Numbered from the stretch's first letter, positions 1-64,000 are shown. The stretch: 64,000 bases of DNA from a bacterium (GCA_024711295.1 JANJTB010000033.1:76617-140616), one strand, 5' to 3'. Notes: generated by a model from the sequence alone, not told the origin. A program made the numbers and translations.

Positions 1-24
1 ATATATTTTATTTTCTTTCATATT

Positions 25-2118
25 TTAAAATGTTGTTGAAACCCTGACGCCAATTCTTGCAGGTCTTCCTTGTTGCACAAATGAATTGCCGAGTGCTTCG
101 AAATAAAATGCTGAGTATTGAACATCAAAAATATTCTTAGCCCAAACATCCAAATTGAAATAACTTGTCTGAATGGTTATGTTCGCGTCTAACAGACCAT
201 AGGCATCTTGGTGGCCAATATTACGTTCATTCCAATAATGCTTACCAACATACCTGAATTGAGAATTTAATCTGATTCCCTTTATTAATTCTGAATTAAA
301 GTGAATCATATAACTTGCTTGTGCGGAAAAAGTCAGCTCAGGTACATAAGGTATGTAATTTCCGCTGTAATTCTTTGAAGAATCGACAACATGACTTTTG
401 AATCTAGCATCTGTAAACCCAAAGCTGATATTTGCTTCAAAATCATTAAACGGAAGAGCATTTAAGCTAAACTCAAGTCCTTGGCTTGTAGATTCACCAG
501 CATTCTTGAGCATAGACCCCCTACCACTCGGTACAGGTTGATAAATTTGTTGATTCTGCCAATCTATATAAAATACTGCAAAATCAGTGTATAACAAACC
601 ATCAAATAGATTAAGCTTAAATCCAAATTCGTAATTCCAACTCTGCTCAGGATCGAATGTTACATCTTCAGGTCTTTCGAAAGTAGTATTAAATCCACCT
701 GTCTTATATCCTCTCGAAATTGTTGAATAAAAGCTTGTATAAAGATTTAATTCATATTTTAATGCAAATTTTGGCATTATTTCGAAAGAACTTAGAGGAT
801 TATATGTAGTATCAGCAACTGGTTTGTAAATATTATTAACTGTACTCGAAGCTACATAATCCATTGCATCTAATTCATAATCAAACCGAATACCGCCAAT
901 AACCGACAAATTCTTGAATATAAAATTGTTTAAAGTTGATTGATGGAAGACTGCACCGCCATAAATATCATGAAAATATTCCTTCACTGTAAGTGACTTT
1001 GCTTTGTAATACTCAACATCAACTTTATTATTAAAATTCTGATAAAAACCATAAATACCGAATAACCATTCGTAAGCTTCATTATATTTTGACTTAGTAA
1101 TCAATTCCTGAGAAAACATTTTATGGTCTTGCCATTGAGTTACAAAATATAGTGAGTCTTTGGTGAAGTCTTGGTCAATAGCATTTATATCATTAAGTAA
1201 TTGAAATGAAGTAGTAGAAATGATTTCAAAATTCTCATTATCAACTTTCATAACAAATGCATTCGAAAATAAATCTCTGTCGTAATAGCTTGGTTGATTA
1301 TAATTAACATTTTCAACAGAATTGTCTTTTAAATTTATTTTAGCATAAGGATACCCGTCTTGCTTACTTCTCTCGAAACTCGAAATATTCTCGAATGAAA
1401 AGTAATCATTTGGTTGATGAATCAATCTAATTCTTGAACCAATTGACTGCATAGCATCAGATTTTTTCCCGGTAAAGTTATTTTCAAAAAATCCATCTTC
1501 ATTTAAATAATTCATACCTATCGAATATCCGAATGTTTTTCGGAGAGATCCATAATGATTGACTCCAGCATTAAAAAAGCCATAATTACCTGCATTAACA
1601 AAAGCTTCAGTGCCTTCATGCTTAAGAGGTGACTTAGTAAAAACATTTATAATACCCCCCATTGTATTTCGACCATAAAGAGTTCCTTGAGGTCCTCTTA
1701 AAATCTCTACTCTCTCAATTCCAAACAAGTCAAAATCGAATGAAGCTTTCTCAAAATAAGGGACATAATCTACATTCAATCCTACAGAAGGAGAATTTAT
1801 TCGTGAACCGATACCCCTAATGTAAACAGGTGAAGTTAACTTTGAGCCATAATCAGGCATAAAAAAGTTAGGAGCTATCGACGTTAAGTCTCTAAGTGAT
1901 GTAACACCGTTATCCAATAGTGTCTGCGACTCAATCAAAGTGATAGAACTAGGAAGTACCTTCAGTAACATAGCGTCCTTAGGTGCCATAATAACCAATC
2001 CTTCCGAACTGTAGCTTTTCTTTGCCAATGTATCTAAATTCTCATTTTCTTTTGAATATAATTTATTTATTAAAAACAAACTTACAAAAAGAACAAAAAG
2101 TATTATTTTATTATACAT
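25..2118 (-). CDS. TonB-dependent outer-membrane receptor
   Basis: 697-aa ORF. Signal peptide MYNKIILFVLFVSLFLINKLYS. Plug-domain motifs VEILRGPQGTLYGRNTMGGIINVFTK. Long beta-barrel region ending in a terminal aromatic residue (...RVSTTF). Confidence 0.9.
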   Translation of the reverse strand: MYNKIILFVLFVSLFLINKLYSKENENLDTLAKKSYSSEGLVIMAPKDAMLLKVLPSSITLIESQTLLDNGVTSLRDLTSIAPNFFMPDYGSKLTSPVYIRGIGSRINSPSVGLNVDYVPYFEKASFDFDLFGIERVEILRGPQGTLYGRNTMGGIINVFTKSPLKHEGTEAFVNAGNYGFFNAGVNHYGSLRKTFGYSIGMNYLNEDGFFENNFTGKKSDAMQSIGSRIRLIHQPNDYFSFENISSFERSKQDGYPYAKINLKDNSVENVNYNQPSYYDRDLFSNAFVMKVDNENFEIISTTSFQLLNDINAIDQDFTKDSLYFVTQWQDHKMFSQELITKSKYNEAYEWLFGIYGFYQNFNNKVDVEYYKAKSLTVKEYFHDIYGGAVFHQSTLNNFIFKNLSVIGGIRFDYELDAMDYVASSTVNNIYKPVADTTYNPLSSFEIMPKFALKYELNLYTSFYSTISRGYKTGGFNTTFERPEDVTFDPEQSWNYEFGFKLNLFDGLLYTDFAVFYIDWQNQQIYQPVPSGRGSMLKNAGESTSQGLEFSLNALPFNDFEANISFGFTDARFKSHVVDSSKNYSGNYIPYVPELTFSAQASYMIHFNSELIKGIRLNSQFRYVGKHYWNERNIGHQDAYGLLDANITIQTSYFNLDVWAKNIFDVQYSAFYFEALGNSFVQQGRPARIGVRVSTTF

Positions 2119-2332
2119 AAAAAAACCTTGATAAAGTTTTTTAAAACATTAATTCTTTACTTTCAAAATTAATTAAAATTAAAATAATATACAAATTATT
2201 TCAATATTGTTTCAGTTTCAATGAACTAGTTTTATTATTTTCAGTTATTTGCGGCAATAAACAATTATTAAAATATATCACTATGTTATAATGAATTAAA
2301 TGAAAAATTAATAATCATATTTTCCCTAGGAA

Positions 2333-3097
2333 TCAGCTTAAAGATTTTTGTCTGAGAGCTTCGTACAGAATTATACCACAGCTAACAGATGCATTCAGTG
2401 ATTGAACTTTCCCCAATATAGGAATTTTAACTAAATTATCACAATGCTTCTGTAAAGAAGGTTTCATACCTTTGCCCTCGTTGCCGATAATTATGACAGT
2501 TGGCCGATCGTATATATTTGCAGTGTAACTGAGTTTAGCTTCGAGTGCTGTTCCGGTAATCCAGAACCCGCTGTCCTTAAGTCTTTTTATGGCTTGAATC
2601 ATATTGACTGTCTTGCACAAAGGAATATAATTAAGAGCACCCGCAGAGGCTTTTACAGCTACCGGAGTAACAGGAGAAGCATTTCTTTCCGGCAAAACTA
2701 TCCCACTTACACCGGAGCATTCACAACTTCTTGCTATAGCACCCAAATTTTGCGGATCATTTATTTCATCCAACATCACTATAATCGGATTTTCCTCCCT
2801 AGCTAATGCCTGCTCAATTATATCATCTAAATCAACATAATCAACAATACTTTTCTGGGCTATTACGCCCTGAGTTTTTGCTTCATTACCGAATAAACTC
2901 ACTGCAAGATTTTTAAACTTCTGCTTGTCAAATTGAGTAACTGGTACCTTCATTTTTCGGGCAAGAAATACAATTTGGTCAATCTGACGCCCCTGCAATC
3001 CAAATGAATAGTAAATTTTTTCAATACTTTGTTCATTGTTGAGTGCTTCCAGGATGGAGTTTCTTCCATATATATAATAAGTGCCTTCGCTTTTCAT
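2333..3097 (-). CDS. rlmB: 23S rRNA (guanosine-2'-O)-methyltransferase, SpoU/TrmH family (RlmB-like)
   Basis: 254 aa. N-terminal YGRNSILEAL substrate-binding region. SpoU motifs LDEINDPQNLGAIARS, IIGNEGKGM and VQSLNASVSCGIILYE. Confidence 0.8.
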   Translation of the reverse strand: MKSEGTYYIYGRNSILEALNNEQSIEKIYYSFGLQGRQIDQIVFLARKMKVPVTQFDKQKFKNLAVSLFGNEAKTQGVIAQKSIVDYVDLDDIIEQALAREENPIIVMLDEINDPQNLGAIARSCECSGVSGIVLPERNASPVTPVAVKASAGALNYIPLCKTVNMIQAIKRLKDSGFWITGTALEAKLSYTANIYDRPTVIIIGNEGKGMKPSLQKHCDNLVKIPILGKVQSLNASVSCGIILYEALRQKSLS

Positions 3098-3363
3098 AAG
3101 TTGCCGATTAGTGTAAAAGAAATATTTTACAAAAATAAGTATAAAATTACATTAATTCAGAATTTATAGAAAAGTTTGTGTTTTTTTTGGGAAAGAATTA
3201 AATTTCTTTTTTTATTTATAATTATTATATATATTGCATACATAAAATTTAAAATTTTTATACATTAGTTTAATAATCTAATTTTTACTAAGTAATAAAA
3301 ATTAATAAGCGTTAAAAAACAATTTCTAAGTTCTGTCTTAAATAAAATTTTTGTGAGAGAAAT

Positions 3364-4212
3364 ATGAAAAGTGAAATAAGCAAACAGACAAAGTTTGTAT
3401 CTAACCAAAAACTATTGGTTGTAGAAATTGCAGGTAATATGTACGGTTTCGATTTATCAAATGTAAAAGAAATCATAAGAATGCCTGAAATTACATTTAT
3501 CCCAAGCGCACCTGACTTCATTAGAGGAATGATAAGATTAAGGGATGCAGTATTGCCATTAATTGACATAAGAAAAAAACTTGGATTGAAATCAACAGAT
3601 GATGAAAACAAAGAGTTTTTAGAGATATTAACTGCTCGGGAACAAGACCATATAAATTGGGTAAATGAGTTGAGGAGATGTGTGTTAGAAAAAGATGATT
3701 TCAAACTAACTACAGACCCACATGCATGCAAGTTCGGTAAATGGTATGATACTTTTCAGTCCTCGAATATGATAGTTATGGCATCATTAGAAAAATTTGA
3801 CCTCCCTCACAAAAAGATACATTCTATCGGGAAAGATGCGATAATGTTGATGAATAATCATAAATATGAAGAAGCACTTGATTTAGTCAATAAAACTGAA
3901 CAAAAAGAGTTAAAGGAATTAATAAATTTATTCGCAGAACTGAAAACATTAATAGTTAAATCAAAAAGAGAATTTGCCGTTATATTTGATTTAAATGGTG
4001 TGTTTACTTCGGTACCTGTAGATAAGATAGAACAAATAATACCTATTGACACATCTAATATTGAAGAAAATTTATCATTTGCCATCGGAAACTTTATTGC
4101 AGGTATTTACAAACATACAAGTGGAATATATACTATTCTAAATCCTGAAGCTCTGACTCATAAAGAAGCAATATTAGTAGGTGATATCTTGCAAACTGAA
4201 ATAGTGGCATAG
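3364..4212 (+). CDS. CheW-like coupling protein with an inserted CZB (chemoreceptor zinc-binding) domain
   Basis: The N-terminal CheW half is LLVVEIAGNMYGFDLSNVKEIIRMPEITFIPSAPDFIRGMIRLRDAVLPLIDIRKKLG. A CZB-like block follows, with DHINW ... CKFGKWY ... HKKIH (3His/1Cys pattern). The second CheW half is FAVIFDLNGVFTSVPVDKIEQIIPID...FIAGIYKHTSGIYTILNPEAL. Confidence 0.8.
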   Translation: MKSEISKQTKFVSNQKLLVVEIAGNMYGFDLSNVKEIIRMPEITFIPSAPDFIRGMIRLRDAVLPLIDIRKKLGLKSTDDENKEFLEILTAREQDHINWVNELRRCVLEKDDFKLTTDPHACKFGKWYDTFQSSNMIVMASLEKFDLPHKKIHSIGKDAIMLMNNHKYEEALDLVNKTEQKELKELINLFAELKTLIVKSKREFAVIFDLNGVFTSVPVDKIEQIIPIDTSNIEENLSFAIGNFIAGIYKHTSGIYTILNPEALTHKEAILVGDILQTEIVA

Positions 4213-4306
4213 AAACACTATAATTCATCCATTTTAGTTTGACTATCAAATGTCTTAATCTTAATTTCCCACAAAATTTTAGATTAAGGCATTATTTATT
4301 TTAATT

Positions 4307-5191
4307 TTAGAACTTGATTCTGTGCAAGTCTTCTGAGTTAAAACCCGCTATAATACCAGTATTTTCAATACCTTCTATATTACTGATTGTTGTGCATGAG
4401 GATAGCATAGAATTCAAATTAAAGCCTGCAAATCCTCCTGTAAAATAATAACCACTTACGTTTGACTCAGAGATGCACATTTTAATTATACCAATATTGT
4501 TATATCCAACAAATCCACCGGTAAAATTGTTACCATCTACTTCTCCCTTTGTTGCAGAATTAATGATAATTCCTAATAAATTAAAACCTAATAAACCACC
4601 AGTGTAATTGCATGATGAAACATGACCGTCTGTGTAACAATCAACAATAGAGCCCTCTGTGTTTGCACCAACCAGCAAACCTGAGTATGAATACCCCATT
4701 ACTTTTCCTTATGCAAAGCAATTTGTAATTGTGCCACCGATATTGTAACCTGCCAGGATACCTACAAACTGCTTTCCATTAACTTCTGCCTGCTCAAGAA
4801 TAATATTATCTAAAACAGAAGTGGAGGAAATAATTCCGAAAAGCCCTATATAATCATCATCAGCACGGTTTATCTTTAAGCCCATGATAACAAAACCATT
4901 GCCATTAAATGTACCCATAAAATGATTATCGTAGCTGCCGATTGGTTCCCAAAATAGTCCATCATTATATAGTTTGCCGCTTTCATCAAACTCTGATTCA
5001 TCAATCATTATATCATTTGATTGTAAATAATGTGCATCAGGGTAATTCCTGATATTATTAAGATCTTCAATTGTTGAAATAATGTAAGGGTTATTAATTG
5101 TGCCGTTTCCACTATTGAACTGGGACATTGAGATGAATGGCATCATCAAAAAAGTTAAAGCAAAATATATAGTAAACACATTATTCTTCAT
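4307..5191 (-). pseudogene. Secreted GLUG-motif repeat protein interrupted by an in-frame TAA (two ORF fragments, 4709-5191 and 4307-4699)
   Basis: Both ORF-track fragments are in the same frame. The upstream piece ends ...GGTITNCFA-TAA (stop at 4709-4711). The frame then continues E-K-V-M-GYSYSGLLVGAN.... Both pieces carry GLUG-type repeats (FVGILAGYN, GGLLGFN, FTGGFVGYN, FTGGFAGFN). The likely true start is the ATG at 5191, which gives signal peptide MKNNVFTIYFALTFLMMPFISMSQ. Confidence 0.55.
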
Positions 5192-5350
5192 ATCAAATCT
5201 CCATTTAAATTGATGAATATTTAAAACAAGTCGCAATAAATCATATACAATACGTAAAGTTTTTATTTTCACTAATACAAAATTAATACATTTAGTATTA
5301 TAATCCAAATAAATATTTTATTTTATAAAACAAATTGCATTTTTACAAAA

Positions 5351-5383
5351 ATAAAAAAACTCCTTTAAATATTAAAGGAGTTT
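5351..5383 (-). terminator. Rho-independent terminator after the PD40-OmpA gene
   Basis: Palindrome AAACTCCTTTAA-ata-TTAAAGGAGTTT (5357-5383). On the minus strand it is followed by a T-run (the complement of the A7 run at 5353-5359). Lies 20 nt past the stop at 5403. Confidence 0.75.
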
Positions 5384-5402
5384 CTATAAATTAATTACCT
5401 AA

Positions 5403-6869
5403 TTAATTTAATATCTTCATTTCAACCCTTCTATTAGTTGCTCTTGCTTCTTCAGTCTTATCATTTACCAAAGGCTGCCTCATACCAAATCCTTTTGTAT
5501 GAATTCTTTTTGCATCAATTCCTTTGGAGGTTATATAAGTCTTAACCGCTGCAGCTCTGCTATCAGAGAGTTTATCATTGTAATCTGCTGCTCCAACATC
5601 ATCAGTATGACCTTCGATTGAAATATTTACATTAGCGTTTTTCTTCATAAATTTAACAACTCTTTCCAATTCAGGAATAGATTCCTTTTTTAAAGTAGAT
5701 TTATCAAAATCAAAAAATACTAGTAGTCTTGTGTTACCACCGCTTATTGGTGAAAGGTTTATATTTTTGGTCTTACTTTCACCCTTTTTAGATTTTGGAA
5801 CCTCATATCTTTCGCTAAAGAATAAATAGCCGTCTTTTTCTGCTGTAATAGAATAAGTTTTACCTTCCTGCAAAATTACATAATACTCCCCTGTGTTATC
5901 GTCAGACTTGAGGTCTGCTACTTTCTCACCTGTTTCAAGATCTGTAATAACTATGTTAGCTCCCAATGGTTTAAGAGATTTTGCATCAGAAACTACCCCA
6001 TTCAAAAGAAAAACAGCTTCAGACTCAAATGGATTTGGCTCAGCGATATAAATATCCAAACCACCATCTCCACCACTTCTAGATGATGAAAAATATGCTT
6101 TGTCTGAGTTCGGTAAAGAATAATAGAAAAATTCATCAGCATTAGTGTTTATTGGTTCTCCGGCGTTTTCAGGCTTGGTAAAAGATTTTCCTTTCATTTT
6201 GGATACATAAATATCCATCTCACCAAATCCGCCTGGTCTGTTGGATGAAAAAGTGAAATTAATATTGTCAACACCAATAACAGGTGTCATTTCATCATTT
6301 TCAGTGTTTATCACACTACCCAGATTAAATGCTTTTCCCCAGTCACCGTTTTCTTTGACTGACATATAAATATCCGTTCCTCCGTAGCCACCTTTTCTGT
6401 CGCTTACAAAGAACAACATATTTCCATCATTAGAAATCATTGGTTGCGAATCCCAGGCATCAGAATTAATTTTAGAACCCAAATTCTTTACATTGGTCCA
6501 TTCTCCGTTGACTTTTTCAGCGCTATATATGTCAGTTCTGCCAAAGCCACCAACCTGATGGTCAGTTGCTGCGAAAAGCATGAACTGGCCATCAGAAGTT
6601 AAAGAAACTGACCCAATTTGGTCTCCATCATTAATTGTCCCTTTAGCAAGTATAGGTGCAGTCCATTTGCCATTATTGAGCTCTGCAACATATACCTTTT
6701 GCCCTCCACGCCTATCAGTTGTGAAGTATATTTGTTTACCATTATGTGTTATATTCGAGTTAAAATCATCTTTGGTAGTATTTACAGGGATAGGAGTAAT
6801 TGTAATTTGTTTAGTGTATAAACTGTTTATAGTTATAATAAACATCAGTATGTAAAGAAAATTTTTCAT
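5403..6869 (-). CDS. OmpA-family protein with PD40/TolB-like beta-propeller repeats and a C-terminal OmpA peptidoglycan-binding domain
   Basis: Signal peptide MKNFLYILMFIITINSLYT. Repeated PD40-like units (FTTDRRGGQKVY, FVSDRKGGYGGTDIYMS, FSSNRPGGFGEMDIYVS, FSSSRSGGDGGLDIYIA). OmpA-C motifs ISIEGHTDDVGAADYNDKLSDSRAAAV and NRRVEMKI. Confidence 0.85.
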   Translation of the reverse strand: MKNFLYILMFIITINSLYTKQITITPIPVNTTKDDFNSNITHNGKQIYFTTDRRGGQKVYVAELNNGKWTAPILAKGTINDGDQIGSVSLTSDGQFMLFAATDHQVGGFGRTDIYSAEKVNGEWTNVKNLGSKINSDAWDSQPMISNDGNMLFFVSDRKGGYGGTDIYMSVKENGDWGKAFNLGSVINTENDEMTPVIGVDNINFTFSSNRPGGFGEMDIYVSKMKGKSFTKPENAGEPINTNADEFFYYSLPNSDKAYFSSSRSGGDGGLDIYIAEPNPFESEAVFLLNGVVSDAKSLKPLGANIVITDLETGEKVADLKSDDNTGEYYVILQEGKTYSITAEKDGYLFFSERYEVPKSKKGESKTKNINLSPISGGNTRLLVFFDFDKSTLKKESIPELERVVKFMKKNANVNISIEGHTDDVGAADYNDKLSDSRAAAVKTYITSKGIDAKRIHTKGFGMRQPLVNDKTEEARATNRRVEMKILN

Positions 6870-6884
6870 AATTGTAACTCCTAA

Positions 6885-7727
6885 TTAAAACCAAATTCCA
6901 ATGCCAAATTTTAAGGCATGCAATTTAGCATTAGTTGAAGTGATCGGAGATGAACCAATAGTATTTTCTCTTGTTGCATCAATTTCATCCTGAGTGTCAG
7001 TTATGTTACTGAATACATAATTAAATCTAACTGTAGGTGCTAAATAAACACCTTCGGATACTTCAATCATATACGCAAGGCCTAAATCAATACCAAATCT
7101 CGAATTAATATTTTCAATTTCTTCTGTCGAAGTAACTTGTTTTTTGGGGTCGAAAGGATAATCAAAGAAACATTCATCACCAATAGATGTCAAGATAGTT
7201 TCTTGTTGATATTTTCCTAATGATGACAAAAACATCGGACCCGCAGTCACGACAAATTCATTTGTAATATCATATCGTAACAAAGCTGATAAAGAAAGGT
7301 CAGCACCTGTAATAGTGATTTTTGACTCGACAGGAGCATCAACAATTATCCCTTCCATATTACAATCTACAATACCTGTATAGGTATTTGAATAATTTCT
7401 CCCGTCATAAGCAGCTCTCAACTGAAAACCTAATTTTGGTTGAATCGGAAAATCCAAAACAGCTGCAAAATAAGGCGAAATACCGGAAGCACTCGAAAAT
7501 ACATTAAAAATTGAATTAGGAATTTCAGACAACCATGTGATATCTTGCGAAAACATGTTGTAATTTACACCTGCCTCCAGTCCGACACGAATTTTATAAG
7601 TACTTGCCTCATAAGTATCAATTGACTTTGCAGGTGATTTGGGCCTTAGTACGTTCTCCTGAGAAAATAATCCGGATGTACTGTAGCCAATTAAAAATAA
7701 AATTATACAAAGTTTAAGAAACTTCAT
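6885..7727 (-). CDS. Outer-membrane beta-barrel protein (porin-like)
   Basis: Signal peptide MKFLKLCIILFLIGYSTSGLFSQ, from the ATG at 7727 (the ORF track extends to 7739). Alternating beta-strand pattern with terminal ...KFGIGIWF. Sits 15 nt upstream of the PD40-OmpA gene on the same strand. Confidence 0.6.
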   Translation of the reverse strand: MKFLKLCIILFLIGYSTSGLFSQENVLRPKSPAKSIDTYEASTYKIRVGLEAGVNYNMFSQDITWLSEIPNSIFNVFSSASGISPYFAAVLDFPIQPKLGFQLRAAYDGRNYSNTYTGIVDCNMEGIIVDAPVESKITITGADLSLSALLRYDITNEFVVTAGPMFLSSLGKYQQETILTSIGDECFFDYPFDPKKQVTSTEEIENINSRFGIDLGLAYMIEVSEGVYLAPTVRFNYVFSNITDTQDEIDATRENTIGSSPITSTNAKLHALKFGIGIWF

Positions 7728-8020
7728 AAATCCTCCCATTTAAAAGTAAATTCTGACTAAACATATATACAAATATAATGAATGATGATGTTATATAAAA
7801 CACTTTTTTTGCCTTTACATTACTTTATACATTTATTTTTGCACCTTATATAACAATATTATTTTTATATAAATTAATTATTAATAAATTTTATTAATAA
7901 CAAATTAATATTACTTAGAAATTACTTATTTGGAGTTTCTGGAGTTTTTAAAGATAATTTGCATTATAAAATCAAATATATTATATTGTCAAAAATTTTT
8001 ATCATCAAAAGGATAAAACT

Positions 8021-8800
8021 ATGTCGAAGATTGACAAAAAATTCTACGAGTCAGAGCTTGAAAGGCTTCAGTTGGAGTTAGTAAAATTTCAGTACTGGAT
8101 CAAAAACCAGGGATTAAAGGTTTGCATAATCTTCGAAGGAAGAGATGCAGCCGGAAAAGGTGGAACAATCAAGAGAATTCATGCACCGCTTAATCCACGC
8201 GGAGCTCGGGTGGTTGCACTATCAAAGCCAAGCAGTACAGAGCAGACACAGTGGTATTTCCAAAGATATATCCAGCATCTGCCCTCTGCCGGAGAAATTG
8301 TGATTTTTGATCGTAGCTGGTATAATCGTGCAGGGGTTGAAAGGGTTATGGGTTTCTGTACTGATGATGAATATCACGAATTTATGAGAGCTTGTCCGGA
8401 TTTTGAGAGAATGCTTGTAAGAAGTGGTACAATATTAATTAAATACTGGATAACAGTTGACGAAGATGTTCAGGAAGAGAGATTTCGGGAGCGTGCTCTC
8501 AATCCGGCAAAGAGATGGAAATTATCTGATATTGACATAGCATCTTGGAATAAATGGTCGGAATATTCCAGAGCAAAGGACGAAATGATGCGCATTACAG
8601 ATATCCCCGAAGCGCCTTGGTGGAATGTAGATATGAACGACAAAAAGAAAGGTCATTTGAATTGTATTTCACATCTTTTGTCTCAAATATCGTACGAAGA
8701 CGTTATTCCGGGACCTATTGAGTTAGGTAATCGCAAAATTGACAACTCCTACGAGCGACCACCAAAAAATAGAATCAGGTGGGTTAAAGAAAAATATTAG
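8021..8800 (+). CDS. ppk2: Polyphosphate kinase 2 (single-domain PPK2)
   Basis: 259 aa. Walker A FEGRDAAGKGGTIKRI. PPK2 core FDRSWYNRAGVERVMGF. Lid region RWKLSDID. Confidence 0.9.
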   Translation: MSKIDKKFYESELERLQLELVKFQYWIKNQGLKVCIIFEGRDAAGKGGTIKRIHAPLNPRGARVVALSKPSSTEQTQWYFQRYIQHLPSAGEIVIFDRSWYNRAGVERVMGFCTDDEYHEFMRACPDFERMLVRSGTILIKYWITVDEDVQEERFRERALNPAKRWKLSDIDIASWNKWSEYSRAKDEMMRITDIPEAPWWNVDMNDKKKGHLNCISHLLSQISYEDVIPGPIELGNRKIDNSYERPPKNRIRWVKEKY

Positions 8801-8888
8801 AGTTTAATCGGACCAAAATCTTTTTTGCAACCAATTATACTATGATGTGTATTTGATTATATTGTTTATTGCATTTATCCCAAACTAA

Positions 8889-9449
8889 ATGTCAAGTAAT
8901 TTTACTAAATATAATGATGAAGAGCTTGTAGAATATCTTAAGGGTAACCAAAAAGATGCATCGGCTGCATTCAGAGTACTTTATGACCGGTATTCATCAA
9001 CTGTTCATGCTTACTGTGTCAAAGTACTGGGATATTCTGACGATGCTGAAGATATATTTCAGGAAACATTCATTAAATTTTACAAGAACGTAACGAATCA
9101 GACCACAAAATTTAATATAAAGGGATATCTTCTAACGATTGCAAGAAATTTATCACTAAATGCCAAAAGAAACAAAAAGCAAACAGTTTCGGAAGAATAT
9201 TTAGAGTTTCTTTATGAAGAGAACCAAAAATATGAACAAAAAGAACTTCTCGACCTTGTAAACAGAGCTATTGACCTACTTGACGAAGAATACAAAGAAG
9301 CATACATATTGAAAGAATATAATGGACTTGAGTACTCTGAAATTGCTGAATTGACAGGAATTACGATATCCAACGCAAAATCAAGAGTTTTCAGAGCAAA
9401 GAAAAAAATACGAGATATTTTGCAACCATATTTGAAAGAATTAACCTGA
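8889..9449 (+). CDS. ECF-type RNA polymerase sigma-70 family factor
   Basis: 186 aa. Region 2 (DAEDIFQETFIKFYKN, GYLLTIARNLSLN). Region 4 HTH (LEYSEIAELTGITISNAKSRVFRAKKKI). Confidence 0.85.
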   Translation: MSSNFTKYNDEELVEYLKGNQKDASAAFRVLYDRYSSTVHAYCVKVLGYSDDAEDIFQETFIKFYKNVTNQTTKFNIKGYLLTIARNLSLNAKRNKKQTVSEEYLEFLYEENQKYEQKELLDLVNRAIDLLDEEYKEAYILKEYNGLEYSEIAELTGITISNAKSRVFRAKKKIRDILQPYLKELT

Positions 9450-9465
9450 ATTAAAGAGCTGTAAA

Positions 9466-10680
9466 ATGAATAATTTTGAACTTATTAACGAATTTCTTGA
9501 CGGAGCTCTAAGCAGCACTGAAGAAGAGCAATTATTTGCAGGTTTGTCTTCAGATTCAGAGCTTCGCTACGAGTTAAAGCAGCAACTTGCAATCAAATCT
9601 GCGATCAAGTCTGATGTGGGTGCATTTACCCCAAAGGCTGAATCAACTTTGAGTATTTTCAATGAACTTGGACTCATTGCTCCTGTTTCTGTTGCTTCTG
9701 CAGGTGCCGGCAATTCATTTGTGAACTTCTTAAAGTTGAACTCAACATTGATTTACACAGGCGTTATTTCTTCCATAGCAACTATTGCTGTTATGTTGCT
9801 TCTGCTTGATTTTGATATGACTAATTCAGGTAATAGTTCTGATCATAATCCTAAACATTCTTCAAAAGTGGACTTAATCAAACCTGTTGAGACATACGGT
9901 AAAAATACTTTGAATTCAGGTATTTATGAAGATAAGTCAAGCTTAAAAGCAGAGCCGGTCAAAGTTGTGTATAAATATATTTATGTTAACGAGGATAACA
10001 AAAATAAACAACAGAATATTAGTGATTTAGCAGAGGATAATAATCAAAATCAATCATTTTCAAGCATTTGGATTGACAATCAGCAATTAAATGATGAATA
10101 TTCTTTCTTTGATAAAAGTATATACAAAAGTAAACAAGGTAATTTTGCAAATACAGAAGTTATTCCAATAGCAAATTTATGGTCAGAATTTTCTCAAAAT
10201 AAGAATTTTTCTTTTGAAGTCAGAGGTTCTGAATACCAACAGAATGACATTCGTACATCAAACAAAAATGATTTTATCTTACCCAATACAGGATTTTCAT
10301 TTTTATACAAAATTTCCGATGAAATGAAAATTGGATTAGATTACAGAAGAGAAAATTTTTATCAGAGTTTTTCAGGATTCGAAGATGGTCAGTATTTCCT
10401 TTTTGAGCAAAAACCGGACCTCGTTACAATATCAATGATGTTGAAATACAATCCTGAATTTTTACAAATTTACGAATTCAAGCCATTCCTATCAGCAAAC
10501 ATCGGTGGTAACATCGCAGGTCCTGTTGGAAGGTTGATGATTGGCTCTGATATTTACCTAAATAATTATATGTATTTCAACTTAGGAGTTGACTACAATT
10601 TGTTGATGTATAAGCAGAATGGCAATAACTTCATTTCGGGCAAGCCCGGATTTCATATAGGTGCAGGTATTAACTTTTAG
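9466..10680 (+). CDS. Putative membrane-anchored anti-sigma factor with a C-terminal beta-barrel-like domain
   Basis: Starts 17 nt after the ECF sigma gene. N-terminus INEFLDGALSSTEEEQLFAGLSSDSELRYELKQQL is typical of anti-sigma N-domains. One central TM helix (LIYTGVISSIATIAVMLLLL). N/Q/S-rich linker. Beta-rich C-terminus ending GFHIGAGINF. Paralogous to 36435-37745. Confidence 0.55.
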   Translation: MNNFELINEFLDGALSSTEEEQLFAGLSSDSELRYELKQQLAIKSAIKSDVGAFTPKAESTLSIFNELGLIAPVSVASAGAGNSFVNFLKLNSTLIYTGVISSIATIAVMLLLLDFDMTNSGNSSDHNPKHSSKVDLIKPVETYGKNTLNSGIYEDKSSLKAEPVKVVYKYIYVNEDNKNKQQNISDLAEDNNQNQSFSSIWIDNQQLNDEYSFFDKSIYKSKQGNFANTEVIPIANLWSEFSQNKNFSFEVRGSEYQQNDIRTSNKNDFILPNTGFSFLYKISDEMKIGLDYRRENFYQSFSGFEDGQYFLFEQKPDLVTISMMLKYNPEFLQIYEFKPFLSANIGGNIAGPVGRLMIGSDIYLNNYMYFNLGVDYNLLMYKQNGNNFISGKPGFHIGAGINF

Positions 10681-10687
10681 GAATATC

Positions 10688-11440
10688 ATGAAAAAAACAA
10701 CTTATATTTTGATACTGGCATTTTCATTTGTATATATCCTAAGCTCATGTAATGACACTTTAGGTATAAATGGAGCAGATTACATTAAATCTTCGCCAGG
10801 TAATGATACTTTATATATTGACACTATGATAAATTTCAAGAAAGTTGTTATTGAAAAAATTATCACAAAAACTGACACTGTAATCAATTACATACCCGTT
10901 AACAGAACTTACGAAAACGTATATTCAAATAGGAAAGAAATTTTACTTACCGAACATTACAATGGATTTTCGGATAATCAGAAAAGTGTTGATTTGCATT
11001 CTAATTCCAAAAAAGAAATTATTTCGTATCTTGACTATAACACAATAACACCGGAGCTAAACACCAGATTTTCAATTGATAACGGCTTACTAACAAAACC
11101 TCAAAGGGGATTTGATGAAAGAATTTGGGCATTGAACAAGCTTGAAATCAATGTCCGAAATATTCAAACAATGAGTGACTTACCTGCTTTGATAAGAGAC
11201 CTAACAAACAGTGACAAAGCTGCTATTAATCTTGAACTTATTGATGTTAGTGGAAGAAAAAGAGTTATTGAACAGGAAAATATTAGTGGAGAAATCGTTG
11301 TAAATAACAGATTAGTAATCAATGGTCAGCTTAGAGCACTCACATTAAACGGATATTTGATGATTGGAAACAAAAACTTGCCAGATATTCGAAAATACCT
11401 TATTGAATATCACATATATATGCAATTCCCCGAATTTTAA
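10688..11440 (+). CDS. Hypothetical lipoprotein
   Basis: The ATG at 10688 gives MKKTTYILILAFSFVYILSSC (lipobox-like). No family recognised. Downstream of the sigma/anti-sigma pair. Confidence 0.5.
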   Translation: MKKTTYILILAFSFVYILSSCNDTLGINGADYIKSSPGNDTLYIDTMINFKKVVIEKIITKTDTVINYIPVNRTYENVYSNRKEILLTEHYNGFSDNQKSVDLHSNSKKEIISYLDYNTITPELNTRFSIDNGLLTKPQRGFDERIWALNKLEINVRNIQTMSDLPALIRDLTNSDKAAINLELIDVSGRKRVIEQENISGEIVVNNRLVINGQLRALTLNGYLMIGNKNLPDIRKYLIEYHIYMQFPEF

Positions 11441-11442
11441 TT

Positions 11443-12159
11443 TCACAAACCTGACTGAATGATAAAAAGTGAAGATGCATTATTTGCAAAATGAAGTATC
11501 ACAGGATAAATAAAATTCTTTGTTTTATAATTCAAATATCCTAAAGCTATACCAAACAGGAAAAGTGGTACAGTAGCAATCATTTGAAAATGGAAAAATG
11601 AAAAGATTAAACTTGTAACTAGAATTGATGTAGTAGGTTTGAAGTATTGCATCATTAAGTTCTGTAAATATCCCCTGAAAAAAAATTCCTCACAAATTGC
11701 CGGAAGCAGAGCGCCAATTAAATAGAGAAATACTATATGATTATCGGTCAAAACATTTACCAGATTTTTGTAATCATCAAGTAATTGACTCTGCAAGTTT
11801 AAATATGAAGGAATCATATAGGGTGGCAATATTTCCATGAAAGACAAATCATAAACAAAAAGCAATACTTTTGCAATTATTCCGATTGCAAATAACAGAG
11901 TTAGGTTTTTGACAGTAAAAACAATTTTTAAATAATTATCCGGTAAATTGACCTTAAACAAAATAATTAATGTAAATCCCGTGAAAAGAAACCCTACAAT
12001 TTGAGATGAGAAAATATACAATACGCTTGGTATAACTTTATCATCTGAAATTTCGGGGGGGAAAATTGATACTGCTAATATATTATAAATTAAAACTATA
12101 AAAATAGATTGTATTATTTGGAAAAAACCTTGTATTTTTATATTTTGTATTGAATTCAT
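11443..12159 (-). CDS. CPBP-family intramembrane glutamic endopeptidase (CAAX protease / Abi-like)
   Basis: Polytopic membrane protein with CPBP motifs EEFFFRGYL, FSFFHF and HFANN. Confidence 0.8.
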   Translation of the reverse strand: MNSIQNIKIQGFFQIIQSIFIVLIYNILAVSIFPPEISDDKVIPSVLYIFSSQIVGFLFTGFTLIILFKVNLPDNYLKIVFTVKNLTLLFAIGIIAKVLLFVYDLSFMEILPPYMIPSYLNLQSQLLDDYKNLVNVLTDNHIVFLYLIGALLPAICEEFFFRGYLQNLMMQYFKPTTSILVTSLIFSFFHFQMIATVPLFLFGIALGYLNYKTKNFIYPVILHFANNASSLFIIQSGL

Positions 12160-12237
12160 TTTGTTTATTTATTATTTAGTATTCTAATTATAAGTGTAGC
12201 AAATATAAGCTAAAAAAAATTTATTGACCGAGTAAAT

Positions 12238-15200
12238 ATGAAAAATATAATTACCTATATAGCTTTTGTGATTTTATTCATGTTCGAGCTTAGTGCTCAA
12301 GAGGCTGTTATTAGCGAAATATTCCTTGCTAACCGAACAACCGGTGGAATGGAATGGACAGAAATCTTAGTTGTTAGAGATAATATTTCTTTAGTAGGAT
12401 ATACAGTAAGGGATAACGGCTCAACAGGTCTATGGATGGGTGGAGCTAAATTTAAAGATGTTGACCTTTGGAAAAATCTTCGCGCTGGAACAATCATAAT
12501 TATCAACCACCGCGGAAGTATTGTTGATGAAAATAAAGCTGATGGTTATATTGAGATAGGAGCGGAAAGTTCTTATTACTTCGAAACATTTCGTCCTGAC
12601 GGCTCTCCCGGACCCCTGGTTGAGGGAGAAGGTAGCTCTCTGGACTTTAATACTACACACGATATGATACAGCTCAGGAATGACAAAGGTGAGCACGTTC
12701 ATTGTGTTGGGTTTATTGGAAATGGTAATTATGATGTTTATAATGCACTTCCATCAACAAAAGCATTTCATAATCAGGGTGTGTCCCAAAATACAAGTGT
12801 AAAAGTTATAGCAACCTCACTTGCTGACTACTCAGCAGGGCTTAATCCATCAATCGTTGTTTACAATAACCTTACAACAAAGGGATTGCCAAATAAAAGG
12901 AATTCTACAGACTTCACTAACCAGTTGTATTGGAGAGAGTTAAGACAACCTGTATGGTCAAATCCCGGAATTATTTCAACCAATATTGTAAACAATCATC
13001 AGTGGGTAGAATTAAAATGGAATGCTGCTTCCACAATCAGCGACCCAAACGAAGGATATCTGATAGTCCGATTTATTGATAACAATAATTCACCACTCAC
13101 TCTTGAAGATGGAAAAATATACAATTTAGGTCAGGTGATACCTCCCTACAAGATAATAGGATATGTTCCAACTCTTACCAAAACTGAATTTATTGATAAA
13201 TTCGAAGATGGCGTTAATTTTGAATGTGGAAGATATTATGGTTATCAAATTTATGCATTTAGATTCAGGGAGAGTGATAATGACCCTGCAACTTTTGATT
13301 ACCCTGACCCACGCAATGCACGTGGCAGACAGTATAATGAAACAAGTTTTGCAAGTGTGGCGCAAGCAATTCGTAAAGAAATACCCCCAACTCCAACAGT
13401 TAAGTCATTAAACGGGTTATTGAAATTCTGCAGCAATGTAAAAGTTGAACTTGAATCTGATGTAAAAGATAAATCTATTTATGATTATGAGTGGTTCTCA
13501 TCATCTGACGGCAAATTAGCAGTGAATGATTATGTAATCACAGTAACAAAGCCCGGTGATTACTGGTTGCGAATTATCAACAAGTCATCAGGTTGCTATA
13601 GTGAATCAAATAATATCAAAATTGAAATCATTGAAGCCCCGGATGCATTTGTTATAAATCCTGGTGATAATAAAACTTTCAATAAAGATACCTTAATTCA
13701 GCTTTGCACCGGACAGCAACTTGTTTTGAGAGGACTTTCGGTGCCATCTAACGTTAATGTCAAATGGATAAAAGATAATTCTGTATTCAATAGTTCAAAT
13801 GATATAACTATTAATTCAGAAGGTATTTATAAATTTGTTGCTGAGAGCGGAGGTCTTTGCAGTGATACATCATTTACTGTTACAGTGCGGTACGTCAGCC
13901 CCGACTATTCACTAAGCACAAATTCTTTGGTTTTTGATGCAGACAGCAATCCTGAACAGGATTTGATAATCACAAACAATTCTGACAAAGAATTGATTAT
14001 CCAGCAAAGTGATATCAATATTATACCTTTAGCAAATTTTAAAATCATTGCACCAACTAATTTCCCAATAACAATTGCCCCAAAATTGAGTGCAACTATA
14101 AAAATCAGATTTGAAATTGTTGGTTTTGGTGACAGGCAAGGCAAAATTACTATCAATAGTTTTTGCAACTATTCACAAAGTGCTAATTTATCTGGTTCGA
14201 GACAGAATATTGGAGTTACAAGGTTAGACCCCGATGTTAAGGAAATTGATTTTGGTGTTATACCTACAAAATGTAATGTTTCGCAAAAAGAACAAGCTGT
14301 AAAAGTTATTTCTACAGGTTCGGAGAATTCTTACTTATACAAACCATATTTTAAAACTGCTAACTTTGAAGTTGTTTCGAATTTATTTAATACACCTGAG
14401 TCAAGAACAATAGTTTCTTCTAATGGTGAAATAACATTTGGTGTAAGGGTAATAGCAACATCACCCGGTGTATATTATGATACACTTAGGGCACCATATA
14501 TTGTTCAAAGCAAAAATGATACAAGTGGATATGTTGTTGTGGTAGTCAAAGCTGAATTATTTGACCCATCACTTAACGTTTTGACAAGTATAATTGATGT
14601 TTCTGCAGATGTAACATGCAAGAAAACCCTGGATACTTTTATAGTAGTTCGCAATTCAACCGATTACAACATTCTTGTTGATGAAGATATCGCTGACCCA
14701 AGAGTTAATATTACGAATACAATTCCAAAAACAATTTTAAAAAACAGCACTGATACAATTAATATCAGAATTAACTTTTCAGATAAAAACGAATTTGATA
14801 TAAATATAAATTACTATAATTTCTGTTCTCTCATCAGTAGCAATATTAGAATCTTACCACCAAAAATTGATTTGGATATTTCATTAGCCAAAGATACAAT
14901 AGATTTTGGTGCTATAAATACTTGTAAAATTAAGGGTGACGTAATTGAAACAGCCGTCATAAATTCTTCTGACGAAGGTGCTTCGATAGGCATAATTTTA
15001 CATAATGGCACAACTATTAAATCTGATTTGTTTAGTGGAAAAATTCTCTCAAAAGGTAACTCTTCTTTTGATATCAGACTACCTGAAAGTGTAACAGGTT
15101 CTTTCCTGGATAGTATAGTATTTTTTGTTGAACCTTGTAATGAAAAATATACTCTATACATAAAAGGATATCGCAATACTCCTTCCAAACCTAATTTGTC

Positions 15201-16230
15201 ATTATCTGAAATTAATTTTGGTACTGACAATATCGGAAATTCCGACACAAGAACACTTACTTTAATAAATGAAAATCAGTTTTTTGAAATGAAAATTGAT
15301 TCAGTTTTTGTGCCATTGCCATTTATTTTGGTTTCACATACAAAAGTTGATTTTCCGATAACAATCAACCCATCAGGAGTCGTAGATTTTGTTATTGAAT
15401 ACAAAAGAGAATCAGTCGGCAATGAAAACCAGTTAATGAGGATTTACTCATCTGAGCCATGCCTTACTGCTGAGCAATTGATAATCAAAGGAATAACAAT
15501 AGATAACAGAACGGCGTTATTCAAAGCATATTTACCAAATCAAGCTGTAATTGAATTGGGTAAAGAGCAAAAATTACCAATAACTTTCGAATTTGACGAA
15601 AGATACTCAAATACTGAAATAGATATAAGAGAGATGATTTTCCATTTATCTTTCGACCCAATAAATATGAATTTAAGGTCAGCTTTGATTGCACCTGTTT
15701 TAGATCCCAACGCGTCCCAGTTAATATTCGATGATAATTCAAACGGCAAACTTAACCTTACATTGCTTGTAACAAACTCTTCAAGTTTGAAGAATGGGTC
15801 TGTAATTGATGTTATCGCAAAGCCATTATTGGGTAATTCATTAAATACAAAAGTTGTCCTTGATTCTGTAACCATTTTGTCGAAAATTCCTTCAAAAGTT
15901 GAAACTAACGAAACAGATATTACCATTATCGGTGATTGTATTCTCGATAGCAGATTACTTACAGTTAATGGATCGTTAAATATTGTTATTAAAGGCAATT
16001 CAGATAGCGAAACATTGACAATAGACTATTCTACTGTATCTGACGAATACACTGAATTGAGTCTTTTCGACTACAACGGAAATTTAATTGAAAAGATTTA
16101 TTCAGGCAATCAAAAACATGGACTGCACAGTATCGGTCTAAATACTAACCAACTAAGCAGTGGAGTTTATATGCTTTTACTTAAAAATGGCATTCGTAAC
16201 GAAAGCATTTTATTCCAAATAATCAAATAG
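12238..16230 (+). CDS. Large secreted cell-surface protein: N-terminal lamin-tail-like domain, many Ig-like beta domains, T9SS-type C-terminal sorting domain
   Basis: 1330 aa. Signal peptide MKNIITYIAFVILFMFELSAQ. LTD-like start AVISEIFLANRTTGGMEWTEILVV...LVGYTVRDNG. The last ~75 aa (LSLFDYNGNLIEKIYSGNQKHGLHSIGLNTNQLSSGVYMLLLKNGIRNESILFQIIK) match the Por/T9SS C-terminal-domain pattern. Confidence 0.75.
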   Translation: MKNIITYIAFVILFMFELSAQEAVISEIFLANRTTGGMEWTEILVVRDNISLVGYTVRDNGSTGLWMGGAKFKDVDLWKNLRAGTIIIINHRGSIVDENKADGYIEIGAESSYYFETFRPDGSPGPLVEGEGSSLDFNTTHDMIQLRNDKGEHVHCVGFIGNGNYDVYNALPSTKAFHNQGVSQNTSVKVIATSLADYSAGLNPSIVVYNNLTTKGLPNKRNSTDFTNQLYWRELRQPVWSNPGIISTNIVNNHQWVELKWNAASTISDPNEGYLIVRFIDNNNSPLTLEDGKIYNLGQVIPPYKIIGYVPTLTKTEFIDKFEDGVNFECGRYYGYQIYAFRFRESDNDPATFDYPDPRNARGRQYNETSFASVAQAIRKEIPPTPTVKSLNGLLKFCSNVKVELESDVKDKSIYDYEWFSSSDGKLAVNDYVITVTKPGDYWLRIINKSSGCYSESNNIKIEIIEAPDAFVINPGDNKTFNKDTLIQLCTGQQLVLRGLSVPSNVNVKWIKDNSVFNSSNDITINSEGIYKFVAESGGLCSDTSFTVTVRYVSPDYSLSTNSLVFDADSNPEQDLIITNNSDKELIIQQSDINIIPLANFKIIAPTNFPITIAPKLSATIKIRFEIVGFGDRQGKITINSFCNYSQSANLSGSRQNIGVTRLDPDVKEIDFGVIPTKCNVSQKEQAVKVISTGSENSYLYKPYFKTANFEVVSNLFNTPESRTIVSSNGEITFGVRVIATSPGVYYDTLRAPYIVQSKNDTSGYVVVVVKAELFDPSLNVLTSIIDVSADVTCKKTLDTFIVVRNSTDYNILVDEDIADPRVNITNTIPKTILKNSTDTINIRINFSDKNEFDININYYNFCSLISSNIRILPPKIDLDISLAKDTIDFGAINTCKIKGDVIETAVINSSDEGASIGIILHNGTTIKSDLFSGKILSKGNSSFDIRLPESVTGSFLDSIVFFVEPCNEKYTLYIKGYRNTPSKPNLSLSEINFGTDNIGNSDTRTLTLINENQFFEMKIDSVFVPLPFILVSHTKVDFPITINPSGVVDFVIEYKRESVGNENQLMRIYSSEPCLTAEQLIIKGITIDNRTALFKAYLPNQAVIELGKEQKLPITFEFDERYSNTEIDIREMIFHLSFDPINMNLRSALIAPVLDPNASQLIFDDNSNGKLNLTLLVTNSSSLKNGSVIDVIAKPLLGNSLNTKVVLDSVTILSKIPSKVETNETDITIIGDCILDSRLLTVNGSLNIVIKGNSDSETLTIDYSTVSDEYTELSLFDYNGNLIEKIYSGNQKHGLHSIGLNTNQLSSGVYMLLLKNGIRNESILFQIIK

Positions 16231-16246
16231 GATTTATGTTTTGCAA

Positions 16247-17341
16247 ATGAACTATTCTGATTCTCATGACGAAAAAATTAGAAAACTCGAGAAACAATTA
16301 GCCTGGTATAAATCTTTTTTCGATAACGCTACAGATGCGGTATTTGTTGTGCAACCCGAAACATGGAGTGTATTGGATGCCAATGACTATGCTGCGCAAT
16401 TGCTTGGAAAAAATAAGACTGAGTTGTTGGGAGAAATTCTGCCACAGTTCAGACGAATTTTCAAATTATTGACAAAGACCAACAGCCCTATTGTATTAAG
16501 CGAATTATCCCTTGAAAACAGTGATGATGAGCAAATTATGGTAGAGGTTAGCGCAAGATTTATTAAGTACGAAAATCAAGATTTAATCCTTGCTATCGCA
16601 AGAGATGTTAGTGAGCAACATGCCTTGACAGATAAATTGGTTCAGGCAGACAAACTTGTATTGTTAGGACAGCTTTCTGCAGGTGTTGCTCATGAAATTC
16701 GAAACCCATTAGCAGCGGTCAACCTCAATTTGCAAGTATTAAAACGAAGATTTACCGAGAATGATGCTGAATTTGGATATATTGATACTGCTCTTCAGGG
16801 AGTTGAAAGGATTTCCAAAATTGTTGAAGTGACACTTAACTTTTCAAGACCAGCAATTCCTGACATTCAGAGTGTAAATCTAAATAGTTTGGTGGTTAGC
16901 ACTTTAGACCTTGTTACTTCAGTTTTGAAGCGTAAAGATATAAAAGTAGAACTCAAGTTTGACGAAACTTTACCAAGTATTCCTGCAGATTCTAAACAAT
17001 TGCAGCAAGTTTTAATTAACTTAATTACCAATGCTGCAGATGCAATCAAGTTAAACGGGAAAATTAAAATTGATACTTACACAGAAAGAGCAGGTAAAAG
17101 TAATGATTTAGAATTTGCGGTAGTTTCCATTGCGGATAATGGTGTAGGGATTGTACCTGAGGATTTGCCGAAAATATTTAATCCCTTTTTTACCAGAAAA
17201 GCTGACGGAACAGGGCTGGGACTGCCAATTACCCAAAGGATAATGCACCAGCATAGTGGAATTATTGATGTTGAAAGTTCAGTTGGCAAAGGTACAACTT
17301 TTTATATAAAATTACCTATTTTGATATCTCAAAAAAAATAA
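16247..17341 (+). CDS. Cytoplasmic PAS-domain sensor histidine kinase (NtrB/FleS-like)
   Basis: No TM segment. PAS-like N-terminus. H-box LGQLSAGVAHEIRNPL, N-box NLITNAADA, G1 DNGVGI, G2 GTGLGL. The ATG at 16247 is preferred; a TTG at 16241 is possible. Confidence 0.85.
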   Translation: MNYSDSHDEKIRKLEKQLAWYKSFFDNATDAVFVVQPETWSVLDANDYAAQLLGKNKTELLGEILPQFRRIFKLLTKTNSPIVLSELSLENSDDEQIMVEVSARFIKYENQDLILAIARDVSEQHALTDKLVQADKLVLLGQLSAGVAHEIRNPLAAVNLNLQVLKRRFTENDAEFGYIDTALQGVERISKIVEVTLNFSRPAIPDIQSVNLNSLVVSTLDLVTSVLKRKDIKVELKFDETLPSIPADSKQLQQVLINLITNAADAIKLNGKIKIDTYTERAGKSNDLEFAVVSIADNGVGIVPEDLPKIFNPFFTRKADGTGLGLPITQRIMHQHSGIIDVESSVGKGTTFYIKLPILISQKK

Positions 17342-17438
17342 TTAAAAATAATGCAAATAAGTAATTTTTATTTGATTTTTTATGAAAAAAAGTGTTATAT
17401 TCGTTTTTAAGTGTTTATTTTAAAATAATAATAAAATA

Positions 17439-18872
17439 GTGTCAAAGCAAAATTATACAGTAGTTGTTATAGAAGATGACCCCTTGGTTAACTCCACCAT
17501 CAAGGGAATACTTTCATCCAAGTATTCCAGAGTGGAGACTTTTACAGATGCCAACAAAGGTCTTGAAGACCTACACATGATAGCACCCGACTTAATATTA
17601 TTAGATATATTCCTTGGCCATGCAAACGGATTAGACATTCTCGAGCAGCTACGTAAGCAGGGCTATACAATGCCTGTGATTATCATGACTGCTTTTAGTG
17701 ATATCAAAATGGCCGTAAGGGCTATGAAACTTGGAGCTGAGGACTTTATAGTCAAACCCCTTGATCTCGAGCAGTTAGAAGTTTCTGTAGATAGGTCACT
17801 CAAGAATTTTGATTTAAGAAGACAAGTTGATATTTTATCAGAGCAACTTAAGAAAGATCAACCCAGCGAAATACTAGGTAATTCACAAGGTATGAAAGAT
17901 GCTCTTGATATGGCAAAAATCATTTCTTACGCAGATGACACAACAGTTTTGATTCTCGGAGAGTCCGGTACAGGCAAAGAGTTAATGGCACGTTACATTC
18001 ATGAAAATTCTCCAAGGTCTAAAGGTCCGTTTGTAACAATAAACTGTGGAGCTATACCAAGGGAGCTTGCCGAAAATGAATTATTTGGCTACGAAAGAGG
18101 TGCTTTTACAGGTGCAACTGAAAAGGTCAAACCCGGTAAGTTCGAACAGGCACAGCACGGTACCATTTTGTTGGACGAAATTGCCGAGTTAAGCTTAGAG
18201 CTTCAGGTAAAGTTACTCAGAGTGTTGCAAGAGCGTAAATTTTACAGATTAGGCGGAATTAAAGAAATCTCTGTGGATGTTAGAGTAATTGCATCTACAA
18301 ACAAAGACTTGGAAACGTTGGTCGAACAAGAGAAATTTAGAGAAGATTTATTCTATAGGTTGAATGTAGCAAGAATTCAGCTACCTGCATTACGCGAAAG
18401 AGGTGAAGATATAATCAAGCTTGCAACTGCGTTTGTTAAGGAATTTAACAAGAAATTCAATAAGAATGTAACAGGATTTACTGGAGAGGCAGCTGATATT
18501 ATTTCGACATATCCATGGAAAGGCAATGTTAGAGAGCTTCGAAATGTAATCGAAAGAATTGTTTTGCTGGAGCAAGGTACAGTTATAAATAAAGAGTCTT
18601 TGAGTTTTCTTAAGGGTGGCTCGCAAATAGTACATAATAACACAAATACTCCAAAGCAAGAAATGATACTTGGAGCAGGGCAACATTATCTTAAAATTGC
18701 TGATAATGGAGTGACTATGGGAGCTGTTCTGAAGGATTTAATAATTCAAACTTTAAAAATTACCGGCGGCAATCAAATCAAGGCTGCAAAAATTTTGAGT
18801 ATTTCAAGAGCTAAACTCAGATACCGAATCGAGCAACTTGGGATAAATATATCAGGCAAGGAAGTTAATTAA
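17439..18872 (+). CDS. Sigma-54-dependent response regulator (NtrC/FleR family enhancer-binding protein)
   Basis: GTG start. REC domain (VVVIEDD, LLDIFL, VKP). AAA+ sigma-54 activation domain (GESGTGKE, GAFTGA, ELFGYERGAFTG, DEIAEL, RFREDLFYRLN). C-terminal Fis-type HTH (NQIKAAKILSISRAKLRYRI). Confidence 0.9.
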   Translation: MSKQNYTVVVIEDDPLVNSTIKGILSSKYSRVETFTDANKGLEDLHMIAPDLILLDIFLGHANGLDILEQLRKQGYTMPVIIMTAFSDIKMAVRAMKLGAEDFIVKPLDLEQLEVSVDRSLKNFDLRRQVDILSEQLKKDQPSEILGNSQGMKDALDMAKIISYADDTTVLILGESGTGKELMARYIHENSPRSKGPFVTINCGAIPRELAENELFGYERGAFTGATEKVKPGKFEQAQHGTILLDEIAELSLELQVKLLRVLQERKFYRLGGIKEISVDVRVIASTNKDLETLVEQEKFREDLFYRLNVARIQLPALRERGEDIIKLATAFVKEFNKKFNKNVTGFTGEAADIISTYPWKGNVRELRNVIERIVLLEQGTVINKESLSFLKGGSQIVHNNTNTPKQEMILGAGQHYLKIADNGVTMGAVLKDLIIQTLKITGGNQIKAAKILSISRAKLRYRIEQLGINISGKEVN

Positions 18873-18887
18873 AAAAGAAATAGATGT

Positions 18888-20213
18888 ATGAGCGATAGTA
18901 ACACAATATTGAATTATCTTAACGAAGGCAACTTCGAGAAATTTCTCCATAATTCGCATGAGTTGCCTCATGATTATTGGAATGATTTCAAGAACTTAAG
19001 GTCATTAATCAGTGCTATCAGGTTCAAAGACTTGGGAATGAGAGATTATATTTATCGTTCAGTTCTTAATCTTGACGATAAATTTAAACCTATTGCAGCA
19101 AATTATATTATAGACTTTTTGTATCATATCGAAAAAGAACTTCGCAACCTTGCTTCGGACCTTTTGATAAAATTAGGTGAACATTCAAATCAGAATTTAC
19201 TTCAACTTTTATCTGAAGAAGATGTTGACGTAAAGAAATTCGCTTGCGATATTCTTGGATACACAGGTACTGATGAAGAAATTCCTGACATAGTAATGCT
19301 CTTGAACGACAAAGATATGAATGTTTTTAATTCGGCGGTAGAGTCAATCGGAGCGATATTCGAAAGGCATAAAGAAAAGATAGGATTAGCTGATTCTATG
19401 GTTAATTTACTAATCAGCATCTACAATGTAAATAATCTTGATACTAAGCCGGTGATTATTGAGTCAATAGCAAAGATAGGTGGTGATATTGCAGTTGATT
19501 TTCTTGTTGATTTACTTGATAAGGAAGATGACATTTTTATCAAAACGGCAGTTATTGACGGCTTAGCAATATGTGGAAACTCTCCTTTTTTATGTGATAG
19601 ATTACTATCTGAACTCAATAATTATCCGAACGAAATACAACCTGTGATTTTGAAAACAATCATCGCAATATCTTTCAGAATAGGTCATGAAGTAAATATA
19701 AGTGATGAAGTAAGGCATATTGCATGGGCTTCGATGCAGGATATTGAACCTGACATTCGAACAGCCGGATTATTAGCTCTCAATGGCAATTATACCAAAG
19801 AAGATATTCCTCTTGTTGTTGACCAATATATCAATAATTCAGATGAATTGAGATATTATATTTTAACCAATTTATTCAATGACAATAATATCGAGTTATT
19901 TGAATTCTTTCTTCAAAATTTCTTGTCAAAAATTGAAAGTGGCGACAACAATGTATCTTTATTCGAGATGATTGGTATAATCCATAATATTTCTGAGGAA
20001 ATTGAATATCAGAATTTATCCCATTTGTTAAAGGTATTTGTAGTCAACTTGAAAGATTTTATCAGGTTTGAGCAATATGAGATATTTGATAATCTTTACC
20101 AAGTTAATCATGATTCATTTAGAAGTATAATTGCCGAGTTATCTTTCTCGGAAGAAAATCCTGCTGAATTTACTCAGCTAAATAACTATTTACTCGAAAA
20201 TTATAATAATTAA
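18888..20213 (+). CDS. HEAT/ARM-like repeat protein of unknown function
   Basis: 441 aa, all-helical, acidic. Recurrent HEAT-like units (DVDVKKFACDILGYTG; DKDMNVFNSAVESIGAI; DTKPVIIESIAKIGG; DIFIKTAVIDGLAICG; DIRTAGLLALNG). Sits between the sigma-54 regulator and cheR. Confidence 0.6.
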   Translation: MSDSNTILNYLNEGNFEKFLHNSHELPHDYWNDFKNLRSLISAIRFKDLGMRDYIYRSVLNLDDKFKPIAANYIIDFLYHIEKELRNLASDLLIKLGEHSNQNLLQLLSEEDVDVKKFACDILGYTGTDEEIPDIVMLLNDKDMNVFNSAVESIGAIFERHKEKIGLADSMVNLLISIYNVNNLDTKPVIIESIAKIGGDIAVDFLVDLLDKEDDIFIKTAVIDGLAICGNSPFLCDRLLSELNNYPNEIQPVILKTIIAISFRIGHEVNISDEVRHIAWASMQDIEPDIRTAGLLALNGNYTKEDIPLVVDQYINNSDELRYYILTNLFNDNNIELFEFFLQNFLSKIESGDNNVSLFEMIGIIHNISEEIEYQNLSHLLKVFVVNLKDFIRFEQYEIFDNLYQVNHDSFRSIIAELSFSEENPAEFTQLNNYLLENYNN

Positions 20214-20217
20214 AGTT

Positions 20218-21135
20218 ATGGCAGGCAGTCTATTTAATTTTGGAGCTAAGAAGACGGAAGTACCCGAACGAAAACCGAGTACCCCTGTCAGTACATTTAA
20301 TTCTACCGAGATGACAAATGATGAGTTCAATAAATTACGAAACATAATTTATGACCTAAGCGGAATTTATTTTACTGACAGCAAAAAATATCTTCTCGAA
20401 AGCAGAATATCAAAGAGAATTGCTGCAAATAATATGAAATCATTCAACGAGTACATAAATTATTTGCAGTCACCTATAAGCAGAAAAGAGCTTGGTGATT
20501 TGTTTGAGGCAATTACAATAAATGAAACTTATTTCTTCAGAGTACCCCAGCAATTCGAAGTACTCGAGCATGTAATAATACCTGAATTAATAAAATTAAA
20601 ATCAGGACAGCCCAATCCTACAATCAGGATTTGGAGTGCTGCTTCATCAAGCGGTGAAGAAGCCTACACAATTGCATTAATAATATTGGAACGCCTAAAG
20701 CCAATATATCCATATGTAAATTTTCAGGTAATCGGTACAGACATAAATAATGCTGTTATCGACCAGGCGAGAAAAGCTGTTTATAAGGAGTATGCTATTC
20801 GAAATATACCCGAAAATTTGTTAAAAAAATATTTTTTATCACAAGACGGGTTGTATATTCTTAAAGATGATGTAAAAAGACTGGTCAGATTCAGCAACCT
20901 AAATCTTTATGATTCATCTGCAGTCAGGGCTATTCCTCAATGTGATGTAATTTTCTGCGCAAATGTATTGATTTATTTCGATATCCCATCCAAACAAAAA
21001 GTGGTATCTGATTTGCATAGTGTTCTTACGAAAGGCGGATATTTATTTATCGGATATTCCGAGTCCTTGCATGGTATCTCAAAAGCATTTAAATTAGTAC
21101 ATTTACCTAAAGCAATGGCTTATCAAAAAGATTAA
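20218..21135 (+). CDS. cheR: Chemotaxis protein-glutamate O-methyltransferase CheR
   Basis: CheR N-domain (FNKLRNIIYDLSGIYFTDSKKYLLESRISKR, TINETYFFR). SAM-binding fold (RIWSAASSSGEEAYTIA, IFCANVLIYF). Confidence 0.85.
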   Translation: MAGSLFNFGAKKTEVPERKPSTPVSTFNSTEMTNDEFNKLRNIIYDLSGIYFTDSKKYLLESRISKRIAANNMKSFNEYINYLQSPISRKELGDLFEAITINETYFFRVPQQFEVLEHVIIPELIKLKSGQPNPTIRIWSAASSSGEEAYTIALIILERLKPIYPYVNFQVIGTDINNAVIDQARKAVYKEYAIRNIPENLLKKYFLSQDGLYILKDDVKRLVRFSNLNLYDSSAVRAIPQCDVIFCANVLIYFDIPSKQKVVSDLHSVLTKGGYLFIGYSESLHGISKAFKLVHLPKAMAYQKD

Positions 21136-21151
21136 CGGAGATAAAAACAAT

Positions 21152-21517
21152 ATGTCAAAAGTAATATTAGTAGTTGAAGATTCGCCATCAATCAGAAAAT
21201 TTATCACTCTTGCTCTTAAGATTCAGAGCTTTACTGTAATAACTGCAGAAGACGGTATGCAAGCTCTCGAAATCCTAACTCAGAATAATGCCATTGATTT
21301 AGTTTTAACTGACTTAAATATGCCTAACATGGATGGTATTAAATTGATTCAGGAAATTCGAAGAATTGAAATATACAAAGAATTACCGATTATTATCCTT
21401 TCGTCTCTTACAAGTGAAAGAGACATCAAAGAAGGACTTGATGCAGGAGCAAACTCATATTTAATCAAGCCTTTCAACACAAAAAAAATTCAATACGAGA
21501 TATCGAAATATTTATAA
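21152..21517 (+). CDS. Single-domain response regulator (CheY-like)
   Basis: 121 aa REC domain: VVEDS, LVLTDLNMPNMDG, IIILSS, LIKPF. Confidence 0.85.
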   Translation: MSKVILVVEDSPSIRKFITLALKIQSFTVITAEDGMQALEILTQNNAIDLVLTDLNMPNMDGIKLIQEIRRIEIYKELPIIILSSLTSERDIKEGLDAGANSYLIKPFNTKKIQYEISKYL

Positions 21518-21545
21518 ATGTCGCATAATAAATTAGGTTGTTTAT

Positions 21546-21914
21546 ATGAAGTTTTTAGTTGTAGATGATTCGCCAACCATGCGTAGGATTGTTATTAACG
21601 CTCTCAAAACATTTGGGCATGAAGAATTTGTAGAAGCATCAGACGGCATAGAAGCGTTCGAAGCGTTGCACACCGAAAACGTTGATTTTGTGGTTACTGA
21701 CTGGAATATGCCTAATATGAGCGGGTTGGAATTAACTCAAAAAATACGAAGCGATGCTAAATACCAGAATTTACCAATTTTGATGGTAACCACCAGAGGT
21801 TTAAAAACAGATATTGTTGAGGCACTGAAAGCCAGAGTCAACAATTATGTTGTCAAACCATTTACACCTCAAATTTTAAAAGAAAAAATTGACGCTATCC
21901 TTGGGCCAAGGTAA
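21546..21914 (+). CDS. cheY: Chemotaxis response regulator CheY
   Basis: 122 aa. Canonical CheY signature: FLVVDDSPTMRRI, FVVTDWNMPNMSGLEL, ILMVTT, YVVKPFT. Confidence 0.85.
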   Translation: MKFLVVDDSPTMRRIVINALKTFGHEEFVEASDGIEAFEALHTENVDFVVTDWNMPNMSGLELTQKIRSDAKYQNLPILMVTTRGLKTDIVEALKARVNNYVVKPFTPQILKEKIDAILGPR

Positions 21915-21926
21915 TAAGGAATAATT

Positions 21927-23015
21927 ATGAAAAACAATGAAATAGCTTCCCTACTAAAAAAAGCAGATGAACTAAGAGCATTATTTATACTTGGGCAAAA
22001 AGTTATCCCTTTCCTCGAAGAAATTTTTATCTTCGTAAGTGACATCCAACCACTTCTTGATGAGATAAATCGCTCTATTACCGAAAATCTAAAGCGAATG
22101 CCCAGCGCTTCTCAACAATTATCCAAAGTCACTGAAGCAACAGAGCTTGCAACAACAGAAATTATGGACTTGGTTGATGGAATATTATTTAATGTTGATA
22201 CTTTAGAGTCCAATTTCACTAGACTTAACAAATTAGTAGATTTGCAAAGTGAAAAAACTCTTGAAACACTTAGAACGCTTTATGATGCTATTGAAGCAGG
22301 CGTTGACGCAAAAGATTTGCTACCCGAACTTAAAAATATTATTGATTGTTTTGATAATAAAATAATATTAGAGAAAGACGAAACAATAAATAATTCAAAA
22401 GAGATTTTGAAAACTATACAAAATGACTCTACTTCAATTATGATGTCATTACAAGTTCAGGATATTACTTCCCAACAGATCGCTGCTGTAAACAAGCTCC
22501 TCGAAACACTTCAAACAAGACTTTCAGGTATTCTAACCCATTTCAAAGAATCAGATCTTAATGAAATGATAAGTGCAGAAGTCGAAGCCGAAAGTACTGA
22601 TTATATCAGAGTTTCAAAATTACACAGAGAGATTGCTTTCGACCCTCATGCTGTAGATTCTATTGCTAATAAAGGATTTAAGCAAAATGAAGTTGATCAA
22701 TACATCAAAATACATAAAGAAAACTTAGCAGAGAATGATGATTTTCAGTCACAAGATGATATTGACAAGTTTTTCAGACAGCAAAACGATGATAATCAAG
22801 AATCGCCAAGCGTCGTTAATGATAATATTTCTGAGGCAGAAAGCACTGAGTTTGAAAATCAGTCAGAAATTGATAATAATTCTTATAATAATGATGATTT
22901 AGTAACTAATTTAAGTAATGCTCAGGCAAGCAGTGATGATATAAGTAACTTGCTTGATAATATGGACATGGACGAGCCTTTTTCGCAGGAAGATATTGAC
23001 AAAATGTTTAAATAA
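21927..23015 (+). CDS. cheZ: CheZ-like CheY-P phosphatase with a long acidic C-terminal extension
   Basis: MPSASQQLSKVTEATELATTEIMDLVD resembles the CheZ P..R..L.YV..TE.AA helix. IMMSLQVQDITSQQIAAVNKLLETLQ matches the CheZ catalytic QDFQDLTGQ (D...Q) block. The D/E/N/S-rich tail ends DEPFSQEDIDKMFK, a CheY-binding-peptide-like terminus. Confidence 0.55.
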   Translation: MKNNEIASLLKKADELRALFILGQKVIPFLEEIFIFVSDIQPLLDEINRSITENLKRMPSASQQLSKVTEATELATTEIMDLVDGILFNVDTLESNFTRLNKLVDLQSEKTLETLRTLYDAIEAGVDAKDLLPELKNIIDCFDNKIILEKDETINNSKEILKTIQNDSTSIMMSLQVQDITSQQIAAVNKLLETLQTRLSGILTHFKESDLNEMISAEVEAESTDYIRVSKLHREIAFDPHAVDSIANKGFKQNEVDQYIKIHKENLAENDDFQSQDDIDKFFRQQNDDNQESPSVVNDNISEAESTEFENQSEIDNNSYNNDDLVTNLSNAQASSDDISNLLDNMDMDEPFSQEDIDKMFK

Positions 23016-23026
23016 GGGAATGTAAG

Positions 23027-25060
23027 ATGAGTCAGCCTTTTGAAGATGAAGAAATGATGGAAATTCTTGAGAGTTTTTTAGTTGAGACAAACGAGCTTTT
23101 AGAAATTCTTACTACCTCATTGATTGAAATGGAAAATAACCCTACCGATACTGAGGTTATCAATAAAATTTTCAGATATTTTCATACAATAAAAGGTACC
23201 TCTTCCTTTATGGGATTTAACGACATTTCTAAATTAACCCATGCAGCAGAAGAAATTTTAAACAAAGTAAGGCGTAATGAGCTTTCTGTAAGCCAAAATA
23301 TAATTGATGTATTGATGGATTCTAGAGATAGATTGGACTTAATGACTCAAGCCATTACAAATCCCGGCGAACCAATTACTTATAATGATTTAGTGAAAAG
23401 ACTTGAAGCATTATCCAAAGGGGATAATATTGATGAAGTAGTAGAAAATAATGAAACAATTACTTCAAAAAGTGATGCAGATTTATCTGATGACACTTAC
23501 TTAGACAAAGTACTTAATAACACTGAAATGTTCACAGGTCATGGTGATTTCGACCCGGATGAGCTTGAACTACTTGAAAAAGCATTTGCAGAAGTAAATA
23601 ATTCATTCTGGAGCACTAATTCAGATGGATCACAAATTTTAAAAAATGAGATTTCGAATAATGCCACCTCTGATATAGAAGTTAACAATTTGTCTGAAAT
23701 AGTTGAAATTTCAACTGATGCAACAGATAAACTACAGGCTTCAATCAAAGAACCTATCGAAATTCCTGAATTAGAAAGTTCCGACAAACCACAACCAGAG
23801 CAGATCAACAACGTTGCAGCATCAGGTCAATCAATTTCAAAAAATGCCCCTAAACCACTATCACAAACAGAAACAATAAGAATTGATGTGAAACGCGTTG
23901 AAAGTTTGATGGACTTGTCAGGCGAGCTGGTATTGGGAAGAAATCGTTTATCTCAGATTGCAAGCAGAGTATCCGGTGCAACTGACTTTAAAGAAATTTT
24001 ACAGGATTTGCTCGAAACAACTAATCAAATTGATTTAATTACTTCAGAAATTCAAACATCTGTTATGAAAATGAGGATGGTGCCAATAGGAAGATTATTC
24101 CAAAAAGCACCGAAGATAGTTCGAGACCTATCTAAAGAATTCGGTAAAAAAATCGAATTAACTCTCGAGGGTGAGGATACCGAGGTTGACAGAGGAATTA
24201 TTGAAGAGCTTAACGATCCTTTGGTACACATGTTACGAAACTCATGCGACCACGGAATTGAAACCTCAGAAGAACGTAAATCTACCGGTAAAAAACCTGC
24301 TGGGCAGATTAAACTGACTGCTTACCACGAAGGTAATCATATCATTTTAAAAATTATCGATGATGGAAAAGGTATTGACCCAAATGTTATTCTAAAAAAA
24401 GCCATCGAAAAGGAATTTATAACAGCAGAACAATCAAAACACATGACTGACTGGGAGATTTTACAACTCATTTTCAAACCTGGATTTTCAACTGCAAAAA
24501 CTGTAACAAGTGTATCAGGCAGGGGTGTTGGGATGGATGTTGTAAAAACCAATATAAATAAATTGAAAGGAATAATCGAGATTAATTCAACTCCTGGCCA
24601 AGGTAGTGAATTCGTAGTAAAGTTACCACTTACCCTCGCAATTATTCAGGGATTACTTGTAAAATCTTCAGGAAACATTTATGCACTCCCCCTTAGCTCA
24701 GTTGTCGAAGTAGTGTCCTATGATGAGTCTTCAGTCAGTTACGTTAACAACAGTAAAGTAATCAGAATTAGGAGTGAGGTAATTCCACTGATAACTTTAG
24801 ATGATATTACAGGTGACCCTGATATACATGAAATCGGTTCTAAGTACGTTGTTAATTTAGCGATAGGTATTGACCGCGTAGGTTTAGTTGTGAATAAGCT
24901 TTTAGGTCAACAAGAAATTGTAATTAAATCACTGGGTAATTACCTTACAAATATTGAGGGTATAGCCGGCTCCACCATCATAGGTGATGGCAGAGTAATA
25001 ATGATACTTGATACTCAAGGGATTATTAAAAAATATAAGAAACATCAGCATAATGGATGA
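23027..25060 (+). CDS. cheA: Chemotaxis histidine kinase CheA
   Basis: HPt P1 (FRYFHTIKGTSSFMG). Dimerisation region (IRIDVKRVESLMDLSGELVLGRNRL). HATPase (LVHMLRNSCDHGIE, DDGKGID, GRGVGMDVV). C-terminal CheW-like P5 (QGLLVKSSGNIYALPLSSVVEV...). Confidence 0.9.
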   Translation: MSQPFEDEEMMEILESFLVETNELLEILTTSLIEMENNPTDTEVINKIFRYFHTIKGTSSFMGFNDISKLTHAAEEILNKVRRNELSVSQNIIDVLMDSRDRLDLMTQAITNPGEPITYNDLVKRLEALSKGDNIDEVVENNETITSKSDADLSDDTYLDKVLNNTEMFTGHGDFDPDELELLEKAFAEVNNSFWSTNSDGSQILKNEISNNATSDIEVNNLSEIVEISTDATDKLQASIKEPIEIPELESSDKPQPEQINNVAASGQSISKNAPKPLSQTETIRIDVKRVESLMDLSGELVLGRNRLSQIASRVSGATDFKEILQDLLETTNQIDLITSEIQTSVMKMRMVPIGRLFQKAPKIVRDLSKEFGKKIELTLEGEDTEVDRGIIEELNDPLVHMLRNSCDHGIETSEERKSTGKKPAGQIKLTAYHEGNHIILKIIDDGKGIDPNVILKKAIEKEFITAEQSKHMTDWEILQLIFKPGFSTAKTVTSVSGRGVGMDVVKTNINKLKGIIEINSTPGQGSEFVVKLPLTLAIIQGLLVKSSGNIYALPLSSVVEVVSYDESSVSYVNNSKVIRIRSEVIPLITLDDITGDPDIHEIGSKYVVNLAIGIDRVGLVVNKLLGQQEIVIKSLGNYLTNIEGIAGSTIIGDGRVIMILDTQGIIKKYKKHQHNG

Positions 25061-25802
25061 AATAAACAATATAGATAACTTACTTAATGATTTCGAGTTC
25101 GAGTCACCTAACTTATCCAGTGAGGATAAGACAGATAAAATCAAAGCTTATGATAAACCAATAATAGGCCTGGATACAGGTACTGAAGATATTGATAATA
25201 GCAACAACCTGATTGAACCTCTTCTGACCGAAGAAGACTTGTTGGATGTAATTCCAAGTGCCGGCAAAAGAGCCGGTAACTTCAGGTCAGAACACAATCT
25301 ACCACCAAGTAATCTCATCAAAAAGAATGAAGTTAAGTCAAAAAAGGTTCAAGAACCCGAAGATTTCCAGAAAATCCTTGCCAAAGACCTGAATATAAGA
25401 GAGCAGGACTGGGCTGAGATTGCGCAGGAAATATCTCAAACAGACCTGCTGGATGATAATTTTCGCGATTTTATCGAACTTCCTAAAATTTCAGGTGACG
25501 AGAGAAATTTGATAGGCAAAAGACTTATACCTGCTAACAAAATTAGCCAGGTAGACAAAAAAGTAGAAATTTCTGACCGTGACTTACCTGATGATATTGA
25601 CCATAGGACTTCTATCGAGATCAATAGAGATGAGAAGGGCGATATCGAAAGCATTACAGTTTATTGTAAATGTGGTGAGGTAACCGATATCAAATTTGAC
25701 TATGATGACAGCTCCAACTCAGAGGAAACTGAGTATTTTCACTCATCAGGTACAATTGATAATCTTAAATTAGAACAGCTTAGACCCGGTAATTCGAAAT
25801 AA
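25053..25802 (+). CDS. Hypothetical acidic protein, start overlapping the cheA stop
   Basis: The ATG at 25053 overlaps the end of cheA (stop at 25058-25060) by 8 nt. 249 aa, D/E-rich. Conserved-looking C-terminal block IESITVYCKCGEVTDIKFDYDD. No family recognised. Confidence 0.45.
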   Translation: MDEINNIDNLLNDFEFESPNLSSEDKTDKIKAYDKPIIGLDTGTEDIDNSNNLIEPLLTEEDLLDVIPSAGKRAGNFRSEHNLPPSNLIKKNEVKSKKVQEPEDFQKILAKDLNIREQDWAEIAQEISQTDLLDDNFRDFIELPKISGDERNLIGKRLIPANKISQVDKKVEISDRDLPDDIDHRTSIEINRDEKGDIESITVYCKCGEVTDIKFDYDDSSNSEETEYFHSSGTIDNLKLEQLRPGNSK

Positions 25803-25803
25803 T

Positions 25804-26148
25804 CTACATTTCAATTTGTGTATGTAATGATATTTCTTCTAATATGCCACTAACTTTCAGACAGTCATGTAATTCACCTGAGTATATAATAGCTTTGCCT
25901 TTCTCATGGACTTCGAGAGTAAGAGCTTCTGCTCTATGGTAGTTGCAAGCTATGGCCTTGATAATTTGATTAATTACTTCATCAAAAGTGTGCCATTCAT
26001 CATTAAACAATATCACTTTGCAGGCATTTTTTGTTTCGTTAATAACACCAATATCCTCCTCAACATCATCGAGTGTTTCGATACTGTCAAAGAAAAAACC
26101 AGGATTCATTACATAATTCAATTGCTTGCTGATATTATTTATGTACAT
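25804..26148 (-). CDS. clpS: ATP-dependent Clp protease adaptor ClpS
   Basis: 114 aa. ClpS core KVILFNDEWHTFDEVINQIIKAI...HRAEALTLEVHEKGKAIIYSG. Confidence 0.75.
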   Translation of the reverse strand: MYINNISKQLNYVMNPGFFFDSIETLDDVEEDIGVINETKNACKVILFNDEWHTFDEVINQIIKAIACNYHRAEALTLEVHEKGKAIIYSGELHDCLKVSGILEEISLHTQIEM

Positions 26149-26297
26149 TGTTTAAAATACCAATATTAAGTAAAAAATGTGCGCTTATTAGTACAATTAA
26201 CTCTCAAAATTAAATTTTATTGCTATATCTTTAAGCTTGTGTATTAAAATCCGATTAATTTCGTCGTATATTTTTTTATATTTAAACAGGAGTAAAC

Positions 26298-28403
26298 TTG
26301 GAAATTAATGAAAATAATAAAAGAGCCAACAAACTAAGTTTTGAGAAAAGTCCTTATCTAAAACAGCATCAGCATAATCCTGTAGATTGGTATCCCTGGG
26401 GCGAGGAAGCATTCGAAATAGCAAAATCAGAAGATAAACCAATATTTTTATCAATTGGTTATTCTACTTGTCACTGGTGTCATGTAATGGAACATGAATC
26501 ATTTTCCGATCCTGAAGTAGCAACAATGATGAATGAAGTCTTTGTAAATATCAAAGTGGATAGAGAAGAAAGGCCTGATATTGACCATATTTATATGACT
26601 GTTTGCCAAATGACTACAGGTAGTGGTGGATGGCCCCTTACAATTTTGATGACTCCAGATGCTAAGCCATTTTTTGCAGGTACATACTTCCCAAAGGAAG
26701 GTAGAAACAATAAACCCGGAATAAAGGATATAATAATCAGGAGTAAAGATGTTTGGTCAAAATTTAAGAATGATATTTCTGAACAAGCTGAAGAAATTAC
26801 ACAACAATTAAATTCTGTAGTTTACAAATCGGGTGTTGATACAATTAATCAGGGGGTTTTTAGAAAGGGATTTTATGAATTAGCAAGTACATTTGACGAA
26901 CTTAATGGTGGATTTGGAAATAGGCCAAAGTTTCCGATTCCTCACAATTTTTTATTTTTACTCAGATATGGAACATTGAACAATTCACCTGAGTCAATTG
27001 ATATGGTTGCTAAGACACTCCAATCAATGCGAAGAGGAGGTATTTGGGACCACGTAGGATTTGGATTTCATAGATATTCAACAGATAGTGAGTGGTTAGT
27101 GCCACATTTCGAGAAGATGCTTTATGATGAAGCACTTCTATCAATTGCATATATCGAAGCTTTTCAGGTTACAGGTGAACCAATTTTTAAAGATACAGCT
27201 CAAAAAGTGCTCGAATACATCGAGAGAGATTTGCAGTCTGATAACGGCGGTTTTTACTCTGCTGAAGACGCTGACAGTGAAGGTGTAGAAGGAAAATTTT
27301 ATGTTTGGAATGCTAAAGAATTGCGTGAATTACTGATTGGAGATGTTGAGTTATTTTTCAATATATTCAATATTTCTGAAAAAGGCAATTATTTCGATGA
27401 AGTTACAGGAAAAATGACTGGTAATAATATTCTGCACATAAAGAAAAACATGGAGCAAATTGCTGAAGAATTCGGAATATCAACAGAACAATCGCAGAAG
27501 AGAATTAATTCTGCTTTGGCAAAACTTTTTGAAAATAGAAAATCCAGGATAAGGCCTCATCTTGATAGTAAAATACTTACTGACTGGAATGGTTTAGTTA
27601 TTTCGGCATTTTCACGTGCAGCATCAGTGTTTGGTGAACCAAAATACTCTATCATTGCTGCTAGAGCTGTAAAATTTATTGCTGACAATATGATAAATGA
27701 TGATTTCAGCTTAAATCACCGATTTGCAGAAGGTCAAGCAGGTATAAATGGCATGATTGATGATTACGCATATCTGAGCTTAAGTTTGCTTGACTATTAT
27801 AACCTGACAGGAGACATTGAAATACTTAATTTGGCAGAAAAAATTGTAAATAAAGCTAATGAGAAATTTGCTGATAGTAATGGTGCTTACTATTTTACAG
27901 CATCAGATGGTGAAAAATTGATTGCCAGAAAAAAGGAAATTTATGATGGTGCAATGCCATCTGGCAACTCAATCATGCTTGAAGTTTTACTTAGATTACA
28001 CTCATTGACACACAAAACAGAGTATTTTGAACAAGCTGATAAAATGGTCAAATTGTTTTCTACACCTCTAAATAATGTACCAAGTGCATACACTTTCTTC
28101 TTAAGCGCACTTTACCGATATTTTTATGGTACTATTGATGTAACTTTTGTTTATACAAATGAAGACAAGGATGTTGAAACACTAAAAAGTAAAATAAATT
28201 CTAAGTTTAATCCACTTGTTAATCTAAAACTTATAAATACCGAAATAAAGAAAGGATATACAAACCAAACCCACCTTAGTCTGGAAAAAATCAACGATAA
28301 ACTCACATGTTATGTTTGTAGCGGATTTAAATGTGATGAACCAATTGTTGGGTTAGAAAATATTTTATCAATTCTACCTGAAAAATATAACATTAAATTG
28401 TAA
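26298..28403 (+). CDS. Thioredoxin-domain protein of the DUF255/YyaL family (N-terminal thioredoxin-like fold plus (alpha/alpha)6 domain)
   Basis: TTG start after AGGAG. Hallmark [43 protein letters not shown]. 701 aa, the typical family length. Confidence 0.85.
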
Positions 28404-28425
28404 GACTAAATATTTAATAAAAATT

Positions 28426-28476
28426 AAAGTGATATACTTAGATTGTCGATTATATCTATTGTATCACTTTTTTCTT
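28426..28476 (+). terminator. Rho-independent terminator after the DUF255 gene
   Basis: AAAGTGATA (28426-28434) pairs with TATCACTTT (28462-28470). Inner TAGAT/ATCTA pairing. Followed by TTTTTTC. Confidence 0.6.
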
Positions 28477-28535
28477 AAAATAATTAAGAAAGCATAATGT
28501 TTTAATTATTTTATATTTAACTAATTAGAAAACGA

Positions 28536-29858
28536 TTGAAACAAGAAGACCAACAAGGACCAAACTCAGTAAAAGAGTCTGAAATATGGCTCGAGCGTGG
28601 CGATGAGTTTTTGAGACAGAATGATTTGGATAAAGCTCTTGATAGTTTTTCGAGAGCTATAAGTATCAATCCCAGACAATCATTTTCCTATTTCAAGAGA
28701 GGTAGTCTATACCTAACCTTAAAGAATTATGATGAAGCTATTAGTGACTTCAATAGTTCAATCGCCCTAAATCCAAATTTTGCATTTGCATATTTTAGAA
28801 GGGGATTATCATATTTTGATTTAAATGATGTTCAGGCTGCCTATGATGACTTTTCGCAAGCTATCACCTTAAATCCGGCATTCTCTTTCGCGTTTTATAG
28901 AAGGAGTATTTGTAGAATCAGGTATAGACAAATTGATGAAGCCCTAGAAGATTTGAATACAGCTTTGAAAATTAATCCACAGTTAGAAAAAGCCTATGTA
29001 ACAAGAGGTAATATTTACTTCGAAAGAGCTGACTACAATAAAGCAATATATGACTATAATCAGGCTCTGACATTAGACCCGATGCAGGATAAAGTATATA
29101 TATCCAGAGGATTGTCGAATAGCCATTTAGAGCAAATATCTGATGCACTCAAAGATTTCACAAAAGCTATTGATGTTAACGGTGAATCATATTTGGCATA
29201 TAATTACCGAGGTCTGGTATTCCTTAAACTTAAAGAATATGCTAATGCAATCAGAGATTTCAATGAGTCAATAAGAATTAATCCTAATTTTGCTGATGCT
29301 TATAACAATCGCGGTATTACTTACTTTACTGTAAAAAAATTCGCAGAAGCATCTCATGATTATGCTACTGCACTTAAACTAAACCCATCATCATCCAGTA
29401 TTTATTATAATCGTGGAAATACTTACTTAGTCCAGAAACGATATATGGAAGCTATGATGGATTTTGATTATTCAATACACTTGGCTCCAAGACTTACCCC
29501 TGCGTATTTAGGCAAAGCAAGTTGTCTGGTTGCAATTGGCAACTACAAGGAAGCAATCAAATATTACAATAGAGCAATTTCTTTAAAACCCAAATTATAC
29601 ACGGCATATATTGGACGTGGTAATGTGTTGATTAAATTAAAAATGCATAAGAAAGCTCAGGAAGATTTCACAATGGCTATCGAAATAAAACCTACTAATC
29701 CACAAGGTTATATGAGCAGAGGTATAGCATTTAAAGCAGATAACCAAATAGAGTCTGCAACTCGGGATTTTCAAGAATTTTTAAAATTGGCTCCTCCAGA
29801 CTCACCACAATCACAAAAAATTCGCAAATGGCTTAGTAACATGGATATTTCTACTTAA
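28536..29858 (+). CDS. Tetratricopeptide (TPR) repeat protein
   Basis: About 12 consecutive 34-aa TPR units (e.g. AISDFNSSIALNPNFAFAYFRRGLSYF, AIRDFNESIRINPNFADAYNNRGITYF). Start (TTG at 28536) is uncertain. Confidence 0.8.
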   Translation: MKQEDQQGPNSVKESEIWLERGDEFLRQNDLDKALDSFSRAISINPRQSFSYFKRGSLYLTLKNYDEAISDFNSSIALNPNFAFAYFRRGLSYFDLNDVQAAYDDFSQAITLNPAFSFAFYRRSICRIRYRQIDEALEDLNTALKINPQLEKAYVTRGNIYFERADYNKAIYDYNQALTLDPMQDKVYISRGLSNSHLEQISDALKDFTKAIDVNGESYLAYNYRGLVFLKLKEYANAIRDFNESIRINPNFADAYNNRGITYFTVKKFAEASHDYATALKLNPSSSSIYYNRGNTYLVQKRYMEAMMDFDYSIHLAPRLTPAYLGKASCLVAIGNYKEAIKYYNRAISLKPKLYTAYIGRGNVLIKLKMHKKAQEDFTMAIEIKPTNPQGYMSRGIAFKADNQIESATRDFQEFLKLAPPDSPQSQKIRKWLSNMDIST

Positions 29859-29934
29859 TGATAATATTTTCAAATTTAAAAGTCTTATCATACGTTAATA
29901 CTTTTTTGTAGTAAGAAATATTATTAGATAGCAG

Positions 29935-31614
29935 ATGAGTGAATTTGTTGTTACGGCACGAAAATGGCGTCCTTTGTTTTTTAAGGATGTTGTAGGACAG
30001 GAGCATATTACACAAACATTGAAAAATGCTGTTCTTAAGGACAGGATACATCATGCTTACCTATTTAGTGGTCCTCGCGGTGTCGGCAAAACAACAACAG
30101 CTAGAATATTATCAAGGTCAATCAATTGCCTGCATCCAATTGATGCAGAACCTTGCAACGAATGTGAAAATTGCCTTGCCGTTATGGATGGAAGGTCCAT
30201 GGATATAATTGAAATTGATGGTGCTTCGAATAATTCTGTTGATGACATTCGCAAGTTGAGAGAAAGTGCCAAATATCCACCTTCTACGGGCAAGTATAAA
30301 GCATATATAATAGATGAAGTCCACATGCTTTCGAACGCCGCATTTAATGCTCTACTTAAAATATTGGAAGAGCCTCCACCCCACTTGCTTTTTGTATTTG
30401 CTACAACTGAGGTACACAAAGTATTACCAACAATCACCAGCAGATGTCAGAGATTCGATTTCAGAAGAATGGAAATTGATGATGTTACAAAACAGCTGAG
30501 ATTTATTTCCGACAAAGAAGGAATCACAATTGATGAGGAATCTCTTATAACAATCGCTAAAAAAGGCGATGGCTCAATGAGAGACTCACAAAGTATTTTT
30601 GACCAGGTCGTATCATTTTGTGGCAAAGAAATAAATTACAACGAACTAACTGATGCACTACACTTGATTGATGAAGAATTCTTTTTTGCAATATCAGATT
30701 CGGTATTCAGGAAAGATACTTCAAAAATATTTGAATTGGTTAGTCAAGTAATCCGTAAGGGTTATGATTTTCAAGAAACTTTACAAGGATTACTCGAGCA
30801 CCTTAGGAATCTCATAGCTGTGAAAGTTGTTGGGCATACCGATATTTTAGAGACCTCTTCTCAGTCTAAACGAAGATTTTTGGAAGAGTCACAGAAGTTT
30901 ACTAAGCTTGATTTGATTAGAATGATGAATCATGTTTCACAGGCAGAGCTTACACTAAAGTTTGCAACTCAACCAAGGATTAGATTTGAACTCGCACTTA
31001 TTCAGCTTTCAAATATAAGCTCAACCACAGAGATACAGCTTTTGATAAATGAAATACAGGAAATAAAAAAAAAAGGACTGATTGAAAGCAATTTAATATT
31101 ATCTGAGCCGGTCGAAACAAATTATGCACCTTCAAAAAAAGAGAGCACAGATATCAGAGAAAAAATTAAATTACCTGAACCTACATTACCAAAAATCAGC
31201 GCTGAGGATTTGGTTAAAAATTGGGATGACTTTGTTAAGTCAGATGAATTAATGGAGGCAGGCATCAAACTGAATAATTTCACAGTTTCACTCAAGGGCA
31301 ATAAAGTTACACTACAGTGCGGTACTGATTTCGAAAAATCTGTTATTTTGAGAAGACTTGAAGAAATTGAGAAAATAATAGAAAATAAATATAATCTCTA
31401 CCTAAAGCTTGATGTTTTTACTATTCCTTTAAATAGTCCTGACAGCACATTCAATTCTAATAGTGCATTCCCTAATACCAACAAGATGAATAATAATACG
31501 TCAATAAAAAAACAAAAAGAAAAGAAAATCGCTGATAATTCACTTCATGAAGTTGAACGAATTATCATTGAAGAATTTGGAGCAGATTTATTAATGGATA
31601 ATTCAAGGAATTAA
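29935..31614 (+). CDS. dnaX: DNA polymerase III subunit tau/gamma
   Basis: RKWRPLFFKDVVGQEHI. Walker A GPRGVGKTTTARI. Zinc module CLHPIDAEPCNECENC. Walker B YIIDEVHML. SRC motif TSRCQRF. Confidence 0.9.
   Translation: MSEFVVTARKWRPLFFKDVVGQEHITQTLKNAVLKDRIHHAYLFSGPRGVGKTTTARILSRSINCLHPIDAEPCNECENCLAVMDGRSMDIIEIDGASNNSVDDIRKLRESAKYPPSTGKYKAYIIDEVHMLSNAAFNALLKILEEPPPHLLFVFATTEVHKVLPTITSRCQRFDFRRMEIDDVTKQLRFISDKEGITIDEESLITIAKKGDGSMRDSQSIFDQVVSFCGKEINYNELTDALHLIDEEFFFAISDSVFRKDTSKIFELVSQVIRKGYDFQETLQGLLEHLRNLIAVKVVGHTDILETSSQSKRRFLEESQKFTKLDLIRMMNHVSQAELTLKFATQPRIRFELALIQLSNISSTTEIQLLINEIQEIKKKGLIESNLILSEPVETNYAPSKKESTDIREKIKLPEPTLPKISAEDLVKNWDDFVKSDELMEAGIKLNNFTVSLKGNKVTLQCGTDFEKSVILRRLEEIEKIIENKYNLYLKLDVFTIPLNSPDSTFNSNSAFPNTNKMNNNTSIKKQKEKKIADNSLHEVERIIIEEFGADLLMDNSRN
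31065..31085 (+). promoter_or_regulatory. Candidate dnaX tau/gamma recoding site (A10 slippery tract with stops in both alternative frames)
   Basis: Ten consecutive A at 31065-31074 encode KKK at about codons 378-380. The -1 frame reads AGG ACT GAT TGA (stop at 31083-31085). The +1 frame reads GAC TGA (stop at 31079-31081). Confidence 0.4.
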
Positions 31615-31618
31615 ACAA

Positions 31619-32089
31619 ATGGCATTAGAGACTGGCGTAAAAGCACCGGATTTTTCTGCAGATACTGATGGTTCGGGAACTGTAAGTCTGAAAGATTATT
31701 CAGGCAAATGGGTAGTATTGTATTTTTATCCTAAAGATGACACCTCAGGATGCACTAAAGAAGCCTGTTCGTTTAGGGATAATATGGAACGAATAACTGG
31801 CTTAGGAGCAGTAGTTTTGGGCGTAAGTCCGGATAAAGCAAGTTCTCATAAAAAATTTTCCGAGAAATATAATTTAAATTTTATTTTAGCTTCGGATACT
31901 GATAAATCAATTTGTACCAAATATGATATTATGGGTGAAAAGTCAATGTATGGCAAAAAGTATTTAGGAGTTATTCGAACTACTTACATTATTAACCCTG
32001 AAGGCAACATTGCACATGTATTCAGCAATGTTAAAGTAGAAGGTCATACCGATGCTGTAATTGGCAAATTACAAGAACTTCGTGGATAA
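31619..32089 (+). CDS. bcp: Thiol peroxidase / peroxiredoxin Bcp
   Basis: 156 aa. YFYPKDDTSGCTKEACSFRD, with a peroxidatic Cys and a resolving Cys 5 residues downstream of it (C-x4-C). Confidence 0.85.
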   Translation: MALETGVKAPDFSADTDGSGTVSLKDYSGKWVVLYFYPKDDTSGCTKEACSFRDNMERITGLGAVVLGVSPDKASSHKKFSEKYNLNFILASDTDKSICTKYDIMGEKSMYGKKYLGVIRTTYIINPEGNIAHVFSNVKVEGHTDAVIGKLQELRG

Positions 32090-32094
32090 ACACT

Positions 32095-33531
32095 TTGATT
32101 GACACCCATGCTCATATAGACTCCAATGACTTTGACGCAGACAGAGATGAAGTTATACATCGCTCTTTCGATAGTGGTGTTACAGATATAATAATTCCGG
32201 CAATTGAGCCTATGAAATTCGAGAATTTGATAAGATTGGGTGATAGTTACAGCAAAATCAAAATCGGAATGGGAATTCATCCGCATAATGCAAAAGAAAT
32301 TGACAGTGTTACCCTGAACGAGATATATGACGAGGCAAAAAAAAATCCTAAAGTTTTAGCAATAGGAGAAATTGGTTTAGATTATTACTATGATTTTGCA
32401 CCTGTTGAGGTACAGAAACGAGGCTTCAGAGATCAGCTGGAAATAGCAAAAGAACTTGATTTACCGGTAATCATTCATAACAGAGATTCTGACGAGGATT
32501 TATTGTCCATTTTGGAAGAAGCTCAGGATGGCAAACTTAAAGGAGTACTTCATTGCTTTTCGGGCAATGTTGAGTTTCTGAATAAAGCTCTTGCGTTGGA
32601 TTTGCTTGTATCTTTTACCGGTAACGTCACATTCAAAAAATTTGACTCGATTGACATGATTAAGTCAGTTCCATTAAATAAATTTATGCTTGAAACTGAT
32701 TCACCATATATGACTCCTGTACCATTCAGAGGGAAACGAAATGAACCTAAATTCGTCAAACTCATAGCCGAAAAAATCGCAGAAATTAAAAGTATTGATA
32801 TTAAAGAGGTAATAAATATGACAACAGAAAATGCAAAGAGATTATTCAGAATCGCTTTATTTTTGACAGTGTTAATGCCCATTATGGTGTATGCACAGAA
32901 CAATGAAAGTGATGATGAGTATTATGATGATTATGAAAGCAAAAAGCCTGCTTATGCTAAGACACTTGGATTTGGACCTGTATTAGGTACAAATACTATC
33001 GTGGAATCGTTCCCCAAAAGAGAAAATTACAATAGCAGCATTTCTTACGAAGGCTTACTTGCTTATGGTGGGATTGCTCATTATGGATTATATGACTATC
33101 TTATTCTCAGCGCAAGTTACGTATATTCAAAAAATACAAAATTGCAGGAAAAATTTGAAAACCTTGAACCAAATACACATACTCAGGTAGAGCTAACAGC
33201 AAATTTTATAGTTAATCCCAATGGGGTAATTAACCTGTATGGTTTTGTTGGACCATCTTACTTAATTAACTCTTATGGCAGTCCAAGTGGTGGTATCGAG
33301 GATAGAAGCAACATGGGAATAAACACAGGTTTGGGATTTTTCTTTAACTTTCCAATTTCCGGAGCCGGACTTATTACCCTATCTGCCGAATGGAAACTAA
33401 ACTTCATGCTTGGTTCGCAAAGCTTTGATTATGATTCCAGATTACCACAGGGTAAGCAAGAAGGTAACCCTGTCGAAATAAGCACCTTTTTCTCTATTCC
33501 AAGAATAAACTTAATTTTTTATCCATTCTAA
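32095..33531 (+). CDS. tatD: TatD-family metal-dependent hydrolase ORF continuing in frame into a signal-peptide plus beta-barrel module
   Basis: TTG start. TatD motifs IDTHAHID, IGEIGLDYYY, VIIHNRDS, HCFSG, LETDSPYM, ending in the usual ...ENAKRLF. There is no stop; the ORF continues RIALFLTVLMPIMVYAQ plus a ~220-aa beta-rich domain ending NLIFYPF. Confidence 0.75.
   Translation: MIDTHAHIDSNDFDADRDEVIHRSFDSGVTDIIIPAIEPMKFENLIRLGDSYSKIKIGMGIHPHNAKEIDSVTLNEIYDEAKKNPKVLAIGEIGLDYYYDFAPVEVQKRGFRDQLEIAKELDLPVIIHNRDSDEDLLSILEEAQDGKLKGVLHCFSGNVEFLNKALALDLLVSFTGNVTFKKFDSIDMIKSVPLNKFMLETDSPYMTPVPFRGKRNEPKFVKLIAEKIAEIKSIDIKEVINMTTENAKRLFRIALFLTVLMPIMVYAQNNESDDEYYDDYESKKPAYAKTLGFGPVLGTNTIVESFPKRENYNSSISYEGLLAYGGIAHYGLYDYLILSASYVYSKNTKLQEKFENLEPNTHTQVELTANFIVNPNGVINLYGFVGPSYLINSYGSPSGGIEDRSNMGINTGLGFFFNFPISGAGLITLSAEWKLNFMLGSQSFDYDSRLPQGKQEGNPVEISTFFSIPRINLIFYPF
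32818..33531 (+). CDS. Possible independently translated outer-membrane beta-barrel protein nested in the 3' part of the tatD ORF
   Basis: An in-frame ATG at 32818 is preceded by AAGAGG with an ~8-nt spacer. Product MTTENAKRLFRIALFLTVLMPIMVYA-QN has a textbook signal peptide. The C-terminus ends in aromatic F. Confidence 0.35.
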   Translation: MTTENAKRLFRIALFLTVLMPIMVYAQNNESDDEYYDDYESKKPAYAKTLGFGPVLGTNTIVESFPKRENYNSSISYEGLLAYGGIAHYGLYDYLILSASYVYSKNTKLQEKFENLEPNTHTQVELTANFIVNPNGVINLYGFVGPSYLINSYGSPSGGIEDRSNMGINTGLGFFFNFPISGAGLITLSAEWKLNFMLGSQSFDYDSRLPQGKQEGNPVEISTFFSIPRINLIFYPF

Positions 33532-33542
33532 ATCAGAAAAAG

Positions 33543-34160
33543 ATGATCACTGTATTAAAGCATCCTCTGGTATTGCATGAATTAACAAATATCAGAAATA
33601 AAGAAACAAACACCGAACTATTCAGAAATGCAACATTTCGAATTGGATTGCATTTAGCTATAGAAAGCTTGCAGACTTTAAATACTGAAAAAGTTAATGT
33701 TGTGACACCAAACGAAATGACTGATGGAGACAAAATTACAGGTAAAGTAATAATAGTACCTGTGCTTAGGGCAGGTTTGGGTTTGGTTAATGCATTTCAG
33801 ACGGTTTATCCTGATTGTGTTTTAGGATATATCGGTCTAAGGCGAAATGAGGAGACATTTACAGCAGAAGAGTACTATTATTCGATGCCTGTGATTAATC
33901 CTGAAGACAAAATTATTATACTTGAGATTATGCTTGCAACAGGTGGCTCTACATGTTCAGCATTAAGCAGATTACAGCTTGAGGGGGCAACAGATATGAC
34001 TGTAGTTTCCATTATCTCTGCTCCTGAAGGTATTGAAAAACTTAGAACAGAATTCCCAAATGTAAAAATTATTACTGCAGCACTCGATAGAGGACTAAAT
34101 GATAAAAAATACATAGTCCCTGGATTAGGTGATGCCGGAGATAGATATAGCGGTAGGTAA
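33543..34160 (+). CDS. upp: Uracil phosphoribosyltransferase
   Basis: 205 aa. LRAGLGL, PRPP loop IILEIMLATGGS, C-terminal YIVPGLGDAGDR. Confidence 0.9.
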   Translation: MITVLKHPLVLHELTNIRNKETNTELFRNATFRIGLHLAIESLQTLNTEKVNVVTPNEMTDGDKITGKVIIVPVLRAGLGLVNAFQTVYPDCVLGYIGLRRNEETFTAEEYYYSMPVINPEDKIIILEIMLATGGSTCSALSRLQLEGATDMTVVSIISAPEGIEKLRTEFPNVKIITAALDRGLNDKKYIVPGLGDAGDRYSGR

Positions 34161-34216
34161 ATAGATTTTTAGTTAAAATAAACTAAAATAAATATAAAGT
34201 AATATTTTAAGTAATG

Positions 34217-34269
34217 AAGCCAATCCATTTCAGCAATATAATTAAGCTTAACTTGGATTGGCTTTTTTT
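34217..34269 (+). terminator. Rho-independent terminator after upp
   Basis: An 11-bp stem, AAGCCAATCCA (34217-34227) with TGGATTGGCTT (34254-34264), running into a T7 tract (34263-34269). Confidence 0.65.
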
Positions 34270-34331
34270 AACAATAAATCGAAAAAAATTAATATATACA
34301 ACAAAAATTTTTGAACAGACACTCATAAATA

Positions 34332-35270
34332 TTATAAATGTAATCTCTTTCTAAAATCTTCAATTGTGTTTTTAAGTCCTTGCTTTCTGTCAACTTTTGC
34401 CGACCAATTCAATAATTCTTTTGCTCTGGTTGTATCAGGTTTTCTTACTTTTGGATCATCTGAAGGTAATTCCATAAAATCAATTTGACTTTTTGAGCCT
34501 GTCAGCTCAATGATTTCATTAGCCAACTCGAGCATTGTTATCTCATCCGGGTTACCAATATTAACGGGCATTACTTCTTCCGAAAGTAACAACCTGTAAA
34601 TCCCCTCGACTAGATCATCAACATAACAAACAGATCTTGTCTGAGTACCATTTCCATAAACAGTCACGGGCTGGTTGCGTAATGATTGATTGATAAAATT
34701 AGGTATGGCTCTGCCATCTTCCAATCTCATTCTTGGTCCATAGGTATTGAATATTCTAACAATTCTTGTATCAACGTTGTGATATCTGTGGTAAGCCATT
34801 GTCATTGCTTCTGCAAATCGTTTAGCTTCGTCATAAACACCCCTAAATCCAACAGGATTAACATTACCCCAATAATTTTCTTGCTGTGGGTGCTCGAGAG
34901 GGTCCCCATATACTTCACTTGTAGATGCAATTAGGAACCTTGCATTTTTTGCTTTTGCTAAACCCAATGTTTTGTGTGTGCCTAATGATCCAACTTTAAG
35001 GGTTTGAATAGGCAACTTAAGGTAATCAATTGGTGAAGCAGGAGATGCAAAGTGCAAAATATAATCTAAATCACCATCAACGTAAATATATTCGGTAACG
35101 TCATGTTCTATAAATTTAAACTTTCTGTTGCCAAAAAGATGTGCAATATTATCGGGCGAACCTGTAATGAAATTATCCATACAAATTACATCATCACCCG
35201 CAGCTATAAACTTATCGCATAAGTGAGAACCCAAAAATCCTGCCCCACCCGTGATTAATACTCTTGCCAT
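34332..35270 (-). CDS. UDP-glucuronate decarboxylase (UDP-xylose synthase), SDR family
   Basis: 312 aa. Rossmann [22 protein letters not shown], catalytic YDEAKRFAE. The length and motif order are typical of UXS. Confidence 0.85.
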
Positions 35271-35456
35271 ATTATTTATTCGGTTTTAATATAAAAATCA
35301 ATACAAAAATGCGAAAAAAATATTTCTTATGTGCATATTATATTACAAAATTTTATCATTTTTTGAACGTTTTGAAAATTATATTTGCTATTTATTATTT
35401 TTTTTGTTAATTTTCGTAAATATTATGTGTGATTTTTTCTTTTTTGTATGTAAATA

Positions 35457-36203
35457 GTGCGAAATATCTTTAAATATGGCTCAATTTTGCTGATTACAGT
35501 TATAATATCTGCTTGTTCAGATATTAATCAACCTGCAATCGAGCAACGCTTGAAGATTAACACTATCACAAAATGGAGTGTAGATACTGCTACTGACCAA
35601 AAGCTCAGAATGATTTTTCACAAAGTTTTTGACATAGACGGCAATGTAGTTTCTCAGGAAGACTTTTCTAATTCAGGAAGCATTGCATCAAAATCCACAT
35701 TTACATATACTGATAACAAAAGCATAGAAGAAAGACTTGTCTATTCAGATTCCGGAAACGTAAAAAATAAAAGTAAAACAGAATATGAATACGACAATAA
35801 CCGAAGAATAATTCGCCAGACCAATTACGACAATAATGGTGCAATAACTATTGAGTATGAATTTGATTACGACCTTAAAGGAAATCTTATCAAGAAGAAA
35901 CAAATTGGTGGAGAAATTGGGGCAAACTCAAATCTCAATATTGATTATTCATATAGTAATTCCGGTGAGCTTGTTGAAAGAGTTACAAGCAGTTCAACCG
36001 GCAATGTTTATCGTGACAGTATATCTTACAATAGGAATCAGAATATCATCACAATTTATAAATTTAATGAAAAGTCAGCATTAATTAATAAAACAATTTA
36101 TGCTTACAACAACCTTGGTAATGTCACTTCTGAATCATTCTTTGACTCTGAGTTTAAGATTCGTGAAAAATTTGTTTATGAGTACTCATATTTTTCGAAT
36201 TAA
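35457..36203 (+). CDS. Small lipoprotein with YD/RHS-like repeats
   Basis: GTG start. Lipobox LLITVIISAC. Repeats of the Y.YD..G.L type (EYEYDNNRRIIRQTNYDNNG, EYEFDYDLKGNLIKK, IDYSYSNSGELVER, IYAYNNLGNVTSE). Confidence 0.5.
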   Translation: MRNIFKYGSILLITVIISACSDINQPAIEQRLKINTITKWSVDTATDQKLRMIFHKVFDIDGNVVSQEDFSNSGSIASKSTFTYTDNKSIEERLVYSDSGNVKNKSKTEYEYDNNRRIIRQTNYDNNGAITIEYEFDYDLKGNLIKKKQIGGEIGANSNLNIDYSYSNSGELVERVTSSSTGNVYRDSISYNRNQNIITIYKFNEKSALINKTIYAYNNLGNVTSESFFDSEFKIREKFVYEYSYFSN

Positions 36204-36361
36204 AAATCTGCATCACTTACTTATGTATTTTCCCATCCAACACCTTTCAAATAAATAACTACACATTGGCATGTGATTTTGTACATCATTATAATACATG
36301 CAAGTCATTAATCTTCAACTTCTGTATTAGATAAAAGGTATTATAGTTAATACTTAATAAT

Positions 36362-36405
36362 AAAAAATCTCTTTACTACAGGTAGTAATAAAGAGATTAT
36401 TTTTT
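36362..36405. terminator. Bidirectional terminator between convergent genes
   Basis: AATCTCTTTACTAC / GTAGTAATAAAGAGATT hairpin with a 3-nt bulge. Flanked by an A6 run on the left and a T6 run on the right. Lies between the 35457-36203 (+) and 36435-37745 (-) genes. Confidence 0.65.
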
Positions 36406-36434
36406 ATCATTTAAAGGAGGTGCTTTAAATATTT

Positions 36435-37745
36435 TTATCTGATGTTGAATATTAACCCTGCTGTCCAACCTAATTTAGCGGAGTTATATATATTGTCATC
36501 CAAACTATAAAACAAAGTTCCGTACTCAGCTCCTGCAAAAACTCCGAAGTACTTTGAAGGTATAACATTTATACCTATTTGTGTTCTCGACAAAGGACCA
36601 ATTTTAGTATATGCCAATGTTTGACTGATATAAGGAGTAATAACTTCACTTATTGGTAAATAAAGGGGTGTATATCTTACAGTCAGGCCGCTCCAGAATA
36701 ATTCAGGTGTTTGTGTGTAGTTCAAATTTTGTGAAGTAAACTGTTGGGCAAAGCTCTCAATTCCAAACTCAATTGAAAAAGACCATTCGTTTGAATAATT
36801 ATATGCAATACCAGCCGAGAAATTGCTAAGGGAACTTTCTTGAGCATTTACAACCGGAGGTGGATAGTTTTGTTCTGAACTCAATTTTCGAATTGAAATG
36901 CTAAATAAACTACGAGCATTATCAGAATTGAGTAAAGACATATAGGAATATCTGAATGACTCGGGTAGTTGAGAGTGAAGTTGTGAGGAATGATGAGCAT
37001 TATCATTGTTCCTTGAACTCCTTAGCCCACTTAAAATACCTTTTCCGTTAATAACATTACTATGGGGCTTAGATGGAAATACTATTATCAAATTATTCAA
37101 ATTACTACCATCATTGCCTGAAGATTGATTAGCATCAGCATAGTTTGTGTTTGTCAAGTTATTTAAAGAAATTAAATCTTTGCTTTTATCGGTTTGAGAT
37201 AATCTTCTACTAGAAGTGTTTGATTTATGCTTACTCTTTTCAATATTTACATTATTAAAATCAGAATTTGCATTATCATCAAATCCAAATATTTCATTTT
37301 CAGAATTTGAATTATCAGAATAAGATGAAGTAACAGGAATTTCTTTTTCATTCAGCTGCTGGATGGACTTGTTTTCTACCAATTTATCCTTAAGTTGCAG
37401 ATTTTCTTTAAAGAGATAATACGCTGTACCTGAAGTAAATAGTAATAACAGGAGTAAAATCAAACCTGAATATCTGAAAGCTGACTTTCGCTCAGGTAAC
37501 TCAGGAAGTGATATATTATTTGTTTCGGGCAATGGCACACCAATTTTATTAAATATACCAGTTGTTGCAGACAATGGCACACTGATGCTACTCATATCAC
37601 TTTGTGCAAGGTTAATGAGCTTTTTCTGCCTGTTGAGTTCTGATCTGAGCGATTCATCAACTGATAATTCAGCAAACAGCAACTCCTCAGAGGACTTATC
37701 CAGCTCATTATCCAGGTATTCGTGAATCATTCTTTCGTAGTTCAT
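36435..37745 (-). CDS. Putative membrane-anchored anti-sigma factor with a C-terminal beta-barrel-like domain (paralogue of 9466-10680)
   Basis: N-terminus IHEYLDNELDKSSEELLFAELSVDESLRSELNRQ aligns with the 9466 product. TM helix YSGLILLLLLLFTSGTAYYLF. N/S-rich linker. The C-terminus aligns with the other paralogue and ends GWTAGLIFNIR. Confidence 0.55.
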   Translation of the reverse strand: MNYERMIHEYLDNELDKSSEELLFAELSVDESLRSELNRQKKLINLAQSDMSSISVPLSATTGIFNKIGVPLPETNNISLPELPERKSAFRYSGLILLLLLLFTSGTAYYLFKENLQLKDKLVENKSIQQLNEKEIPVTSSYSDNSNSENEIFGFDDNANSDFNNVNIEKSKHKSNTSSRRLSQTDKSKDLISLNNLTNTNYADANQSSGNDGSNLNNLIIVFPSKPHSNVINGKGILSGLRSSRNNDNAHHSSQLHSQLPESFRYSYMSLLNSDNARSLFSISIRKLSSEQNYPPPVVNAQESSLSNFSAGIAYNYSNEWSFSIEFGIESFAQQFTSQNLNYTQTPELFWSGLTVRYTPLYLPISEVITPYISQTLAYTKIGPLSRTQIGINVIPSKYFGVFAGAEYGTLFYSLDDNIYNSAKLGWTAGLIFNIR

Positions 37746-37776
37746 AATAATATCTCTATTTTATTTTTTTGATTTT

Positions 37777-38331
37777 CTATCTTAATTCTTCAATATAAGG
37801 AGTCAATAAATTTTTAAGTTTCTCTTTAGCTCTGCTGACTTTTGTCCTGATTGTAGAGCTATTCAAGCCAGTCAGATCACTAATTTGTTCATACGTCATA
37901 TCTTCGTAATACTTAAGTACGAACAATTCTCTGAGTTCATCATCTAAACTCTTGAGAGCGTATTCGATATAAAAATTTTCTTCATCGCTTATATCATCCT
38001 TATCTAAAGTTGGATAGTCATTCTCATCCAACTCAATCTGATATTTTTTATCTCTTTTGTAATTTATGGTCAAATTACGTGAAATTCTAAGTAAAAGGCC
38101 TAAAATATTACTTACATCAGGGGTATATGCATATCTTTCATAGAATTTTACAAATGTATCCTGATATAAATCCGTTATCGGGTCAGTTTCATCAAGGGTT
38201 CTCAAATAATAAGCATATACTTTTTGTGAATATCTTGAATAAATCTCAGCAAATGCAATTTCGCATGACTTCTTATCAGACTTCATCATCCTAAGTAATT
38301 CAAGGTCATTATATTTGCTTAAATCATTCAT
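37777..38331 (-). CDS. ECF-type RNA polymerase sigma factor (paralogue of 8889-9449)
   Basis: 184 aa. Region 2 (DLYQDTFVKFYER, LLLRISRNLTIN). Region 4 (MTYEQISDLTGLNSSTIRTKVSRAKEKL). Same KYND.EL N-terminal motif as the 8889 product. Confidence 0.85.
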   Translation of the reverse strand: MNDLSKYNDLELLRMMKSDKKSCEIAFAEIYSRYSQKVYAYYLRTLDETDPITDLYQDTFVKFYERYAYTPDVSNILGLLLRISRNLTINYKRDKKYQIELDENDYPTLDKDDISDEENFYIEYALKSLDDELRELFVLKYYEDMTYEQISDLTGLNSSTIRTKVSRAKEKLKNLLTPYIEELR

Positions 38332-39462
38332 TTATAAATTGTTTTTTTTCCAAAATCCTAAAATTACATTATTACTTAGCACGTTGATTTTATTAGACTT
38401 TGCAAGCACATTTGTGATTTCGATTTCTGCGCTGATAAGAGTTGACTCTTCACTTCCATCAAACTTGCTTCTACTAAGATACAGAATTTTATTCCCTTTG
38501 AATGACCATTTTGGTGAGTCATTAAGTTCAAAACCTGATGCATCAGTAATTTTTGAGAATCTTAAATCATTGTTAGCTATATGAATTATCCAGATATTGC
38601 CGTCTTTACCTGATATTGCTATAAAATCATTATTAGGAGAGAGTGATGCATCCCTACCACCTATCTCGGCATTGGGGATTTCAATAGTCCTTTCTTCACC
38701 CGAAAATATATTGATAACTTTTACTATGTCCTGATTAGAATTACTAATAGTAAATACTATTAATTCTGAGTCGAATGACCAGTTGATCTGTGCAAAATTA
38801 CTTGTAACAAAAGTCACAGGACCAAAATTCTTACTATATATTGGGTTAGAAAAGTCGCTATTTTGTGTACTGTAAATTTTTATAATTTTATTAATATTGT
38901 CATCTGTTTCTATAGTTGCAATTAATTTCGAATCAGGAGAAAATGAAGCGGCTGTCCCCTCACTAAGTTTTGAAGTAACTTGTGTAAAAACTGAACCACT
39001 CTCTGCATTCTGGTAGAATAGTCTTCCTGAACCAGCATTAAATACAATGTGTTTTGAATCAATTGATAACATTGGATGTGAGATAGAAAACAAGTCGTTA
39101 TCAGATGCAATCAATCTTTGATTAGCGCCATTATAATCTGCTATATAGAGATGTTTATCAGGGCTATCAGCTTCACTTCGAATAAAACAAACTCTGCCAC
39201 TATTCGATGGTGCGGAGTAGGTAACAGCGTTAGTAATTCTATTTTCAATTTCTAAACCATCAGGAGACACACTATATACATTTGGGAAATCTCCATTCTC
39301 AGGTGTGGCAGAAAAGTAAACTTCTTCATCATAAGGATTACCTCCAGACTGCACACCTGTGCAGAAATCACAAGAGTTCAGCAGCAGTGTTGATGCCAGC
39401 ACAAGTATAAATATAAGAGATTTTATGGTAAATAAATTGCTCAAAATAAAAACTTTTTCCAA
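38332..39462 (-). CDS. PD40/TolB-like beta-propeller lipoprotein
   Basis: TTG start. Lipobox LLLNSC. Repeated propeller-blade-like units (SPDGLEI, SIDSKHIVF, SPDSKLIAT, SPNNDFIAIS, SFKGNKILYLS). Its stop abuts the start codon of the ECF sigma gene. Confidence 0.65.
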   Translation of the reverse strand: MEKVFILSNLFTIKSLIFILVLASTLLLNSCDFCTGVQSGGNPYDEEVYFSATPENGDFPNVYSVSPDGLEIENRITNAVTYSAPSNSGRVCFIRSEADSPDKHLYIADYNGANQRLIASDNDLFSISHPMLSIDSKHIVFNAGSGRLFYQNAESGSVFTQVTSKLSEGTAASFSPDSKLIATIETDDNINKIIKIYSTQNSDFSNPIYSKNFGPVTFVTSNFAQINWSFDSELIVFTISNSNQDIVKVINIFSGEERTIEIPNAEIGGRDASLSPNNDFIAISGKDGNIWIIHIANNDLRFSKITDASGFELNDSPKWSFKGNKILYLSRSKFDGSEESTLISAEIEITNVLAKSNKINVLSNNVILGFWKKNNL

Positions 39463-39498
39463 AATTGCAACAAGTATCTACTATAAAGACACATTAAT

Positions 39499-40296
39499 TT
39501 GAAAAATGTCCCAAAAAAAATGTATTTTTTTATTTTTTTTCAATATTTTTTATCATTTTTATTTAATTTTGATATTTTAGCGTTCAAAAAATTGTGGATT
39601 GTAAAATTGAAATTCCAAATAATCATATTTATACTTTTTGTTGCATTTTTGGGATGTGAATGTGTAACAAAGATTGACACCCCCAAAATCATATCTCCTG
39701 ATGATTATGCGAACGTAATCTTTGTTAATTCCATAGTTGACAGAGATATTGTTACTGTTGAGTCAAATAAGATTCCTCTACTACATAAAGTTCATTATGC
39801 TGCCACAGAGAATTCATATCAAAAAGTGTACTCCGGAGATTCATTTTTTAACCTGGTTGACAATAATAAATCTAACCTGATAAATATACCTGTTAATCTT
39901 GATAAATTCACATATAGCACAATCATTTTATACGGTCGTAGGTACTCTATCAAAGCAAAGATATTGAATGATAGTATTGAGCTGCTTGGTGCCACTAATG
40001 CACTAATCAGAATTGTTCATACTTCAATTGATGCACCGGAAGTTCAATTCAGACTTAAAGGAAAATCCGATTCAACTTTCAATTTAAAATTTCAGTCGAA
40101 TACGCACCTATTTAGTATTGAACCAGGTGAATATTCAATTGATGCAGTTGATATGCATAATGGTGAAGTTATTAGTAGCTCTAGAGTTTTCAATGTCAAA
40201 AAGTCGAGTATTATAAATGCTGTGTTAAAAGGGACAATCAATTCATTGCCGGACAAACCTCTAATTATTGATATTATTAGCACCGTAATTGAGTAA
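39499..40296 (+). CDS. DUF4397-like lipoprotein
   Basis: Two DUF4397-like halves (ANVIFVNSIVDRDIVTVESN...; ALIRIVHTSIDAPEVQFRL...EPGEYSIDAVD). Start uncertain: a TTG at 39607 would give MKFQIIIFILFVAFLGC (lipobox). Confidence 0.5.
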   Translation: MKNVPKKMYFFIFFQYFLSFLFNFDILAFKKLWIVKLKFQIIIFILFVAFLGCECVTKIDTPKIISPDDYANVIFVNSIVDRDIVTVESNKIPLLHKVHYAATENSYQKVYSGDSFFNLVDNNKSNLINIPVNLDKFTYSTIILYGRRYSIKAKILNDSIELLGATNALIRIVHTSIDAPEVQFRLKGKSDSTFNLKFQSNTHLFSIEPGEYSIDAVDMHNGEVISSSRVFNVKKSSIINAVLKGTINSLPDKPLIIDIISTVIE

Positions 40297-40398
40297 TCTA
40301 ATGTTGCATAAAACATTTTTTCAACTAAATTGTTAATATTTATTCAGTTTTACAATTTACTAAATCAATTTCATTATAAATTTTGTGAGTTTTAATAG

Positions 40399-41208
40399 AT
40401 GAGAAGAATAATCATTTTGATATTATTATCACTACTTTTTTTAGCATCTTGTTCAGAAACTTCAACCCCAAGCGAAACCAATGAAGTAAACTTGCTTGAA
40501 ACCGCTCAGAACAAAATAGATTCATTGCTCTATTCAATTTGGGATTTCGGTGATGCTAATTCAATTGCAGTTCATAGCTCTGACTTTAACGAACAAACAA
40601 TAAGGACTGTACTTAATAATACATTAGACAGGTATAGTGAAATATATGAAATGGCCTATGTAGACAGCTTAGGAATACTTAAATATATCGAGCCTGAAGA
40701 GTATCGTGCTGCTGAAGGTACCGATATTAGCACTCAAGAGCATGTAATCAGATTATTCAACACCAAAAAGCGTGTATTAAGCAATATATTTCAATTAGTC
40801 GAAGGTTATCATGCTATCGTAATGGAAACACCGATAATGATGAAAGATAGATGCCTGGGCTCCATAAGCCCAATTTTCAAACCTCATTATTTGATAGGTA
40901 ATTTGACAAAAAATATTGAATCATCTGGGATTGTTGATGATTTCTTGGTGATTGATACAAATGGCTTAATTATATTCGACACTGATTCATCACAAATTGG
41001 CAGAAATACTTTTACTGACCCGCTATACAAGGATTTTACAGACGTGCACAGAGCTGCACAGGAAATTATTGCCGGTAATTCCGGTAAAACAGAATATTCA
41101 TTTTTGAATAAAGATAAAAATACTGTGGTAAAGAAAGATGTTTGGTGGAGAACATCAGATTACTATGGAACCAAATGGAAGTTTTGCATTATCAAAGAGA
41201 GAATATGA
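40399..41208 (+). CDS. Stand-alone Cache/PDC-like periplasmic lipoprotein
   Basis: Lipobox LLFLASC. PDC/Cache-like pattern (YVDSLGILKYIEPEEYRAAEGTDIS...VLSNIF...ETPIMMKDRCLGSISPIF...VIDTNGLIIFDTD). No output domain. Confidence 0.45.
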   Translation: MRRIIILILLSLLFLASCSETSTPSETNEVNLLETAQNKIDSLLYSIWDFGDANSIAVHSSDFNEQTIRTVLNNTLDRYSEIYEMAYVDSLGILKYIEPEEYRAAEGTDISTQEHVIRLFNTKKRVLSNIFQLVEGYHAIVMETPIMMKDRCLGSISPIFKPHYLIGNLTKNIESSGIVDDFLVIDTNGLIIFDTDSSQIGRNTFTDPLYKDFTDVHRAAQEIIAGNSGKTEYSFLNKDKNTVVKKDVWWRTSDYYGTKWKFCIIKERI

Positions 41209-42746
41209 GTAACCCTTCACAATGGACTATAAGAGAAAAAGTTGCACAAGTAATTTTCCCAAGACTCGATACCGAAAAATATTATGAAGATGAGAAGTAT
41301 AGAAAGGAAATTGATAATCTTGCAAAACTAAATATTGGAGGTTTCTGTATTTTTGGTGGTAACCCAGAGCAAGTCGAGCAGATGGTTCATACCTTACAAG
41401 CCAGGTCAAAAACACCATTGCTTATGAGTGCTGATTTTGAGAATGGACTTCCAATGAGACTAAGCGAGGGAACTGATTTTGTTCATGCGCAAGGAATGAA
41501 CAGATTGGGACATGAAGCAATATTTAAAATTGCACAAGCTATAGCTAAGGAGTCCAAAGGAATTGGAATAAGATGGAATCTTGCTCCGGTTGCTGACGTA
41601 AATACCAATAAAGATAATCCCGTTATAAATATCCGTGCATTCGGAGATAATCCGGAATCTGTTTCACAGAGTGTCAAGTCTTACATTGAAGGAACTCAGG
41701 TTGAAAAAGTTTTAGCTTGTGCAAAACACTTCCCAGGTCATGGAGATACCAATCAAGACTCTCATCTTGAACTTCCTGTCTTAAAGCATAGTTACGAAAG
41801 AATTTCGTATATTGATTTTGAACCATTCAGAGAGGCAATTCAAAGTAATGTTGCATCTATAATGCTTGCACATCTTAATGTTCCATCTATTGACTCTTCA
41901 GGGCTTCCAACTTCATTATCTGAATCTGCTGTTAAAATACTTAGGGAAGAGCTTAAATTTAACGGAATTATTGTAACTGACGCATTGGAAATGAAGGCAA
42001 TTACAAATCACTATACCGGTGCTGAAGCTGCACAATTAGCTATTAATGCAGGTGTTGACGCATTGTTGATGCCTGTTGACAATAATGATACCATAGATTT
42101 CTTAACAGATTTAGCCGCAAAAAATCCAACATTTCACGAAAAAATTGACATTGCTACAAGAAGAATAGTAATAACAAAGAAAAAATTCGGGCTTATCCCT
42201 GCATATCAATTGCTTGAGCCAAGCAAAAATCTTTTTATAAATCATTCAAAAATGGCATTAAAATATGCCTGGGATGCTATTGATTTGAAAGGTGATAAAA
42301 CGGTTATACCCATTGACGATAAAATCAATTTTGCTGGATTTGCTTTTATCGAAAAGGATAAAGACTTCCGTTCAGCATCAAGAATGTTTACAATGTTGGC
42401 TCAGGCAACAGAAAATGACTGCGACTTTGCATATATTAATTCAGAAATTGATGATGAACAATTAAGTGAATACAAAAAAGGAATTCAAGAAGCCAATATT
42501 GTTATCTTCACTATAAATTTACGTTCTATTCCTATTAAAGAGTTCAATGAAAAAATACAATCACTTAATACATTAATGAAAGATATTTCAACAGGCAAAA
42601 AAAGAATCATAATAAATTATGGTAATCCGTCTTATAGTGATTATTTTGATGCAGATTTGCATATTAACACATTTTCAGACTCCTTCTCATCACTTGCTGC
42701 ATCAATTGTAATGCTCACAGGTAGAGAAGAGGCCATGAATTACTAG
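41205..42746 (+). CDS. nagZ: Glycoside hydrolase family 3 beta-N-acetylhexosaminidase (NagZ-like) with a C-terminal extension
   Basis: The ATG at 41205 overlaps the upstream stop (ATGA). GH3 motifs NLAPVADVN and KHFPGHGDTNQDSHLELP (NagZ signature), plus GIIVTDALEM. Confidence 0.75.
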   Translation: MSNPSQWTIREKVAQVIFPRLDTEKYYEDEKYRKEIDNLAKLNIGGFCIFGGNPEQVEQMVHTLQARSKTPLLMSADFENGLPMRLSEGTDFVHAQGMNRLGHEAIFKIAQAIAKESKGIGIRWNLAPVADVNTNKDNPVINIRAFGDNPESVSQSVKSYIEGTQVEKVLACAKHFPGHGDTNQDSHLELPVLKHSYERISYIDFEPFREAIQSNVASIMLAHLNVPSIDSSGLPTSLSESAVKILREELKFNGIIVTDALEMKAITNHYTGAEAAQLAINAGVDALLMPVDNNDTIDFLTDLAAKNPTFHEKIDIATRRIVITKKKFGLIPAYQLLEPSKNLFINHSKMALKYAWDAIDLKGDKTVIPIDDKINFAGFAFIEKDKDFRSASRMFTMLAQATENDCDFAYINSEIDDEQLSEYKKGIQEANIVIFTINLRSIPIKEFNEKIQSLNTLMKDISTGKKRIIINYGNPSYSDYFDADLHINTFSDSFSSLAASIVMLTGREEAMNY

Positions 42747-42770
42747 TATCAATATTATTAGGTTTATTAA

Positions 42771-44504
42771 ATGAAATTTACTTTTGGTATAGTAATATTA
42801 TTACTGATTAACTTTAGTCTGAGTATGTCTCAGGTTGCAGGAGTTTCAGGCGCAGATACAAAAGAGCTCTTGCAAATGGAAATGGACAATCAACTTGGTG
42901 CTGATGGTATGTCACAACTCGATGGTATGCCTGTAGGGAACTCCATAGATCCAAAATTTTATTATATTGGTCCGGGCGACATACTATCATTACAGATATT
43001 TCCAATACAAAATACTCCGCGAAATCTGACAGTTTCTCCCGATTATACAGTTTTATTGCCTAGAATTGGAGAAGTTGACCTCAAGAACAAGACACTCGAG
43101 CAAGTAAGAGACACCATTAATAAACTTTATCAGTCAAGAAGTGCTTCTTCAAAGGCATTTGTCAATCTAAAAGAAGCAAGAAAGTGTATAGTAAATATCA
43201 AAGGGAATGTTTTATCTCCTGCAATATACACATTACCATCTTCTTATCAGGTATCTACAGCTATATCCTTTGCAAATCAGCTTGGCAAATTATCCGGAGT
43301 ACCTATTGTTGCAGTAGAAGCAATGGTACAGGTGCAAGAAAAACAAAGAGAAGCCGATAGATTATTCTCAGAAACAGGTATCCCATCTAAACCAATTTAT
43401 TGGAGCAGAAATATTACATTATTAAGAAAAGATGGAACATCTCAGCAAATTGACCTTGAAAAAGCTGTTATTACTAATGATATTAACAATGATCCTTATG
43501 TTAAAGAAGGTGACCAAATCGTTGTACCATTCGACCAGCAATATTTTAATCAAATTTCTATTTCTGGTGCCGTGACAAGACCAATAATATTGCCCTTCAA
43601 GAGTAATGACAAGGTTTCTATGCTCCTTAAATTTGGTTTTGGTACTACTGATGATGCTGATACTAATAATGTTTACTGTTTCTTACCTTCATCAAATAGA
43701 AGGATACAGCTGAAAATAGACAAATCTTTAAATTTATTGAGTGAAGACTTCGAAATTGAACCAGGAACCACAGTTATTATTGGGCAAAAATTAAGCTATA
43801 TGCGTAGTAATTTTGGTACTGTTTCTGTAAAAGGTTTTGTAAAATCGCCGGGAAATTATCTTATAAAAATTGGTGAAACAAGATTAAAAGATATAATTGA
43901 AATGGCTGGTGGATTTGATAATGAAGCATATTTACCATTAGGAAGAATAATACGTAGAGACTATAAACAACAATCACTCAGCGATCCAAGACAGGAAACA
44001 TTCGAAACAATGCAATATTCTGATTTGAAAATGGATGACACTGTCAGATATTACATAGATATGAAGTACAAACAACCTTTGGTATCAACTGATTTTTATG
44101 AAGTTTTTGAGAAGAATTCCGAAATTCATAATGTTTTGCTCTATGACGGCGATGTAATTGAAGTACCATCCAATCCCGGCAAAGTAAGAGTATTCGGCCA
44201 GGTCAAGAATCCCGGATTTGTCGAATTTCAGCCCGGAAAGTCAATGGATTGGTATGTTGAAAGAGCCGGTGGTTATGCAGAAGGGTCAGAAAGGCATCGA
44301 GCAAGAATAATACGTGGCAGAACTCAGGTTTGGCTCGAAGGTAGTGACTCTGTTGCTGTTTTTGCCGGTGATCAGATTTATGTACCTAGAGTACCCGACG
44401 AACCTACAACAGTTAAACTACAGAGATATGCTGTGCTTGCAAGCATTGTTGCTACAGTGAGTGTTTTGATTAATGCACTTGCAGTAATATTCATAAGGAA
44501 ATAA
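42771..44504 (+). CDS. Polysaccharide export protein (Wza/BexD-like, Poly_export plus SLBB repeats)
   Basis: Signal peptide. Poly_export motif YYIGPGDILSLQIF. SLBB-like repeats (GDQIVVP, RLKDIIEMAGGF, GDVIEVPS, GDQIYVPR). C-terminal TM helix. Confidence 0.8.
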   Translation: MKFTFGIVILLLINFSLSMSQVAGVSGADTKELLQMEMDNQLGADGMSQLDGMPVGNSIDPKFYYIGPGDILSLQIFPIQNTPRNLTVSPDYTVLLPRIGEVDLKNKTLEQVRDTINKLYQSRSASSKAFVNLKEARKCIVNIKGNVLSPAIYTLPSSYQVSTAISFANQLGKLSGVPIVAVEAMVQVQEKQREADRLFSETGIPSKPIYWSRNITLLRKDGTSQQIDLEKAVITNDINNDPYVKEGDQIVVPFDQQYFNQISISGAVTRPIILPFKSNDKVSMLLKFGFGTTDDADTNNVYCFLPSSNRRIQLKIDKSLNLLSEDFEIEPGTTVIIGQKLSYMRSNFGTVSVKGFVKSPGNYLIKIGETRLKDIIEMAGGFDNEAYLPLGRIIRRDYKQQSLSDPRQETFETMQYSDLKMDDTVRYYIDMKYKQPLVSTDFYEVFEKNSEIHNVLLYDGDVIEVPSNPGKVRVFGQVKNPGFVEFQPGKSMDWYVERAGGYAEGSERHRARIIRGRTQVWLEGSDSVAVFAGDQIYVPRVPDEPTTVKLQRYAVLASIVATVSVLINALAVIFIRK

Positions 44505-44600
44505 ATATAAGTTAATTTTGTCATAATTAACTGAAAATGAATATTTATTACTATTTTTGTATATCAAAAAAATTCAATATTTAAAAATGAGGAGATTATC

Positions 44601-45203
44601 TTGAAAAGATATTTGATATTATTGATATTTATGGCTTTTATTTCATGTGGAAATAATGAAAATAAAATTGAATCAGAGAAAAACTCTGCAGCAGATTTAG
44701 ATCGTAAATATAAAGAAATTGGACAAAGAATCACTGAAGAAAGTTTCAACACTTTGAGAAATAAATTGATGGAAGCAATGGCAAGCCGTGAAATATCAGG
44801 CGCTATTGAATTCTGCAATATTGCGGCTTATCCTATTACTGATTCCTTATCGAAAGAGTTTAATGCGCAGATAAAGAGAACCACTTTCAAGTTCAGAAAT
44901 CCAAATAATGCACCTAACGATAAGGAAGCAGCTATACTTGAGTATTACGAAAAACTTCACGCAAGCGGCACTCAACCGAAAGATAGTGTTATTACTATTA
45001 ATGATAAGCAAGTTTGGTACATAAGACCGATTTTTGTTCAGGGAATTTGTCAGAATTGCCATGGTAACATTGGCTCAACAATTGCTCAAAATAACTATGA
45101 TGTAATAAAGAAGTTATATCCTGAAGATAAAGCTATTGATTATAAATCAGGTGACTTCAGAGGCATTTGGAGTGTTATAATTAATACCGACGATAAGAAA
45201 TAA
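44601..45203 (+). CDS. DUF3365 (Tll0287-like) protein with a single c-type haem motif
   Basis: TTG start after GGAG. Lipoprotein-like N-terminus LIFMAFISC. CQNCH at 45048-45062. DUF3365-like C-terminus GDFRGIWSV. Confidence 0.6.
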   Translation: MKRYLILLIFMAFISCGNNENKIESEKNSAADLDRKYKEIGQRITEESFNTLRNKLMEAMASREISGAIEFCNIAAYPITDSLSKEFNAQIKRTTFKFRNPNNAPNDKEAAILEYYEKLHASGTQPKDSVITINDKQVWYIRPIFVQGICQNCHGNIGSTIAQNNYDVIKKLYPEDKAIDYKSGDFRGIWSVIINTDDKK

Positions 45204-45219
45204 TCACTTTATCAAAATT

Positions 45220-45260
45220 AAAAAAAACCTCGGTAATTAATATACTAATTATCGAGGTTT
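45220..45260. terminator. Strong hairpin terminator between convergent DUF3365 and icd-like genes
   Basis: A 14-bp stem, AACCTCGGTAATTA (45226-45239) with TAATTATCGAGGTT (45246-45259), one G-U pair, 6-nt loop. The A8 run on the plus strand reads as a T8 run after the hairpin on the minus strand, so it is strongest for the minus-strand gene. Confidence 0.75.
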
Positions 45261-45283
45261 CATATTTAGTGCAAAAAGTTTTT

Positions 45284-46402
45284 CTATAATTTATCTGCTA
45301 TAGCTCTAGCAATATCTAGCGTAGTCGCATTGCCACCCATATCATAAGTTCTGACCTTACCCTCAGAAATTACCTGTGCAGTAGCTTTTTCAATCCTTTC
45401 AGCCATATCTTTTTCACCAAGCCAGTCAAGCATCATCTTTGCAGCAAGAATAGTTGCAATAGGATTTACTTTATAAAGTCCGGTGTATTTTGGTGCTGAA
45501 CCGTGAGAAGGCTCGAAAACTGCAAGTTTTTTGCCAATATTTCCACTGCAACCAAATCCTAATCCACCAACCATTTGTGCAGCAAGATCGCTTATTATAT
45601 CACCATAAAGATTTGGAGCAACCATAACATCATAATTATCAGGATTTTTTAGCATCCACATAGTCATTGCATCAATATTTGCATCATCCATCTGAATATC
45701 GGGGAAATCTTTTTTTACTTCGTTAGCAATTTCAAAGAAAAGACCATCTGTAGCTCTAACAACATTTGCTTTGTGAACAATAGTTACTTTTTTTCGATTG
45801 TGCAATCTAGCAAATTCAAAGGCAGCTCTGATTATACGCTCAGAGCCACTTCTGGTATTTATCTTGCATGATATTGCGAACTCATCGCCAGACAATTCAG
45901 AAAACCTGCCAAAGGGCTTCGAAAGCTCTTTTAGAGTCTTTTTCAGCTCGTCTGGTACAGGATTAAATTCTACACCACAATACATATCTTCAGTATTCTC
46001 TCTGAATACGACCATATCGAGATTATCCCTGTAATTTAATGGATTACCCGAATATGCTTTACATGGACGTAAACAAATATAGAGATCAAATAATTGTCGC
46101 ATTCTTACTATTGGAGATCTGTAAATAATTCCTTTACCTTTTAGTTCAGGCACCAACTCAAGCTCAGCTTGCTTCACAGGTTTGGATGTTATTGCACCAA
46201 ACATTGCAGCATCTACATTCTGAAGCAGGTCAATTGTTCGTTGTGGTAACGCATCTCCTTCCTTACACCAAAATTCCCATCCAATATCACCATGGATATA
46301 TTCAGCATTAAAGTTGAGTTTGTCGAGAACTATTTTCGTCGCTTCTAGCACTTCAACTCCCACACCATCACCGGGGAGCCAAGCAATTTTGTAATTTTTC
46401 AT
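45284..46402 (-). CDS. icd: Isocitrate dehydrogenase-like member of the isocitrate/isopropylmalate dehydrogenase family
   Basis: 372 aa. WLPGDGVGVEV. RSPIVRMRQLFDLYICLRP (substrate loop very close to prokaryotic ICDH). NLYGDIISDLAAQMVGGLG. Confidence 0.7.
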   Translation of the reverse strand: MKNYKIAWLPGDGVGVEVLEATKIVLDKLNFNAEYIHGDIGWEFWCKEGDALPQRTIDLLQNVDAAMFGAITSKPVKQAELELVPELKGKGIIYRSPIVRMRQLFDLYICLRPCKAYSGNPLNYRDNLDMVVFRENTEDMYCGVEFNPVPDELKKTLKELSKPFGRFSELSGDEFAISCKINTRSGSERIIRAAFEFARLHNRKKVTIVHKANVVRATDGLFFEIANEVKKDFPDIQMDDANIDAMTMWMLKNPDNYDVMVAPNLYGDIISDLAAQMVGGLGFGCSGNIGKKLAVFEPSHGSAPKYTGLYKVNPIATILAAKMMLDWLGEKDMAERIEKATAQVISEGKVRTYDMGGNATTLDIARAIADKL

Positions 46403-46557
46403 TTTACACCATTTTCATTTTAATATTAATAAAAACTTTTTCAGTTTTTGGCAATTTGCCTAATGCAATATAACTATAAATGAAAAAATATTAAAATAAA
46501 ATGAGATTAGTTTAAACATAAGTTCATTATATTGTTTAGCTTATATTATATTATCTG

Positions 46558-48765
46558 CTAAAAGAAGTTTGTTAAATATTCACTTGCCTCTTTATTACCT
46601 AATCTTGCAGCTTCCTTTAAATCGTCTTCAGCAGAAGCATTCATATCCATCTGCAGCTTTGTAATTGCTCTTTTAAGCAAATAATTACTTTCTTTGGGAT
46701 TTATCTTTACAGCTTCGTCAAAATCTTTAAGAGCTGCTTCAAAGTTCTTCAAATTATACCAGGTGCTGGCCCTGATAGCCCAATATTTATCACTTTTTGG
46801 GTTTAATTTGATAGCATAATCAAAATCAGCTAAAGCTTTATCAAATTCTTTAAGATTAAATCTTGTTTCTCCTCTTTGATAATATTCCTCCGAGCTTTTT
46901 GGATTAAGCTTGATTGCCATATCATAGTCTGCAATTGCACCTTTTAGGTCACCTAATTTAACCTTTAGTGCTGCACGGTTATGATATGCAAAAAATGATT
47001 CCGGGCTAAGTTCGATTACTTTATTAAAATCATTAATAGCTTGGCTGTAACTTCCAAGCTCGAAGTTTACAACACCTCTTCTGGTATATGCTACTTCATC
47101 CTTAGGATTAAGTTCGATAGCCCTGTTCAACTCTAACAAAGCACCCTTCATGTCGCCAAGTCTTACCTTTTCGTTACCGCGAGCTATCGCATAAATATCA
47201 TTATCAATAAATTTCTCTTTAATACTCTCAAGCTCATCATACTTCCTGTTAATGAACTCAGGAATATTGGCTGCTCGGTTTTTTATTAACATATTTTCGA
47301 GTAATACCGGTGGATAATCATTACCCTGCTCGTCAATATAAGTAAGATAAAGCTGAGTATAAGGACCACCAGCTTTTGAGCTGAAAACCATCCACTTACC
47401 ATTTGGAGACCATGAGTGCCATGAGTTCATAGTGCCTAAATTATTACAATTCATTAGTCTAGGAGTACCTCCTTGCGAGGGTATTATATAAAGTTTGGCA
47501 TCAGGCTGCAAAAGCATAAAATTTTCTGATTGGCAAAATACAATCCATTTTCCGTCAGGAGAATATTTTGGAAAAAAGTTGCTCATGCCATTATTAGATG
47601 CACCCAACAGCGGTTTAGCTTCCCCACCTTTACCATCATTAAAAGGAACATGATAAATATCGTATTTATAATCTTGTTTGCCCTCAATGAAGTCCTTTGC
47701 GAGCTCAACAGGCAAAATAGCTTCCTTAAAACTTTCTGAGTCAGGGATCTTGTATAAAGGAGATTTAGTAAAAAGCACACTTTTACCATCAGGGCTCCAT
47801 GTTGGATTACTTTGGCAAATATTTGGATTATCTGCCCCAGGTAAAGCATTAAATTGTTTAGTTTCATTATTATAAGATGCAATTATACCTTTGACAGGAA
47901 AAAACAGCTGCGAGTAGTCCAGGTTTTCAATTCTGACAAATACTGAGCGATCTTTAACTGTACTTAAAACATGCTTACCATCAGGTGAAATCTGAGATAA
48001 CAGACCAAAAGTAAGTTCTTCATCATCTCTTTTATAATCGCTCCACGTTATTATTTTATCAAATGTTACGTCAGTATTTTTAGTAAATGGAGATATAAAG
48101 TATGAACCTTTATCATTTGCATAATCCACATCCATACTGATATGCTTTGCATCTCTTGAAAATGAATGACAGTTGCCACAAACCGGAAAATTTGATAATA
48201 GAATTTTCGGTTGATGGTAACTTGAAATGCTTCCCAATCTCCAACTAATAGTTGACAAATTATCAACTGCATAACTAAATGGTAATGGTACTGCTCTAAA
48301 GAAAATTGTTGCTCCGACTGAATCTTTCGATATTTTGATTTTTGTACTACCTGAGTTATAAATTCTACCATTTTCTTTAGAATTTATGCTTACAATGCTA
48401 ACGGTAATATCTTTACCAAAAGAGGCACTCTTGATTTCTTCCCACGATGATGAATCGGGCTTCCAGAAATTATCTCTTATAAACTCAGAGACAAATATGA
48501 CCTCTTTCTTATCCTGAAAAACTGCAATCCACTCATCATTATCTGAATCGGAATCTTTCCATCTGAAAGTAGGTGATGCTATCTCAGGCGGAAAAACAGT
48601 ATTTTCTTTAGGATAATTTATAACAATCTCATTGTTTGTGCCAGCTCTCAAGAAGTTGTCAACATATTCAGAAGTATTATCTGAACTATCAGAATAAAGC
48701 AAAAAATAGGCTGAAGTTCCTAAAGCTATTGTAATTAAACCAATTATAATATATTTAAATGACAT
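46558..48765 (-). CDS. Membrane-anchored PD40 beta-propeller / TPR protein with one CXXCH motif
   Basis: N-terminal TM IIIGLITIALGTSAYFLL. CGNCH at 48166-48180. PD40-like blades (SPDGKHVLS, SPDGKSVLF, SPDGKWIVF, SPNGKWMVF). Six or more C-terminal TPRs. Confidence 0.65.
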   Translation of the reverse strand: MSFKYIIIGLITIALGTSAYFLLYSDSSDNTSEYVDNFLRAGTNNEIVINYPKENTVFPPEIASPTFRWKDSDSDNDEWIAVFQDKKEVIFVSEFIRDNFWKPDSSSWEEIKSASFGKDITVSIVSINSKENGRIYNSGSTKIKISKDSVGATIFFRAVPLPFSYAVDNLSTISWRLGSISSYHQPKILLSNFPVCGNCHSFSRDAKHISMDVDYANDKGSYFISPFTKNTDVTFDKIITWSDYKRDDEELTFGLLSQISPDGKHVLSTVKDRSVFVRIENLDYSQLFFPVKGIIASYNNETKQFNALPGADNPNICQSNPTWSPDGKSVLFTKSPLYKIPDSESFKEAILPVELAKDFIEGKQDYKYDIYHVPFNDGKGGEAKPLLGASNNGMSNFFPKYSPDGKWIVFCQSENFMLLQPDAKLYIIPSQGGTPRLMNCNNLGTMNSWHSWSPNGKWMVFSSKAGGPYTQLYLTYIDEQGNDYPPVLLENMLIKNRAANIPEFINRKYDELESIKEKFIDNDIYAIARGNEKVRLGDMKGALLELNRAIELNPKDEVAYTRRGVVNFELGSYSQAINDFNKVIELSPESFFAYHNRAALKVKLGDLKGAIADYDMAIKLNPKSSEEYYQRGETRFNLKEFDKALADFDYAIKLNPKSDKYWAIRASTWYNLKNFEAALKDFDEAVKINPKESNYLLKRAITKLQMDMNASAEDDLKEAARLGNKEASEYLTNFF

Positions 48766-48849
48766 TTGGTAATCTCCACGAGTTCGGAAATCTAAGTACT
48801 AAAATAAGCAAAAAATATCAAAATCTAAAGTCAATTCAATGTGAATAAT

Positions 48850-49710
48850 CTATCTTATTTCCATGTGTATTTCAGCAGCCTTGACACTATGTGTTATTGC
48901 ACCAATAGAAACCGCATTAATTCCTGTAGCGACATAATCCTTAAGAGTATGGATTGTAATACCACCTGAAGATTCCACAAATATGTTATTTCCATTTGTG
49001 TAGGAGCGAATTAATTTAACAGCTTCCACTGTTTGAGTCGGGTTCATATTATCAAGCAAAAATCCATCTACTCCTATTTCCATAGATTGCTTTATCTGTT
49101 CAAGGTTCTCAACCTCTATCTCTATTGGTAAATTTAATTTCAAATTCTTAATACCCTTTAATGCATTCGATATGGAGCCGGCAGATGCAATATGATTATC
49201 CTTTATCAAAATACCTGAAGAAAGATCTAGACGATGATTATATCCACCACCAACGGCAACAGCATACTTTTCGAAAAGTCGAAGACCTGGAGTTGTTTTT
49301 CTAGTATCAAGGATTTTAACATTGTAAGGTTTAGCAATGCCAACGTACTTTGAAGTTAATGAACTTATTGCAGACAATCTCTGAATTAAATTAAGTATAA
49401 TTCTTTCCTTAGTAAGTAATTCTCTTGCAGGACCATCTATATCTGCAATGATACAACCTGCATTGATCTCATCACCATCACTCACATACATCTTTACATC
49501 TGTATTTTCACCAAAAAATGCCGGAATTATTTGCTCACCTGAAAAACAAATATCAGACTGAGCTTCAATAAATGCTGCACAGCGAGCAGATTCAGGTATA
49601 GTTCCAATTGAGGTAAAGTCACCTAAAGGAGAGTCTTCCAAAAGATAATCATTAATTTTCGATTTGATATAATCTTCAGGTAATTTTAAATATCTTGGGT
49701 ATTCAATCAT
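48850..49710 (-). CDS. nadC: Nicotinate-nucleotide pyrophosphorylase (carboxylating)
   Basis: 286 aa. ILDTRKTTPGLRLFEKYAVAVGGGYNHRLDLSSGILIKDNH. Adjacent to nadA. Confidence 0.85.
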   Translation of the reverse strand: MIEYPRYLKLPEDYIKSKINDYLLEDSPLGDFTSIGTIPESARCAAFIEAQSDICFSGEQIIPAFFGENTDVKMYVSDGDEINAGCIIADIDGPARELLTKERIILNLIQRLSAISSLTSKYVGIAKPYNVKILDTRKTTPGLRLFEKYAVAVGGGYNHRLDLSSGILIKDNHIASAGSISNALKGIKNLKLNLPIEIEVENLEQIKQSMEIGVDGFLLDNMNPTQTVEAVKLIRSYTNGNNIFVESSGGITIHTLKDYVATGINAVSIGAITHSVKAAEIHMEIR

Positions 49711-49722
49711 TTTTTTTTCAAT

Positions 49723-50646
49723 TTATTTACTTAATTCTAACATTTTTTCAAGTGGTATAGCAGCATTTTTTATTAAATCATCTCTCATCAAAATTTGTGG
49801 TTCAAGATTTTCTAATGCGTCCACCATTTTCTGTAAAGTATTTTTTCTCATGTATGGACATTCATTACAAGCGCAACCTCCGATACTACCTACGGGAATA
49901 AATTCTTTTTCAGGAGCATTCTTCTTCATCTGATGTATTACACCGGGTTCTGTAAGAATGATAAATTGACTTTCAGACCTTTTGTTAGCTTCAGCTATTA
50001 TACCTGTTGTAGAACCAATAAAATCAGCATAAGCTAAAATATTCTCAGGACATTCAGGATGAGCTAAAACATCTGCATCCGGATATTTTGCCATCAGATT
50101 TATTACTTCAGTTTCGGAAAAGATTTCGTGAACCTGGCAGGAACCATCCCAAATAACCATGTCTCTACCTGTTTTTTTAGATATAAAAGAGCCAAGGTAC
50201 TTATCAGGGGCAAAACATATTTTTTTTTCTGCCGGGATTGAATTTATAATCTTTTCAGCATTAGATGAAGTACAAATCAGATCGGACATAGCTTTTACTT
50301 CTGCTGTACAATTAATATATGATACAACAACGTGATCGGGATGTTCATTCTTCCACTGTAGGAACTTATCTGCTGGAGCAGAGTCTGCCAATGAGCAACC
50401 GGCCTCCATGTCTGGAATGATTACAATTTTATCAGGATTAAGAATCTTTGCGGTTTCGGCCATGAAGTGTACACCACAAAACAATATAACATCAGCATTT
50501 GTATTTTTTGCTGCTTGCGCTAGAGCAAGAGAATCACCCATGAAATCAGCTAAATCCTGAATTTCAGGATCCTGATAATAATGAGCTAAAATAACGGCAT
50601 TTCTTTCCTTTTTCAGGCGAAATAATTTATCTTTCAGATTTTCCAT
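49723..50646 (-). CDS. nadA: Quinolinate synthase
   Basis: 307 aa. AVILAHYYQ, FCGVHFMAETAKIL, cluster cysteines (EAGCSLADS, GSCQVHE, GGCACNECPYM). Confidence 0.9.
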   Translation of the reverse strand: MENLKDKLFRLKKERNAVILAHYYQDPEIQDLADFMGDSLALAQAAKNTNADVILFCGVHFMAETAKILNPDKIVIIPDMEAGCSLADSAPADKFLQWKNEHPDHVVVSYINCTAEVKAMSDLICTSSNAEKIINSIPAEKKICFAPDKYLGSFISKKTGRDMVIWDGSCQVHEIFSETEVINLMAKYPDADVLAHPECPENILAYADFIGSTTGIIAEANKRSESQFIILTEPGVIHQMKKNAPEKEFIPVGSIGGCACNECPYMRKNTLQKMVDALENLEPQILMRDDLIKNAAIPLEKMLELSK

Positions 50647-50773
50647 GATATTTCAATATTTCTTAAATAATTCTTATTCGATATATAATGAATATTATTG
50701 TTAAGCTTAAAAAAATAAGCCCCCAAAAAAAGATCGAGGGCTTTCATAAATATCACTTTGGGTATTAAAATAA

Positions 50774-52117
50774 CTATTTTGCAGTGATAACTATCTCTGT
50801 TCTTCTGTTTAGTCGTCTTCCAAACTCTGTTTTATTCGATGCTAGTGGCTTTTTCTTACCATATCCTATAGTTTGAATCCTCGATGATGATATCCCCTGC
50901 TTTACCAAATAGCTTTTAACACTTTCTGCTCTGAGCAAAGATAAATCATCATTCAATACATCACTACCTTTAGAATCCGTATGCCCCTCGATTAAGATAT
51001 TAATATTCGGTTTAGCTGCCATAAAGTCCGATAAAATGTTAAGCTCTCTGACAACATCAGGTAAAGTAGCACTAGCAGTCGAAAACAGCAGATTTTCAAT
51101 AATTAATTTTCTTCCAAGTTCAACTATTGGGATTGTTTTTTTAATCAGCTGATTTTTATCTGAAGAAAACAATGCAATTTCTATTGAATCAGGAACTGTT
51201 TCCTGATCAGACATATAAACCAGATTAAATAAGTTTGTCAACTGATTGGAGAAATTATCCAGAATAGTTGAAAATGGATAATCTATATCATAGAAAGTGC
51301 CTCTCGTTTTACTAGACATCAATTTGTAGTTAACCAATTTTGGAGGTACAATCGAGAATAATCTTAAATCATATTTTTGCATCATTTCTGTTGAGCTCTG
51401 AGTGGTTTGGTCGGTAACACCATACCCATCTTCACCTCTTTGATGATATGGAGCGTCAGTGATAATAACTGCAACTTTATTTGCTTCTCTCCGCCATTGG
51501 ATTTGTTTGCATGCTGCTTCGATTGCTTCAAGAGCATTTTCCTTTTCGTCCCCACCACCTTTTGCTCTAACGGGACTAATCCAATTAAGAAAATCTGAAA
51601 CATTTGAAGTAGGGTTATAAACTTTTTCAATATCATCCGAAAAAAGTATTAATCCAATCCTGTAATCAATTCCTCTTTTTACTAATGATTGGGTAAAATT
51701 TACAATATTTGATTTAATTGAGTTGATTTGTGGCTGCATCGAACCTGTGACATCCATCAATACAACAAAATCAACAGGTATATTGTCAGCTGCAGGAATT
51801 TTCTCAACAGACATTACTTTTTTTTCTACGCTATTTTCGAAGACATAAAGATTATCAGCACTTAATGTATCTAAGGGATCGCCCAATTTATTATAAGCCT
51901 CAATCATTATCTTTATCATTGGGAACTTCGAAATATCTACACTTCGGACAGTAATTTCAATTTCCCTTTTCGAGGACTGTACTTTTGCATCCTGTAGAAT
52001 TTCTTTTGCTCTTTGTAAGGTGTCAATTTGATTATTCGAAGCAAACCGGATGCTTTGCGAATAAGCAAATAGTCCTGTAATCATCGTAAGTAATAATATT
52101 AAACCTAACTTTTTCAT
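50774..52117 (-). CDS. Secreted vWA-domain protein with a C-terminal OmpA peptidoglycan-binding domain
   Basis: Signal peptide MKKLGLILLLTMITGLFAYSQ. vWA MIDAS block DFVVLMDVTGSM. OmpA-C ILIEGHTDSKGSDVLNDDLSLLRAESV and NRRTEIVI. Confidence 0.8.
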   Translation of the reverse strand: MKKLGLILLLTMITGLFAYSQSIRFASNNQIDTLQRAKEILQDAKVQSSKREIEITVRSVDISKFPMIKIMIEAYNKLGDPLDTLSADNLYVFENSVEKKVMSVEKIPAADNIPVDFVVLMDVTGSMQPQINSIKSNIVNFTQSLVKRGIDYRIGLILFSDDIEKVYNPTSNVSDFLNWISPVRAKGGGDEKENALEAIEAACKQIQWRREANKVAVIITDAPYHQRGEDGYGVTDQTTQSSTEMMQKYDLRLFSIVPPKLVNYKLMSSKTRGTFYDIDYPFSTILDNFSNQLTNLFNLVYMSDQETVPDSIEIALFSSDKNQLIKKTIPIVELGRKLIIENLLFSTASATLPDVVRELNILSDFMAAKPNINILIEGHTDSKGSDVLNDDLSLLRAESVKSYLVKQGISSSRIQTIGYGKKKPLASNKTEFGRRLNRRTEIVITAK

Positions 52118-52200
52118 ATATTTATTTTATTAATTTTTCCTCTATGCTACATCTGACAAGTCAGAAATAATCCTTTTTGGATTATATATAAATTGATAAC

Positions 52201-52240
52201 ATCCCCTTTAGCAATAAAAGTTTATGCCAAAGGGGATGTT
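52201..52240 (-). terminator. Hairpin in the 139-nt spacer between the third and fourth genes of the envelope operon (attenuator or partial terminator?)
   Basis: CATCCCCTTT (52201-52210) pairs with AAAGGGGATG (52231-52240). This is the most G+C-rich stem in a very AT-rich spacer. The downstream minus-strand sequence is only moderately T-rich. Confidence 0.35.
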
Positions 52241-52256
52241 TCATAGTAATTAAACC

Positions 52257-53723
52257 TTATATAGTAAGACGTAATACAGGCGAAATCATAAAGAAGTTCT
52301 TTACTTCAAATGGGCGTGCATCACGTAACGGTGTTGAATATTTTCCTTCAAGATATAACCAATTTCCTAACAAAGGCAGATATAACCTTCCTAAAAATAT
52401 TTGATTAGAAATCTGAACACTTGCTCCAAATGGGAAAGCAGCCTGGCTACGGTATTCAAGTTTGAAATGAATCCATTCTGCAATATCTTCTGGTTTGTAG
52501 CTCTTTAGATTTCTTACATTCATAGTGGTCATTCTTGTTTCTTCGCCAGTTGCAACAGGTTCCTGATAAACGCCTGTTTCAACAACTTCAGAGTAGTTGA
52601 TACCTAAATCAAAACGGAAATAGTTTTCTGGATTCTTCTTATCCAGCCACCAATGGTAAAAAGCAGTTATTTGACCTGTAGCACGCAATAAATGAGCTAC
52701 ATGATTAATTCTGAATGTACGTGGGTCATTGATATCAAATTCAATTTCTCTGCCTAATTGCTCAGTCGGTATCATAGCATAAGTGCCAATATCAATAGTT
52801 TCTGTTTCTACTTTTCTCAGAGGTAATTCTAAGTTAAGAGACAGACCGGCTTCTGGCATAAACCATGCATGTACATCTGTACCAAAAACAATTTTCCCAC
52901 CTGGACCAGCATTCAATAATCTGTTTGGAATCCAGCTCATCAATGAATTATCATTGTCAAGACCTGTTTGAATTCTATAACCACCGCCAAGGTAAGCGTT
53001 AATTAAGTATGGAATACCTTTACGAGTCTGAGGATCTTTGTTTATGTATAGTGGTCTCTGCAATAATATCTTACTTTCGCCTGCAGTCCAGAATGGATAA
53101 CCAACCTGATCAGTACCCATTATCGAGCGAATCCAAAATCCACTTTCTCCGACTTTAAGAGCTTGTTCGAATAATGAAAGTGAGAAAGCGTGGTCAACAT
53201 TTGTTGGTCTTTCGATATAGTCAACAATTATGTCAGCTTGCGAAGGTGTAACCGGCATTTCTCTAGGTATATCCGAAAAACAATAATCTCTTCTTGACTG
53301 TCTTGTTTCCCAAGGCATACCTCTATCTAAACCCTGATAAACGTATTCGCCATTTAAGAACCCGATGATAGTGCTGCTCATAACCTCAGAGATTTGAACG
53401 GCATTCATTGATTCTTTACCGCATGTAATCGAAAGAATTTCGAAAGGTTCGTCCTGATATTCTTTAGGAGATGCTAAAATTTCAATATCTTCACGACTTA
53501 AATTATCTTTTTTGAAGCCTTTGTAAACAAAAGCGGAATAAATTTGAGCCATTAAATCAGGCTCGCATACTTTCCATCTCGGAAAGTAAGATACAATTTC
53601 AGGGTCAATCGTTGTAAGCGAATCTAGTATGCCCTGTCTGTCAATTGCCTGTGACTTGAGCTCCGGTGCGTTAAAACCGAAATAAACTGTCGCAAAAATT
53701 AATATAACTAAATATTTTTTCAT
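52257..53723 (-). CDS. Hypothetical secreted protein, C-terminal beta-barrel-like module (paralogous to the C-terminus of 53762-55483)
   Basis: Signal peptide MKKYLVILIFATVYFGFNAPELKSQ. C-terminal block FPFGASVQISNQIFLGRLYLPLLGNWLYLEGKYS...FEVKNFFMISPVLRLTI aligns with the neighbouring gene product. No family recognised. Confidence 0.5.
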   Translation of the reverse strand: MKKYLVILIFATVYFGFNAPELKSQAIDRQGILDSLTTIDPEIVSYFPRWKVCEPDLMAQIYSAFVYKGFKKDNLSREDIEILASPKEYQDEPFEILSITCGKESMNAVQISEVMSSTIIGFLNGEYVYQGLDRGMPWETRQSRRDYCFSDIPREMPVTPSQADIIVDYIERPTNVDHAFSLSLFEQALKVGESGFWIRSIMGTDQVGYPFWTAGESKILLQRPLYINKDPQTRKGIPYLINAYLGGGYRIQTGLDNDNSLMSWIPNRLLNAGPGGKIVFGTDVHAWFMPEAGLSLNLELPLRKVETETIDIGTYAMIPTEQLGREIEFDINDPRTFRINHVAHLLRATGQITAFYHWWLDKKNPENYFRFDLGINYSEVVETGVYQEPVATGEETRMTTMNVRNLKSYKPEDIAEWIHFKLEYRSQAAFPFGASVQISNQIFLGRLYLPLLGNWLYLEGKYSTPLRDARPFEVKNFFMISPVLRLTI

Positions 53724-53761
53724 AGCTTATCTTTAAATATTTTCAACTTCTAAATTATTAA

Positions 53762-55483
53762 TTAAAAATTAACGATGAATCTTGCCATAGGCATAAATAC
53801 GCTCTTGTTTTCCCATTCTCTCGGCTCGCTTGCAAAAGCTTTGAAATAGCCTTTCGCATCAAGTCTTAAAGAGAAAGTATTCTTTACTAATGGTACCTGT
53901 AACCAAATATTGGTATAAATACCTTCATCGAAGTATTGAGCGGACATACCAAAAGGAGTAGCAACATTTCGTGCCATAAATTCTACACGACCTGAAATAC
54001 CACCGATAGCTTCATCATCAAGGCGTTCGAAACTGATTGAATTTCTTCTTGTATTTGGGTCTTCCACGGAGCGATTATACCATCTTTCAATTCCGTAAAT
54101 AGTACCGCCAAGTCCGAAACGCAATAAATAATTATCGTCGATAAATACGCCGAATGTATAATGCAATTGAGCATTGTATCTAATCATAAAGTCATTATCT
54201 TTAGTATTAGTTACATAAGAATCAGGGTCTAAATTTTTCTGTGTTAATGGTCCAACCTCAGCATCGCCGAGTATATAAGCAAAACTGGCATTAAAAATAC
54301 CACTCTTAGGAATTACGGCAATCGGGAAATCTGCCTCTCCTGTGATACCTACACCGCCATAAGTTAACTTACGGTCAACACCATACAAATCTTTGCTTAA
54401 AGATGACCAACCGTTTGTAGGCAATACTAATCCGAGTTTCACTCCTCCCCAGATAGCATTTACAGAAAGTCTCTCGCTCCAGAATGATGGGTAATTAATC
54501 GCTTCAGCACCATATTTTAACTCAATACCATACTTTGGCAAGTCACCGTTTGTAACTCTGGAAAGTGTGTCAGAAACTCCATCACTGTAAGTCATCATTG
54601 GATAGTCATAGGCTCTCCAGCTGATTAAATCAGGACTAACTATAACCTCATTAAATTTATCAGTTATTTCCAGTGCCTGACCTTCGGCTATTCTCTTGAA
54701 CAATTGAATATCATAAGAGCTTACTGTTCCCTCTTTGTTTAGGATTGACTTTGTAACACCGGCTTTAGCAGGGAAGAAAGATATTAATGTACCAATACCT
54801 TGTGCTTCGAGAGTTTTGTCCTCAACGTTACCCTGCATAAATGAATTCATCACCAAATCATAAAGATTATCTGCTCTGTAATCAGTTGGATTAAGAGCCA
54901 ATTCCTTCATTTCAGGATTAGTGAAAATTAGATTTGCAGCTTTATTGTCAAGGTTTCTTTTTAAAGAAGTAGAACCCTCATAGTCAATAATCATTGCAAT
55001 CAAATTATGTGGTGTAAGAGCATCCTGTTCTTTACGTGTTGTAACAACGTAAACATTTTGGATTCTCTTAACATCACCACGTGGTTTGTAATAAGTATAA
55101 ATACCTTCAATATTCGCTGGAATTTCGAGACCTCTACCAACCAAAGCTCTTTGCACAGCTGATAATGAAGCGTTATTTTTTGCTTCTCTTTCGATTATGC
55201 TGAGAGTAGTCGCATCAACACCCTGAATAACAGAAGCGTCAGATTTAACGACTTCTCCACCATCGCCGGAGGCAGCATCTTTCTCTCTGATAATCTTATT
55301 TACATCATTTATATTCTTAAGTCTATAAACCGACACCAACGAAAATCTGTAATTTTTGTAACTACTAAGAATATTTTCCAATTTCATTCTGAATGACTGG
55401 TCACCCTGAGCGGAAACCAGGACAGGTAAAAGAATTGAAATTAAAACAGTATAAACTACTAACTTAATTATTTTCTTAAACAT
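53762..55483 (-). CDS. Hypothetical outer-membrane protein (signal peptide, beta-barrel-like C-terminal half)
   Basis: Signal peptide MFKKIIKLVVYTVLISILLPVLVSAQ. C-terminal half has alternating-strand character and ends TPFGMSAQYFDEGIYTNIWLQVPLVKNTFSLRLDAKGYF...FMPMARFIVNF (terminal F). No family recognised. Confidence 0.5.
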   Translation of the reverse strand: MFKKIIKLVVYTVLISILLPVLVSAQGDQSFRMKLENILSSYKNYRFSLVSVYRLKNINDVNKIIREKDAASGDGGEVVKSDASVIQGVDATTLSIIEREAKNNASLSAVQRALVGRGLEIPANIEGIYTYYKPRGDVKRIQNVYVVTTRKEQDALTPHNLIAMIIDYEGSTSLKRNLDNKAANLIFTNPEMKELALNPTDYRADNLYDLVMNSFMQGNVEDKTLEAQGIGTLISFFPAKAGVTKSILNKEGTVSSYDIQLFKRIAEGQALEITDKFNEVIVSPDLISWRAYDYPMMTYSDGVSDTLSRVTNGDLPKYGIELKYGAEAINYPSFWSERLSVNAIWGGVKLGLVLPTNGWSSLSKDLYGVDRKLTYGGVGITGEADFPIAVIPKSGIFNASFAYILGDAEVGPLTQKNLDPDSYVTNTKDNDFMIRYNAQLHYTFGVFIDDNYLLRFGLGGTIYGIERWYNRSVEDPNTRRNSISFERLDDEAIGGISGRVEFMARNVATPFGMSAQYFDEGIYTNIWLQVPLVKNTFSLRLDAKGYFKAFASEPREWENKSVFMPMARFIVNF

Positions 55484-55535
55484 TTCTAAATCCTTACACT
55501 TAGATTATAATTAATTATCAATATTATAAAATATA

Positions 55536-57821
55536 TTAACGACGTCTTGGTCCGCCTCTTTCAGGCTCCCAGTCAATTGGAATTACTAATTCACGTTCTT
55601 CGGGTTGAGATTTTACGTTATTAATAGGATTTGTAGCAACACCAATTACCGTAACTTTGAAATCTCCTCTAACCTTACTTTGTCCAGGTTCCAGTTTACC
55701 CTGAACATCAAATTCTAAGACATAACCGTTTTCAGGATCACCATCAAGTGATGGTTCGGTAGTTGCCTGATATGATGTTAAGCCGTTCAATTTATCAACT
55801 TCACCCTTCACTGAAAGATTTACAACAGCCTTTTTGCTATCGTCACCGGTACCAGGAGCAGTTACATTGATATTTGTTACTCTAACTTTGAATTTAGCTG
55901 ATGTACCTGAGCATGATACTCTGAGAGAACTTGTATTGATAGATGGCTCTTCTTGTCTGATATCATAAGATACAGTAGGTAAAATGTCAATTTCTTGTTG
56001 AGTATAAGGTTGAACCCATGCAATTCTTACGTTAACTTTTCTAGCATCAGGAGTAAACTTGATACCTGTTTGATTAGTAACAGCTAAACCTGTTATAGGA
56101 GCACGCTGGTTATCAACATCTGAAGTTACATAAATCTTGAACTCATTAGGTTTAATCTTACCGCCTGATGTTGGTTCAGCATTGAATACTAATGGATATC
56201 CAAAGTAAGCATAAATTGGAATTTCGGTTTTGATTTTTCTTTCACTAGCATCAGTAAGTGAAGACTTAAATACTTCAAGAGTTTTGCTTTCGACTCTGCT
56301 CGAACGACCTGATAGTCTGTGAACAACAGAATATTCATATTTGCCCGGAGGTAATACTTTATCTACTGAAGCACGATACATGCGGCGCTCGTTTGCAACA
56401 GGAGTAGAATAACCTAAACCGGCAATTTCATCCAAAGGTTTAAATATTAACGAAGCAACTCTGTTGCCGGCAGCATCCATAACTGAACCTTCCAAAGTGT
56501 TTTGGCCTGGTTGATATGGGCTTATCTGACATTCAAATACAGCAGGAAGCTTGTCGAATGTAGCAACATAATCAGGAATTGTTGCGATTGGCTCAGCAAC
56601 ATTCGGCTTAGGAGTTACAACACGAATATTAAACTCGATTGAACCACGGTTTTGGTCAAAGTTTGAAGACATACCCGGAGCAAGGAGCTTAACAATATAA
56701 CCATAAAGGTTGATATTACCAACTACTTCTTCGGCTTTTTCTTCGGTAGCAGCTTTCAATTTTGCTTCTGCAAGCTGTTTGTCGAAAGCTAATATATCAC
56801 CATCTTTTGATAAATCTTCTAATGTAGGAAGAGTATATTTATCTAATCTGGATGTCAATTCTTTTTTAACTTTTCTTAAATCTGATACTTTTAATTGAAC
56901 GGTACCAATATTTACAGTAGCATCATCGCTTATTTGTTCAGGAGTAACACCGGCTTTGACACCGAGAATACGGTTTGTTCGTGATGAGAATCTTAGTTTG
57001 TACCATCCGGCTTGAGAAGGAGGCTGGAAATTGACAACAAATGAACGTTTTTGAATTTCATTGCTGGCAGTGATATTCTTCATAGTTTCTACATCAGAAT
57101 AAAAGAATGCACTATCTTCGGGTACTTCTTTAGGATTGAAAGTAGGTCCAATTTTTTTCTTGTTTGCTTCCGGGTACATCGGCTTAAGCTGAGAAATTGA
57201 AATTTCTGATAAATTGATATTATTGAATGTACCATCTTTATCCATATTTAATTCCTGCAAGCCCAAAAATTCCCAGTTAACATCAGGTAACGTTCCTGCT
57301 ATTTTGGAGCCCGGTGCTAAAGAATTGAAGTCGATCTTTTGCTCTTTAATCTGATCATCTGTAGGAAACATAGGTGCACTATTCGGATTTTGGTCGGAAC
57401 TAAAAAACACCTGATATTGAATTTGCTCAACATTCGCAAGCTCGACAAGCTTTTTGATACGATTAACGTATTCTTTTTCAGTCTCAAACTCACGTTTGGC
57501 AAGTGATGTACTTACATCAGTTACACCGACCTCGACAATATACTGTCGGTTTGATTTAATTTCACCACCCATAATAGTTTTCATATCAATTCCGGGGGGT
57601 GGAATTGTAATCTCATCTTGCGGCCTTGTATTGATACCTTCGGTACCTGATCCAGACTGCAGCTGCGAAAGAATACTTTCAACTATTCTCATAGCTTCTT
57701 TTTGTTTTTTATGCAAGTGTTCTTCGGCTTCGTCTCTTTCGACGATGATAATTAAAAGCTCAAGAACTACTGCCAGATAAAGCACGAAATAAACCTTTCC
57801 GGCTCCTCCACCTTTCGACAT
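55536..57821 (-). CDS. Hypothetical bitopic inner-membrane protein with a large beta-rich periplasmic region
   Basis: 761 aa. MSKGGGAGK, then a single TM helix VYFVLYLAVVLELLIIIV. Charged helix (ERDEAEEHLHKKQKEAMRIVE), a second coiled-coil-like stretch (FDKQLAEAKLKAATEEKAEE), ~450 aa of Ig-like beta-rich sequence, and a basic tail ERGGPRRR. First gene after a 370-bp AT-rich spacer. Confidence 0.5.
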   Translation of the reverse strand: MSKGGGAGKVYFVLYLAVVLELLIIIVERDEAEEHLHKKQKEAMRIVESILSQLQSGSGTEGINTRPQDEITIPPPGIDMKTIMGGEIKSNRQYIVEVGVTDVSTSLAKREFETEKEYVNRIKKLVELANVEQIQYQVFFSSDQNPNSAPMFPTDDQIKEQKIDFNSLAPGSKIAGTLPDVNWEFLGLQELNMDKDGTFNNINLSEISISQLKPMYPEANKKKIGPTFNPKEVPEDSAFFYSDVETMKNITASNEIQKRSFVVNFQPPSQAGWYKLRFSSRTNRILGVKAGVTPEQISDDATVNIGTVQLKVSDLRKVKKELTSRLDKYTLPTLEDLSKDGDILAFDKQLAEAKLKAATEEKAEEVVGNINLYGYIVKLLAPGMSSNFDQNRGSIEFNIRVVTPKPNVAEPIATIPDYVATFDKLPAVFECQISPYQPGQNTLEGSVMDAAGNRVASLIFKPLDEIAGLGYSTPVANERRMYRASVDKVLPPGKYEYSVVHRLSGRSSRVESKTLEVFKSSLTDASERKIKTEIPIYAYFGYPLVFNAEPTSGGKIKPNEFKIYVTSDVDNQRAPITGLAVTNQTGIKFTPDARKVNVRIAWVQPYTQQEIDILPTVSYDIRQEEPSINTSSLRVSCSGTSAKFKVRVTNINVTAPGTGDDSKKAVVNLSVKGEVDKLNGLTSYQATTEPSLDGDPENGYVLEFDVQGKLEPGQSKVRGDFKVTVIGVATNPINNVKSQPEERELVIPIDWEPERGGPRRR

Positions 57822-58190
57822 GCTATATGCCTCCTAAACAATTCATATCAAATTTCTATTTTAACTATTTTAGTTTCAAACTTAGTAAACTATTCAAAAA
57901 TATCATAAAAAACGAAAAAACAAAATTTTGGAAAAAGAATTATGAATTTTAAACCAAAATCAAATTTAATATACAAAATAATTTTCTAATAATGAATATA
58001 ATATTAAGAAAATTTCATAATTTTAATTTTTTTTCTGATTTTTTATTTTACAAATTTTTACTAAATTATCAGAATTTTTGAAAATTAATTAATCTGTTTT
58101 CTATATTCAAATTTTTACAAACACTAATTTACTTTATTTCTCTTTAATATCAATAGATTTTTTTTCATTTTTAAATTTTATTAAAAAATA

Positions 58191-58799
58191 ATGGATTTTT
58201 TTTATAAGTTCCTTCTAAAAGCCAAGCCTTCTGAATATTTGTCTAATCTAAAGAAAAACAATAAACTTGGCAACTACCCCATGCTTTTGTTGCTTAATAA
58301 TTGCATACATGACCCTTTGTGGCATCCGGAAGGAAATGTTTGGGAACATACTTTAATGGTGCTTGACATTGCTGCGGAGTTGAAGGAAAATATATCCGAT
58401 GAAAATGAGAAACTTGCATTTATGCTTGGAGCTTTGTGCCATGATTTGGGCAAACCATTTACAACTGACTATCAAAATAAGAAAGTCCGAAGTCTGATGC
58501 ACGACCAAATTGGCATCATTCCTACAAATATTTTACTTGATAAGCTAATGGTTAACGATTGTGTAAGGGAAAAAACTATTGCTTATGTAAAAAACCATTT
58601 AGTACCATTACAGCTCTATAGTAATATGAATAATGTCTCTGATAGAGCAATCGAAAAGTTAGAGAAAAGAATACATATACCTCATCTTGTATTACTAACA
58701 AAAGCAGACCATTGGGGTAGGACTGATGATGAAGCACTTAAAAGAACCTGCGAACCTGCAGATTGGCTACTTTACAGATACAATAAAATTTTGGGGTAA
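58191..58799 (+). CDS. Stand-alone HD-domain phosphohydrolase resembling the C-terminal HD domain of class II CCA-adding enzymes
   Basis: 202 aa. WHPEGNVWEHTLMVLDIAAEL and GALCHDLGKPFT closely resemble the bacterial Cca HD-domain motifs (WHPE...HTLM..., LCHDLGK). No nucleotidyltransferase head is encoded upstream. Confidence 0.6.
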   Translation: MDFFYKFLLKAKPSEYLSNLKKNNKLGNYPMLLLLNNCIHDPLWHPEGNVWEHTLMVLDIAAELKENISDENEKLAFMLGALCHDLGKPFTTDYQNKKVRSLMHDQIGIIPTNILLDKLMVNDCVREKTIAYVKNHLVPLQLYSNMNNVSDRAIEKLEKRIHIPHLVLLTKADHWGRTDDEALKRTCEPADWLLYRYNKILG

Positions 58800-58805
58800 C
58801 AATTT

Positions 58806-60677
58806 CTATTTAAATATTTTTTGCAATGTTACTCGCCTTAACCTTTTTCGATACTTATTAATATCTTCGTCAGATTTTTTAAGTAATGGTTCACGTTCAC
58901 CTGCTGATCTTGTAGTTAAGATTTTTTCAGGAATCCCAAGCTTAATGAGTTCAGAAGCAAGAAAATCAACCCTTCTTTGACCTAATCCCATATTGTAATC
59001 ATCTGATGCTACATCATCAGTATGACCAACAAGAATAATTTTTTCGATTCTGTCGAGCGAGAGCATTATATTTGAGGCGACCAACTTTAATTCCTCTATC
59101 CAAATCCTACCGGTTTCTATTCCGTTAGAATCCAATGTAAACTTATATGGGTTTTTGTATTCATCTGTTGGAAAATTGAGTCGTATTTCACCAATTTCAG
59201 GTAAATAAAAGTTCATATCCATAGTATCCTGAGAATAATCAGGATTTACCAGCACTCTTTTCGAATCATAAAAATACTCCTTTTTTTGTGCTGTAATTTC
59301 ATATTGCTTATTCCTTTCAATATCAAAAACAAAATCACCTGTTTTTTTTGATATTACAGACTTTTCCAAATTATCATCTTTGGCACTTATGTTAATTGTA
59401 GCTGAATCTATTGGCTCACCGATTTTTGAAAATACCTTTCCCTTAATTGTAACATTCTTTTCAACTTTATCAAAGTTTGGTTCTTTGGGCTTGGCTTGGT
59501 TCAAATCAGTATTGATAGTTTCATTTGCTTTCACATTAGCAATTTTTTCCTGCATAACGGTCTTAACTTTATAACAAACCATGAGGTCAAATCCACCACG
59601 GGCCTCAACAAGCGAGCTTTCATTTGAATATTGATTTGATGAATAATAGATAATATCTTCAAAATCGCTAATACTTGATGGAAATATTTCATCATTGGTA
59701 GTATTTACAGGTGATCCTAAGTTTACAGGATTGGAGAATATGTCATTTAAATCATCATCATTAAAAGATATTTCAGTATAAAACTCGGATTTTATGTCAG
59801 AATAAAAAATATCATACCCACCAACAGTTTGATGACCAGATGAAGCAAAGTATAATCTCTTTCCATTCTTAGAAAAATAAGGTGAAATCTCGTCACATTT
59901 AGAATTTATTATACTCCCTAGATTGATAGGCTTAGTCCATGTCCCCTGTTTTGTTTGAAAAACACACCAAAGGTCATTACCACCATACCCATCACTCTTA
60001 TCTGAAGAATAAACTATTATTTTACCATTTGGTGCAATCGCAGGGTGGCCGGCCCACTCCAGTGAGTCAACGACCTGATTATCGGGCTGGTACAAGGAAT
60101 TAATACTATTCCCTGAAAGATTTGCAATAGTGATTCTTCCTTTTCCTATAGACTTGCTTTCAGGTACCATTTGATATGAATTTATTTCTTTAATTATATT
60201 TTTACTGACCATCGGAGAGTATGTAAATGCTAAAATACCTTTATTATAAGATGATGCACCATTGTGTCCATCATTGAAACCATCAATTCCGATATCAGTA
60301 CTGAATTTTTCTTCATTGAGTCTTCTGACAAGTATTGACTTATTAATTCCTGACTCACTATATGTCATGATAGCTTTATTATCACTTATAAATTCAATTT
60401 GCCACTCATCATCCGGAGAATTTAAACCCTTAACTGTTTCAATCCTGTAATAAAAGCCCTTTTGTTTAAGCAAAGAACTAGATGTGTCATATAATGATTT
60501 ACCATTGTATGTGTTTGGGTAGCACCCTTGAGGAATTTCCTTGCAAACCGGTGTTTCTAATTTTGAAGACGTAATAATACATGAAGAAAATGAAGCACCA
60601 AACAAAATAATTATACTTATATAATATAGAATCTTTTTGAAATAACAGGTGTGAAATATTTTTGTCAAGTGCTTCAT
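58806..60677 (-). CDS. Lipoprotein with PD40/TolB-like repeats, a carboxypeptidase-regulatory-like beta-sandwich and a C-terminal OmpA domain
   Basis: Lipobox FGASFSSC. PD40 units (SSDKSDGYGGNDLWCV, FASSGHQTVGGYDIFYS). IKGKVFSKIGEPIDSATINI. OmpA-C ILVGHTDDVASDDYNMGLGQRRVDFL and RRVTLQKI. Architecture parallels 5403-6869. Confidence 0.8.
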   Translation of the reverse strand: MKHLTKIFHTCYFKKILYYISIIILFGASFSSCIITSSKLETPVCKEIPQGCYPNTYNGKSLYDTSSSLLKQKGFYYRIETVKGLNSPDDEWQIEFISDNKAIMTYSESGINKSILVRRLNEEKFSTDIGIDGFNDGHNGASSYNKGILAFTYSPMVSKNIIKEINSYQMVPESKSIGKGRITIANLSGNSINSLYQPDNQVVDSLEWAGHPAIAPNGKIIVYSSDKSDGYGGNDLWCVFQTKQGTWTKPINLGSIINSKCDEISPYFSKNGKRLYFASSGHQTVGGYDIFYSDIKSEFYTEISFNDDDLNDIFSNPVNLGSPVNTTNDEIFPSSISDFEDIIYYSSNQYSNESSLVEARGGFDLMVCYKVKTVMQEKIANVKANETINTDLNQAKPKEPNFDKVEKNVTIKGKVFSKIGEPIDSATINISAKDDNLEKSVISKKTGDFVFDIERNKQYEITAQKKEYFYDSKRVLVNPDYSQDTMDMNFYLPEIGEIRLNFPTDEYKNPYKFTLDSNGIETGRIWIEELKLVASNIMLSLDRIEKIILVGHTDDVASDDYNMGLGQRRVDFLASELIKLGIPEKILTTRSAGEREPLLKKSDEDINKYRKRLRRVTLQKIFK

Positions 60678-60695
60678 TATTCTAAACCTATATAT

Positions 60696-63125
60696 TTATT
60701 TCCAATAATCAATAGATAAAATTGGCATTGGAATGCCATTATTTTCAATCAGGAATTTTAAATCATCAAATTCTGTTTTTGCTTTTGGAATGTTAACTCC
60801 GAAAATGCTTCCGAACAAAGCAGAGAAATCAAAGAACTGGCCTGTAGGATATTCTTTGATATTAACTTTTTTATTTTTTGGGATACCGGCAGCTTCTTTA
60901 GCAATGTTGATTGCATCAATTAAAGTTCCTAAATTGTCAACCAAACCAATTTTCAATGCGTCGTTGCCAGTCCAAATTCTACCCTGAGCAATTTCATCCA
61001 CTTTTTCATAATCCATTTTTCTTGCTTTCGCAACTCTGGAAACAAAATCTTTGTACAATGTTTTAATCATTTTTTCTCTTTGCTCTATCTCGTCTTTATT
61101 AAGATTTCGTACAGGCAATCCTATAGGAATAAAAGGTAATGTGAAAGAATTACCCAAATCGGCATATTTTCCTTTTTTAACATAATCGTAAGTAATACCT
61201 AAAGAGTCTTTCAGCCCCTTGTCGTATATCCAGGCACCGATAACACCTATAGAACCTGTTATAGTATTCGGGGCAGCAACAATCTTATCTGCCTCCATTG
61301 ACAGCCAGTAACCACCGGAAGCAGCCACTGAGCCTTGTGAAACAATCAGAGGTTTTTTACCCTTATTTTCCTGTATCAGTTTGGAGATGTAATCAGAAGC
61401 CATAGCATCGCCTCCCGGAGAATCAACTCTCAATACAATTGCCTTAATTGATGATTTCTCGTACGCCATTCTTAATAAATCAGACAACATTCTTGCTCTT
61501 ATACCGGTATTTAAGTCACAAGCACCCTCAGCATAAATCACTGCTATACTTTTCTCATCTTCGCCCCATTTATTGTCAATAGGTTCAGGGTACATATCAT
61601 CAGCAAATATATTTTTGAGGCCGGCCGTTTTATCGTATTCTCTCATAAATTTTTGGAGATTATTCCACCTGTCGAATTTATCTACTAACTTCTTTTGTTG
61701 TGCTTCTTCAGGCATAAATCCCATTTGGTCATTAACCAAATTATCAAAGTTATCAGTTACTCCCTTTCTAGATTCAAGGATCTCATTCTTAGCCAACTCA
61801 TACCAGTCATCAACAAGTCTTTGTCGCTGCTCACGGTCACCTTCCGAAAATTCTTCTCTTGAAAAGTTCTCAGCTGCAGATTTATATTTGAAATATCTGA
61901 ATTCCTCATATCCAATATCTGACTTATCGAGCAACTTTTTATAAAAACTTCTACCTAAGGAATACCCTTCAATTGACACAAATCCAAGCGGGTCTATAAC
62001 AACTTCATCCCCTACTGATGCAAAATGGTAAATGTCAATATTAGCCCTGTCAATAAAAACAATTACTTTTTTGCCTTTAGACTTAATCTCTTTTAGTTTT
62101 TCTCTTATTTCCCAAAGCATAGTTCTCGAAGCAGATAATTGTGTAGCGTTTACAACTATACCTTTTACATTTTTATTATTTGAAGCTTCGTCTAGTGCAT
62201 CAAGTATTTTCAATAAAGTTTGGGAATTATCAAAAAATACATTTTTTATATATTTAATATTTGAACTTAGATCCAATATCTTATATTCCTGTCTTGCAAT
62301 AACATCTTCCAATACAGTTCTGTCTTTACCGCCAAATCTGATACCATAGGTTGAAGAAATTAAGCTGTTATCAGAATTTAATAAATTAATGTTTGATAAG
62401 TCTGAATTTCCGAAACTAAGATTGACTCCCAGAGTTATTCCCTCTGTCTTCATAAAACGACGAGCATTTATTCTTACTCCGGGAACAGGTTCCAATATTA
62501 TTCCTGCACTCCAGTTAATATCTTTAATATTCTGTTCATTCAACTGGGAAGCATCAGCATATAGTGTAATCAATTCATTGCCGAGTGGCCTTATGCCAAG
62601 CTCTACAACCGTTTCGGCATCTCGGTTATCGAGTGCAAAAGAATAATTACCCGCGATGGACAAATAAGATATTGGCCTGTACAATGCACCCACTGCCATC
62701 ATATTATTCGAACGTCTGATATTGCCACTTGTATTTGTCCAACCATAAGTGAGCCCAAGACCGAATACTTTACTGCCAAATCCCAGTGATGTTCTGTAGT
62801 CAGTATAGCTGTTATCCCCAATATTGACTGTCATGATACCGAAGCCTGACTGCTTCGACGAGTAGAAAAAACCATACTTATTGAAGTCAAAAAGCTTTTG
62901 GCCCATATCATTTACAAGAAATGCAAGGTCAAAATTTGAATTATTATAATTTAGCATAGCTGGATTATCAAAACCCCAAAGACCAGTCTTAAATGCACCC
63001 GGAGATGCCATCTGAAAGTCAACAAGATCGTAATAAGTTGTAAAAGAACGCTGACTACCTGTCTGAGAATAAATATTAGTTATGCTTAAAATAAGCAATG
63101 TTAAATATAGTACGTTTTTTTTCAT
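60696..63125 (-). CDS. sppA: Signal peptide peptidase SppA (67K, tandem S49 domains) with an extra N-terminal beta-barrel-like domain
   Basis: The start ATG at 63125 gives signal peptide MKKNVLYLTLLILSITNIYSQ. About 270 aa of beta-strand-rich sequence follows. Then two S49 domains (GIVVNATQLSAS...; IKAIVLRVDSPGGDAMASD, VSQGSVAASGGYWLSMEADKIVAAPNTITGSIGV). Confidence 0.85.
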   Translation of the reverse strand: MKKNVLYLTLLILSITNIYSQTGSQRSFTTYYDLVDFQMASPGAFKTGLWGFDNPAMLNYNNSNFDLAFLVNDMGQKLFDFNKYGFFYSSKQSGFGIMTVNIGDNSYTDYRTSLGFGSKVFGLGLTYGWTNTSGNIRRSNNMMAVGALYRPISYLSIAGNYSFALDNRDAETVVELGIRPLGNELITLYADASQLNEQNIKDINWSAGIILEPVPGVRINARRFMKTEGITLGVNLSFGNSDLSNINLLNSDNSLISSTYGIRFGGKDRTVLEDVIARQEYKILDLSSNIKYIKNVFFDNSQTLLKILDALDEASNNKNVKGIVVNATQLSASRTMLWEIREKLKEIKSKGKKVIVFIDRANIDIYHFASVGDEVVIDPLGFVSIEGYSLGRSFYKKLLDKSDIGYEEFRYFKYKSAAENFSREEFSEGDREQRQRLVDDWYELAKNEILESRKGVTDNFDNLVNDQMGFMPEEAQQKKLVDKFDRWNNLQKFMREYDKTAGLKNIFADDMYPEPIDNKWGEDEKSIAVIYAEGACDLNTGIRARMLSDLLRMAYEKSSIKAIVLRVDSPGGDAMASDYISKLIQENKGKKPLIVSQGSVAASGGYWLSMEADKIVAAPNTITGSIGVIGAWIYDKGLKDSLGITYDYVKKGKYADLGNSFTLPFIPIGLPVRNLNKDEIEQREKMIKTLYKDFVSRVAKARKMDYEKVDEIAQGRIWTGNDALKIGLVDNLGTLIDAINIAKEAAGIPKNKKVNIKEYPTGQFFDFSALFGSIFGVNIPKAKTEFDDLKFLIENNGIPMPILSIDYWK

Positions 63126-63277
63126 AATGCACCCATTTAAAAAAATCAAAATTAACTATTTAATCACTATTTACAAAAATATACGTTAACTTTGTGAATT
63201 AGTTCGATTATTTTGGTATTTTAGATAAATGCTTTTTTGTAAAATTCGTTTTTCTATAAATAAAAAACTTATAAAAA

Positions 63278-64000
63278 ATGATAATGGAATTCTCCGATAT
63301 TTTATACAAACCATATTTTTCAAAAGAAGATATTATTCAGCTTTTGAATTCAGACTATGAGCAAAGAAATTTGCTTTATAAATATGCAGCTGAAATTAAA
63401 GAGAAATATATAAGTAAAACAACTTATTTCAGAGGACTTATTGAGTATTCCAATATCTGTTCAAAGGATTGTTTATATTGTGGAATAAGAAAAAGTAATC
63501 ATAACTTAGAAAGATACAATCTGAGTGATGATGAAATAATTAATGCAGCTGACTTTGCAATGAAAAATAATTACGGTTCTATAGTTTTGCAGGGTGGTGA
63601 GATTGAATCTAAAAATCAAACAGAACGGATATACAAATTAATTACTAAATTGATGGAAATAAGTAACAATCAAATAGGAATAACCCTTTCACTAGGAGAA
63701 CAATCTTTCGACACTTACAAACTTTGGAAGGATGCAGGTGCAAAAAGATACTTGTTACGTATCGAAACAACAAATCAAGACTTATATAAGAGAATCCACC
63801 CAAATAATAAAAAGCATGACTTTGAAAGAAGAGTTGAATGCTTGAGGGATCTAAAACAAATTGGTTATCAGGTTGGTACAGGTGTTATGGTTGGTTTACC
63901 GTTTCAAACAATAGATGACATTGCTTCAGATGCAATGTTTATGAGGGACTTAGATATAGATATGTGTGGAATGGGACCATATATCGAACATCAGGATACT
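63278..64000 (+). CDS. hydE: [FeFe]-hydrogenase maturase HydE-like radical SAM enzyme (5' part; runs off the window)
   Basis: Own translation from the ATG at 63278, open to the window end: ...TTYFRGLIEYSNICSKDCLYCGIRKSN (CX3CX2C in HydE/BioB context), GSIVLQGGE, RYLLRIETTN, GYQVGTGVMVGLP. Confidence 0.75.
   Translation, partial: MIMEFSDILYKPYFSKEDIIQLLNSDYEQRNLLYKYAAEIKEKYISKTTYFRGLIEYSNICSKDCLYCGIRKSNHNLERYNLSDDEIINAADFAMKNNYGSIVLQGGEIESKNQTERIYKLITKLMEISNNQIGITLSLGEQSFDTYKLWKDAGAKRYLLRIETTNQDLYKRIHPNNKKHDFERRVECLRDLKQIGYQVGTGVMVGLPFQTIDDIASDAMFMRDLDIDMCGMGPYIEHQDT

Follow-up and report, generated by a model that had tools for sequence, protein, structure and literature searches.

The four genes described here form a cluster that is real, strictly conserved and confined to the uncultured Kapabacteria/Ignavibacteria group. 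We propose, with about an even chance of being right, that it encodes a trans-envelope complex specific to this group, including the probable packing of its inner-membrane subunit on an unlinked ion-driven stator. An earlier note on the window (the whole stretch of 64,000 nucleotides that was analysed) had read the genes as the parts list of a trans-envelope machine, and every element of this list was upheld; the evidence consists of the order and conservation of the genes, the domains of their products, the predicted folds and the conservation of functional residues. The features, all on the minus strand, are as follows.

57822..58190, minus strand: AT-rich leader/promoter region of 369 nt, GC 0.13-0.22
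55536..57821, minus strand: gene 1, 761 aa, bitopic inner-membrane protein, N-in (ORF and AF2 model)
57723..57797, minus strand: TM/juxtamembrane hallmark block of gene 1, residues 9-33, KVYFVLYLAVVLELLIIIVERDEAE
56652..57047, minus strand: second conserved module of gene 1, residues 259-390, a cluster of invariant columns
53762..55483, minus strand: gene 2, 573 aa, with a signal peptide, a ~285-aa N-terminal region and a C-terminal barrel-like module
52257..53723, minus strand: gene 3, 488 aa, signal peptide, predicted alpha/beta domain and beta-barrel
52198..52240, minus strand: stem-loop in the spacer between genes 3 and 4, stable 16-bp stem, beginning 17 nt past the gene 3 stop
50774..52117, minus strand: gene 4, 447 aa, with a signal peptide, a beta-rich N-terminal part, a vWA domain (~113-290) and an OmpA-type domain (345-438)
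50717..50743, minus strand: terminator-like hairpin, 10-bp stem and T-run, 31 nt past the gene 4 stop

The spacers between successive genes are exactly 52, 38 and 139 nt, as the earlier note had given them for four same-strand genes, and the AT-rich non-coding region of about 370 bp that it had placed upstream corresponds to the 369-nt leader. This leader is common to gene 1 and a divergent HD gene and matched no Rfam family. An AGGAGG Shine-Dalgarno motif could be read 8 nt upstream of the gene 1 ATG, and sigma-70-like matches did not exceed chance level. The hairpin past gene 4, the sole terminator-like site on the minus strand within 50400-58300, probably marks the end of the transcription unit. 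The tight same-strand ORFs, the Shine-Dalgarno motif, the AT-rich leader and the terminal hairpin support a single unit. Folding of the spacer between genes 3 and 4 led to an MFE of -39.2 kcal/mol (z=-4.9; 0/200 shuffles equally good), and a hairpin of -15 kcal/mol or lower was detected in this spacer at 60 of 64 loci, starting at most 40 nt from the gene 3 stop in 89%, compared with 17% for the spacers between genes 1 and 2. This stem-loop is likely a partial terminator or a transcript-stabilising element.

The order of genes 1 to 4 was kept in all 64 reference-genome loci whose contig extends to gene 4. As all four families are conserved in identical order, their linkage is more than chance, and the lack of co-occurrence that the earlier note had named as speaking against its proposal did not appear. 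Every other family was linked in 20 of 80 loci at most, and the neighbours of related loci are housekeeping genes. Two diverged subfamilies (P0434-type and L097-type) keep the same four-gene architecture; one variant lineage has only gene 1 and two gene-3-like barrels, with gene 4 absent, indicating that this trio is the invariant core. Such a three-gene core is present in the P0468-type and probably also in the high-GC L107. Each genome carries one operon type, and its vertical conservation is wide. The envelope-gene flanks described previously, a PD40-OmpA (PorE-like) gene and SppA, are indeed present near the cluster in the window but are not conserved neighbours elsewhere and form no part of the conserved unit. 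The window also contains a che cluster.

Gene 1 has one hydrophobic segment only (residues 5-31), and its AF2 model (pLDDT 82.8) supports an N-in orientation with a long multi-domain periplasmic part, which agrees with the bitopic protein with one N-terminal TM helix proposed before. In the model, a TM and stalk helix (8-55) leads into an alpha/beta region at 60-310; residues 312-380 form a helical module, and residues 392-751 fold into about four Ig-like domains. The Ig-like part of the earlier note was therefore recovered, but with a length of ~360 aa instead of ~450 aa. Comparison of the model with the PDB by Foldseek gave generic tandem-Ig matches only, and searches of gene 1 against Pfam, NCBIfam (E<=0.1), PADLOC and PDB sequences gave no match; likewise, five variant homologues matched no Pfam family. 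The family is small, with just 213 representatives among 1.84e9 proteins. The predicted TM block with its buried Glu is the most striking feature of the cluster. Its helix reads KVYFVLYLAVVLELLIIIV and its consensus KVYFxLYLAVxLELLIxIVERDxAE, a motif that was found in 116 loci and all variant subfamilies, and Glu21, predicted to be membrane-embedded, is invariant in the A1 alignment and in every variant subfamily. Across subfamilies this block is 76-100% identical and the remainder of the protein 9-21%, as would be expected if the helix packs onto a membrane partner that is itself conserved. Alternatively, homo-oligomerisation or binding to another membrane machine could explain the invariant helix. 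The second conserved module (WYKLRF..RTNRILGV..NIGTVQL..LYGYI.KLLAPG) shows 28-62% identity between subfamilies and recurs in proteins of ~800 aa whose T9SS C-terminal domain scores below threshold.

Signal-peptide-like N-terminal segments could be read in the sequences of genes 2-4, and none of the three has a lipobox Cys. The outer-membrane barrel character claimed for genes 2 and 3 is supported in gene 3 by the model and would extend to gene 2 by homology. The AF2 model of gene 3 (pLDDT 81.8) comprises a predicted periplasmic alpha/beta domain (~40-170) with three invariant Cys and a predicted beta-barrel (179-487) of ~14-16 long antiparallel strands, and the protein ends with an invariant R-x-T-I (RLTI). 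Its top PDB list from Foldseek consists almost entirely of outer-membrane barrels, all weak matches and none at E<=1e-3 (best E=1.7e-3, TM-scores at most 0.48), among them AlgE, FapF, OmpG, Occ porins and a designed 12-strand barrel. For gene 2 we infer a barrel from homology to gene 3 and from the beta-signal-like C-terminus, the last residue of which is F in 35/37 homologues; its N-terminal region of ~285 aa belongs to no recognised family. The common C-terminal module of both proteins is supported by a profile-profile comparison (hhalign E=2e-5, probability 77%, 130-185 columns), whereas BLASTP of gene 2 against gene 3 gave no significant similarity (E=0.6), and the module reported by the earlier note stands at the profile level and not in the pairwise alignment. 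The paralogy is modest in this lineage, although it is clear between both barrels of a sister lineage. At E<=0.1, 37 gene 3 homologues had no Pfam match and 37 gene 2 homologues nothing relevant (six unrelated single-member matches, E>=0.012). As genes 2 and 3 also had no match in NCBIfam (E<=0.1), PADLOC and PDB sequences, genes 1-3 fit no named family, as had been stated before.

For gene 4, Pfam analysis led to VWA at 116-266 and OmpA at 345-438, with VWA_2 (49.9 bits) and VWA (47.7 bits) both over cutoff and OmpA (PF00691) scoring 72.5 bits (cutoff 27.2). PDB matches to the OmpA domain reached E=3e-19, and the domain also matches OmpA-type models in NCBIfam, as well as models of MotB, MotY, PomB and ZorB. 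Among 73 orthologues, D122 and D221 of the predicted MIDAS are invariant and T124-G-S126 is at least 80% conserved; the peptidoglycan-binding motif GHTD..N..LS..RA is conserved, with GHTD...LS..RA invariant. The fusion of a MIDAS-containing vWA domain to an OmpA domain was thereby confirmed. There is no hydrophobic 19-mer besides the signal peptide, and gene 4 is predicted to be a soluble periplasmic protein with neither lipobox nor TM segment. Its absence from one lineage and the conserved hairpin before it suggest that it may be accessory and not integral.

We infer physical assembly of the products, contacts between the subunits and coupling to a motor in the following arrangement. Gene 1 would be anchored N-in in the inner membrane via its one TM helix, and its stalk, alpha/beta module, helical module and about four Ig-like domains would span the periplasm, with the distal end touching an outer-membrane platform. 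This platform would be heteromeric, formed by genes 2 and 3 as diverged paralogous beta-barrels with periplasmic N-terminal domains. The OmpA domain of gene 4 would tether the assembly to peptidoglycan, and its vWA/MIDAS site may clamp an acidic residue on a partner subunit. These compartments are supported by the predicted bitopic topology of gene 1, the modelled barrel of gene 3, the barrel-like C-terminus of gene 2 and the intact MIDAS and peptidoglycan-binding residues of gene 4. The gene 1 TM helix, with its buried Glu followed by the ERDxAE cluster, most likely packs on a conserved membrane partner. The strongest candidate for this partner would be a 5:2-type stator driven by ions (ExbB/TolQ/MotA/GldL-like), with its genes at another place in the genome; neither the window nor any of 126 related loci has a linked gene of the MotA/ExbB/TolQ/GldL type. 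With such a partner, energy or force generated at the inner membrane would reach the outer membrane through the complex, and the downstream function may be movement of a surface adhesin, secretion or outer-membrane maintenance.

Judged by their sequences, the cluster proteins belong to no described system: genes 1-3 gave no confident profile match to GldM/PorM, PorP/SprF or Bat proteins, any of which the earlier note would have taken as evidence for a characterised system, and likewise no confident match to Glt, Tol or TonB families in searches of Pfam and NCBIfam (E<=0.1) and of PDB sequences and profiles. The GldK/L/N, TolQR/ExbBD and secretin signatures, which the note had not seen, were also not detected in Pfam/NCBIfam or at linked loci. 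Gene 1 may resemble GldM/PorM in its predicted N-in bitopic topology, its highly conserved TM helix, the predicted helical part followed by several beta-sandwich domains and a periplasmic part long enough to reach an outer-membrane-associated complex. However, gene 1 has an additional alpha/beta module and matches neither GldM_N nor GldM_C in Pfam, the A1 profile found no GldM/PorM in the PDB at E<=1, and no GldM/PorM entry is among the best 50 PDB fold matches of the model. The T9SS genes gldK/gldL/gldN (porK/L/N) are not adjacent, only genes 1-4 being conserved in 80 loci. In GldLM the protonatable Glu lies on GldL, whereas here the buried charged residue is a Glu on gene 1 itself.

In the T9SS, PorP-PorE couples an outer-membrane barrel to a periplasmic peptidoglycan-binding protein via an OmpA_C domain, a combination comparable to genes 2/3 and gene 4. 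However, none of 74 gene 2/3 homologues matched PorP/SprF or PorV barrels in Pfam, genes 2 and 3 themselves gave no NCBIfam match, and gene 4 has a vWA domain in place of the TPR, PD40 or CarboxypepD_reg of PorE. The stator subunits MotB, ExbD and TolR have as their hallmark one N-terminal TM helix with an invariant acidic residue, a feature that gene 1 shares through Glu21, as gene 4 shares the OmpA-type peptidoglycan-binding domain of MotB/MotY. Here, separate proteins carry the acidic TM helix and the OmpA domain, gene 1 has about three times the size and its periplasmic domains are unrelated, and neither a MotA/ExbB/TolQ pentameric partner nor periplasmic-domain homology was found in the window, related loci or Pfam/NCBIfam.

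Like the TolA/TonB force transducers, which include a vWA-tailed class (PMC12204202), gene 1 has one strongly constrained TM helix at its N-terminus and a long periplasmic stretch, and it is linked to outer-membrane barrels and to peptidoglycan-binding or vWA modules. Unlike in that class, the vWA domain is on a separate protein (gene 4), and the TM helix has no SHLS motif, there is no TonB_C/TolA domain and tolQR/exbBD are not adjacent. In Myxococcus, the Agl-Glt machinery is described as bitopic inner-membrane proteins coupled to an unlinked TolQR-like motor, together with a paralogous pair of outer-membrane barrels and a vWA-domain protein (PMC9946355, PMC11761067). On these accounts, GltG/J, GltA/B and CglB follow the same logic of parts as genes 1-4. 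Homology was not found, as genes 1-3 match none of the NCBIfam families at E<=0.1; this collection includes a GltE gliding model, which was matched by an unrelated TPR gene in the same search. Moreover, the vWA protein of Glt is a surface lipoprotein adhesin and gene 4 soluble, periplasmic and OmpA-fused, and the cluster has no TonB-like C-terminal domain and four genes versus about 17. A BatA-E operon does not fit either, gene 4 being OmpA-fused with no TM segment beyond the signal peptide and no Bat-type or TPR gene being conserved.

Instead of transmitting force, the complex might be a passive structural tether that staples outer membrane, peptidoglycan and inner membrane together and sets the periplasm width or stabilises the outer membrane without any input of energy; the TM helix would then be invariant on account of homo-oligomerisation or lipid/partner packing only. 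We regard this as unlikely, even though no motor gene is linked to any of the loci, gene 4 is a classical peptidoglycan anchor, and one widely and vertically conserved operon type per genome would suit a housekeeping envelope role. A purely structural anchor helix seldom needs such identity and a buried invariant Glu amid the drift of the remaining protein, and known tethers such as Lpp, OmpA or Pal are simpler than two dedicated barrels with sizeable periplasmic domains. An export or secretion conduit would have the barrels as outer-membrane channels for a polymer or protein, as in AlgE/FapF, with gene 1 as inner-membrane/periplasmic adaptor and gene 4 as cell-wall brace. It is suggested by the best-probability fold neighbours of gene 3, among which are AlgE, an alginate exporter, and FapF, a channel for amyloid secretion, and by the occurrence of the conserved gene 1 module (244-381) in proteins with the sub-threshold T9SS sorting domain. 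We consider it distinctly improbable, as the gene 3 fold matches are all weak and barrel-generic, none of the loci has a linked gene for a synthase, ATPase, substrate or cargo, and no secretin, Wza, T9SS or Sec-like signature was found in Pfam and NCBIfam.

More doubtful still is a role as a periplasmic accessory to the flagellar motor that is peculiar to this lineage, comparable to MotY/FlgT rings, PflA/B or spirochaete collar proteins, in which the acidic TM helix of gene 1 would join MotAB stators and gene 4 act like MotY. According to published reports (PMC7509429, PMC6338057), flagella and chemotaxis are encoded in the genomes of two operon carriers, the Kapabacteria Ch6 (L046) and Ca. 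Thermonerobacter (L054), and the che cluster in the window and the MotB/MotY/PomB-type matches of the gene 4 OmpA domain would agree with such a role. This OmpA similarity is generic, however, outer-membrane barrels are atypical as motor accessories, no flagellar gene is linked to the operon at any locus, and genes 1-3 match no flagellar model in NCBIfam. Finally, the four could be independent envelope proteins that are co-transcribed and do not form one machine, an explanation to which we give very little weight. Their assembly is proposed from indirect evidence, and gene 4 is separable, being absent in one lineage and preceded by a hairpin. Nevertheless, order and adjacency are kept although the subfamily proteins have diverged to ~10-30% identity, which is typical of physically interacting products.

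The four-gene operon of the earlier note was recovered in the ORF listing with the coordinates and gene structure proposed there. The genes lie on the minus strand with spacers of 52 nt (genes 1-2), 38 nt (genes 2-3) and 139 nt (genes 3-4), and two hairpins accompany them:

55536-57821, minus strand: gene 1, ORF of 761 aa
53762-55483, minus strand: gene 2, ORF of 573 aa
52257-53723, minus strand: gene 3, ORF of 488 aa
52198-52240, minus strand: stem-loop in the spacer between genes 3 and 4, 16-bp stem, starting 17 nt past the gene 3 stop
50774-52117, minus strand: gene 4, ORF of 447 aa
50743-50717, minus strand: terminator-like hairpin just 3′ of gene 4, the sole such minus-strand site between 50400 and 58300

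The 369-nt region 5′ of gene 1, common to a divergent HD-domain gene, has a GC content of 0.13-0.22, and a Shine-Dalgarno sequence (AGGAGG) is located 8 nt upstream of the gene 1 ATG. Rfam searches of the leader and the whole operon detected no riboswitch or regulatory RNA, the hairpin between genes 3 and 4 giving a chance-level miRNA match only, and a sigma-70 promoter scan stayed at chance level and is uninformative for this lineage. Folding of the spacer between genes 3 and 4 led to an MFE of -39.2 kcal/mol (z = -4.9). Of 64 loci, 60 have a hairpin of ≤-15 kcal/mol at this position, and it begins within 40 nt of the gene 3 stop in 89% of loci, compared to 17% of the spacers between genes 1 and 2. 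The stem-loop has no canonical T-run and was not called by the terminator scan; most likely it is a partial terminator or 3′ stabiliser that sets the expression of gene 4 apart from that of genes 1-3, which fits gene 4 as a separable module.

As judged from sequence, known families in the cluster are limited to the two domains of gene 4, VWA (116-266) and OmpA (345-438), both above curated Pfam cutoffs. Across 73 orthologues, conservation covers both the MIDAS residues (D122, T124-G-S126, D221) and the motif for peptidoglycan binding in the OmpA domain (GHTD..N..LS..RA), confirming the proposed fusion of a MIDAS-containing vWA domain to OmpA. Signal-peptide-like N-termini without a lipobox Cys are found in genes 2-4, and as gene 4 has no membrane anchor other than its signal peptide, the prediction for it is a soluble, cell-wall-bound periplasmic protein. 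For genes 1-3, no match was obtained in Pfam, NCBIfam or PADLOC at E ≤ 0.1, nor among PDB sequences with single sequences or family profiles, in agreement with the earlier failure to place them in any named family. Homologues of each of the three number in the hundreds, all unnamed, and stem from metagenome-assembled genomes of Kapabacteria, Ignavibacteria, Chlorobiota and Bacteroidota; no cultured isolate is among the homologues and loci listed. Gene 2 of the window shares 97% identity with a Candidatus Kapaibacterium sp. protein, and canonical gene 1 patterns were detected in 139 species of a species-level genome collection.

Synteny was analysed in 80 canonical loci, with the four proteins and six genes beside them as tblastn queries. 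All four genes are present in 64 of them, and order and strand are the same in every locus with a long enough contig. The missing co-occurrence that the earlier note had named as counter-evidence was therefore not observed. ORF clustering gave genes 1-4 as the sole linked families (80, 73, 68 and 64 loci, respectively), the next best being housekeeping families (HD, M28 peptidase, TrkA/H, phosphoribosyltransferase) in at most 20 of 80. The PD40-OmpA protein and SppA mentioned as envelope neighbours do flank the cluster in the window; they are not conserved beside it over the 80 loci and were rejected as part of its context. Many operon contigs (L004, L007, L011, L079, L093, L099, L123 and others) bear implausible NCBI organism names, such as Hyphomicrobiales, Alphaproteobacteria, Chromatiales, Chloroflexota, Desulfobulbaceae and Armatimonadota, which suggests mislabelled or contaminated bins; the operon could act as a lineage marker.

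Two divergent subfamilies used as queries led to a further 27 and 19 loci, a few of which proved to be of the canonical or L097 type. All four genes are kept in the P0434-type (L108-L126), and the more diverged loci L097, L098 and L100 have gene 1, two barrels that each match the profile of gene 2 as well as that of gene 3, and then gene 4. The P0468-type (L081-L094) consists of gene 1 and two gene-3-like barrels without the vWA-OmpA gene, with unrelated housekeeping genes on either side. On the high-GC contig L107 (GC 0.62; locus at 9947-17479) the hallmark TM motif is found on a short protein of 225 aa, and a beta-rich gene of 379 aa overlaps its end, so that gene 1 appears to be split here; two barrel-like genes, which match the profiles only weakly, come next, and an 804-aa Amidase_3 protein takes the place of gene 4. 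From this gene content, the invariant core consists of gene 1 and a pair of barrels, with a variable partner for binding the cell wall. Comparison of accession prefixes showed no assembly common to two lists of operon types, suggesting one type per genome and vertical descent.

Gene 1 contains only one hydrophobic segment, at the N-terminus, as the earlier note had described. Its AF2 model (34-sequence alignment, mean pLDDT 82.8) shows a single long helix of TM segment and stalk (residues 8-55), an alpha/beta region (60-310), a helical module (312-380) and about four beta-sandwich domains (392-751). Foldseek of the full-length model against the PDB led to generic tandem Ig-like arrays only (receptor ectodomains, PrgB Ig-like domains, cadherins, adhesin stalks), as the multi-domain model dominates the fold search, and GldM/PorM was absent from the top 50 matches. 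From the domain sizes, the periplasmic part would measure roughly 25-30 nm and could reach the outer membrane, consistent with the periplasm-crossing length suggested before. The family is narrow, since the gene 1 profile, searched exhaustively with HMMER against 1.84 billion representative proteins, gave just 213 matches at E ≤ 1e-3. From this search, P0478 and P0484, proteins of about 800 aa, carry the conserved 244-381 module of gene 1 and, at their end, a T9SS C-terminal sorting domain scoring below threshold (24-25 bits, cutoff 27), and L099 holds a tandem pair of gene 1-like genes (7266-8825 and 9950-11611), each with the YFFLYLAVICELLIVIVERDDAE motif.

The TM block of gene 1 is the most striking feature of the cluster. 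Residues 1-75 are nearly invariant in the canonical family, and the block K-[VI]-Y-F-x-L-Y-L-A-V-x-x-E-L-L-I-x-I-V-E-R-D-[DE]-A-E is present in 116 loci and every variant subfamily. Towards the diverged subfamilies, identity is 76-92% for residues 9-33 (60% for L107) and falls to 9-21% for residues 76-258 and 391-761. With a short basic stretch at the N-terminus and the acidic cluster ERDEAEE past the helix, the topology is probably N-in by the positive-inside rule, and Glu21, the buried invariant Glu of the block, lies within the hydrophobic span. Such extreme constraint on one TM helix is typical of helices packing within another membrane complex, and subunits of the MotB/ExbD/TolR type have as their hallmark an invariant acidic residue in such a helix. 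No MotA/ExbB/TolQ/GldL-like gene was found in the window or linked in any related locus, and no conserved linked motor or other partner was detected across 126 loci. It is conceivable, if rather unlikely, that the Glu-bearing helix acts as rotor or plug in an ion-driven motor arrangement not recognised before, docked in an unlinked 5:2 stator or forming its own proton path. Gene 1 would then represent an energised trans-envelope shaft of a new class, driving a dedicated outer-membrane barrel pair, a Kapabacteria-specific, independently arisen analogue of GldLM/T9SS or Agl-Glt.

For gene 3, the AF2 model (mean pLDDT 81.8) shows an N-terminal alpha/beta domain (about 40-170), which holds three Cys invariant in the alignment, and then a run of long antiparallel strands, about 14-16 in number, up to the C-terminus. 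With few exceptions its Foldseek neighbours in the PDB belong to the outer-membrane barrels (OpdO, AlgE, OmpF, FapF, OmpG, a designed 12-strand barrel), all as weak matches (none at E ≤ 1e-3, TM-scores ≤ 0.48), and the model supports a tentative assignment to this fold class, and none to a specific family. Gene 2 is a putative barrel from its homology to gene 3 and a beta-signal-like C-terminus, the terminal residue being F in 35 of 37 homologues. Pfam searches of 37 aligned homologues of each gene gave no relevant match, namely six isolated unrelated single-member matches (E ≥ 0.012) for gene 2 and none for gene 3. The C-terminal module that both had been proposed to share was not significant in BLASTP (E = 0.6) and became visible in profile-profile comparison (E = 2e-5, probability 77%, C-terminal 130-185 columns). 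Where the operon has three genes, the gene 3 profile matches each barrel at 99% probability (E ~1e-19, 410 columns), and the two match one another at 98%. Duplication thus gave rise to the two-barrel arrangement, and canonical gene 2 is the more diverged copy.

The analysis shows which genes are present and in what order, with their domains, predicted folds and conserved residues. The trans-envelope reading of the earlier note is supported, and a lineage-specific trans-envelope complex is the best-supported interpretation; its assembly, contacts, energisation and biological output are inferred. Gene 1 would be inner-membrane anchor and shaft, genes 2 and 3, as paralogous barrels that each have a periplasmic domain, would form a heteromeric platform in the outer membrane, and gene 4 would serve as a peptidoglycan brace, also able to clamp a partner via its MIDAS site; the gene 1 TM helix might couple to an unlinked ion-driven stator. 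Rival explanations are that the same parts act as a passive tether or an export conduit, or that the products are independent proteins joined by co-transcription only. An accessory of the flagellum is also possible: two operon genomes, Kapabacteria Ch6 (L046) and Ca. Thermonerobacter thiotrophicus (L054), are reported to have flagella and chemotaxis, and Ch6 to be without type IV pili (PMC7509429, PMC6338057), although the operon has no linked flagellar gene.

Diderm bacteria rely centrally on envelope-spanning machines such as Tol-Pal, TonB, T9SS/GldLM and Agl-Glt to power processes at the outer membrane, which itself has no energy source, and the cluster follows their plan of inner-membrane anchor, periplasmic shaft, outer-membrane barrels and cell-wall brace. 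The cluster would work like T9SS (GldM/PorM with PorP-PorE), Agl-Glt (GltG/J, GltA/B, CglB), TonB/TolA transducers, of which a vWA-tailed class was recently described (PMC12204202), and MotB/MotY, but sequence or linkage places it outside each of them. Identities as GldM/PorM, PorP/SprF, BatA-E, Glt or TonB/TolA were rejected on these grounds. No description of this operon was found in the literature. The cluster is an undescribed system of known general plan, and three of the four families are likewise undescribed and restricted to an uncultured lineage that has received little study. Should the TM helix dock in an ion-driven stator, it would represent an independent solution to energy transfer from inner to outer membrane, and a new client or new class for the 5:2 motor family; even a purely structural role would leave three new families, a Kapabacteria lineage marker and Glu21 as a mutational target.

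Elsewhere in the window, a second PD40+OmpA protein (5403-6869, minus strand) adjoins an OMP_b-brl_2 barrel (6885-7739, minus strand) in a PorE/Pal-like pairing, and the signal-peptide peptidase SppA (60696-63149, minus strand) is extended at its N-terminus by about 300 aa that the SppA models do not cover, with the alignment to TIGR00705 starting from residue 303. On the plus strand, a 1330-aa ORF without Pfam match at E ≤ 1e-5 (12238-16230) and a chemotaxis/signalling cluster (3364-4212 and 16241-25802) were observed, the latter encoding CheW-CZB, a PAS histidine kinase, a sigma-54 response regulator, a HEAT-repeat protein, CheR, a CheZ-like protein and CheA.
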